A stretch of 64,000 nt of DNA from the human T2T-CHM13v2.0 reference genome, Homo sapiens (GCF_009914755.1 NC_060937.1), one strand, 5' to 3'. Positions 1-64,000 are shown, counted from the first letter of the stretch. Program-made: numbers and translations. Notes: generated by a model from the sequence alone, not told the origin.

Positions 1-1500
1 GTGGAATAAAGAGCTGGTTACATCCTATAATTTCAGAAGCACTGCAAGCTTTATTTGCCACAAATGCCTATCCTCTAGCAGACTTCTTAGAGTTGGAATA
101 GAGCTTTTTAAGAGAATTTCCTTTGGGTTACAACACTATATCCAGAAAATTTTTGTTAAAGTGCAGTTGTCTTACCTGAGTAGGATAACATATACCCTGT
201 CATTCACACATCAGCATGGGTTAGTCCAGTAAAGACCATGCAGGACTAGAATATGGGAATGGTGAATTTTAAGAAAGAAGAACTATAAAATCTGGAGCTG
301 TCTAGAGAAGCAGTAATAGGCTTAAGCAGACAGGAGTTTCCTAAATGGGCCCAGGGTGGACTTGGTCTACTTCCACAATTTGCCTTGGGAGCTCCTCTGT
401 AAGAAGGAGCAGAGATTGAGAAGACCCAGAGAACCTCTCTCTGGAGGCCTCTAAGGACTCTGTGGATGGTGGAGTTCAGTAACATGGACACTGCTCACTA
501 ATCCTAAGGCAGTAGCAGATTATGATGATAGGTTCTGATGTGGCTCTGTCATGTCTTATCAAATGCAAATTGGAGAGTGCCTAGCTTTGGTGGATGTTTC
601 TGTGAAATGGGTCACAGAAAGAATAAAGAACATGACAGAAATACCAAGTATAGCTAGATCAGGTCAAGTACTCACAGAACTAATAACTCACAGAGACTGG
701 AGTTCACATGTGGGGACTCAGAAAACAAAGATAATGATGTAACTCCAATGTCACACATAGAAGTGGGTGGAAAGTCAGGATGTCTGAGGATAGGTTGATA
801 GCAAATAAGAAATGGAAATACAGAGGTTTTTTTTAAGCTTTAAGAAACAGGGTTTGAGGAACAGCAAGCTATGCAGAAAGAGCTCCTTTTGTATTTAAAC
901 TCTGATGTTGAGCTTAAAGACTGGTCTTTTGAATTAATCCAGTTGGACAAAAATAAAGGAAAAAGAATTTAAGGAAATGGACAAAGTCTTCAAGAAATAT
1001 GGGATTATGTAAAGCAACCAAATCTATGAATTATTACTGATATTGCCAAGAGAGAAGGAGAAAAAATAAACAACCTGGAAAACATATTTGAGGGAATAAT
1101 TCAATAAAATTTTCTTAATCTCGATAGAAAGGTAGACATCCAAATATGAAAAATCCAGAGAACACCTGTGAGATATTATACAAAATGAGTATCACCAAGG
1201 CATATGGTCACCAGAATGTCCAATAAAGAAAAAATAGTAAAAGCAGCTACAGAAAAAGGTCATATCTCATACAAAGGGAACCCCATCAGTCTAACAGTAG
1301 TCTTCTCTGCAGAAACCTTACAAGCCAGGAGAGATTGAAAACTTATTTTAAACATTCTTTATGGAAAGAAATTCCATCCAGAATTTTCATACCCTGCCAA
1401 ACTAAGCTTCATAAACAAAGGGGAAATAAAATATTTTGCAGACGAGCAAGCACTAAGGGAATTTGTTACCACTAGACCAGGCTTATAAGAGATCCTTAAT

Positions 1501-1543
1501 GGCTGGTCTGAGTACACTGGTGTTTACAACTAATTGATCACAA
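1501..1543 (+). pseudogene. RNY3: 3'-truncated (tailless) Y3 RNA retropseudogene; symbol given is the parent gene
   Basis: ggctggtctgagtacactggtgtttacaactaattgatcacaa matches the recalled 5' 43 nt of hY3 with about 3 mismatches. Flanked by TSD aagagatccttaa (1487-1499) / aagagacccttaa (1542-1554). Confidence 0.9.
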
Positions 1544-1592
1544 GAGACCCTTAAGAGAGTTCTAAACATAGAAATGAAAGAATGATACCTGC

Positions 1593-4279
1593 TGATATGG
1601 TTTGGCTTTGTGTCCCCACCCAAATATCATCTTGAATTGTAATCCCCACATATCAAGGGAGAGACCTGGTGGGACGTGATCATAAGGGTTATTTCTCCCA
1701 TGCTGTTTCTGTGATAGTGAGCAAGTTCTCACAAGATCTGATGGTTTTATAAGAAGCTCTTCCCTCTTCACTCCCCCCTCTCTCGTCTGCTGCCATGTAA
1801 GTGTGTCTCTTCCCCTTCTAGCATTATTGTAAGTTTCCTGAGGTCTCCCCAGCCATGTGGAACTGTGAGTCAATTAAACCTCTTTTCTTTATAAATTACT
1901 AAGTCTTGGGTAGTATCTTTATAGCAGTGTGAGAATGGACAATATAGTTAATTGCTACTGGTAGAGTAGGTTACTGGTATAAAGATACCTGAAAATGTGG
2001 ATGTGACTTTGAAACTGAGAAATAGGCAGAGTTTGGAACAGTTTGGAGGGCTCAGAAGAAGACAAGAAGATGTGGGAAAGTTTGGAACTTCCTAGAGACT
2101 TGCTGAATGGTTTTGACTAAAATGCTGATAATGATGTGGACAATGATGTTCAGGCTGAAGTGGTCTCAGATGGAGATCAGAAACTTCTTGGGAACTGGAG
2201 CAAAGGTCATTCTTGCTATGCTTTAGCAAAGAGACTGGTGACATTTTGCCCCTGCCCTAGAGATCTGCGGAAATTTGAACTTGAGAGAGATGATTTAAGG
2301 TATCTGGTGGAAGAAATTTCTAAGCAGCAAAGCATTCAAGATGTGACCTGGATTATTCTGAAATCATTCAGTTTTATGCATTCACCAAGAGATGGTTTGA
2401 AATTGGAACTTATGTTTAAAAGAGAAGCAGAGCATGAAAGTTTGAAAAATTTTCAGCCTGATGATGTAATAGAAAAGAAAAAACCCATTTTCTGGGGAAA
2501 ATTCAAGCCAGCTGCAGAAATTTGCATAAGTAATGAGGAGCCAAACGTTAATCACCAAGACAATGCGAAAATGTCTCCAGGGCATGTCAGAGACCTTCAT
2601 CGCGGCCCCTCCCATCACAGGCCTAGAGGCCTAGGAGAAAAAAATGGTTTCATAGGCTGGGTCCAGGGCCCTTCTGCTGTGTGCAGCCTTGGAGCTTGGT
2701 GCCAGCCACCCAGGCATGGCTAAAAGGGGCCAAGGTACAACTCAGGCCATTGCTTCAGAAGGTGCAAGCCCCAAGCCTTGGCAGCTTCCATGTGGTGTTG
2801 GTCCTGTGGGTGCACAGAAAGACAAGAATTAAGGTTTGGGAAACTCTGCCTAGATTTCAGAGGATGTACGGAAGTGCCTGGATGTCCAGGCAAAGGAGTG
2901 CTGCAGGGGTGGAGCCCTAATGGAGAACTTCTGCTACTGCAGTGTGGAAGGGAAATTTGGGGTTGAAGCCCCCACACTAACTTGCTTTTGAGGACTAACT
3001 TGCTTTTGAGTCCTCACTGGGTGGAGCACTATCTAGTGGAGCTGTGAGAAGAGGGCCACCATCCTCCAGATCGCAGAATGGTAGATCCACTGACAGCTTG
3101 CCTTACATGCCTGGAAAAGCTGCAGATGCTCCATGCCAGCCATGAAAGTGGCTAGGATGGGGGGCTGTATCCTACAAAGCTACAGGGGCAGAGCTTCTGA
3201 AGACCATGGGAGCCCACCTCTTGCATCAGCATGATCCAGACGTGAGATATGGAGTTAAAGGAGATAATTTTGGAGCTTTAAGATTTAATGACTTCCCTGT
3301 TTGATTTCAGACTTGCGTGGGGCCTGTAGCCCCTTTGTTTTGGTCAATTTCTCCCATTTGGAATGGGAGCATTTATCCAATGACCGTACCCCCATTGTAT
3401 AATAAAGGAACTAACATGCTTGGGATTTTACAGGCTTCCTTTATCCATCCTTTGGAACAGATTGCTTCACAGTCAAATTCCACAAGATGCATGAAGAAGA
3501 GCTGGTATGAATTCTACCAAAACTTTCCAAAAAATTGAGAAGGAGGGGCTTCTCCTTAACTCATTCAATAAAGCCAGCATCACCCTGATACCAAAACCTG
3601 GCAAAGACGCAATGACAAAAGGAAACTATAGGCCAATATCCCTGATGAACACAGACACAAAAATTCTCAACAAAATATTAGCAAACTGAATCCAGCAGCA
3701 CGTTAAAAAATAAATTCACCATGATCAAGTAGGCTTCATTTCTGGGATGCAGGTTTGGTTAAACATATGCAGAAGGAACTTCCTTGTTTCAGATGAGACT
3801 TTGGACTTGGACTTTTGAATTAATGTTGGAATGCATTAAGACTTTGGGGACTGCTGGGAAGGCATGATTGGTTTTGAAATGTGAGGACATGAGATTTGAG
3901 AGGGGCCAGAGGTGAAATGATATGGTTAGCTTTGTGTCCCCACCCAAATCTCATCTTGAATTGTAATCCTCACATGTCAAGGGAGAGACCTAATGGGAGG
4001 TGATTGAATAATGGGGGTGGTTTCCTTCATGCTGTTCTCATGATAGTGAGTGAGTTCTCACAAGATCTGATGGTTTTACAGGGGGCTCTTCCCCCTTCAC
4101 TCACCCCTCTCTCTCTCCTGCTGCCATATAAGATGTGCATCTTCCCCTTCTGTCATGATTGTAAGTTTCCTGAGGCCACCCCAGCCATACAGAACTGTGA
4201 GTCAATTAAACCTCTTTTCTATATAAATTACCCAGTCTTGGGTAGTATCTTTATAGCAGTGTGAGAATGGACTAATACA
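1593..4279 (+). mobile_element. THE1 (THE1D-like) MaLR provirus: 5' LTR 1593-1946, internal region, 3' LTR 3918-4279
   Basis: Both LTRs run tgatatgg...gagaatggac(t)aata(c/t)a. The internal ORF 2136-2723 is typical MaLR internal sequence. 5-bp TSD cctgc/cttgc. Confidence 0.95.
3449..3771 (+). repeat. L1 ORF2 fragment inside the THE1 internal region; local copy of 5731-6051
   Basis: Collinear with 5731-6051 and shares apparently non-consensus words (cagtcaaattccacaagat, cattcaataaagcc, catttctggg). Confidence 0.8.
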
Positions 4280-7200
4280 CTTGCTTCTACAAAACACACC
4301 TGAGTACATAGCCCACGGACCCTATAAAATAACCACATAGTAGAAACTACAAAAGCAACCAGCTAACAACTTCATGATAGGTTCAATATCTCATATATCA
4401 ATATGAACCTTGAATGTAAATGGTCTAAACACCCCACTTAAAAGGAACAGAGTGGCAAGTTGGATAAGAAAAACAAGAACTATCTTTCTGCTGTTTTCAA
4501 GAGACCCACCTCATATGCAACTACACCCATAGGCTCAGCAATAAGGGCTGAGGAAAGATCTATCATGCAGACAGAAAACAAAAAGAGATAAAGATAAAAT
4601 AGACTTTAAACCAGTAATAGTAAAAAAGAATAGAGAACAGCATTACATAGTGATAAAGAGTTCAATTCAACAAGAAGACTTAACTATCCTAAATATATAT
4701 GCATCCAATATTAAAGCACACAGTTTCCAAAAACAAATACTTCTGACCCACAAAAAGACTTGAACAGCCACACAATAATATTCAGGGGCTGCAACACCCC
4801 ACTGACAGCATTAGACAGATCATTCAGGCATAAAAGTAACAAAGAAATTTGGGACTTAAACTTGACATGTGACCAACTGGACATAATAGACATCTACAGA
4901 ATTCTCCACCCATCAACCACAGAATATAAATTCTTCTCATCTGCACATGGAACGTGCTCCAAGATTGACTATAAAAATGTCTGAATAATTTTTTAAAAAA
5001 TCTAAATTATACCAAGCACACCCTTGGACCACAGTGGAATAAAAATAGAAATATATATTCAGATCTTTCAAAATCACACAATTACATGGAAATTAAACAA
5101 CCTGCTCCTGAATGACTTTTGAATAAACAAGAAAATTAGGGCAGAAATCAAAAAATTATTTCAAATAAACAAAAACAGTGACACAACATACCAAAACCTC
5201 TGGGATGCAGCAAAAGCAGTGTTAAGAGGAAGGTTTACAGTGATAAGTGCTTACCTTAAAAAGTTAGAAAGATCTCAGAGCAATAATCTAACATCACACC
5301 TAGAGGAACTAGGGAAACAAGAGCAAGCCAACTCCAAAGCTAGTAGAAGAAAAGAAGTAACAAAAATCAGAGCAGAACAGAATGAAACCAAGACCCAAAA
5401 ATCCATATAAAGAGTCAATGAAAACAAAAGTTAGATTTTAAAAGGATAAACAAAATTGATAGACCACTAGATAGATTAACAAAGAGAGACAATCCAAATA
5501 AGCACAAACAAGAAAGGTGACATCGCAACCAATCACACAGAAATACAAATGATCCACAGTGACTATTATGAGTACCTCCATGCACAAAAACTAGAAAATC
5601 TAGAGGAAATAGATAAGTTCTTGGAAACATATAACCTCCCAATATTGAATCAGGAAGAAACTGAAACACTGAACACACCAATGTTGAGTTCTGAAATTGA
5701 ATCAGTAAAAAAATCTTACCAACCAAAAAACCCCTGGAACAGATGGATTCACAGTCAAATTCCACAAGATGTATAAAGAAGAGCTGGTACCAATTCTACT
5801 GAAACGTTCCAAACAATCGAGAAGGATGGACTTTTCTCTAACTCATTCAATAAAGCCAGCATCACCCTGATAGCAAAACCTGGCAAAGACACAATGAAAA
5901 AGGAAACTACAGGCCAACACCCCTGATGAACATAGACACAAAAATTCTCAGCAAAATATTAGCAAACTGAATCCAGCAGCACATAAAAAAAGAATTTGCC
6001 ATGATTAAGTAGGCTTCATTTCTGGGATGCAAAATTGGTTAAACATACACAAGTCAATAAATGTGATTCATCACACAAACAGAACTAAAAGCCAAAACCA
6101 CATCATCATCTCAATAGATGCAGAAAAGGCTTCTGGTAGAATCCAACATCCCTTCAAGATAAAAACCATTAACAAACTGAGAATTGATGGAACATACCCA
6201 AAATAATCAGCCATCTATAATAAACCCGCAGCCAACATTATACTGAATGGACAAAAGCTGGAAGTGTTCCCCCTGAGAGCTGGAAAAAGACAAGCATGGC
6301 CACTCTCACCACTCCCATTCAATACAGCCCTGGAAGTTCTAGCCAGAGCAACCAGGCAAAAGAAAGACTAAAAATAATTCAAATAGGAAAAAAGTCATCA
6401 AACTATCTGTCTTTACTGATGATATGACTCTATACCTACAGCACCTTGAAGACTCTGCTGAAAGTTTCTTGGAACTGTAAACAACTTCAGTAAAGATTCA
6501 GAATACAAAATCAGTGTACAAAAATCAGTAGCATTTCTGTACATGAATAACACTCAAGCTAAGAGCCAAATCAAGAATGGAATCCTATTTACAATAGCCA
6601 TACACAAAAATAAAATACCTAAAGATACATCTAACTGAGGAGGTGAAAGATTTTTGCAAGGGGAACTATAAAACACTGCAGAAAGAAATCATAAATGACA
6701 CAAACAAATCACAAAACCTTCCATGCTCATGGATTGGAAGAACCAATATTGTTAAAATGACCATCCTGCCCAAAGCAATCTACATATTCAACACTATTCC
6801 TATTGAACTACCAATGTCATTTTTCATAGATGAGAAAAAACTGTTTTAAAATTCATGTGGAATCAAAAAGAAGCCTGAATAGCCAAAGCAATACTGAGCA
6901 AAAGACAAAGCTGAAAACATTACATTACCCACATCAAACTATAAGACTACCATAACCAAAATAGCACAGTATTGGTACAAAAACAGACACATAGACCAAT
7001 GGAACAGAATAGAGAATCTGGAAATAAAGCCACAAACCTACAACCATCTGATCTTGACAGGGCTGACAAAAGCAAGCAATGGGGAAAGGACTACCTGTTT
7101 GATAAGTGGTGCTGGGATAACTGGCTAGCCATAGGCAGAAGAATGAAACTAGACCCCTACCTTTCATCAGGTACAAAAATTAATTCAAGATGGATTGAAG

Positions 7201-7526
7201 ATTTAAATGTAAGACCTCAAACAATAAGAATCCTAGAAGAAAACTTAAGAAACACCATTCTGGACATTGGCTTTGGAAAAGAATTTATGGCAACATCCTC
7301 AAAAACAATTGCAACGAAAACAAAAATTGACAAGTGGGATCTATTTAAACTAGAGAGCTTCTACAAGACAAAAGAAATTATCAACAGAGTAAACAGGCAA
7401 CCTACAGAATGAGAGAAAATATTTGTAAACTATGCACCGACAGAGGTCTAATATCCAGAACCAACAAGGAACTTAAACAATTCAAGAATCAAAAAACAAA
7501 TAATCTCTTTAAATAATGGACAAAAG

Positions 7527-9510
7527 GGTTGCTCTTCTCGAGGAATATGTTTGTGGTTTCTCCATATTTCCTGAATTTGAATGTTGGCCTGTCTTGCTAG
7601 TTTGGAGAAGTTCTCCTGGATAATAGCCTGAAGAGTGTTTTTCAACTTGGTTCCACTCTCCCCGTCACTTTCAGGTACACCAGTCAAACATAGGTTTGGT
7701 CTTTCCACACAGTCCCATATTTCTTGGAGGCTTTGTTCATTCCTTTTCATTCTTTTTTCTCTAATCTTGTCTTCACGCTTTATTTCAATATGTTGATCTT
7801 CAATCTCTGATATCCTTTCTTCTGCTTGATCGATTCGGCTATTGATACTTGTGTATGCTTCACGAAGTTCTCGTGCTGTGTTTTTCAGTTCCGTCAGGTC
7901 ATTTATGTTCTTCTCTAAACTGGTTATTCTAGTTAGCAATTCCTCTAACCTTTTTTCAAGGTTCTTAGCTTCCTTGCATTGGATTAGAACATGCTCCTTT
8001 AGCTCGGAGAAGTTTGTTATTACCCACCTTCTGAAGCCTACTTCTGTCAATTCGTCAAACTAATTCTCCATCCAGTTTTGTTCCCTTGCTGGCGAGGAAT
8101 TGTGATCCTTTGGAGGATAAGAGGTGTTCTGGGTTTAGGAATTTTCAGCCTTTTGCACTGGTTTTTCCCCATCTTCATGGATTTATCTACTTTTGGTCTT
8201 TGAGGTTGGTGACCTTCAGATGGAGTTTTTGTGTGGATGTCCTTTTTGTTAATGTTGATGGTATTCCTTTCTGTTTGTTAGTTTTCCTTCTAACAGTCAA
8301 ATCTGTCTGCTGCAGGTCTGCTGGAGTTTGCTGGAGGTCCATTCCAGACCCTTTGTGACTGGGTATCACAGGCAAAGGCTGCAGAACAGCAAAGATTTTT
8401 GCCTATTCCTTCCTCTGGAAGCTTGGTCCCAGAGAGGCACCCACCAGATGCCAGCCAGAGCTCTCCTGTATGGGGTGTCTGTTGACCCCTGCTGGGAGGT
8501 GTCTCCCAGTCAGGAGGCACGGGGGTCAGGGACCCACTTGAGGAGGCAGTCTGTCTCTTAGCAGAGCTCAAACGCTGTGCTGGGAGATCTGCTTTTCTCT
8601 TCAGAGCCGGCAGGCAGGAACATGTCAGTCTGCTGAAGCTGCGCCTACAGCCGCCCCTTCCCCCAGGTACTCTGTCCCAGGGAAATGGGAGTTTTATCTA
8701 TAAGCCCCTGACTGGGCCTGCTGGCTTTCTTTCAGATGCACCTTGCCCATAGAGGAGGAATCTAGAGAGGCAGTCTGGCTACAGTGGCTTTGTGGCACTG
8801 CAGTGGGCTCTGCCCAGTCTGAACTTCCAGGTGGTTTTATTTACACTGTGAGGGGAAAACCGCCTACTCAAGCCTCAGTAATGTCGGACGCCCCTCCCCC
8901 CACCAAGCTCCAGCATCCCAGGTTGACTTCAGATTGCTGTGCTAGCAGTGAGAATTTCAAGCCAGTGGATCTTAGCTTGCTGGGCTCTGTGGGGGTGGGA
9001 TCCACGGAGCTAGACCACTTGGCTCCCTGACATCAGCCCCCTATCCAGGGGAGTCAAGGGTTCTGTCTTGCTGGCATTCCAGGCACCACTGGGGGTATGA
9101 AAAAAAACTGCAGCTCGCTTGGTGTCTGCCCAAACATGACCGCCCAGTTTTGAGCTTGAAACCCAGGGCCCTGCTAGTGTAGGTGCCTGAGGGAATCTCC
9201 TGGTCTGCGGGTTGCGAAGACCATGCGAAAAGCATAGTATCTGGGCCAGAGTGCACTGTTCCTCATGGCACAGTACCTTATGGCTTCCCTTCGAACTCCC
9301 TCTCTGACCGCCTGTGCTTCCTGGGTGAGGTGATGCCCCACCCTGGTCCTGCTCGCCCTCCGTGGGGTGCACCCACTGTCTAACCTGTCCCAATGAGATG
9401 AGCCCGGTACCTCAGTTGGAAATGCAGCAATCACCTGCCTTCCATGTTAATCTCACTTTGAGCTGTAGACTGGAGCTGTTCCTATTTGGCCATCTTGTCA
9501 GCCACTGCCC
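7527..9510 (-). mobile_element. L1PA7-like 5' UTR plus N-terminal ORF1, inverted and 3'-truncated
   Basis: ORF 7448-8050(-) is the ORF1p coiled coil (TEVGFRRWVITNFSELKEHV...). The L1 5' terminus with caagatggcc lies at about 9488-9510. Confidence 0.92.
9488..9497 (-). promoter_or_regulatory. YY1 motif at the 5' end of the L1 internal promoter
   Basis: caagatggcc on the minus strand at the canonical position near the L1 5' end. Activity unknown. Confidence 0.6.
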
Positions 9511-9805
9511 ATTACAGTATTTTTAATTCCAAAGGTGTAAACAATGTAAATAGCCCAAAATAGAGTTGTGATAAATATAACTACTCTGTGGCATCGTTAA
9601 AAATCATGTAAGGACATGGGTCAGTGCTCACAATATACTAAGAGGGAAACTGTAAGGTTAAAAACAATATATAAATTATGATCCCACTTACTTTTAAGCA
9701 CTTATACATTAATTTATTTAAAAAAAATTCCAAAATGTTAAATATGTTATAATTTCTGGATGATTCCAGTCCAAGTAATTTTTATCTGCTTTATATTATT
9801 CTGCA

Positions 9806-10102
9806 TTTTTTTTTTTCTTGAGACAGAGTACCACTCTTTTTGCCCAGGCTAGAGTGCAGTGGTAGGATCTCAGCTCACTACACCCTCCACCTCCTGGATT
9901 CAAGGGATTCTCCTGCCTCGGCCTCCTGAGTAGCTGGGATTATAGGCACTGGCCACTACACCCAGCTAATTTTTGTGTTTTTAGTAGAGATGGGGTTTTG
10001 CCATGTTGGTCAGGCTGGTCTCGAACTCCTGAACTCAAGTGATCGGCCTGCCTCAGCCTCCCAAACTGCAGGGATTACAGGCGTGAGCCACTGTGCCTGG
10101 CC
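9806..10102 (-). mobile_element. AluS
   Basis: Full dimer with poly(T) at left; TSD-like tatt(a/t)ttctg(c/t)atttt. Confidence 0.95.
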
Positions 10103-11539
10103 TATTTTTCTGTATTTTACAAAATGTTTACAATCACTATATATTACTTTTAGAATTAGGAAAAAGAGGATCCTTTTTTTTTAATTTTCAAGTTCAAACA
10201 GCCAAACACCACTAAAGAGCTAGTTGTGTTCTGTAACGCTGCAACAGGCTAATGGGTTACAGTGGTCAAGTCAGCCTTCTGTGGGGCTAGGTTTTCCTGT
10301 TCATCATGAAGAGAAGTGAAATGTCTCTGCCTCCCTCATAGCTAACGTAAGAGAGCTTCTACTGAGGCTCCTAGTCTTCCAAGTCATTTGGCTTCTCTAA
10401 CTCCCCTGGATAAGGGACAATTTTCCCCTCCCAAAGCCTTTGCTCTCCATCTTCTTCCTGGACCAGGCAGACAGAAAGAAAACACACATGCCTGCTGCCC
10501 ATTCACCTCTGAGGTCTTCTTAATGCGGGAGGGCACCACCACCCAGCCACCTTCACTGCAAGGTAACAGACCAACGTGTTCCAGGCAAGAACCCAAGGTC
10601 TAGAGAGATTACGTGGTCAAAGTTCTCCTGCTTCTCCAATGCTGCACACTCGCGCTTTCGTTTGCTTAAGGAAACCAGGGAACATTTGAGTGAGAAAATG
10701 GCATACTGAGAATTTTCTACAATAGTGAATTCAGGTTTCCTACCTACATTCTTTCCAAGGTAGTTAGTGGCTAAGTCAATGTTCCAGAACTTGAATTCTA
10801 ACACACTAGATGTATTCACCCTTGTCAGCAAATTCTCACTGGGTACTATTGTGCCCTGCACTGGGCAAAGTCGTACGTATAAAGAAGTGACTGCGGTTTT
10901 CCTGCCCTTAGGAATTAGAATAAAGGGAAAGTCACATAACACTATGGAAGCATGAGCTTATTGTTGGTAGAATAATATATCTTTGGAATTTCCAGCTTTT
11001 TATTTTAAGTCTTCCTGTGCTATAAGTAAAAAAGAATGGCCAGAATAACCTTAGTTTTATTGTACAAAATTAACATTTAAAAACATTTGTGTATTCTCCC
11101 CCCAAATCTCAGTGTTTCAAGAGACTGGAATTTAATTAATGTAGCTATTTAGAGATACAAATCAGCCATTACTGTTCTTTTTTTATAAGGATATTGAGTT
11201 TAATTATATCATTGTCTTCACTAGCCTCTAATGCTAGGTAGAGAACATAAGATTGATCCATTTTCCCCAAAGCTTTTGTGTAGTAAGTTTTTATGTAAGT
11301 GGAAAACTTAATGCTAACAGAAACAAATTCAACCACACTTTTAAAATTACAGGATAATTGCTAATTCTGTGGTCATTCATTCCCAGGCCATACTCCAACA
11401 CAGGAAACTATGAGAAATGTAACCACTGGTAAAATTAAACCTGCAATTATAGCACCAATTTCTAGGATATGTTGATTTTTCTCTATTTTGCAACATGTGC
11501 ACAAATATATAAAATTTTCTGATTTATTTATCATGTTGA

Positions 11540-11884
<345 letters not shown>

Positions 11885-12859
11885 TAAGACAGGTTTTTAT
11901 TCTGCTTATAGTCTTCTTTATTAGTTAAATTTTTAAATTGTCATCGAATGTCAAGGGCAATAATATACTCGGTGAATTAGCATAAGCTACCTTTGAAAAT
12001 ATGAATCAGAAAAAAAAGAAACAAGCATGTAGCAAACCCATGCTTTATCCTAATCCACCATCCTTTTGGATAATGATTATCTTTGTCACCTAGCAGTTGG
12101 ATCAGTCTCTCTATTTGCAATAAAGTCTCAATGCACCCCATATCTTTACTAATATCCACCATCGGCTTCCAGAACTTTTTCTAGGTACCCTCTATTTCTC
12201 TCATCCACTACCCTCAGCTTTTCCTAGTTCTTGGAACTGTGCATCCAATGCTTCACTGTACCCTAACCTAGAATTATTCACACAACTCCCACATTTTCCT
12301 CATTGGTTGAAGCTTTCTCTAACCAGAATCCTTCTTCTAATAATAATTAGATGCATAATTAGTTTTTGATCTTTTTCCTTTCCCATGGCCTTAGTAAACT
12401 GTTAGTTTGTTATATTTCATCCAATTCTACATTGTGTTGTATGCCTCTCTGGATCAGTGTTTTTGGCCCTAGAGCATCAGTTCGATTAGAAGGGGCCCTG
12501 GCTAATTCCAACGACACAACAGCACATCTGGTATGACACAGCCCCACCCACATATTGGGAGTGGGGACGATGGCAATTCTAGAAATAGTAAATATTGAGC
12601 ATTCAGTGTTTTGCATGTACTATCTGGATTCAAACCCAGACAGTCTGAATGTAGAGCCAGCACTTTTCACACTGCACTATGCTGTTGTGATGAAGAGGAA
12701 AGAAAGTAAGATGCAGAAGAGGAGGAGGCAACAGAAGAGGAGGAGGAGGCAGGAGGTGGAATTCCAGTGGTTAAATCTCTGGATCCAGAGAAGTACTGTA
12801 ATAGATTCCTCACTGTGGCACTTCCTACTATATGACTGCATATATGGCCCAAGGGCCAC

Positions 12860-13240
12860 ATGTATTGAACAAATACAAACTCTCATGTACCAGGTTGTGT
12901 GCTATGTGCTACACACTGCCTATTGAGCAAATACCCTGCTCTTCCACGGCTGGCAGCTTAGTAATCCAGAAAGATAAGGGGGCATAGAAAAACATGGAGA
13001 CAGTGCGGTCTTCTCAGAGGAAGTAATGTCTGATGGGTGGCAGGATGGATTAGTATTAATCAGATGGGTTAAGGATGGGCTAGTGTGCATCAGAAAGGGG
13101 TAGAGAAGGGCATTCCAAACAAAGGAACTAGCCTGTGCAAAGGCCCCCACCTCATATGAAAGTGAGGTTTATTAAGGCAGTGCAAAGAAAGCACTGAACA
13201 TAGTTCCTGGCACATGGTAATAGTTGATAATGTTTACAAT
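12860..13240. mobile_element. Degenerate L2/MIR fragments
   Basis: L2-like gaagggcattccaaacaaaggaactagcctgtgcaaaggccc and MIR-like 3' end cctggcacatggtaa. Confidence 0.55.
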
Positions 13241-13321
13241 GATGACAATAATAACGATGATTGTGGTGGTGACCAACTTTGTGATAGAGGAACATATCCT
13301 TCTTAAATTATTGCCATTATG

Positions 13322-13640
13322 GTTTTTGATTTCTTTTGTTTTATTTTGTTTTTTAGTGACAAGGTCTTGCACTGTTGCCCAGGCTCGAGTACAATGAAGT
13401 AATCAAAGCTCACTGCAGCCTCGACCTCCTGGGCTCAAGCGATTCTCCCACGTAGGCCTCCCAGGCAGCTAGTATTATAGGCCTCAGCCACAATGCCTGG
13501 CTAATAATTTTTTTAAAAAAATTTGGTAGAGATGGAGTCTTGCTTTGTTGTCCAGGTTGGTCTCAAACACCTAGGCTCAAGTGATGCTTCTGCTTTGGCC
13601 TCTCAAAGTTCTGAGATTACAGGCATGAGACACCATGCCC
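13322..13640 (-). mobile_element. AluJ
   Basis: Diverged Alu dimer with J-type ctcctgggctcaagcgat. Confidence 0.9.
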
Positions 13641-14585
13641 ATAATCACCACAGCTGATTAACTGAGATTTATTTTTCCCAGCTCCCATCTCACCCTTTAA
13701 TGAGGGCATTTTTTAAGGTACATTTCCCTAAGGATAGGCAAGAAAGGGAAAAAGAAGGAGAACTTGAAGCCCAAATCATGGACCTGTGACTAATCTTTCT
13801 CTTATTTGTAAATTCGTTTAAGTGCAGTGTTATAGGGCTAGTTGGTTTAATCTTTACAAATGGAAAAAAATGTGGAGATAATGTGTGGTGATCATTATCA
13901 TAGAGGTGATCAGTTTCTCCAGAGAAAAACCTAACTAGAACAATTAGATGAGACATTTACCTAATGATTCGAGTTTCTCAGTAGTAGCAGAACAAAAAAA
14001 AAAATTTTTTTTCCAAAGTAAACAACATCTTCCAGACCACACCTTTTTCAGACCACTTCTAAGAGATGAATGTTAATGGCAGTAGGGATTTTCGAACTGT
14101 CTTGCAGAACGTGTGGAAATCATGGTCCATGTAGTTTCCTTGTTCATCTTCGTATTTACCAGGCAATTCAAATACATAGATACTTCCTACAAAAACTTCT
14201 GAAATGCTATGGTAACGTATGCCATGAAATACAATTTGCATGGATGATTAAGTTCCTATTTACAGCCTTCACCTCTTTTTACAGCTGCTGTACAAATAAC
14301 AAAGTTCAAAGAATGGAAAATCTAACAGTTATAAACATTGAGTTCCCACACCCAAAAGATTTTCATAAAAGCCAAATAGAAACATACAGAAAGGTGCGGT
14401 TGCTCACTCTCATTTTCTTTTAAGTTGAGTGATTATTTCCTATTAGACTTCACCTGGTTTGTTTATTTAATGATTCTTTCCAGTAGGCTGTTATTACCTG
14501 AAGGAGCATAAAATAGAAACTACAAGCATGAGTTAGAGAAAACTGCAATCTTCCTACGAGAGCATGGGAAATAATTAATACTCTA

Positions 14586-14730
14586 GGAACATTTTTCCAC
14601 CCAAATCCTGAAATTATGCTCAGAACTGTGGTTCATACGCGTAGGTGCACTGTTCCCCTTTAGGAGAGGAGCCATAGCTTTTTTGGGGGTCTTCAATAAA
14701 GTCCATAGCTTCAAAGAATTGTTAAAACAC
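14586..14730 (+). mobile_element. Probable hAT-Charlie MITE fragment (copy 1 of a local pair)
   Basis: ggagaggagccatagctt...aattgttaaaac resembles a Charlie-type end; similar to 15917-16060. Confidence 0.45.
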
Positions 14731-15916
14731 ATTTTTCAACAGTGTTTTCCTTTTGCTATACTTTCACTCAGTAACATTTCCACACCTGGAAAGATACTTT
14801 AAAAAGCAAACACCTTTGTTTAAGTGCTCATAAATTAAGCCTGAGCAACATAATGTACAATAAGTATAAAAATAATATGGACGTTAAACAGTGTGGCAAA
14901 GTGGTCACCAGTCCAATCATCAGAAAATATCGAGAGGGATCCCAGATGAATTGGAATATATGACCCTATTTATTTATTTCAGTGGCTGTTTTAAAAGTTT
15001 GAAAACCTCAGGGTGTGAGTAGATTATTGTGTGATGTCCTTCGGACAAAATTCTTTTAAGTTGACCTGCAGGACAGGAATTTAAGTGCTGTAGGAAAATC
15101 ACCACATTTGCTGATGGCATCTTTTTTGCAATTGTCATGCTCTGTGAATTTTTGGAGTCATAGTTTCATTTCCCCGCACTTGGTCCTTCTATGCCTTGCT
15201 CATTTTTTCCAATGATCCTCATCCTTCAATGGTTATAATCCTAAATATCCTCAAAGGTGGGATGCTACAGATGATAACTGAGTTCATGTTTACCTATAAC
15301 CAATAATTTATACTGGAAGTTAAACTAGCAGTTCTGGAACAACATGAAATGCTGGGGCGTGGGATGAGCAGTTTGGATGAAGTGATACTATTCACTCTTC
15401 AGCAGGGACATAATAAATACCTGAATTCTTTTCCTATAAAAGTAAAAGATTCCACTGAGCTTGCATTACTTATGTGATGTCCTTTTTTAAGATACCTTTT
15501 CCGGCACATTATCATTAATGATGTATGTTTATAAAATAATTTTTAAAAGGTTGGTTTTTAAAAGAAGAAGGAAGTGGAGCAGGAGAAATAGAAGCAGCAG
15601 CAGTAGTTGAGGTGAATCAGAGACAGAGGAGGAAGAGGAGAAGTAGATTGGGAAGAGAAGTGAATGTCCAGAGAATTGCTGGTGCAATATAGCCTTTAAA
15701 GAATAAGCCAGGCCAATAAACACTAGTGTCTTGGAACTAAATTTCTGTCTTTCTGTCTGTTGAGAGGAGAAGACCAAAAATGAAGAAAGAGGCAGGAAGA
15801 CCCAGCCCTTTCTGTCAAACTCCAGATGGAGTCATCCTGGTTAAGGGTTCTGAGGAAGCATGGACAGTGCCCCCATAGTTCCAGGCACTATTTGTCTGAA
15901 GCAGAGGTTCTGGGAG

Positions 15917-16060
15917 GAACATTCCCCATCCAAATCCTAAAATTATATTCGAAATGATGCATTCATATGCAGAGATGCATTTTTTCTCCTAAGGGGAGGA
16001 GACATAGCTTTCTTTAGATACTCAACACAGTCTATAACCTCAAAAAACATGATAAAACAG
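15917..16060 (+). mobile_element. Probable hAT-Charlie MITE fragment (copy 2)
   Basis: Collinear with 14586-14730. Confidence 0.45.
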
Positions 16061-16596
16061 GTTGTTCAAGGTTAGGGATTCCCAGAACCTCTCTTTCCAG
16101 AAGCATCCAAGTTGTCCTGCATCTATCTCCTAAGCCTTCTTCCCTAGGGGGAATAACTAACCCCTAAGCGTATTGGAACAACTTTTTCCTGAGGATAAAA
16201 CCTAAGTAGCTTGAACCATTGAGTAACTTCAGCCTCCTTAAGCTTATGTGCTAAATTGGTTAACGGCCCAGATTTCAGATGATCTGCCACGGCTATTTGT
16301 GGGCAGTATTTTGCAGTTTTTCATCATTCTTTCCCATTTTCTATGTCATTTGTTACACACCTTTAGAGTTAAGTAGGACTCCCTCCCTTTAGTTCCCATT
16401 TATGGAACAAGAAATTGAGAGTAAAGCGACTTGCCCAAGTTCCCAAGTAGCAGCCTGCCAGGCTGAGAATCTAGGCAGGGACTCCAGGGAGGGTAAGGCA
16501 TGTCTGTCTGCAAGGAAGTTAGTCTAAATACAGTTGTGTTGTTATTGTTTTCCTCCAGTGGCAAAATTTACATGTGTATATACATATATATATATA

Positions 16597-16722
16597 TTTT
16601 AATTTATTTATTTTTTTAAATTATACTTTAAGTTCTAGGGTACATGTGCACAATGTGCAGGTTTGTTACATATGTATACATGTGCCATGTTGGTGTGCTG
16701 CACCCATTAACTCGTCATTTAC
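16597..16722 (-). mobile_element. L1PA 3'-end stub (~125 bp)
   Basis: ttatactttaagttctagggtacatgtgcac...cccattaactcgtcatttac. Confidence 0.92.
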
Positions 16723-17069
16723 CTAATTGAAATGTTTTAATTCCCCTAACCCAACCCTACACACATTCTTCCACCACATCTTGGCCTTTCTCAGAGAGAA
16801 ACTGAATCAAAATCACGCAAAGAGAGTCTGTGCTTTTCTCAGACAACAAAGAAATAGGCAGAGCATATCATGCTGCCAGCAAACTCCAGACACTTCAGAA
16901 AAACAAACAAACAAACAATGTTCCTCATTATGTTTGAAGATATATTTTGTTTGGAAGTACAGAGCCAGAAACTACCTCATAGGGAAAAGCATCTCCCTTT
17001 TGTAAACATGTATTGTGCACATTAATGTTTTAAGAAATATTTTTGTTTACTAGAATCTTCAATAGATAG

Positions 17070-17470
17070 TGTTATTGGCTCTAACATTTTCCTCCTCTCT
17101 GTATCTGCATTGTTCTCCACAATGCACTCGCAATGTGGGAAAGATGTACTTCTGAGATTCTTGGCTTTGGGTTTGGACATAGGACTTGCTTTTGCCAACA
17201 GAATTAGGCCAAAGTCATACTGTGCTCATTCTGGGCAAAACCACAGAAGCCTTGTGTTTCCTCTCCTCTCTTGTACTTCTGCTGTCACCTTGAGAAGACT
17301 ATGCCAGGCTAATCCATTGGTACCAGAAGGGAAGAACAGACATTTAGGACAAACCTGCATCAACCAAGTCACCCCCACTCATCGTAGGCTGCATTAGCCA
17401 ATGCCCCAAAAGACACCTCTCTGAAGATGGCATGAAGACCAAACTATCAGCTGTGTTTGTTACAAAGTGA
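17070..17470 (+). mobile_element. MLT1-type MaLR LTR, degenerate
   Basis: ggacttgcttttgccaacagaatta-type LTR motifs. Confidence 0.55.
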
Positions 17471-17531
17471 AGTTCTCTTCGCAATAAGCCATGTATTTTT
17501 TTGTCCAAATGCAGCAGATAAGGCAGTATTA

Positions 17532-19920
17532 CTTGATCACTGCTGTTGAGTTTTCATAAAGAATTTTTAGGACTCCTTGGTTCCCTTCCATGAGTTCTCT
17601 TTACGTAGGAAAGACCAGATGTACCTAAGGAGTTTGGCCCAGTTGCTAACTGGACTGTTCACAAGTATCTCATCTTCCACACCAACCCATTGTTCTTGTC
17701 TACATGAAAGTTTGTGGTTGGAAAGACAGAAGCATAAAGAGAATAAATTACTGAATTGATAAATAGCCTGTGATAAAAATTTAGATTCCATCACAATGTC
17801 TTGAAAATTCTAAGGGAAAATGATTTGTAACCTGAAATTCCATACCCAGCTAAACTATTATGCAAGTATATGGGTGGACACAGACCTTTTCTTTTTTTTT
17901 TTTAATTATACTTTAAGTTTTAGGGTACATGTGCACAACGTGCAGGTTAGTTACATATGTATACATGTGCCATGTTGGTGTGCTGTACCCATTAACTCAT
18001 CATCTGGACAAAGACATTTTCAGATACATAAGAACTACCTGAGAGAATCTCTGGGACACAGCTAAAGCAGTGTTTAGAGAGAAATTTATGGCACTAAATG
18101 CCCACAGGAGAAAGTAAGAAACATCTAAAATCAACACCTTAACACCACAATTAAAAGAAGTAGAGAAGCAAAACCAAACAAATTCAAAAGCTAACAGAAG
18201 ACAAGAAATAACTAAGATCAGAGCAGAACTGAAGGAGACAGAGACATGAAAAACCCTTCAAAACATCAATGAATCCAGGATCTAGTTTTTCAAAAAGATT
18301 AACAAAATAGATAGACTGCTAGCCAGATTAATAAAGAAGGAAAGAGAGAAGAATCAAATAGACACAATAAAAAATGAAAAAGGGGATATCACCACTGATC
18401 CCACACAAATACAAACTACCATCAGAGAATGCTATAAACACCTCTATGAAAATAAACTAGAAAATCTGAAGAAATGGATAAATTCCTGGACACATACACC
18501 CTCCCAAGACTAAACCAGGAAGAAGTCGAATCCCTGAATAGACCAGTAACAAGTTCTGAAATTGAGGCAGTAATTAATAGGCTACCAACCAAAGAAAGCC
18601 CAGGACCAGACAGATTCCCAGCCAACTTCTACCGGAGATACAAAGAGGAGCTGGTACCATTCCTTCTGAAACTATTCCAATCAATAGAAAAAAAGGGAAT
18701 CCTCCCTAACTCATTTTATGAGGCCAGCATCATCCTGATACCAAAACCTGGCAGAGACACAACATAAAAAGAAAATTTCAGGCCTATATCCCTGATGTAC
18801 ATCGAGGTGAAAATCCTCAGTAAAATACTGGCAAACTGAATCCAGCAGCACATCAAAAAGCTGATCCACCATGATCAAGTTGGCTTCATCCCTGGGATGC
18901 AAGGCTGGTTCAACATACGCAAATCAATAAACATAATCCATCACATAAACAGAACCAAAGACAAAAACCACATGATTATCTCAATAGATGCAGAAAAGAC
19001 CTATGTTAAAATTCAACACCCCTTCTTGCTAAAAACTCTCAATAAACTAGGTATTGATGGAACATATCTCAAAATAATAAGAGCTATTTATGACAAACCC
19101 ACAGCTAATATCATACTGAATGGGCAAAAGCTAGACACATTCCCTTTGAAAACCAGCACAAGACAAGGATACCCTCTTTCACCACTCCTGTTCAACATAG
19201 TATTGGAAGCTCTGGCCAAGGCAATCAGGCAAGAGAAAGAAATAAAGGGTATTCAAATAGGGAGAGAGGAAGTCAAGTTGTCTCTGTTTGCAGATGACAT
19301 GATTGTATATTTAGAAAACCCCATCATCTCAGCCCAAAATTCTCCTTAAGCTGATAAACAACTTCAGAAAAATTTCTGGATACCAAATCAATGTGCAAAA
19401 ATCACAAGCATTCCTAGACACCAATAACAGGCAAACAGAGAGCCAAATCATGAGTGAACTCCTATTCACGATTGCTACACAGAGAATAAAATACCTAGGA
19501 ATCCAACTTACAAGGGATGTGAAGGGCCTCTTCAAGGAGGACTACAAACCATTGCTCAACGAAATCAGAGAGGACACAAACAAATGGAAAAACATTCCAT
19601 GCTCATGGATAGGAAGAATCAATATCGTGAAAATGGCTGTACTACCCAGAGTAATTTATACATTCAATGCTATCCCCATCAAGCTACCACTGACTTTCTT
19701 CACAGAATTAGAAAAACTACTTTAAATTTCATATGGAACCAAAAAAGAGCCCGTATAGCCAAGACAATCCTAAGCAAATGAACAAAGCTGGAGGCATGAC
19801 ACTACCTGACTTCAAACTATACTATGAGGCTACAGTAACCAAAACAGCATGGTACTGGTACCAAAACAGATATATAGACCAATGGAACAGAACAGAGGCC
19901 TCAGAAATAGCACTACACAT
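17532..19920 (+). repeat. Left arm of an inverted segmental duplication (paralog of 61700-64000)
   Basis: Reverse-complement match including non-L1PA flank. Near-identical ORF translations (MMESKFLSQA.., MVPFHEFSL..), and the same L1 5' truncation point and TSD. Confidence 0.95.
17891..18004 (-). mobile_element. Younger L1PA 3'-end stub, present only in the left duplicate
   Basis: TSD tggacacagacctttt (17875-17890) / tggacaaagacatttt (18005-18020). The paralog has an empty site at about 63642-63660. Confidence 0.9.
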
Positions 19921-20579
19921 CAACAAGTCAGGAAAGAACAGATGCTGGAGAGGATGTGGAGAAATAGGAATGCTTTTACATTGTTGGTGGGAGTATAATT
20001 TAGTTCAACCATTGTGGAAGACAGTGTGGCAATTCCTCAAGGATCTAAAACCAGAAATACCATTTGTCCCAGCAATCCCATTACTGTGTATATACCCTAA
20101 GGATTATAAATCATTCTGCTATAAAGACACATGTGCACATATGTTTATTGCAACACTGTTCACAATAGCAAAGACTTGGAACCAACCCAAATGCCCATCA
20201 ATGATAGACTGGATAAAGAAAATGTGGCACATATACATCATGGAATACTATGCAGCCATAAAAAAGGATGAGTTTATGTCCTTTGCAGGGACATGGATGA
20301 AGCTGTAAGCCATCATTCTCTGCAAACTAACACAGGAAGAGAAAACCAAACACCACATGTTCTCACTCATAAGTGGGAGTTGAACAACAAGAACATGTGG
20401 ACACAGGGAGGGGAGCGTCACACACTGGAGCCTGTCGGGGAGTTGGGGGGGCTAGGTGAGGGAGAGCATTAGGAGAAATACCTAATGTAGATGACGGGTT
20501 GATGGTGCAGTAAACCACCATGGCATGTGTATACCTATGTAACATGCTGCACATGTATCCCAGAACTTAGCGTATAATA
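18045..20579 (+). mobile_element. 5'-truncated L1PA7-like element with an internal deletion at ~19920
   Basis: ORF2 RT fragments ([14 protein letters not shown]), 3' UTR and short poly(A). Preceded by aagaactacctgaga (18030-18044). Confidence 0.95.
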
Positions 20580-20595
20580 AAAAAATGGGCAAAAG

Positions 20596-21445
20596 ACGTA
20601 AACAGACACTTCTCAAAATAAGACATACGAGTGGTCAAGAAACATGTGAAAAGATGCTCAATGTCACTAATCATAAGAGAAATGCAAATAAAAACCACAG
20701 TGAGATACCATCTTACACCAGTCAGAATGACTACTATTAAAAAGTCAAAAAAACAACAGATGCTGGCAAAAATGTAGAGAAAAGGTAACACTTACACACT
20801 GTTGGTAGTAATGTTTTTAGCTCAGCCATGTAGAAAACAGTTTGAAGATTTCTCAAATAACTTAAAGCAGAACTATTATTTGACCCAGCAATGCCATTAC
20901 TGGGTATATATATATAAAAGAAAATAAATCATTCTACCAAAAAGACACACTCATATGTTATCAAAAAGATTCACTCATATGTTTATCACCACACTATTCA
21001 CAATAGACATGGAAGCAACCTAGGTGTCCATCAGTGGAGGCTTGGATAAAAAAAAATTGGTACATATGCATTATATAATACTATGCAGCCATAAAAAGAA
21101 TAAAATCATGTCCTCTGCAGCAACATGGATGCATCTGGAGGCCATTATTCAAAGATTAACGCAGGAACAGAAAACCAAATATCGCATGTTCTAATTTTTA
21201 AGTGGGAGCTAAACATTAGATACTCATGGGCATAAAGATGGCAATAATAGCCACTGCGGACTACTAGAGTGGAGAAGGAGGAAGAGGGGCATGGGTTGAA
21301 AAACTAACTATTGGGTACTATGCTCACTACCTGGGCGACAGGATCATCCATATGCCAAACCTCAGCGTTATGCAATATACTCATGTAACAAACCTACACA
21401 TGTACTCCCTGACTCTAAAATGAAATTTGAAATTATTTAAAAAAA
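20596..21445 (+). mobile_element. 3' end of the old L1PA15/16-like element begun at 909
   Basis: Resumes at the L1 position where 7526 stops. PA15/16-type 3' UTR (gaaaaactaactattgggtactatgctcactacctggg). Weak outer TSD aaactctgatgt (897-908) / aaccctctggtgt (21445-21457). Confidence 0.85.
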
Positions 21446-22174
21446 ACCCTCTGGTGTCTAAATACCATAGTAGCAAAACCAACACTACTTAACACTACTT
21501 TAATAAGTGAGTTTACATACTTTAGCACTTCTTTCTGAAAGCTTTTCATTCATCAGAGCTTAATTATTGTCATTTAAATATTTTCATATTTGTTAACATA
21601 ATTAGGAATGTTGCAAATACTTTGTCATTTCCAGTTCACAAATGGAATGATGAAGGAACAGCTAGACTACGGCTTGTGTAACAGATACACATATTCCTTG
21701 TGTGTCTATCTGTCCGAAATCCAATTTTCTGTTCAGATGTGTAAATATACGTACATATCATTATGATTAATGTTCTATAGAAAGGGTCTGGTGGAGCAGA
21801 AGAAAGGTAAGAAAGGTTGCCTCTTAAGTATAATTATAGCTGCTGGGGAGGGCTATTGTGAGAATGAGAAATATAGAGAAAGTAAATAACACTACACAAT
21901 GGAGAGGTTAAAGTCTTTCAGGAATTACACAGATTAGAAATTGATCCTGTCTTGCCAAAAGCTAAGGGAGCTTTAAAACCCTTCCTCCTCCCACAGTGAG
22001 ACATTTGACAGCAGTCTTTCTCTAGACTCATAGGAGAGTTGTATTTACAGCATTCGTATAGCTAATAGTAACCAATAACTCTTATTGAGTAATTGGAGTA
22101 ATCTATGTGCCACACTGAGTCCTTCATATAGTTTGTCTCATTATATAATTAGAATCTATAAAGTAGGAAATGAC

Positions 22175-22260
22175 AGACGTGCTTAGAACCAAGGAAATAG
22201 TGCGGTTAGAACCAAGGAAGTAGTAAATAAAATTAGACGTGGTTAGAACTAAGGAAATGA
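22175..22260. repeat. Imperfect triplication of (g)ttagaaccaaggaa
   Basis: Three copies directly visible. Confidence 0.8.
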
Positions 22261-22990
22261 AGATTCTACACTTAAAAATAAAAAAGCAACTTTTGAGTAA
22301 TTGCAGAAAGGCCTGGGATTTTCTACAATTTGTAGATAAATCCTGATACCATCTAATGATGTTTACTGTGGTTTCTGGGCCCAGGTAGAGTGTAACAAGG
22401 ACCAGCAAATAACCTCTTAAATAGGTCCGGGTCAATAACCAGAACAGAAAACTTGCTTTTGGCCACATCTCTTAAGGAGGGGCCATTACTAGTTAAGAAG
22501 AGAGTTCCATATTAAATAAATAAATAAATGTTCTGGTTGTGGGTTGTTTAATTCAAATTCCTATTCAGTTCATCTGATAATAAACTATATTTAATTCATG
22601 ATGTAATTCTGTGTTCCGTAATGGTTTTTACAAAGCCCCAACTTGAAAAAACTTTTTTGGGTATTGCTTATTAGTGGATGCAGCTGTTGAGAAGGGGCAA
22701 GGTTTTGACTTTATGTTGTAGTTCATGTTCACTGATGCAGAGAGGTGTTTATAATGTATTGTGAGTGACTTAAGCAGAGCATAAAACACCATATTATCCC
22801 ATTTTGTAAAATAAAAAAACAGGCAAATGAAACACTAAACAACATTATTTATTAACATTAGAAAATTTGAAACATCAAAACATACTTCAGAGCAAAGAAA
22901 ATGGGGAACACCTAAATGTTTAACTATAAAGCACCAGCTTAATAAATTGAGGTAGATATATATGTAGCCTTGAAATATGGCTGTATAAAG

Positions 22991-26640
<3,650 letters not shown>

Positions 26641-26700
26641 GTAACCATGGACAATATATAAACAAATGGATTTCATGTGTTCCAATACAACTTTATTCAG
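26641..26700 (+). mobile_element. MER58-like fragment between the L1 tail and the 3' TSD
   Basis: ccatggacaatatataaacaaatgg..tgtgttccaatacaactttatt resembles recalled MER58A. Confidence 0.65.
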
Positions 26701-26894
26701 AAAAAATATAGCTGTAGAAAAACTGATTGACACAATATTCATAACTTATTGTTAAAAGCAATAAAACATAATCCAAAATATTTCGATTTATTTTTATAAA
26801 AGAAAATGTATACATAGATAAAACATTTAGAAATATAGATACTAATATATTAACACGTTTACTTTGAATGGTGAGATTACAATTGATTTTTTTT

Positions 26895-27331
26895 TTTACA
26901 TAATTTAAATAGACTTTTTTTTAGAGCGGTTGTAGATTTACAGAAAGTTGAGAAGATAGTGGAGAGGGTTACCATATATCCCATATCCAGTTTCCCCTAT
27001 TATTACCATCCTATATCAGTAGCATACATTTGTTACATTAATAAATCAACACTGAAATATCATTAACTAAAATTCATACTTTGTTAGAATTTCTTTAGTT
27101 TCTATTTAGTGTCTTTTTCCCTGTTCCAGGATCCCATCTAGGATACCACATTACATTTAGCATCATGTCTCCTTAGGAACCTCTTGGTTGTGACAGTTTC
27201 TCAGACATTTGTTTTTGTTAACCATGACAGTTTTGAGGAGTATTGGTCAGGTATTTTGTAGGATGCCCCACTATCGGAATTTGTCTATGTTTTTGTTATG
27301 ATTAGGCTGGGGTTATGGGTTTGGGGGAGGA
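26895..27331 (-). mobile_element. L1MC/MD-type 3' fragment
   Basis: aaatagactttttt..agagcggttgtagatttacagaaa and ctgttccaggatcccatc. TSD-like ca(a/g)ttgattttt. Confidence 0.75.
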
Positions 27332-27425
27332 ACAGTTGATTTTTGTATTCTTTTAATTAATTTATCTATTTACTAAAATGAACATGTTTTACTATTGTAC
27401 TAAAACAGTTACGATGAAATCATGC

Positions 27426-27462
27426 ATACACACACACACACACGCACACACACGCACACACG
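27426..27462. repeat. (CA)n microsatellite
   Basis: Directly visible. Confidence 0.95.
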
Positions 27463-27939
27463 TATATGCATTCATCATTGCTAGCCATCAGTTATAAGGA
27501 TGGTTGCCTGGGTCGGCACTAGGTGAAACTGCGGTTAGCAAATTTTCTCCTCAGTAAGTTTCAGCTGCTCTTTTCAGCATCCTCTCATTCCCGTTTCAAT
27601 GTGTCTGACAGTTGGTAAATGTTTAAGATACAGCTTCTTTATGAAGACTCTTGCATTTTAATATAAGATTCTAAAAATCTGATGTTTTCAATACCCAAAG
27701 GAATTAGACTCTAATTCCTTTGCAAGTGGATAGAGGATAGAGAAGTTGCAAGTGGATAGAGGAGGAACTGTTCCCTGCACCTCTATTCCTGATTTTGCAA
27801 AGTGAATATTGTCTATGTGAGATGCTCATACAAAGACTCATCAGAGACAAGCAACGTACAGGTTAGCAAAGGAATCAAATAAACTATCTGTCAGAAACTG
27901 AATTATGACCTTAGAATAGTTTTCTCCCTGATCCTAGGA

Positions 27940-28460
27940 ATCTGTCGTTTTTGTCTTCAAAACCCTATTTCTTCCTTCCTTTTATAATAGCAGCCTCATT
28001 TTCCTTTAGTGGTTCGCTTTCTCCCACTCTCTCCTGCAATTCCAGAAATGACTATCTGACCAGACCTAGAGTCCAATAGCTCCCTCCCTTCCCACAGTGA
28101 TTGGTGGATCTGGAATAAACATGTGACTCTAATTGAGCCAATGGGAGCTTGTCCTGAGACTTTTGCCAAAGCTGTTAGGAAAGAGGAGCTTTGTTTCTGT
28201 GATGGATGTTAAGCTGATAGGATGTAAGACTGGAGTTGCTAAGGATTATCCAGACTACGACAGAGAAAAAATCTGTCTGAGAAGGAAGCCAACACAAGAG
28301 GAATAGATTCTTGAAGATAATGTGTGATTTTTCTGACAAACTAGATTTATCTCCTAGACTTTCCAGTTACATGAGCCAGTAAAGTTTTTGTGTGTGTGTG
28401 TTAAGTCAGTTCAGGTTGTGTTTTTGGGACTGCAACTAAAAAACCCTCCATTAAAAGACT
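27940..28460 (+). mobile_element. Ancient ERVL/MaLR solo LTR (LTR16/MLT1-like)
   Basis: gagccaatggga and ttccagttacatgagccagtaaa..ttaagtcagtt..tgcaact 3' motifs. Confidence 0.6.
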
Positions 28461-28769
28461 CTCTTAAGACCCTATTCTTTTAAATAAATTAACTATCTTC
28501 TTACTCAAGTGTCTGATCTCAGCATACTTTCCATTTCTCAACGTTATTTTTAAAAAAAATCTTTGGACTCTTGTATCTTGTTCTTATAAAAAAAAAAAGA
28601 TAACCTGTTAAAAATTCAGTCAGGTTGATTATTTGGTTTCATGTAGTCTAATATAGTTTATTTCCACTGGTGATAAAATCAAATTCAGAACACACTAAAA
28701 TATTGAACATATTGAAAATATCTCTGTGATTAGGATATAGCTACAAGTTTCTGACTTTAAAAGATTTTG

Positions 28770-29048
28770 GGCTAGGCACGGTGCTCATGCTGGTAATCCC
28801 AGCACTTTGGGAGGCTGAGGCAGGTGGATCGCTTGAGCCCAGGAGTTGGAGACCAGCGCGGGCCACATAACGAAACCCCATCTCTACTAAAAATACAAAC
28901 ACTAGCCAGGCGTGGTGGTGCACACCTATAATTCCAGTTACTCAGGGCGCTGAGGCAGGAGAATCGCTTGAACCTGGGAGGCAGGGGTTGCAACGAGTCA
29001 GGATTGGGCCACTGCATTCCAGCCTGGGGGACTGAGATTCTGTCTCAA

Positions 29049-29108
<60 letters not shown>

Positions 29109-29110
29109 AA
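28770..29110 (+). mobile_element. Alu with a (CAA)n microsatellite tail (29046-29107)
   Basis: Dimer; TSD aaaagattttg (28759-28769 / 29116-29126). Confidence 0.95.
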
Positions 29111-29132
29111 GCCGTAAAAGATTTTGTTTAAC

Positions 29133-29432
29133 TTTTTTTTTTTGAGGCAGAATCTCACTCTGTTGCACAGGCTGGAGCGCAGTGGCGCAATCTTGGCTCA
29201 TTGCAACCTCTGCTTCCCGGGTTCAAGCGATTCTCCTGCCTCGGCCTCCTGAGTAGCTGGGATTACAGGTGCGTGCCACCACATCTGGCTAATTTTTTTT
29301 TTTTTGGTATTTTTAGTAGACGTGGGGTTTCACCATGTTGGTCAGGCTGGTCTCGAACTCCTGACCTCATGATCCGCCCACCTCAGCCTCCCAAAGTGCT
29401 GGGATTACAGGCATGAGCCACTGCACCCAGCC
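29133..29432 (-). mobile_element. AluS
   Basis: Dimer; TSD gattttgtttaa(c/t)t (29120-29133 / 29433-29446). Confidence 0.95.
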
Positions 29433-29699
29433 GATTTTGTTTAATTTTAAGCAAGCGTGTTAACCGGTGGGGACCTCTCTCTTGCCCCAGTAGTTTCTCA
29501 ACTATCAGAAAATTCTTCTGGTCAGTTTCCATGGCAGCAACACCAGCTCAGGTTTCCTGATTTTAATGCGTCATTTGGCAAATGATCAATCAGCCACTTT
29601 CTACCACACTTCAATCACTGGCCAATGTGAAATGAGTTAAATGGTATTCTTTGCACTGGAAGAAATGTGAAGGTGATACAATTGCTCTCAAGAATTCAT

Positions 29700-29990
29700 T
29701 CATACAAGGTTAAGGGTTAAATGCTTAGACATTTCACAGCCTCTAAAACCTGGATCTCAACCCCAACTCTGCTGTTTACTTGCTATCTGACTGCAGAGAG
29801 GTAACGAAAATCTCTGTGATTCAGTCTCATCATCTAAGAAACAGGAATAATAATAGAAAAATAACCTAAAATAATATATAATACAATATCATATAAAACA
29901 ATAGGGCTGGTGTGAGATTAAGAGAACTGGTCCATAAAGCACTAAACATGGTGGCTGACACAGAGGAAATGCTCAGTCAGCATCAGGTGG
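29700..29990 (+). mobile_element. MIR
   Basis: MIR core-like tcagtctcatcatctaagaaacaggaataataa..gtgagattaa. Confidence 0.7.
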
Positions 29991-32142
29991 CTCTTTAGAT
30001 ATGCAGTTGTGATCACATCTGGAATTCACTATGTGCTTAAAATGGATACTTTATATGAAGTCTGTCTATTTGAGATATCCCAAAAAATTAAAAATCAAGC
30101 TGACTGGTCTTTTGAGAATGAAAGATGTGGGGAAAAATGCAATGAAGATTGAATTTGGGTCAATTACTCACTGTCTTGCTTGTTCGGGAATTATGACTAG
30201 AAGTGTTAATAAAAGAATTAAGCCATGAGTTACTCTCAGAAGTATTGCTATAAACATTTGACCTCTGCTACCATCCCTGTTGTAAGGACTCATTGAACAC
30301 TTACATGTTGCATGGTGCGTGCTCATTAATTTTTCTATTGCACTAAAGTTAACATTCTACATAGATATCAAAATTATTCCTACTTCACGAGTCTGTATCA
30401 GAAAAAGATTTTCAAGACAAGTGCCATTGCTTATGACTTTTCTGAACATAGGTCATGGGAAATCTAATCAGCATCAAAACTATGCTAGCATTTCTCATAT
30501 TTTATTTTGAAAGGACAGCAAATGATCTCAGGATGGTACTGGCCCATCTCTCCAAACACTCTCTGTTGTTGCATGATAGAAGAGTGTGTGAGAATTCAAA
30601 TGATAATTCATAATGGATTTGAAGGATGTCTTCTTTCTTGGTGATGAGGGGCTAGCATAAAGGGAACTTGGTTGACTTCCAATCCTTGAAGCTATTGCTT
30701 CTGATTCACTTCTGTTAAGCAGATATTTTTGGATAATGATACTATAGGATAAATGCTGATTAGGTCCATTGTTAGCAGAGGGGAGCTGAGCTAAAGCAAT
30801 TTGCAAGTTGTGACTGTAGTTGCTTGATGAACTATTGAACTAATTGCCTACATTGCTGAACTAACTAAAGAATTTCTTTAAGTTAGAGGATGATGACAGG
30901 GAAGAGACTATTTACAAATAGTGCTTCTTGTACAGCTGGGTAGAATTTAGGGTCATTCATTTATGTTCAGCATTTCCAAAGGTTAACAATATGAATCATA
31001 CAACTGAAATTGGCATCACATGGCTTTAGAATGTCACCACATCAAACACGCAGCTGGCGTCAGGGAAGGAGGCCTGATGTCATTGTATGTTTGGCCTATA
31101 TGTTTTCTTAACCCAACAGCTAGCTTCCTGTGAAACAGTACATCCGCATGGAATGTCTCCGTGGACTACACGTAGAGTTCAGGATACTTCTGCCATCTTA
31201 GTTGTGTGAGTGAGCCAAATCACACAGACAAATGCCCATTTGGAAAATAGGTTCTGAATTTATACACATGAAAAACCAAGGGAAAAAGATTTGCCTATAG
31301 AGAGATCACACCAAGGATACTGAGCTGGGGATGATTAAAATAAAAGTGACATTGACCAGGTAAAATTCCATTTTAGGTGACTGTCGCTGTCACACAGTTC
31401 TAGTGATACATTTGCAGCAACCAACTTTGCAAGCTACAAAGGATCAGCCTTATGATCCAGATTTGGCCTTTGATTTGGGGGATGCTATTTGCATTATGGC
31501 ACTCTTCCTGTGATGAGCTTTATGACTTCTTATTACCCAGTACATAAAACTCTGCTATTGCATTGTGATGACTATTCATTTTAATCTTGAAGAATTTATA
31601 ACCTGACTCGAGGTGAGTGATTTAAAATAGAAAAACAACCAAAGACATATGTTACAAATACCAGTGCTTCCCCTGAGTTCTCTGAGGCTAGTGTTGGGCT
31701 CTCTTGAGGCCAGCATGGTCATGGTTTCTGCTCTACCACCTCTGTGCATCATGAACCTGGAGTGTCTATACCTTCCCCATGTTTAGAACGGACAGATTTG
31801 ATGGATGAAGAGTCTCCAGCTAAAGTTTCCTGAGGGAAGGTTCTGTCTCTTATGCAGCATTATATAAATCTAGTGTCTGGCATGGTGCCTAATGTATAGT
31901 GGGAATATAAGTATTTTGATTGAATGAATAAACAAATATAGATGTGCACATGGGAAGTAGACCACACAGGAAAAGTTACTGTGTATTGATTCATTTGCTG
32001 ACTAGCAAATAGGATGTTTGGAAATGAATTGGTCATATTGCTATTACCCTCCAAATAATCACATTATTTCTACAGATTGCAATATAGGCATAAGCATCAT
32101 GTGAAGTAGGTATCCATTCTGATTATAAAAATAAGGTGGTGC

Positions 32143-32998
32143 CATCTGGGAAGTGAGGAGCGCCTCTGCCCGGCCGCCCCGTCTGGGAGGTGAGGAGCGC
32201 CTCCGCCCGGCCGCCCCGTCTGGGAGGTGGGGAGCGCCTCCGCCCGGCCGCCCCGTCTGGGAGGTGGGGAGCGCCTCCGCCCGGCCGTCCCGTCTGGGAG
32301 GTGGGGAGCGCCTCCGCCCGGCCGTCCCGTCTGGGAGGTGGGGAGCGCCTCCGCCCGGCCGCCCCGTCTGGGAGGTGGGGAGCGCCTCCGCCCGGCCGTC
32401 CCGTCTGGGAGGTGGGGAGCGCCTCCGCCCGGCCGCCCCGTCTGGGAGGTGTACCCAACAGCTCCGAAGAGACAGCGACCGTCGAGAATGGGCCATGATG
32501 ACGATGGGGGTTTTGTTGAAAAGAAAAGGGGGAAATGTGGGGAAAAGAAAGAGAGATCAGATTGTTACTGTGTCTGTGTAGAAAGAAGTAGACATAGGAG
32601 ACTCCATTTTGTTCTGTACTAAGAAAAATTCTTCTGCCTTGGGATGCTGTTAATCTATAACCTTACCCCCAACCCCATGCTCTCTGAAACATGTGCTGTG
32701 TCCACTCAGGGTTAAATGGATTAAGGGCGGTGCAAGATGTGCTTTGTTAAACAGATGCTTGAAGGCAGCATACTGGTTAAGAGTCATCACCACTCCCTAA
32801 TCTCAAGTACCCAGGGACACAAACACTGCGGAAGGCCAAAGGGTCCTCTGCCTAGGAAAACCAGAGACCTTTGTTCACGTGTTTATCTGCTGACCTTCTC
32901 TCCACTATTATCCTATGACTCTGCCACATCCCCCTCTCTGAGAAACACCCAAGAATGATCAATAAATACTAAAAAAAAAAATAATAATAAAAATAAAA
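32143..32998 (+). mobile_element. 5'-truncated SVA (SVA_A-type): VNTR 32143-32450, SINE-R, poly(A)
   Basis: About 8 GC-rich 37-bp units, HERV-K-derived SINE-R, aataaa, and a perfect TSD aaaaataaggtggtgc (32127-32142 / 32999-33014). Confidence 0.97.
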
Positions 32999-34224
32999 AA
33001 AAATAAGGTGGTGCATCGAATGGCAAAGTGATTAGGAATCCCTTTGGACAGTTCATTCGTAAGGAATTTGATTCTGAACTTTAAATTCCTTCTGGTAAGG
33101 TGAGCTAGCTTGCTTTAGCTAACACTTGCTCTGCCTGATTCTTGCATATCTTGATGCCTCTGTTATAAAGCACAGTAGTGACTAAATCAGTAGAAAACAC
33201 TGCAGCCACTCCATGGGTCAGGGGGCTGGAGGGGATGATATTTAAGGACCCTTCTGTCCCTGAATTGTTCTAAGCCTATTAAAAAACCAACAAAATAAGA
33301 CAACAAAAAAGGAAAAAGCCCACTTCCAGAAGCAGTCTTTTCTGTGAAAAAAAAAAAAAAAAATTAATCAAGCTATTATTTGGCATCTTGTTGAAAAGGC
33401 ACAGTTAAAAAAAAAGATTATGAGACAAGTTTTTTTAATTTGCATTTCTACAAGTTGCTTTGCTGTCATCTAGAAATGGCTCAAGCCTTATGTTTCGGAT
33501 CTTAGCATGAGTCAGGAGGGGCTTAGCTTCTGCCCCCAACCCTTATCCACCTGCTGATGGTGATGGGGAGGCTTTTGCATTTGTTTCCATGTCAGCTGAC
33601 CCTTGGGCTTGGGTTCTGGAGCTTGCAATGTCCCTCACAGGGACAGGGACTGATCCTGGAAATGGCCTGGCAGTGTACTCACCCAGCGGGGTGAACTCAG
33701 ACAACCGACAACTTGGTGACTTCGACAGATGTTTTTGTCTCAAAGCCTTGGGCACCTTGCCCTGCTGTCTCGCATGCAGAGGGTGATGCCTGGCGCCCTG
33801 CCTGGTGCCACCAGGAATGAGTGTAGCCCCAGGGAGTACTGCCAAGTCATGTCGGTGAGCTGCTTTCTGGGGGCCAACTGGCCACTGGATAAATGTGTTG
33901 GTCGGCGTGTTCAGAACAGTCAGGGGTCACACTAGCTTAAGTATCTCACTGCTTTATGTGGCTGTAACTTCTAAGTCTATGTTCTGTGTTTCAAGCCATT
34001 TTGTTTATACATTGCATGTGCTTCATTGTGCAATTGTGGTGACTGAGGGGGTTCATTGGACAGAAGCCATAGGTTTCACGGTTGTGTCTGTAGCAAAATA
34101 TTAGTGGGAAAACATGCTGCCCCGAGTGTATTCTGGTTCAACTCTGAAGATTGAAGTCACCTAAACAATAAATAAGAGATAAACCCTGCCAGTCAACAAC
34201 AGATTACATAGACCCACTTTTGGT

Positions 34225-34480
34225 AAAGCATGGTGCAGTTGAAAAGCACTGAGCTTGTAGTCAGGAAGCCTCTGCATATTCTGCTTCACCATTTATAAGC
34301 TGGGCCCTTGAATGTTTTCAATGTATTTTAAATTTGGTCCTGTTCCTATTTTAATAACTTTATTTTGTATTGAAGTATCTCTCAAATTAAAAAGAAAATG
34401 AGTGAAGAGGTTGCAAATTTATCAGATTACTTAAGTCTTTGTGCCTCAATTTCCTTACCTGTATAATCGAGTTCATTTAT
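34225..34480 (+). mobile_element. MIR fragments
   Basis: gcatggtgcagttgaaaagcactg and tttgtgcctcaatttccttacctgtataa. Confidence 0.6.
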
Positions 34481-35046
34481 TCATTCAATACACAGCCACA
34501 GCAGTTGAATATTTTCTCCCTGCTAGGCACTGGCCTGGGTCCTGGGGGTACAATGGGGAAGAAGACTGGGTCCTGCTCCTGTTCCAGGGAACAGAGTCAT
34601 TATTCAGGGACAAATCCCAGAGCAAAGAACAAGGTGCTCTTGCAGAGAAAAGAACCCAGAGTCATTGGAATATGGAGGCCAAAGAAAGTTATTCTGCTGG
34701 GACCTTAAGCTCCATCTAGAGGTGATGTTTTGCACTGAGCTAAAAAGATGAGCTGGGATTCTGTCAAGACTTGGAGCAGGAGCAGGGTGAGTGCATTCTG
34801 AACAAAGGGGAAAGTGTGTTTGGTCACACGAGGCAATGAAAGAGTATCTGGAAACAGGGAGATGCTGCTCCTGGAGAAAGACAGAGTGGCAGAAGTGCGA
34901 AGCGCAGCAGCAGTGAGGTGTTGTGCCTGTACTACCTTACTTCACAGAGGTGCTGGGACCATCAACTATGACAACACTCTGCAGGCTAGGAAAATGATTA
35001 ACAGAGGTTTTTTTTTTTTTTTTTTTTTTCTGATTGTGAAAACAAC

Positions 35047-35173
35047 AAGCATTACATTTAAGGCCAATGTGATTGACAGGATTTGGTGATAGAGTGCCAT
35101 GGGAGCTGAGGAAGGAGAAACTGAGGATGAGTAGTCATGGATTCACAGACATTAAAGTGCAGATAGTTTTATT
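35047..35173 (+). repeat. 127-bp exact direct repeat, copy 1 (inserted copy)
   Basis: Identical by eye to 35691-35817. Confidence 0.97.
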
Positions 35174-35329
35174 TAATTGTAGTTAATTTAGGAAATACAC
35201 GTTAGTATTAAAAAAAAACAAACCCTCCAGAATCTCTCCCCGGAGAAAGAACTGTAACATTTTGATGTGTTTCTTAACACCTAGGTGTGATTCCTTGTTA
35301 CTCTCTGTGATGTTTAAACTGAGACCTAA

Positions 35330-35820
35330 AGATTAAGAAGGGAGTGGTAGCAGAGACATGGGAGGTGCCTCCAGGCAGAGATGAGCTTGTGGAAGGCCCC
35401 GAGAGGGGAGAGACCGGCCTGTGGAAGGACCTGGAAGAAGATCAGGGGGCTGGAGTCGAGGGTGAGAGCAAGAGCAGTGGGATGAAGTTGCAGGTTGGCA
35501 GCCAGATCACATGGGACCTTGTGGGGCATGCCCAGCATTTGGGCAACTGGGAAGTTTGATGAGTTTTGACCAGGAAACTGATATGCCATGGTCTTTCTTT
35601 TCCCAAAGACCACTGATTGTGGGAGGCAGGTGTGGAAGCAGGGAGACCAGATACATTCTCGTGAAAGATTATGGTGGCAGTGGAGATAGAAAGCATTACA
35701 TTTAAGGCCAATGTGATTGACAGGATTTGGTGATAGAGTGCCATGGGAGCTGAGGAAGGAGAAACTGAGGATGAGTAGTCATGGATTCACAGACATTAAA
35801 GTGCAGATAGTTTTATTATA
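35330..35820 (-). mobile_element. L2 fragment containing direct-repeat copy 2 (35691-35817)
   Basis: L2-like ccagatcacatgggaccttgtgggg, gtggaagcagggagaccag and gacaggatttggtgat. Confidence 0.7.
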
Positions 35821-36830
35821 CTCAGATAATAGAAGTGAACTGTAGTTAAGATGTTTCTGATTTCCCCATATTTTATCAATGCTCTATCATCACTTATCAC
35901 TGATTCTTGTGTTTTTCCACTTTAGGCCTTGAAGAAATGCATGTTGGTCGAGAAGATTGCTTTACTTATCCCCTTTGTTTTCTGCCCTTCCTTCTCTCTA
36001 CCCCTAATTCCAGGAATTTCCATCCCTTTCTGGGTGCTGGTCAGAACTCATAACTCGGAGCCACACCCATGATGTGGCCTAAAGGGGAGGCAGAGGAGAC
36101 TTGGATGAGCAGACACAAGACATCCCAAAATGTGCTGGACAGGCAGGGGAAGGGAAGTGCTGCCCTTCCTTCTGATGTGGAACCTGCCCTCCCCACTCCC
36201 ACACTCTGGATGAATCTCTTGCCTCTCTTGATCTTCTAGGTTAAACCAATATCTGGAGGTAAAGCTGAGTTGCTGAAGGTCTCATGAGTAGATGAGAAAA
36301 CCAGTCTTAGTTTTCTCATCTACTGAGAAATGAGAGAATGAACTCCAGTCAGCTTTAGAACACTGACAAAAGTCAAAGCTGATGGTTTGACATGGAGTTA
36401 ATGTTGACTGGTTAGGATGACTGGCTGGTGGTGAACTGGAATGTTAGCAGTGGGTATCTCTAACTCGTGAGATTACAGGTGACATTAATTTTCTTCTTTG
36501 TAGGTCTGTGTATTTTACAAGTTTTCTGCAATGAGCACGTGCTCTTTAAAAAACCTGATGAAAAATCAGTTTTATTATTGCCATTGCTGTAAAATTATAT
36601 ATACTTCTCAAATTCACCAGTTTTAATAACTATGTGAAATGTGTTTAATTTTAGGGAAAAGATGGCTTAGTTTTTATTGAAAGGAATTACCATTCTGTTT
36701 CTTTTGAATGACAGAGCTGAGAGCCCCTAAAAATAGATTGCCTATTTGTAAATCTGCCTTGTATACTTGGAAGTTTCTAAGAAAATGCAAATTGAGATTT
36801 TACTCAAAATGTTTAAAAATATAAGTAGTA

Positions 36831-37143
36831 GGCCAGGCATGGTGGCTCAGGCCTGTGATCCCAGCACTTTGGGAGGCCGAGGTGGGCGGATCACGAGGTC
36901 AGGAGATTGAGACCATCCTGGCTAACACTGTGAAACCCCGTCTCTACTAAAAATACAAAAAATTAGCCAGGCATTGTGGCGGGCACCTGTAGTCCCAGCT
37001 TCAGGAGGCTGAGGCAGGAGAATGGCGTGAACACAGCAGGCGGAGCTTGCAGTGAGCCAAGATCATGCCACTGCACTCCAGGTGGGTGACCAGTGAGACT
37101 CTGTCTCAAAAAGAAAAAAAAAAAAAGAAAGAAAGAAAAAAAA
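36831..37143 (+). mobile_element. AluY-like
   Basis: gatcacgaggtcaggagattgagaccatcctggctaac and gaatggcgtgaac; TSD ataagtagta. Confidence 0.93.
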
Positions 37144-37196
37144 TAAGTAGTATATCTAAGAACTTTAACCATATGACTATCATATATAAGCTGTGG

Positions 37197-37305
37197 CATA
37201 TGTGTGTATGTGTATACACACATACTTATATATATACACACACACACACAATATACATTTACATACATAAAATTTACATATATAATATACATTTATACAT
37301 ATATG
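37197..37305. repeat. TA/CA-rich simple repeat
   Basis: Directly visible. Confidence 0.9.
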
Positions 37306-37461
37306 AAATCTTTGTATCACCCACAGAATTTAACTTAGTACCAGAATATTAGTTTTAGTATCTCAATAATTGGTAAATAATTGTTGGAAGTATGTGCTAT
37401 TCTGGATTTTACTTATTAAAAATGGTAGGAAATGCAAATGACAGGAGGGAGCTTACTTTAA

Positions 37462-37765
<304 letters not shown>

Positions 37766-38007
37766 AAAGTTTTTAAGCTTTTTAAAAACAGCTGTATGTT
37801 TGGATGAAAAAAATCAAGTAGGTACAAATAAAAGGACTTGATATAAGAGCAGTACATCCAGAAAGGAGATAGAGGCTTTAATTTACTAAGATTTCAATAT
37901 GATGTAATGATTAAAAATAAAGAAATATAATTTTAGGCTGCATTAATATAATACAGTATCTTCAACAAGCGATATAGTACTTTTCACTTAAAAACAAGCC
38001 CTGTGTA

Positions 38008-39410
<1,403 letters not shown>

Positions 39411-39884
39411 ACCCTGTTAAAGCTAAACCCTTACTAGGGTCCAGAAGGCCTTATGATCTGGTACCCAGGTGTGTAAAATTTTCTGTGGATTAGATAATAC
39501 CAGAGAAAATTTGTGAGAGATGATAAAAATGGAAAAATGATGCTAAAGCATTCCAAAGGCTATGGCCTGGGTGCTCACTTTTGCTTTAAAAACTTCCACA
39601 TACTGGGAATATTTCCTTGGGAAAATAATCGGATTTCATAGTGGAAATTAGAAGAAAATATTTGTGTTAAGAAAATTCATGTTATCTTCTACTGTGATGG
39701 AAATCAACTTTTTCCCCATTAAAAAATATAAATCGTGTTACAGATTCAAGTGCAAGTGATTTTTAAAGTGACATGGCAAAGTGAAATGGAGGATTGAAGC
39801 AGTTTTCTGGATAGCCCAGGCTACCACCTGACCACCTCATCTGATATGTACATGTAATTAACAATTTTTCGTGAGAAGTTTAAA

Positions 39885-41015
39885 TCGCTATAGCAGTCAA
39901 CTGTTTTCCAAAATTCATTCTTCTTTTCTTCTACTCTACTGGATTGTTTTCCTAAGCACAAAGAATTTTGCCACAGCTAAAGTCAGTATTTCTCAGCTTC
40001 TTATTGCAGCTAGATGTGGCCATGTGATTATGTTTTGGCGATGGGATATGAACAAAAATGATATGTGGCACATTCAAGTCCTGACCTGAAAGGATTGTTA
40101 TGTGAACATCCATTGTGTCTTCTCCCTTTCTGCTGACTGAGATGTAGTTGTGATAGCGGGAACTGGAGGAGCCACTTTGGACTCAGAGATGGAAAACCTG
40201 TGTTGAGGAGTCCTGGACTTTTATGTGAAAACTTCTATTTAAACTATTGTATGTCTGAGTCCTTTGATCACAGCATCTTGTGCTGTATTCCCAAAAGTAC
40301 AATATCTTTGCTTCATAATAAACTGTCTCCAAATGCAGTGACTTAAAAAAACAATCATTTATTAGCTCCTGATACTGTTGTTTGTCAATATGGTCTATGC
40401 TCATCTGGGCAGTTGCCTGGGTTCACTCACATGGCTGCAGGTAGCTGGTGGGTGTGCCAAGGGATAATTGGCTCTGGATGGTCTAATTCATGTGATTGAC
40501 AGGGGCAGTGGGAGCAACTGTGTTCCATGTCTCTAGCATTTAACAAGTTCAGGCTTCTTCTCATGGTGGCTGGATTCCAAATGTAACCAGAGATAGCAAG
40601 CCCCAGTGAGCAATCACTTTTTACACCCCTGCTTGTGTTATACTTGGTAATGCCACACTGGCCAAAAAAAATAGCATGGCCAAACCAAGAGTGAATGTGG
40701 GAAGGTGTATATTTACAGCAGGGTTTCTGAACAGCAACACTACTGATATTGGGGCTGGAAAATTCTTTGTCTTGTGGGCCATCCTGTGCATTGTAGGACA
40801 TTCAACAGCATTCCTGGCTTCTACCCCTCAGATATCAGTAGCAGTTCAGGCCATAACCTTCACACACCCCAGACCATAACACACAAACATGTCTCTAACA
40901 TTGCCAATGACCTTTGCATGGAAAAATTGCCTTCAGTTGAAAATAACTGGTTTACAGGGAGATGTGAATCTGGTGTGAAACTTTGAGGACTATTAATGCA
41001 ACAATCTGCCACATA
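39885..41015. mobile_element. Adjacent old LTRs (LTR33-like and MLT1-like)
   Basis: ttgcagctagatgtggccatgtga and ctccaaatgcagtgacttaaaaaaacaatcatttattagctc. Confidence 0.6.
40719..40949. mobile_element. MER20 (hAT-Charlie) inside the MLT1 LTR
   Basis: cagggtttct..tcctgtgcattgtagga..ttgaaaataactg; 8-bp TSD atttacag/gtttacag. Confidence 0.88.
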
Positions 41016-41239
41016 CAACAATTGATATAGTCAGCTTATTTTTCTTTGCTGTGTTGTTACTCTTAAATTCGGACACTGTTGCTAATTATCTCCACTGATG
41101 TGTATGTTTTTGAAAGCTGTTGTTTAGTTCAAGGACTCAGCCCTTGTGTTTAGAGCTTGATGTTGTTTGTGATTCTGCCTTTTATACTTGGACTACTAGC
41201 ACAAAACTGGCCTTAGTTACTAGAAAATATTAGTATTGT

Positions 41240-41690
41240 GCTATATTGGATTATTATACTCAAATCTTTCCTTCTTCTCTGTAATAATACATTTCTTCCT
41301 GTTGTCAGGTGACTTACCATGCCTCACAGGAGGCAGAATACACATCTTTGCTCCATTGTCCTTGGGCTTGGCCGTGTGACTTGTTTTGACAGATAGAGGG
41401 TGGGCATATGTAAATGCCAATTCTGACAGAGGTTTTAAAAGGCTTTGCATGTTTCTGCAGGTCTCTCTTGTGCTCCTGCCTCCTGCCATGAGAACAGCAA
41501 GTCCCAGGTAAGAACTAATCCTTCTGCCTAACTCTCCATAGGAGAAAACCTGAACTTGACCTACGTTCTGGAACAGAGCCACCCAGATGACCCACAGACA
41601 CTGGGAGAGAAATGAAGACTTATTGTTTTAGACTTTGATATTCTGGAATTGATTGCAGCATCATTACGGCAAAAGCTGACTAATACAATT
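41240..41690 (+). mobile_element. MLT1-type LTR
   Basis: gggcttggccgtgtgacttg..ctgccatgagaac..gcaaaagctgactaataca. Confidence 0.8.
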
Positions 41691-41907
41691 CCATTTGTTA
41701 TTCTATTAAGTTCTTTTTATTAAAAAAGTATATAACCATTGTTGAAAAATTAGAAAATACAGAAAATCAAAATGAAGAAAAAAATTGGGTAGGAAGACAG
41801 GCTCAAACAACTATGATGCAATTACATGTTTATTTACAATTGTGATAAGTGCTATAAAGGGAAAGTCTGTATTCTAGGATAATATTAATATTTAAAAAGA
41901 GGGCATA

Positions 41908-42230
<323 letters not shown>

Positions 42231-45200
42231 TCAGGAAAAACTTTCCAAAAGAAATAATGTTACGCATATCGTGTATTAAATACATAAAAACTATAATGTT
42301 GCATCTATTATAATACACACATACTTTTATATTACAAATAGGTTAGTTCTTATATATATATTTCTTATACATACTTCTCTCATATATAATGTAACATGTA
42401 TAAGAGAACATATTACTGAATTTATTCTCTTCAATGGACAATATAAAATTAACATCTTTCCATATTAGCAAATATGTTCTCACATCATCATTTATTTTAA
42501 TGCCTGTCTCATATTCCAGTGATATGTGTGGGCCATGGTTGATTCAACCCATCCTCTGATGTTGGACGTTTGAGTTGATTTTCATTTTTTGTCACTCTGA
42601 ACAATCTTGTAATGAACATTCTAGCAAGGACTCTAACCTGTTTGCTGAAGAGAAATAATTGTGGTGAAAATGAGAAAATTATGTGCTGTGAAGCAAAATT
42701 CTATGACATATCCTGACCTTATGTATCCCCTCAGGAAGCATAATGGAAATATTTATGTTTGAAATAAAATTTCTCATGTACTTCCAGCTACACTCAGTGA
42801 GTCATTCCTGAAGATCCTTGGGGAAAATTTAGACTATGTTTCTTGGATGAAGATTGATTGGTGGCAGACAGGGGCAGAACATCAAGGGAGATGATATATA
42901 TGTATAAAGTGGAGGAAACTAGACTATTACTTCTGCTTTTTCAAGTCAAGATGTGATCTGCTGTCATAATATTATATTGCTGGCTTGGCTTTTTTTTGTT
43001 TTTTTCTGTCAGTGTGGTTATTGTTACTTCATCTGTGGCCTGTTTCCAAAAGCAATGAGTGAGCCCCCGCAAGATAATCACTAGATTATCTGGTTCTTTC
43101 ATGACTAATAGGCCAGGGGAATGTACTAAACAAACAGTTCAGCTCGAACGTGTTGCAGGGGATTGAAACTGTCTGAATGAAAATAAAATATGATAAAATA
43201 ATATAATTCACATGATTCATCTTCTGCAGGACAACCAAGTCTGACATTCCTATTCCATATAAGAAGTGGTAATTTCACAGTGTACATTCAGTAAGGATAT
43301 AAAATGTAATTTTGGCAGGTTTCATGGTATAAAGTTATAATATGGTTTTGGGGGTTTATAATATGGATGACTTTATTTACCTTGTGGCTGACTATGAGGT
43401 AAACTTGCAAATATGTGTCCATATTACATTCATCTACTATGAGCAAATACTTTCGGGTTGTGAACCCAAGGGAAGAAAGTGGTAAAATGGCTTATTTTGC
43501 CGCATGAATTTCAGTTTACTCGGGTAATACGAACGTGGCAGGGGCACATTTGTAATTTAGGGAGTTATAACATCAGTGGTTACATTTAATTAAATGACCA
43601 TCAACATGGGATTATTTAGGAAGCATTTCTTCTTCTTTTTGGTTAAACCTGGATTGACTCACATTTTAAAGCATTTTTGTCCAGAAGAGTAATGGAATCC
43701 AACAACTCTCTGTTTTAAATCAATGACTTTGAATCAGTGAGTGGTACTCATAAGAAAAAATACAAGCTAGTTTTTCAGGGGAAAGTATTTCTTTCCTTTA
43801 CTCAGATATTAGACTCTCGCTCTCAGATGACACATGGGGGTACATTTCTTATCTTCCAATTTTCTTTGGAAAGGATCAGATCAGAAGATGAGAAAACAAA
43901 TGTTCAGTGTCCACAGAAATCCTGCTTCTTTTAAACAGTGAAATTATGGCTATAATGCTTTATTCGGTGTTCAGTGCAAGTTTAACCCAGCTTTCTAAAT
44001 GGCGATTTGGTGACATTCAAACCGACAGCCATGACAGGGGCTCAGAGAGGTGAATGACCTCTCAGTCCTCTAAAAGGAAGCCTTTATATACCCAAGTTTA
44101 CTGTCCTTTCAGAAAATCGTCAGCCAAACGCACTTTATTCTTTCAACAAATGTGTACTGAATGTCCCCCAAGTGTCTTTGTAGTCTCTGACTTTTTGAAG
44201 CTTAAGGTCTGATGAGAGAGACAGAAAATATGCAGGTTTTTTAAAAAAATGAAGAGTAAGTCTGTGAAAGCAGTAAAAGTAGAATATAGGAGTGGAGAAT
44301 GGGGCGGGGGGTGGCATAAGAGGAAGAACAAATTTAGACAGGGTGAGGAGGAAAGCCTCTCAGCTAAAGGCTGTGAAGGCATCAGCCATGAGCATCAATT
44401 GCTGTATCCATAGTACCTATAACAGGACCCAACACAGAGTAGGATCTCAATAAATACATGTAGAATGCACAAACGGACAGATGTGTGAGTGAACAGCGCT
44501 CGGGCAGAGGAACTGGGCTGGAGAGCAGACAGGTGGCCAGTGGCACTGGAGCACTGTGGACAAGCAGAGAACATGCTGAGATGGGAGGGCAGACAGGCAG
44601 GTCGCACACAGGTTACGCAGCAGGTTTTGGGTCCTCTTGGTAAGAAGTTTGAGTTGTACATGTCATAGGAAGATATTGGAGACTTTTAAGATGAGAGAAA
44701 TCTGAATTTTCGTTTAAAAGATTGTCTAATATTATCCCAAATAGCCAAAACAATCTTCAAAAAGAAGAACAAAGCTGGAGGCCTCATATTTCTTTATTTA
44801 TTTTATTACAAAATTGCAGTAATCAAGACAGGGTAGTGCTGGCATAAAGACAGACATGTAGAACAGCGGAATGAAATACAGCCCAGAGATCCTGTATATG
44901 ATCAAATGATTTTCAGTAAGGGTGCCAAGACAATGGGGTAAAGAATAGTCTTTTCAACAAATGTTGGGAAAACTAGATCTCCCTGCAGAAGAATAAATTT
45001 GGATCTGTCTTACACCATATTCAAAAATTGACTCAAAATGAATCAAAGACCTAAGCATAAAACCTAAAACTATAAAACTCTTAGAAGAAAACATAGGGGA
45101 AAAGGTTCTTTGGATTTTGCAATGATTTCTTGGATATTACCCAAATGTACAGGCAACAAAAGTAAATGGACTACATCAAAAAAAAGAAAAAAGAACTTCT

Positions 45201-45321
45201 GTGTATCAAAGGACACACTCAACAGAGTGAAAAGGCAACCTATGGAATGGGAGAAAATATTTGTAAATCATATATTTGATATGGGGTTACTGTATAGAAT
45301 ATGTAAAGAACTCTTACAATT

Positions 45322-45470
45322 CAGCCAGGTGTGGTGGTATGCACCTGTAATCCCAGCTACTTGGGAGGTTGAGGCAGAGGATCATTTGAGCCCAGAAGTT
45401 CAAGGCTTAAGTGAACTATGATCATGTCACTGCACTCTAGCCTGGGTGACAGAGTGAGACCGTCTCTAAA
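45322..45470 (+). mobile_element. Alu right monomer (FRAM/AluJ-like)
   Basis: Single arm with ggatcatttgagcccag. Confidence 0.85.
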
Positions 45471-45565
45471 CTCCGCGCCTCCCTCCAAAAAATTATACAC
45501 ACGCACACACACACACTTCTTGCTCCTTCTTGCTATCCCCATTTCCTCTGCCTTAGTTTAAAAAA

Positions 45566-45817
45566 TTAAGAGAGAGAAATCTGAATTTTGGTTTAAAAGA
45601 TTGCCTAATATTATCCCCAAAACAATCAAAAACAATCTTCAAAAAGAAGAACAAAGCTGGAGGACTCATATTTCTTGATTTATCTTTTTCCAAAATTACA
45701 GTAATCAAGACAGGGTAGTGCTGGCATAAAGACAAGCATGCAGAACAATGGAATGAAATAGAGCCCAGAAATAAACCCTCCTCTATACGATCAAATGATT
45801 TTCAGTAAAGGTGCCAA
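45566..45817 (+). repeat. Diverged duplicate of 44686-44928 (L1 5' junction plus flank)
   Basis: Contains flank, a third TSD copy (45596-45613) and the L1 start. Confidence 0.9.
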
Positions 45818-47444
45818 AACTAACTCCTACAACATAATAACAAAAAAAATACATAACAACATAATAATGTAATAACAAAAAACCCCACACAAACTATTTA
45901 AAAGTGGGCAAAGGACTTGAATAGACATTACTCCAAAAAAGATATACAAATGGCCAGCAAATAAGCATATGAAAATAAAATGCTGAACATCACTAAGCAT
46001 TAGGAAAATGCAAATCAAAACCACAATGAGATATCACCTCATACCCATTAGGATGGCTACTACCAAAACACAAGAAAATACCAAGTGTTGACAAGGATGT
46101 GGAGAAATTAGAAAACTTGTGCACTGTTGGGAAAGGAAAATGGTGCAGCTGCCTTGGAAAACAGAATGACAGGTCCTCAAAAAATTACAAATAGTGTTAC
46201 CATATCATCGAAACAATTCACTTCTGGATATGTATCTATTGAAAGCAGGGTTTCAAAGAGATATTTGTACATCCGTGTTCATGGCAGCATTATTCACAAT
46301 AGCCAAAATGTGGAAGCAACACAAGTATTCATCAAACCGATGAACTGATAAACAAAATGTGATATGTACGTACAATGGAATATCATTCAGCTTTAAAGGA
46401 AGGAAATTCTGACATATGCTATAACATGGATGACTCTTGATGACATTATGCTAAGTGAAATAAGTCAGCCATGAAAAGACAATTACTGTATTATTTTACT
46501 TATATAAGGTAGGTGCCAAAGTGTAGCCCAATTCATGGAAGCAGAAACTTGAATTGTGGTTGCCAGAGGCTGTGGGGAGGGAGAAGCAGGAAGGTGTTGT
46601 TTATTGGATATCCACATAGAGTTTCAGTTTTGTGACATTAAAAAGTTCTTGAGTTTGATTGCATAAAAATTTAAATACGAGCAACACTACTGAACTATAT
46701 GCTTAAAAATGATTAAGATGGCAAATTTTATGATATATGTATCTTGCCACAAGTAAATGAAAGATCGCCTAATATTAATGCCCTGAGGCAAAAGGTATCC
46801 TTCCTTCTCCTAGGAGTAGGCCCACGTTGCTCTCTTTCTGTGTAAATAGCATGCCAAGTGACCTGAACACTGAACCAGGTGTTTGCATTAGGCTTGCAGA
46901 GTCATTCATTTCTGTGTGCTGGGCTCACCCTCCCACTGGACTGGAACATCCCTTACCAGAAGCTGCTTTGCCTCCTCAATCCCCTGGCAGCCTGGCCACA
47001 GTCTGCTCTCCATGAATATTTGTCACCTGCACAAAGTTAGGTGCGATGCCCACAGGGAGCCTCTTCCTCAGATGTGAAGGGCAGTGAGATTCAAGTATAC
47101 AGGGCCTGACAGCCTCGGGGATCAAGGGCCATAAAAGACACAGGTGAAGAACTAGCTCTACAGACTTTGAGAACATCACCCCAGAGGTGTTAGTGGGGGC
47201 TTAAAGACAGTGGCACCATGTCAGCCTGGGCTTGGGAAGGTTCTGATTGAGTAGATCTACGCAGTACTATCAAAAGCACTAGAGGGTGACTGGCAGAAGC
47301 ATATATTAGAACAATTTCCATTTGGTATCCTTCCAAACATGTAGTAGGACATTACTGGCTTTAAGGTGTAACCAAAGGATTTACAACATTTTGGTGCATC
47401 CAGTTCACTCTAGTTTGGGGTACACAGTCCCTAAGTGGATTGCC

Positions 47445-47840
47445 TTTCTTAGTCCATTTGTACTGCTATAACAGAATAGCACAGACTGGGTAATTTATAA
47501 AAACCAGAAATTTTTTTTCTTACTATTTGGGAGGTAGGGAAGTGTAAGATCAGTAGATTTGGTGTCTGATGAGGGCCTGGTCCCTGCTTCTAAGGTGGTG
47601 TCTTGAAGATTTCACCCTCTGGAGAGGAGAAATGCTGTGTCTTCAGATGGCAGCAGAGCAGAAGACAGGTCAAACTCAATCCCCTAAGCCCTTTTTATAG
47701 CAGCATTAATCCACTCATGAGGGCACCACCCTTGTGACCTAAACACCTCCCATTAAGTCCCACCTCCCAATATTCTTGCATTTGGGGATTAAGATTCCAA
47801 CAAATGAATTTTGGGAGGGAATACATTCAAACCATAGCAG
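47445..47840 (-). mobile_element. MST/MLT1A-type MaLR solo LTR
   Basis: ttagtccatttgtactgctataacag..acattcaaaccatagca. Confidence 0.88.
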
Positions 47841-48094
47841 TGATCAACTGTCAATTATCAAGATGACCCAAATATTTGCATATTTGGCATCAATTGAATT
47901 GCTTTCTCTACACCCATCCCCAAACTCTTAGCTTTTTATCATCGTATTTTAGCATAGCCTTACTGTTCTAAACAGTTTGCAAACATTGGGTTGAGGGATT
48001 CATAGGGAGGAGAAGGACGGAGGTAAGAAGAGGGGGAAAGGGACCAAGAAGGATAGGAAGAGGAGTGGAAAATATATTGTTTGAGCCCCTAAAC

Positions 48095-48590
48095 CAGTGG
48101 TTCTCAAACTTGAATGTGCATCAGAATCACATGGAGGTTTGTTAACATGGAAGCCAGGTGCACCTGAGTTTCTAATTCAGGTCTGGGTTGGGGCCCAAGA
48201 ATTGGCATTTCTAACTCATTCCCAGGAGATGCCAGTGCTGATGGTCGAAGCCCACACATTTGAGGGTCACTGCTCTAAACAAAAGTAGTGATCTTAATCA
48301 TGACTGAGCAGCAGACTCACCCGAGGAGCTTTGAAAAATCCTACTGCCCTGGCCATACTCCAGGCCAATTACAAAGAATCTCTGAAGGCAGAACCCAGGC
48401 AATAGTATTTTTCAGAGTCCCAAGTGTTTCCAATGGGGCAGCCAAGCTTGAGAATCACAGCTGTAGGCCCTTCCTTCTGAATTTTGCAGGGCAGACCAGC
48501 AGCAACAGCATTGCTTGGGAGCATCTTAGAATGCAGAATCTCAGGCCCCAGCCCAAGCTGCTGAGTCAGCACCTGCATCTAAACGAGCAA
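48095..48590. mobile_element. Cluster of MER5 MITEs
   Basis: cagtggttctcaaact..catcagaatcac and ttagaatgcagaatctcaggcccca. Confidence 0.8.
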
Positions 48591-48874
48591 ACATCTCAAG
48601 CCTCCATGTGCATTGGGAGCTCTGCAGAGAAATCAAGCAGTGAGAAGCAAGTCCAGCAGAGAGAGATTTTGAGATGCTCACTACAGGATAAGAACCAAAT
48701 ATCTGCAGAAACTGGAAACTTGCTGCTGGTACTGACTCACTGGAGAGTGTGTGAAAGGAACAGATACTCAGACCAGGCAATAGAATATGCTCGTGACTGA
48801 ATCCACATATCAACGTTGATTCTTAATGTGTCCAAACATGGTTTCTTGCAATGAGCCTTTCACTTAATAAATCA

Positions 48875-49470
<596 letters not shown>

Positions 49471-49854
49471 TCATAATAAAATCATATTGAGAAGAAATGC
49501 ATTTTAAATCTTCATATGGATGAATTCCTTAGAGTATTAAAACAGTCAATTTTACATTGAATGTGCTTAAAATACCAATAGCTACAATCGTTATACCTTG
49601 TAGCACCAAGAATAGCAGCTGCCTTCGTGCAGGGAAGGCCGCCGGAGCAATTTCATCTGTGTGGCCCTTCATTTGGCCTCCCTGGCTCATGGCATCGCCA
49701 TTCTTCAGATGCTGTTTGGTTAACTTTAAGGGTGATCTGAAAGTGCCAGATATGAGGTTCTGATCTTACCAAAAACAAAAACATCAGCAAACAACGACAA
49801 CAACAACACAAAGCCAGAAGCAGCTCACATGGTGGAAAGCTACCAAAAGAGGCA

Positions 49855-50095
49855 AAGGGTATAGCAAAGCTTAGTGATTAGGCACAGGGGCTCTAGAGCC
49901 CAGCCTTGTGGGTTCAAACTGAGGCTGTGCCACTTACTAGCTGTGTGTCCTTAGCAAGTGACTTAATCTCTCTGTACTTCATTTTCTTCATTTCTAAAGT
50001 GAGGATGACAATGATAGTCCCTCCCTCGCAGGGGTTTTGAGAGGATAAAATGAGTTATTATGTGTCAAGCTTTTAATTCTGGCCAACTATAGTTG
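49855..50095 (+). mobile_element. MIR
   Basis: ccacttactagctgtgtgtccttagcaagtgacttaatctctctg. Confidence 0.9.
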
Positions 50096-50149
50096 CTATA
50101 TGATAATTACTAAGTGTACAGGTTAAGAGACATAAGGATTTATATTGTT

Positions 50150-50265
50150 TTTTACATTTTTATTTGTTTTTATTTCTTAGAGACAGGGGTCTTGCTCTGT
50201 TGTCCAGGCTGGTCTTGACCATCTGGCCTCAAGCGATCCTCCCACTTCAGCTTACGAGTAGCTGA
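50150..50265 (-). mobile_element. Alu monomer fragment
   Basis: gagacaggggtcttgctctg..ctcaagcgatcctcccac. Confidence 0.8.
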
Positions 50266-51049
50266 GGATTTATATTCTTTTGCATAGCTCAACCCCAGGA
50301 AAAACCTGAAAGATAGTATCTCAAGCTCTGATGCTGTGGTTGAGTCAATTTGGTGAATAAATTTCTCTAAAGAGGATGGGACATAACTCTCAGTTGTGTA
50401 GCTGAGTAACAGGAAGTAAGACGTGATTTGGAACAATGATAAAAAGGACATAAATTAATGAAGAGGACTATTTTTAAAAAAGGAAAAAAAACCACTAACA
50501 GTCAACAAGTCCATAATAACCCTAATAGTTAACAATAATCAATAAGGAGTTTAGAAAAGCCCCAGTCCTAAAGAAAAGGATCGGATACATTAAATTCAGA
50601 AAAAATAGGCTTTTGTCGACTATTTACACACAACAGAATTCATATTAGAATATTATTTTTTAAATGCTCTCAACAGGCAAAATGAAAAATAAAACTTCCC
50701 CCACCCCCTCTTTGGCAAATGGAAGGAAATGTCCTCAGCAGACTTATTCAGAGGGTGTCCCTGGTCTCAAGGTTCTGTCTCTTGGGGCATGTGGGTCCAC
50801 TAGCCACACAATCCAAACATACTAGAAACATACACAGGAAAATATAACCCAGGCTGTTTTCTCCAAACCTAGAGCTTCCATGAAACCACTGTGAGCCATA
50901 CACAAGGATCACATCACTTCCCCAAATCACACATTTCAAATTATAAAAACAGCCTAGAGAGAAGTTTCTCCCTCCTGATTTGAAAGAGAGTCACCTCTGG
51001 TCAATCCTTATCCACTTCTTTTGTTGGTTCCTTCTTTTCTTGGCTATCT

Positions 51050-52375
<1,326 letters not shown>

Positions 52376-52933
52376 ATTGACTTGGCTCCTGGCGTTAGTA
52401 TTCAGCAATCCTATGGGGGGCAGGGAGTCCCGACAATCCTGCTGTGTCATAAGAAGGGTGTATTGCATTTAAAAGACTGAACAAGCATCCTCTTCCAGTA
52501 AGGAGCACTGGGCTTTGTACCTCTGCAAGCCCACGCCTTGTCCCTGCTGGCTTCTCCCTCCTGGCCCCAATGCCCACTTGCCTTGTCAAGTACCTGGCCA
52601 CGCCAATGGTAGTCCTGGGTAAGCTCTGCCTCATATCAGTCTGCTTGGGCTCTGGCACCTTCTGCCACCCAATCCAACCCAAATTTATATAATTCAACAA
52701 TACCAGCTGACCTTGTATGCTGTGGTCAGTCACTGGTCTAGCGCCAGGCTTCAGTAGGTAGAGGCATGTGTTTAGATCTGGTATCTTTAATTTTAGATAT
52801 GGTGTAATGTACATCCCCATCACTGCCTTGGAACCAAAAGGAAAGGACAGTGATACCAAACATAATGACACCTTATAGCCTAGCTCCTTGAGGGCCATTT
52901 CACAGCCCTCCTATCTTTAGAATTGTAAAATGC

Positions 52934-53240
52934 CGGCCGGGCACAGTGGCTCATGCCTGTAATACCAGCACTTTGGGAGGCCGAGGCAGGTGGATCACAA
53001 GGTCAGGAGTTCAAGACCAGCCTGGCCAACAAGGTGAAACCCCATCTCTACTAAAACAATACAAAAATTAGCCGGGCTTGGTGGCATGTGCCTGTAATCC
53101 CAGCTACTCGGGAGGTTGAAGCTGGAGAATTGCTTTAACCCGGGAGGCGGAGGTTACAGTGAGCCAAGATTGTGCCACTGCATTCCAGCCTGGGTGACAG
53201 AGCAAGACTCAGTCTCAAAAAAAAGATTAAAAAAATTATA
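52934..53240 (+). mobile_element. AluS
   Basis: Dimer; TSD aatt(g/a)taaaatgcc. Confidence 0.95.
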
Positions 53241-53719
53241 AAATGCCTATCCCTCAAAGTTGTAAGATTTGGTCGAGAAAGCTACAGATTCATTTCAGAA
53301 TGAGTAGTCAGGGTGAGCCCCCACAGATTACTGAGAAAGCCATCAATCCCTGTCATCTCAGAACTGCTGATCATCATCTCATCTTTCTCTTTGCTCCAAT
53401 TAACTCTTACTCTTTGGTTAAAACAACTAAGTTACGGGGGAATTAAAGGAAATTCTGTATTGACAAATACATGGGGCTGAACGGTGAATATATGCTAAGT
53501 AAGAAAACATATGTCTATTGGAAATTTAAGACTCTTTCCAGATGTTTACATAATTTACTTTTTCTTTCACTATACATGTAATGATTTAAAATGTTTTTTC
53601 CATGAAAGAATAAATTATGTTTAAATAGTAAAATGCCTATTGGCCTTGGGTTCTTCCAGGGAAGGCTACCAGTTCCCTTGGAGGTAAAAGCTAAGAAGTA
53701 ACTAGAGGAGCAACATTGC

Positions 53720-54390
53720 TTCTGAGAACCCACACTGTGCCAGCCACTGTCATAGACATATGTCAGCTTGTTAGATCTTCAGAAGCACCATGAATGTTAG
53801 ATGTTATACCTGTTTTACAGATATGGAAATGATGGTTTAGAGGGTGAAATAACTCGTCCAAGGTCACACAGCTAGTAAGTGGTGGAGTCAGGTTTTAAAT
53901 CTAGGCAAGGCTATACTAAGTACCTGGATCATACCACACTTCTCCCCACTTGAGTCATGGGCTACTGCAGTTGGGGAAATGACTCAGACTTAGAGATAGT
54001 GCACATGTACATTCTCTGGAATAGTTCCTGGTATTGAGTAGAGGCTCATTGCATGTTAGTTTCTCACATCCTTTTCTCTAGGATGATTTCTGACAGCACA
54101 TGAAGTCATGAAGGGGACACACATGAAGTGTGGCCTTAGATTAAAAGTGTGCAGTGTAATCATAATAATACCAAATAGTCCCTACTATTTGCCAGGTGCT
54201 GTACTATGTCATTTATGTGTATTAATTCATTTCATCATTTCAACAATCCCATGAAATACGTTCTACTTTTGTCACGCCGTTTAACACTTGCCAAGGTTTC
54301 ACATTAGAGCTGGTAAATGAGAGAAATGGGACGTGAACTCAGGCAGTCTGTCTCGAGTCCAAGCCTTTAACCACTATGCGATACTGCCCA
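53720..54390 (-). mobile_element. Two MIR elements (about 53720-53930 and 54165-54390)
   Basis: ccaaggtcacacagctagtaagtgg and ctatttgccaggtgctgtacta. Confidence 0.8.
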
Positions 54391-54421
54391 CTAAATTATT
54401 AGCCTGCTGTAGTCTAGATAC

Positions 54422-54452
54422 TGTGTACATATATATGTGTGTGTGTGTGTGC

Positions 54453-54486
<34 letters not shown>
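54422..54486. repeat. (TG)n/(TA)n compound microsatellite
   Basis: Directly visible. Confidence 0.95.
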
Positions 54487-55609
54487 ACTCCACCCTTGAG
54501 AATTGCGTTGATATGATTCTCTGGGTCCATCTTACAATGCCATATTATGATTCCACAATATGAGATTGTCCATTATCCTATTACAATGGCTTAATCAGAC
54601 ACATGCTATGAGCCAAGTGGTGGAGATGCCTTCAAAACACCCAAAGGAGTTGGCCAAAGCCGAAGAGGTTGACTTACAGCCCCACCACTCTTCAGCTCCA
54701 GGCACTGCACTGGAAACATGCACAATAAGGGAAAATTGACATTGCAATTTGAGTTGCAGATTGTACTGATGGTGTGGTTTGAATAAATACCATGCCCTTT
54801 GAAAGTCTTATATTATTACGCTAGACACATGAGGGTTTTCCTATTCCTATTGCAGGCAATAGGCAAAAATCTATCTTCATAGCTGAAATCTGTTTTGGAA
54901 TTCATTGCTGCCTTTCTGGAAAGACACTGTTTAATTCTGTCTCCTGGGTGTGTGACCCTATGGTCTCTACCTTCTTTGTAGATCTGTGTATAAAGCTCTT
55001 TGTAATGAGGCCACTTTTTGTGCAACAACAACAAAATGTTTCTGAGAAGGATGTTAGAGCCAGACTTTCTTTAAGTAGTGGTGTCTGGTGTTGTTTACTT
55101 TTAAAATAGTTTCTAGTGCAAGGGAGAATTGTGTCCTAGAAGAACTGTCCCAAGGAGCTCATGAACAGGAATAATGGTTTGTACCACTACTTTCTGGAAA
55201 GCAAACGGGGATTTTGATGTGAACCCAGAAAGGGGTCGGACCACATTGACATATATTTTCTGGTTTCTAATCTTACCTCCACTGCCATTATGCACTGCAT
55301 TACACAACCCTCTACCCTAAGGCCCAGCCACCCTACAGCCTTTTATCAACTCACAGAATGGTCTCAGCACAGCATGAATCTAGATGAGGGCTTAGGGACC
55401 CGTGGGTGGCCAGACCTCAGGCTCTGGGCATCAACAGGCAGACCTCCAGTTCTGCCCTGAAATAGAATTATGATATCATTGTGAGCCAATCAAATTGCCT
55501 GTCTGAGTTCAGTCCTGGATGCTCTGGGGTGGTAATTTCCAGATGATTTGATCTATGGTATTTTCTAGTAGTCTAATTTGATAATGTCATTTAACTGAAA
55601 AATATGTCT

Positions 55610-55612
<3 letters not shown>

Positions 55613-55657
<45 letters not shown>
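55613..55657. repeat. (ATT)n microsatellite, about 15 units
   Basis: Directly visible. Confidence 0.97.
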
Positions 55658-55749
55658 TGCCAGTGTAGAAGGAAGTTAAGAAAGGGGGATTAACTTTAAT
55701 TTTTTTCAGTTTAATGGAACATATACTAAGAAAAAAATGTCTCAGTAAG

Positions 55750-56510
55750 TGATGCTCACCATCCACTCAATTGTCCAATCCAAAATTTTAACCGGGAGTT
55801 GTTTATGTGTCCTCTCTTTCACTCGCCGCTGATGTCCAATCGATCAGTAAGTCTTGTCCTGTCAATTTCTGAATTTGGCTATTTTCGTCATAACCACTGT
55901 TAAGATTCTCATTCAAGGCATATCAACCGTCCCTTGTCTGGACCAATGCAACAGCCCCAACACTGATGTCCTGCTCCCCGTCTTGCCTCTCTGTCTCCAC
56001 ACAGAGGCCAGAGAGGTCTTTGTAAAGAACAAGTCATATTATATCACTTGCCTGCTTCAGGCTCTTCAGTGCTTTCCCTTCCCAACCAGATGAAAATTCT
56101 GATTCCTTACAATGGATGGCCTGAAAGATATCGCATAGTGCCTGATCCCTGCTTCTCTCATTGACCCCCTCTCTCTCCACTCACAACTGCATTCACAATA
56201 TTCAGGCACATTAACCTTGTCCTTGCTTCAAAGCTTTTGCATTGATGGTCACTCTGCCTGGAATGCTCTTCTTCTAGATCTTTGCACAGCTGCCTCTTCC
56301 TTATCACTCAGGTCTAACTCAAATGGCACCTCCTCAAGGAGGAAAAATGCATATCATGCCAACTTGCACACTTGTAGAATTCCTGCTCCTGTGCTCCAAG
56401 TATAAATGCCATGAGGGTCGGGACAGTGCCAGTGCTGTTCCTTCCTTTATCTGCAGTGCATAGCACCATGTCTTGTTCAAAAGAGGTATTTAATAAATGA
56501 ATGAATTAAT
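55750..56510 (+). mobile_element. L2 fragments
   Basis: ctccacacagaggccagagaggtcttt, ctctgcctggaatgctcttc and an aataaatgaatgaa end. Confidence 0.8.
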
Positions 56511-56936
56511 TCATGGATCCCAGCTAATTTGGTTGTTTACTGCTGGGGAAGTTCTCTAGCATGATATGTAACAGGCACTTATAAACTGCATTGCACTGCA
56601 GTCCTATGATGATAATAAAAAGCACACTGATCTTTAGTTGGTTTTGTTACAGTTTTAAAAATTTCTACAGAAAATGCACCTTCTTATTTCCTCCATGGCA
56701 TGGGCCATTCCCACTGCCTTGCCTTTGGTATGGTTCTGGGAAAAAATAATAGCCTTCCTCATAGCATTGAGGGTAGAAGACAGAGTCAGCTGACCCATGG
56801 AACATAAAATATTCACAAAAATATTCACATGAGAGGGAGTCACAAAGCAGTGTCACTAAAATGTACAGAAATAAATCACTCCTGGTACATAAGCAATTAA
56901 GGATAGAAATTTTGCAGAGCATTTTGGAAAAGCACC

Positions 56937-58250
56937 TGTATTAGACAGGATAGGTAGGATTGTGCTGCAGTAACAAATGACACAAAAATCTCAGTGGATG
57001 AGCACAGGTTTCTTTTGTTTGTTGTTTTTCACACCATGGTACCTGTTCATTGTGGAAGGCTAAGAGACTTCCCATTCATTGTAGTGACTCTGGGACAGAG
57101 GCTTTATCTGAACATGGGGTTCATGTTTGTTGAAGTGGGAAAAGGGAACATGGTAAAGTATGTACTAGCTCTTAAAGATTCTGCTTAGAAATGACACCTT
57201 TCATCTACAAAGAATTCAAACAAATTTCCAAGAAGAAAACAAATAATCCCATCAACAAGTGGGCAAAGGATATGAACAGACATTTCTCAAAAGAAGACAT
57301 TTATGCAGACAAAAGACACGTGAAAAAATGCTCATCATCACTGGCCATCAGAGAAATGCAAATCAAAACCACAATGAGATACCATCTCACACCAGTTAGA
57401 ATGGCGGTCATTAAAAAGTCAGGAAACAACAGGTGCTGGAGAGGATGTGGAGAAATAGGAACACTTTTACACTGTTGGTGGGACTGTAAACTAATTCAAC
57501 CATTGTGGAAGTCAGTGTGGCGATTCCTCAGGGGTCTAGAACTGGAAATACCATTTGACCCAGCCATCCCATTACTGGGTATATAGCTAAAGGATTATAA
57601 ATCATGCTGCTATAAAGACACATGCACACGTATGTTTACTGTGGCACTATTCACAATAGCAAAGACATGGAGCCAACCCAAATGTCCAACAATGATAGAC
57701 TGGATTAAGAAAATGTGGCACATATACACCATGGAATACTATGCAGCCATAAAAAATGATGAGTTCATGTCCTTTGTAGGGACATGGATGAAGCTGGAAA
57801 CCATCATTCTCAGCAAACTATCTCAAGGACAAAAATCCAAACACCACATGTTCTCACTCATAGGTGGGAATTGAACAATGAGAACACGTGGACACAGGAA
57901 GGGGAACATCACACACTGGGGCCTGTTGTGGGGTGGGGGGAGGGGGGAGGGATAGCATTAGGAGATATACCTAATGTAAATGACGAGTTAATGGGTGCAG
58001 CACACCAACATGGCACATGTATACATATGTAACTAACCTGCACATTGTGCACATGTACCCTAAAACTTAAAGTATAATAAAAAAAAGAAAAGAAAAGAAA
58101 TGACACCTTTCACTTTTACTCATACTTTAATGATCAAAGGAAATTGCATGATCACCCATAACTTCAAGGGATCAGGAATATATAATCAATACCATGCAAC
58201 TGGAAGGAGACCTGGAACTATCTGGGGAACTGCTCTAATAATGATCTCAC
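56937..58250 (-). mobile_element. MLT1-type LTR split by the L1PA insertion at 57204
   Basis: tgtattagacaggatagg..tgctgcagtaacaaa; continues after 58112. Confidence 0.7.
57204..58095 (+). mobile_element. 5'-truncated younger L1PA (PA3-5-like), ~0.9 kb
   Basis: ORF2 C-terminus ([18 protein letters not shown]), 3' UTR and tail. Exact TSD agaaatgacacctttca (57187-57203 / 58096-58112). Confidence 0.97.
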
Positions 58251-59534
58251 TATCCTGGCAATCCAACTGATTAAAAAAGCTGTACTTAGGGAACTTTGAG
58301 CAGCTGCAAATCTACAAATGTATACAGTGGATGCATACACTGGTATGGGTCATACAGATATGGCCCAACAGCATGTGAAATATGGAACCATAGAAGAACT
58401 ATCAATTGGGCATTAAGAGAAGAAAAATATGGATTGAATCAGACCAGAAACAATCCTTGTTACCAGCCCATATCAACCAGGATTTTAGGGGAGAATTAAT
58501 CCCTGATGTTATGTGCATCTACAATGGTACTCTCCTATGTATCCTTAGGAGAATTGAAAAAAAATAGTTTTCAGTAATTTTCTCTAACAGCTTAATTCTC
58601 ACATGGAACCCTGGTTGGAGAAAGGCTGTTTGTCATACCTTTGTAGGTGTTTCCACCAAATCCCTAAGTAGGAGGGTGTGGTAATTTACCAGTGAAAATG
58701 ATTTGAAATTACTTTTGTATAACAAGGCTAAAGTTATCTAGAATGAGCTATACATAATTTTGTCCCCATCGTGTGGATTCCATTATCTTCCATTTTTATG
58801 CAACTTTTTATATGCTATCAATTGCTATAACCTATCAGTCTTTCTTTCTAAATTTCACTCTTCTATCAAATCCTTTCTGTTTCTACCAACCTATCCAAGG
58901 TACCTCTATATCCTATCTTAGTTATAACAATAGCTTTCTAACTGGCTACCTCTCATGTGCTGTCGTAACCCTCCAAACCAACTCATACATTGAAGCCAGA
59001 GTGCTTTTCAAAATTATTTCATGACACACACACAGCCAAAGAATTTTCAGTGGCTTTCCATTGAAGATCAGGATCCTCAACCTCCTCTGTCAGAGCCCAG
59101 ACTGTCTGACTCCAAACTTCTCCAGCCTCATCTCGCACCACTCTGTCTCCTCCTCTCTGTTTGCCACGCACACTGCCACTGCCCTGCCTCTGCTGCCACC
59201 TTCTCCTCTTTTGATCAGAGTAATAATGTATACTAATACATGATTAAACAAAATCAAACAACACTGAAAAGCTTATAAATGTAAAGACAACAGACAAGAC
59301 CTCTATCTATCTACCATTCCTCCCCACCTAAGAAGCAACTTAACTTTTAGCTACTTCATATGATACTTATGGTCATATTTATATAGAATATGCTTATACT
59401 GCTACTTCACATATCCATTTTTATACATTACTTATTTCCTGTTATTTGATGAGCATTTGACTATTCCTCTGCCATTCCCTTACCTCCTATCCTTCAAATA
59501 CTACTAATCACTACTTTATATTAAACTAAAACTT

Positions 59535-59721
<187 letters not shown>

Positions 59722-60069
59722 TTATGATTACATAAGTAAAATCCACTGCAGAACCAAGTATAGTATTATGATTGTCTTTCTTGTATAGATTTTTCTTAGG
59801 GGACTTAATTGCTTCATTATATTTCTTTCTGCTCATTTATTTTTTATTTTTCTAAAACTCCATCAATTGACTTTCAAGATTCTTGAAAGACTTTCTTCCT
59901 AGGACTCCCACCTTTCCATTCCAATCCTATCTGATAGTTCTTAAGGTCTGCTGCATAGGTGTCATCCTAGGTTTTTCCTTCACTTATCTCCTGGAGTAGG
60001 TTCACTTATAGCTTGCTATTTCTTTATTTACTTTGTTATTTTGCTGAATCATATTCTCAGGTAGTTCTT

Positions 60070-63617
<3,548 letters not shown>

Positions 63618-64000
63618 TCTCAGGTAGTTCTTATGTATATGAAAATGTTTTCATCTACCCATATACTTGCATGATAGTTTAGCTGGGTATAGAACTTTTG
63701 GTTACAAATAATTTTCCCTTAGAATTTTCAAGACATTGTGATGGAATCTAAATTTTTATCACAGGCTACTTATCAACTCAGTAATTTATTCTCTTTATGT
63801 TTTTGTCTTTCCAACCACAAACTTTCATGTAGACAAGAACAATGTGTTGGTGTGGAAGATGAGATACTCGTGAACTGTCCAGTTAGCAATTGGGCCAAAC
63901 TCCTTAGGTACATCTGGTCTTTCCTACATAAAGAGAACTCATGGAAGGGAACCACAGAGTCCTAAAAATTCTTTATGAAAACTCAACAGCAGAGATCAAG

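What the first reader, a model, noticed from the sequence alone, without database searches (positions are those of the whole stretch)
7511..20595. 13-kb block with retrotransposition hallmarks (TSD plus poly(A)) that splits an older L1 and carries duplicated genomic DNA
Seen: the old L1 stops at ttt|aaataatggacaaaag (7511-7526) and resumes at aaaaaatgggcaaaag (20580-20595). These match at 14/16 positions, sit at an L1-endonuclease-like TT|AAAA site, and the second follows an L1 poly(A). Between them lie an inverted L1PA 5' end, ~8 kb of ordinary genomic DNA and a paralog of 61700-64000. Inference, two models. (A) A twin-primed (5'-inverted) L1PA7 whose forward body was later replaced by ~10 kb of inverted duplicated DNA, with the right breakpoint inside L1. 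(B) Retro-duplication of a ~13-kb unspliced read-through RNA ending at the poly(A) of the L1 at 60070, i.e. a giant 5' transduction landing ~40 kb from its source. The two L1 3' ends share one variant (gaagagaaaacc) but differ at several others, so I cannot decide between the models.
Basis: partly seen in the sequence, partly recalled or inferred. Interest (0 to 1): 0.8.

Follow-up and report, generated by a model that had tools for sequence, protein, structure and literature searches.

The report
L1-flanked 13-kb inverted duplication
About 30-40 million years ago a 13-kb stretch lying 40 kb downstream was copied, upside down, into an old L1 repeat at a break bearing the marks of the L1 insertion machinery, and the two copies have exchanged sequence since; it is an unusual old mutation with no sign of a function.

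Summary
The old L1 is split at 7526/20580 with a 16-bp target-site duplication at a TTT|AAA site. The whole block 7527-20579, not only its right end, is a colinear inverted copy of 60070-73934, which runs 10 kb past the window. The distal locus is the original. It holds a 5'-truncated L1 (L1-S, minus strand) and a full-length L1 (L1-F, plus strand), head to head, each with its own target-site duplication, separated by 8.3 kb of non-L1 DNA. The block keeps both 5' duplications, ends at the L1-S poly(A) and stops inside L1-F ORF1. Divergence between the copies is a mosaic, about 8-9% baseline with patches of 0-2%. This fits an old duplication followed by gene conversion. The L1 pieces of the block are no closer to L1-S or L1-F than to unrelated genomic copies. 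I favour DNA-templated repair synthesis coupled to an L1 integration, with the neighbouring L1 pair as homology arms (0.5). The main reason is that a free RNA copy landing within about 60 kb of its source has a chance near 4e-5. RNA retro-duplication remains possible (0.2).

The parts
946..7526 (+). Left half of the old L1 that received the insertion. It is colinear with L1-F coordinates 1748-2296 and 2407-5622 at 69-72% identity, and contains other material between 1500 and 4357.
7511..7526 (+). Left copy of the target-site duplication, aaataatggacaaaag, preceded by TTT.
7527..9501 (-). Inverted L1 5' piece (5'UTR plus the first part of ORF1), L1-F coordinates 1983 to 1. It is paralogous to 73934-71950 outside the window. 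There are 2 nt of microhomology at the left junction.
9502..9516 (-). Copy of the 5' target-site duplication of L1-F (aaaaatactgtaatg; the distal site reads aaaaataatgcaatg).
9502..18044 (.). 8.5 kb of non-L1 DNA, an inverted copy of 63618-71949. Divergence is a mosaic of 0-2% and 8-15% patches. None of 6 tested frames had a Pfam hit.
9806..10100 (-). Alu present in both copies, so it predates the duplication.
11590..11885 (-). Alu present in both copies.
13335..13640 (-). Older Alu-like element present in both copies.
16564..16729 (-). Insertion found only in the block: a T-rich/TA-repeat stretch followed by a roughly 115-bp L1 3' end. It arose after the duplication.
17875..18004 (-). Insertion found only in the block: a 118-bp L1 3' end with a T run and its own roughly 16-bp target-site duplication. 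It arose after the duplication and breaks homology 40 bp from the L1 junction.
18030..18044 (+). Copy of the 5' target-site duplication of L1-S (aagaactacctgaga).
18045..19917 (+). L1 ORF2 piece, L1-F coordinates 3275-5154, with the same 5' truncation point as L1-S. RVT_1 hit at 18840-19349.
19918..20579 (+). L1 3' piece, L1-F coordinates 5785-6447, ending in a short A run. At 19917/19918 631 bp of L1 are missing relative to L1-S, L1-F and other copies, with ATC microhomology at the junction.
20580..20595 (+). Right copy of the target-site duplication, aaaaaatgggcaaaag.
20580..21208 (+). Right half of the old L1 (L1-F coordinates 5630-6241, 71% identity).
60055..60069 (-). 3' target-site duplication of L1-S (aagaactacctgaga). 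It is absent from the block.
60070..63617 (-). L1-S, the source-side 5'-truncated L1 with tail A6CACACA6. It contains 60757-61697, which the block lacks (about 630 bp of L1 plus the Alu at 61198-61495).
63618..64000 (.). 5' target-site duplication of L1-S (63618-63632) and the start of the source non-L1 DNA. This DNA continues to 71949, where full-length L1-F (71950-78402, plus strand, G000:C13:41735950-41742402) begins.

Best explanation
SHOWN. The block 7527-20579 is a derived, inverted copy of 60070-73934. It was inserted into an old L1 at a staggered break that has the L1-endonuclease signature: a 16-bp target-site duplication, a TTT|AAA site, and an L1 3' end with an A run on the right. 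The distal locus is the original. There L1-S and L1-F lie head to head, each with its own target-site duplication, and L1-F continues intact past the homology boundary.

INFERRED, the mechanism I commit to. An L1 RNA of the same subfamily was integrating at 7526 by target-primed reverse transcription, possibly with twin priming. This supplies the poly(A) end, the duplication and perhaps the inverted left end. The L1-homologous single-stranded 3' end or ends of that intermediate then invaded the young, nearly identical L1 pair 40 kb away on the same chromosome. Alternatively, the ends of a break in the freshly inserted L1 did so soon afterwards. Re-annealing by synthesis-dependent strand annealing or gap repair sealed the insertion. 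The 13-kb copy was therefore templated by DNA, with L1-F and L1-S acting as homology arms.

AFTERWARDS, shown. Two short L1 fragments inserted into the block. An Alu inserted into L1-S and/or 631 bp were lost from the block's L1. Patchy gene conversion homogenised much of the interior.

No function is indicated. The lasting consequence is a pair of 13-kb inverted repeats around a 39.5-kb spacer.
For: Target-site duplication and adjacency of the old L1 halves.

Full colinear homology with only 9 indels of 15 bp or more. The 2.5-kb sample of the non-L1 part that was searched (14000-16500) has only two full-length copies in the genome.

Direction of copying: L1-S has a perfect 15-bp duplication and L1-F a 14-15-bp one at the distal locus. 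The block carries only their 5' copies and lacks the L1-S 3' copy. L1-F is continuous across coordinate 1983, because the old L1 aligns colinearly over L1-F 1748-2296.

Single age for the whole block: in a two-component fit, the high-divergence component of the non-L1 part is 8.0% at non-CpG sites, against 9.4% for the L1 3' piece.

Independence of the block's L1 pieces from L1-S and L1-F:
- Pairwise distances C-S, C-F and S-F are 10.3, 11.1 and 11.1% of 2561 columns.
- With 24 genomic copies as outgroups, shared derived states are C-S 13, C-F 15 and S-F 27; private states are 92, 97 and 99 of 2453 columns.
- No indel is shared by C and S alone.
- The ML tree groups S with F (SH-aLRT 95; 73 without the S=F tract) and leaves C outside.
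- The 5' piece shares 4 exclusive states with L1-F, against 1-6 for the other 38 pairs that shared any, among 10 copies.

Proximity (inference): with uniform insertion, a free RNA copy lands within about 60 kb of its source with probability about 120 kb / 3.117 Gb, or 4e-5. Repair templates, by contrast, are expected to be nearby in cis.

Precedent (passages read):
- 22 'templated insertions' that copy non-L1 genomic DNA into L1 insertions, explained as SDSA-like, among 3,598 insertions of which 81 were unclassified (bioRxiv 10.1101/2024.08.27.596794).
- 3 insertions with DNA templated from near the integration site (PMC11702581).
Against: No switch point from 'independent L1' to 'copied from L1-S/L1-F' could be detected inside either L1 piece. 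All the L1s are equally distant, so the third L1 RNA is postulated and not shown.

The C+S clade is not rejected (AU p 0.13-0.26). Part of the S-F excess is a local S-F gene-conversion tract: a 120 + 38-bp run of identity at 19095-19257 where about 50 bp is the longest expected.

Known templated insertions are smaller than 250 bp and lie next to the insertion site. This case would be about 50 times longer and 40 kb away.

For twin priming, the two L1 segments normally abut within 1-10 bp: 32 of 32 cases in PMC11702581. Here they are coordinates 1983 and 3275.

The 631-bp gap at 19917/19918 is not expected from in-register homologous annealing and needs a separate deletion or a microhomology jump.

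The structure by itself is exactly what a single read-through RNA copy would give.
Confidence: 0.5

Rival explanations
1. Reader's model B, RNA retro-duplication. A minus-strand read-through transcript at least 13 kb long ran antisense through L1-F, through the 8.3 kb of non-L1 DNA, and sense through L1-S. It was cleaved and polyadenylated at the L1-S poly(A) signal. The L1 machinery reverse-transcribed it in trans at 7526, and the copy was 5'-truncated inside L1-F ORF1.
For: One event explains everything structural:
- a colinear copy;
- a right end exactly at the L1-S poly(A), without the L1-S 3' target-site duplication;
- a new 16-bp duplication at an endonuclease-type site;
- an arbitrary left end with 2-nt microhomology, as is usual for 5' truncation;
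- one age for the L1 and non-L1 parts.

5' transductions from upstream promoters are documented (PMC12350158 passages).
Against: The source lies only 39.5 kb away, which has a chance near 4e-5 for a free RNA under a uniform-insertion assumption.

The block's L1 pieces show no excess of states or indels shared with L1-S or L1-F, and the tree prefers S+F. This is compatible with B only if L1-S, L1-F and the copy all arose within a few million years and S and F later exchanged sequence.

L1-S lacks ORF1 and the endonuclease domain, so mobilisation must be in trans.

The RNA would have to pass 13 AATAAA and 2 ATTAAA hexamers and three antisense Alus without splicing or early termination. No intron-like gap is present: the 941-bp gap does not look like a spliced-out intron on inspection of the alignment.

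The left end at L1-F coordinate 1983 lies within ORF1, beyond the 5'UTR where I recall the L1 antisense promoter lies, so no known promoter accounts for the transcript.

There is no APOBEC- or ADAR-type asymmetry: G>A 156 against A>G 181, and C>T 156 against T>C 145.

Thirteen kb would be at or beyond the longest L1-made copies that I know of (recalled).
Confidence: 0.2
2. No L1 RNA was involved. A staggered break in the old L1, made by L1 endonuclease or otherwise, was repaired by microhomology-mediated, replication-type template switching. The T-rich 3' end annealed to the A tract of L1-S in the nearby DNA. Synthesis then copied L1-S, the non-L1 DNA and 2 kb of L1-F, and returned with 2-nt microhomology.
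For: Both junctions have microhomology: an A run on the right and AG/CT on the left. The nearby cis template is natural for such repair. The model needs no third L1 and no 13-kb RNA. The model would derive the block's L1 entirely from L1-S, which the data do not reject (AU p 0.13-0.26).
Against: The distal segment has 17 runs of six or more A's, so ending at the terminal L1 tail is about a 1-in-17 coincidence unless that tail was then much longer.

A discrete 16-bp duplication at TTT|AAA is the specific L1 signature. Repair-mediated duplications catalogued in primates are at most 619 bp, lie within 5 km... within 5 kb of the donor, and none of 39 had poly(A/T) tracts (PMC2671141 passages).

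The tree's preference for S+F counts against this model as it does against B.
Confidence: 0.1
3. The direction is reversed, with the block as the original and 60-74 kb as the copy; or the duplication is an assembly artefact.
For: None specific. It was considered because the two copies are equally diverged.
Against: At the distal locus L1-F runs uninterrupted through the homology boundary, and both L1s have complete target-site duplications there. The block interrupts an otherwise contiguous old L1 and holds only one copy of each inner duplication. The copies differ by 993 substitutions and 9 indels of 15 bp or more, so this is not a collapsed or duplicated assembly.
Confidence: 0.02

Closest known systems
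[quoted passage not shown]
   Same: Non-L1 genomic DNA from the same chromosomal neighbourhood is built into an L1 insertion that retains a target-site duplication, an endonuclease site and a poly(A) end.
   Different: Reported templates are smaller than 250 bp and lie immediately beside the insertion site. Here 8.5 kb of non-L1 DNA (up to 13 kb counting the L1 arms) was copied from 40 kb away, and both ends of the template are L1s.
Twin-primed (5'-inverted) L1 insertion (Ostertag and Kazazian model, recalled; features seen in PMC11702581 passages)
   Same: An inverted L1 5' segment abuts the 5' target-site duplication with 2-nt microhomology. A direct 3' segment ends in poly(A). The duplication is discrete, within the 12-18 bp range.
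   Different: The two segments are not adjacent in L1 coordinates (1983 against 3275) and are separated by 8.5 kb of non-L1 DNA that is contiguous with both L1 ends at another locus.
L1 5' transduction / orphan transduction / retrocopy of a read-through transcript (PMC12350158 passages)
   Same: A colinear copy of a source L1 with its upstream flank, ending at the source's poly(A) site and flanked by a new target-site duplication.
   Different: The 'source' L1 is truncated and not autonomous. The flank is about 10 kb, unspliced and includes an antisense L1. The copy lies 40 kb from the source. The copy's L1 is not measurably closer to the source L1 than to unrelated copies.
Inverted segmental duplication with interlocus gene conversion
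   Same: A two-copy inverted repeat of 13 kb with a mosaic of near-identical and diverged tracts. Perfect runs reach 282 bp.
   Different: It is bounded by an L1-type target-site duplication rather than by the junctions typical of segmental duplications. Identity is about 87-93%, at or below the usual 90% threshold (threshold recalled).
[quoted passage not shown] 2009, PMC2671141, passages read)
   Same: An intrachromosomal copy of nearby DNA inserted at a break.
   Different: Those events are at most 619 bp, lie within 5 kb of the donor, and none of the 39 examined had poly(A/T) tracts.

Membership tests
L1 endonuclease / TPRT-type insertion | Target-site duplication of about 7-20 bp flanking the insert | tested here: met
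   A 16-bp overlap of the two old-L1 halves in L1-F coordinates (5630-5645), 14 of 16 identical. It is 11-16 bp depending on how the A's are assigned.
L1 endonuclease / TPRT-type insertion | Cleavage at a TTTT/AA-like site (consensus recalled) | tested here: met
   ctcTTT|AAAtaatgg at 7508-7513.
L1 endonuclease / TPRT-type insertion | Poly(A) tail at the 3' end of the insert | tested here: inconclusive
   Only a 7-A run at 20579-20585 (4 A's beyond the L1 AATAAA), shared with the duplication. L1-F is similarly short, so shrinkage with age is plausible.
Twin-primed 5'-inverted L1 | Inverted 5' segment next to the 5' duplication and direct 3' segment next to the poly(A) | tested here: met
   7527-9501 on the minus strand (coordinates 1983 to 1) and 18045-20579 on the plus strand.
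Twin-primed 5'-inverted L1 | The two segments abut in L1 coordinates with only a short deletion or duplication | tested here: not met
   Coordinates 1983 and 3275, with 8.5 kb of non-L1 DNA between them. The reference set had 32 of 32 within 1-10 bp (PMC11702581).
5' transduction / read-through retrocopy | Colinear copy of the source plus its upstream flank, ending at the source poly(A) site and without the source's 3' duplication | tested here: met
5' transduction / read-through retrocopy | Full-length, coding-competent source L1 (mobilisation in cis) | tested here: not met
   L1-S starts at L1-F coordinate 3275 and so has no ORF1 or endonuclease domain.
5' transduction / read-through retrocopy | The copy's L1 derives from the source L1, seen as shared private changes | tested here: inconclusive
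   C-S shared derived states 13, against C-F 15 and S-F 27. No shared indel. The C+S clade is not preferred but also not rejected.
TPRT-associated templated insertion (SDSA-like) | Genomic DNA from the neighbourhood copied into an L1 insertion that keeps the TPRT hallmarks | tested here: met
TPRT-associated templated insertion (SDSA-like) | Short template (under 250 bp) immediately beside the insertion site | tested here: not met
   8.5-13 kb copied from 39.5 kb away (compared).
Segmental duplication | At least 1 kb at 90% identity or more (threshold recalled) | tested here: inconclusive
   90.5% over 9197 columns, 92.9% over 1175, and 87% over the L1 3' part.

The most novel reading that the evidence does not exclude
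A single L1 integration seeded a 13-kb inverted segmental duplication in one step. The single-stranded cDNA end or ends of a (twin-primed) integration intermediate invaded a head-to-head pair of young L1s 40 kb away. DNA synthesis across the pair carried 8.5 kb of unique DNA into the insertion. This would make retrotransposition intermediates a source of kilobase-scale inverted repeats, which afterwards undergo gene conversion and could drive inversion. Here the spacer is 39.5 kb and lies about 58 kb upstream of TNFSF11.
Probability: 0.3. Interest if true: 0.65.

Novelty: new variant of a known kind. Interest (0 to 1): 0.45.

Why it matters
The case shows that the usual hallmarks of retrotransposition (target-site duplication, endonuclease site, L1 poly(A) end) can enclose 13 kb that is mostly not L1. 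It also shows that those hallmarks alone do not tell whether the template was RNA or DNA.

If the DNA-templated reading is right, L1 integration can create kilobase-scale inverted duplications from nearby DNA. That is about 50 times larger than the templated insertions seen so far in tumours and cell models, and it would link retrotransposition to the birth of inverted repeats. If the RNA reading is right, this would be among the longest L1-made copies and would hint at local reuse of nascent RNA.

The two 13-kb inverted copies still share perfect runs of 237-282 bp. They flank 39.5 kb that holds the last exon of LINC02341 and a RefSeq enhancer upstream of TNFSF11, so an inversion polymorphism there is worth a look in long-read population data.

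Tried and rejected
1. My early idea was a 3' transduction from a full-length L1 beyond the window, combined with twin priming. I rejected it because L1-F is on the plus strand with the non-L1 DNA at its 5' side.

2. Inversion by recombination between inverted L1s. Rejected by reasoning: it would separate the poly(A) end from the right-hand target-site duplication.

3. The distal locus as the copy. Rejected.

4. Editing signature of an RNA/cDNA intermediate. The substitution matrix is symmetric. All three Alus have the same orientation, so no double-stranded RNA is expected.

5. Splicing. No indel with intron-like ends. The only large gap (941 bp) shows ATC microhomology and no sign of being a spliced-out intron, on inspection of the alignment.

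6. Phylogeny of the L1 pieces:
- Of the 29 genomic L1 loci, I used 24. I dropped L010, L012, L018, L019 and L022 because they did not give one alignment of at least 3200 bp.
- The result is star-like and does not decide between the models.
- For the 5' piece I used 8 of the 39 other copies listed, again with no signal.
- The outgroups were picked by similarity to the block, which could bias polarisation.

7. Two-component fit of divergence, to ask whether the non-L1 part is younger than the L1 parts. It is not clearly so: 8.0% against 9.4%.

8. Pfam on 6 frames of the non-L1 part: no hits.

10. Literature:
- No paper describing this locus's duplication was found under 'LINC02341': 14 papers hit, 10 listed by title and abstract start.
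- One paper mentions a structural variant mapped to the gene. Its single held supplement had no match, and other supplements were not visible.
- A search on unspliced read-through retrocopies gave nothing comparable among the 12 listed of 45.

Full report
OBSERVATION

I used the full-length L1 found just outside the window (L1-F) as a ruler. The left half of the old L1 ends at L1-F coordinate about 5645 (window 7526) and the right half resumes at 5630 (window 20580). The two halves are therefore adjacent parts of one element and overlap by 16 bp, a genuine target-site duplication with 14 of 16 positions identical. The site reads TTT|AAA. The A run at the right end is short, 7 A including the duplication's own A's.

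The AT skew marks 7.5-8.5 kb as minus-strand L1 and 18.0-21.5 kb as plus-strand L1, with nothing L1-like between them. Pfam finds the L1 ORF1 trimerisation and RBD-like domains on the minus strand at 7448-8059 and RVT_1 at 18840-19349. It finds nothing in 6 frames of the middle part.

EXTENT OF THE DUPLICATION

Inside the window, the block's right end matches 60087-64000 in inverted orientation, and that match is cut off by the window end. The window's genome could be searched. Positions 14000-16500 have exactly one other full-length match, 0.9-3.4 kb beyond the window on the minus strand at 93% identity, plus a 101-bp repeat hit on another chromosome.

After fetching the next 30 kb, the whole block aligns colinearly with 73934-60081 in window-extended coordinates:
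- 7525-16567 at 90.5%;
- 16730-17891 at 92.9%;
- 18011-19909 at 87.2%;
- 19918-20585 at 87.0%.

Only 9 indels of 15 bp or more separate the copies. Two are later insertions of short L1 3' fragments into the block (16564-16729 and 17875-18004). One is a 941-bp stretch present only distally (60757-61697), made of about 630 bp of L1 plus the Alu at 61198-61495. Three Alus are shared by both copies and so predate the event.

WHICH COPY IS THE ORIGINAL

At the distal locus, L1-S (60070-63617, minus strand) starts at L1-F coordinate 3275 and is flanked by a perfect 15-bp duplication, aagaactacctgaga. L1-F (71950-78402, plus strand, 6453 bp) starts at the canonical L1 5' end and is flanked by aaaaa(t)aatgcaatg. 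The two L1s lie head to head, 8.3 kb apart.

The block contains the 5' duplication copy of each (18030-18044 and 9502-9516). It ends exactly at the L1-S 3' end without the L1-S 3' duplication copy. It begins at L1-F coordinate 1983, inside ORF1, whereas L1-F itself continues uninterrupted. The block is therefore derived and the distal locus ancestral.

AGE AND LATER HISTORY

Divergence between the copies is strongly heterogeneous. Windows of 150 aligned columns have between 0 and 28 mismatches.

At non-CpG sites:
- the L1 3' piece differs by 9.3% (229 of 2458);
- the L1 5' piece by 12.1% (229 of 1890; it is rich in decayed CpG);
- the middle part by 5.1% (408 of 8004).

The middle part, taken as 71 windows of 100 non-CpG, non-Alu sites, is over-dispersed (mean 4.6, variance 14.3). 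It fits two components, 2.1% (57% of windows) and 8.0% (43%). The L1 3' piece is homogeneous at 9.4%. Perfect runs reach 282, 238 and 237 bp.

The simplest reading is one duplication about as old as the L1s. That is roughly 4-5% per lineage, or about 30-40 million years using primate rates and L1 ages that I recall rather than computed. Repeated gene conversion in the interior followed. The sharp rise in divergence at 18 kb coincides with the 130-bp insertion found only in the block, which interrupts homology there.

KINSHIP OF THE L1 PIECES

If the block's L1 (C) were a copy of L1-S (S) made some time after S inserted, C and S should share private changes. They do not.

- Pairwise distances C-S, C-F and S-F are 10.3, 11.1 and 11.1% of 2561 columns.
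- I used 24 unrelated genomic copies as outgroups, out of 29 fetched. Five were dropped because their alignments were broken.
- All three local copies share 60 states that mark one subfamily. Only 2 of the 24 outgroups share most of them, at 52 and 48 of 60.
- Private states are 92 (C), 97 (S) and 99 (F) of 2453 columns. Shared derived states are C-S 13, C-F 15 and S-F 27.
- No indel is shared by C and S alone.
- Part of the S-F excess is a local S-F conversion tract: a 120 + 38-bp run of identity at 19095-19257, where the longest run expected is about 50 bp.
- The ML tree puts S with F (SH-aLRT 95; 73 without that tract) and leaves C unresolved beside two unrelated copies. A C+S clade costs 9-14 log-likelihood units but is not rejected (AU p 0.13-0.26).
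- For the 5' piece, C and F share 4 exclusive states, while the other 38 pairs that shared any, among 10 copies, share 1-6. The C-F identity of 86.5% is the lowest of C's nine pairings (8 of the 39 other copies listed were used).

All the L1s are therefore equidistant. This fits independent insertions of one subfamily. It also fits a copy made within a few million years of the insertion of S and F.

MECHANISM

In it, a twin-primed or ordinary L1 integrates at 7526, and its L1-homologous 3' ends use the head-to-head pair L1-F/L1-S as homology arms, so that synthesis between the arms copies the 8.3 kb.

What separates the models is mainly location. A free RNA copy has a chance of about 120 kb / 3.117 Gb, or 4e-5, of landing this close to its source. 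This is an inference that assumes uniform insertion. Repair synthesis, in contrast, prefers nearby templates on the same chromosome.

Supporting this reading, the block's L1 shows no affinity for S, and if anything S and F group without it. DNA-templated additions to L1 insertions are documented:
- 22 'templated insertions' among 3,598 tumour insertions (81 unclassified), under 250 bp, explained as SDSA-like (bioRxiv 10.1101/2024.08.27.596794, passages);
- 3 insertions with sequence templated from near the integration site (PMC11702581, passages).

Against this reading, no switch point is visible, the scale is about 50 times larger than any precedent, and the 631-bp gap at 19917/19918 needs an extra step.

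The RNA model is structurally the most economical, but it carries several burdens:
- the 4e-5 coincidence;
- mobilisation in trans of an RNA of at least 13 kb;
- passage of 15 poly(A) hexamers and three antisense Alus without processing;
- a start upstream of L1-F coordinate 1983, within ORF1 and so, as I recall its position in the 5'UTR, beyond the L1 antisense promoter.

It left no editing signature and no splice-like gap.

A third possibility is template switching with no L1 RNA at all, priming on the A tract of L1-S in the DNA. It fits the microhomologies. It makes the exact end at the L1 tail about a 1-in-17 coincidence, and it does not fit the catalogue of repair-mediated duplications, which are at most 619 bp, within 5 kb, and without poly(A) in any of 39 cases (PMC2671141, passages).

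My estimates are:
- DNA-templated copying coupled to an L1 integration, in one step or soon after: 0.5;
- RNA retro-duplication: 0.2;
- template switching without L1 RNA: 0.1;
- reversed direction or assembly artefact: 0.02;
- the rest unassigned.

VERDICT

The feature is real, larger than described, and rests on a well-supported core. It is a 13-kb inverted copy of a locus 40 kb away, inserted at an L1-type break about 30-40 million years ago, and since reshaped by nested insertions, one deletion or Alu gain, and gene conversion. Whether the template was DNA or RNA remains open and could be settled with other primate genomes. No function is indicated. The lasting product is a pair of 13-kb inverted repeats around 39.5 kb that contain the last exon of LINC02341 and a RefSeq enhancer.

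Noticed in passing
window 16564-16729 and 17875-18004: Two short minus-strand L1 3'-end fragments inserted into the block after the duplication. They are 93% identical to each other over 116 bp, and their 5' truncation points fall within 4 bp of each other when mapped on the L1 at 57.2-58.1 kb, to which they are 94-96% identical. I did not resolve whether this is coincidence, a truncation hotspot, or local copying.
   Followed up: partly
window 19095-19257 against 62.4-62.5 kb (L1-S) and about 76.3 kb (L1-F, outside the window): L1-S and L1-F are identical over 120 + 38 bp where about 50 bp is the longest run expected, and they share 4-5 derived states there. This is a likely gene-conversion tract between the head-to-head L1s. 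Conversely, the block's L1 and L1-F alone share 3 transversions within 22 bp at 18785-18806.
   Followed up: partly
window 20580-60069: This 39.5-kb spacer is flanked by the two 13-kb inverted copies, which share perfect runs of up to 282 bp. It contains the last exon of LINC02341 (41461-41948) and the RefSeq enhancer at 52011-52110. It is a candidate for inversion polymorphism, which I did not test. One paper mentions a structural variant mapped to LINC02341, but its held supplement had no details.
   Followed up: partly
window 57203-58099: Another plus-strand L1 3' end, 87% identical to L1-S, lies tail to tail with L1-S about 2 kb away.
   Followed up: no
window 1500-4357: The old L1 is not colinear here. 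L1-F coordinates jump from 2296 to 2407 across 2.8 kb that includes a separate L1-like piece (3466-3771, matching coordinates 3845-4151) and a stretch NCBI masks as repeat (3833-4285). This suggests further nested insertions.
   Followed up: no
window 16536 against 64832-64850: A (GTT)n microsatellite is 19 bp longer in the distal copy.
   Followed up: no
window 17820-18044 and 63618-63700: By eye, the DNA just upstream of the L1-S insertion site resembles the 3' end of ORF1 of a much older L1. L1-S would then have inserted into an ancient L1 fragment in the same orientation. This rests on recall, not on a library search.
   Followed up: no
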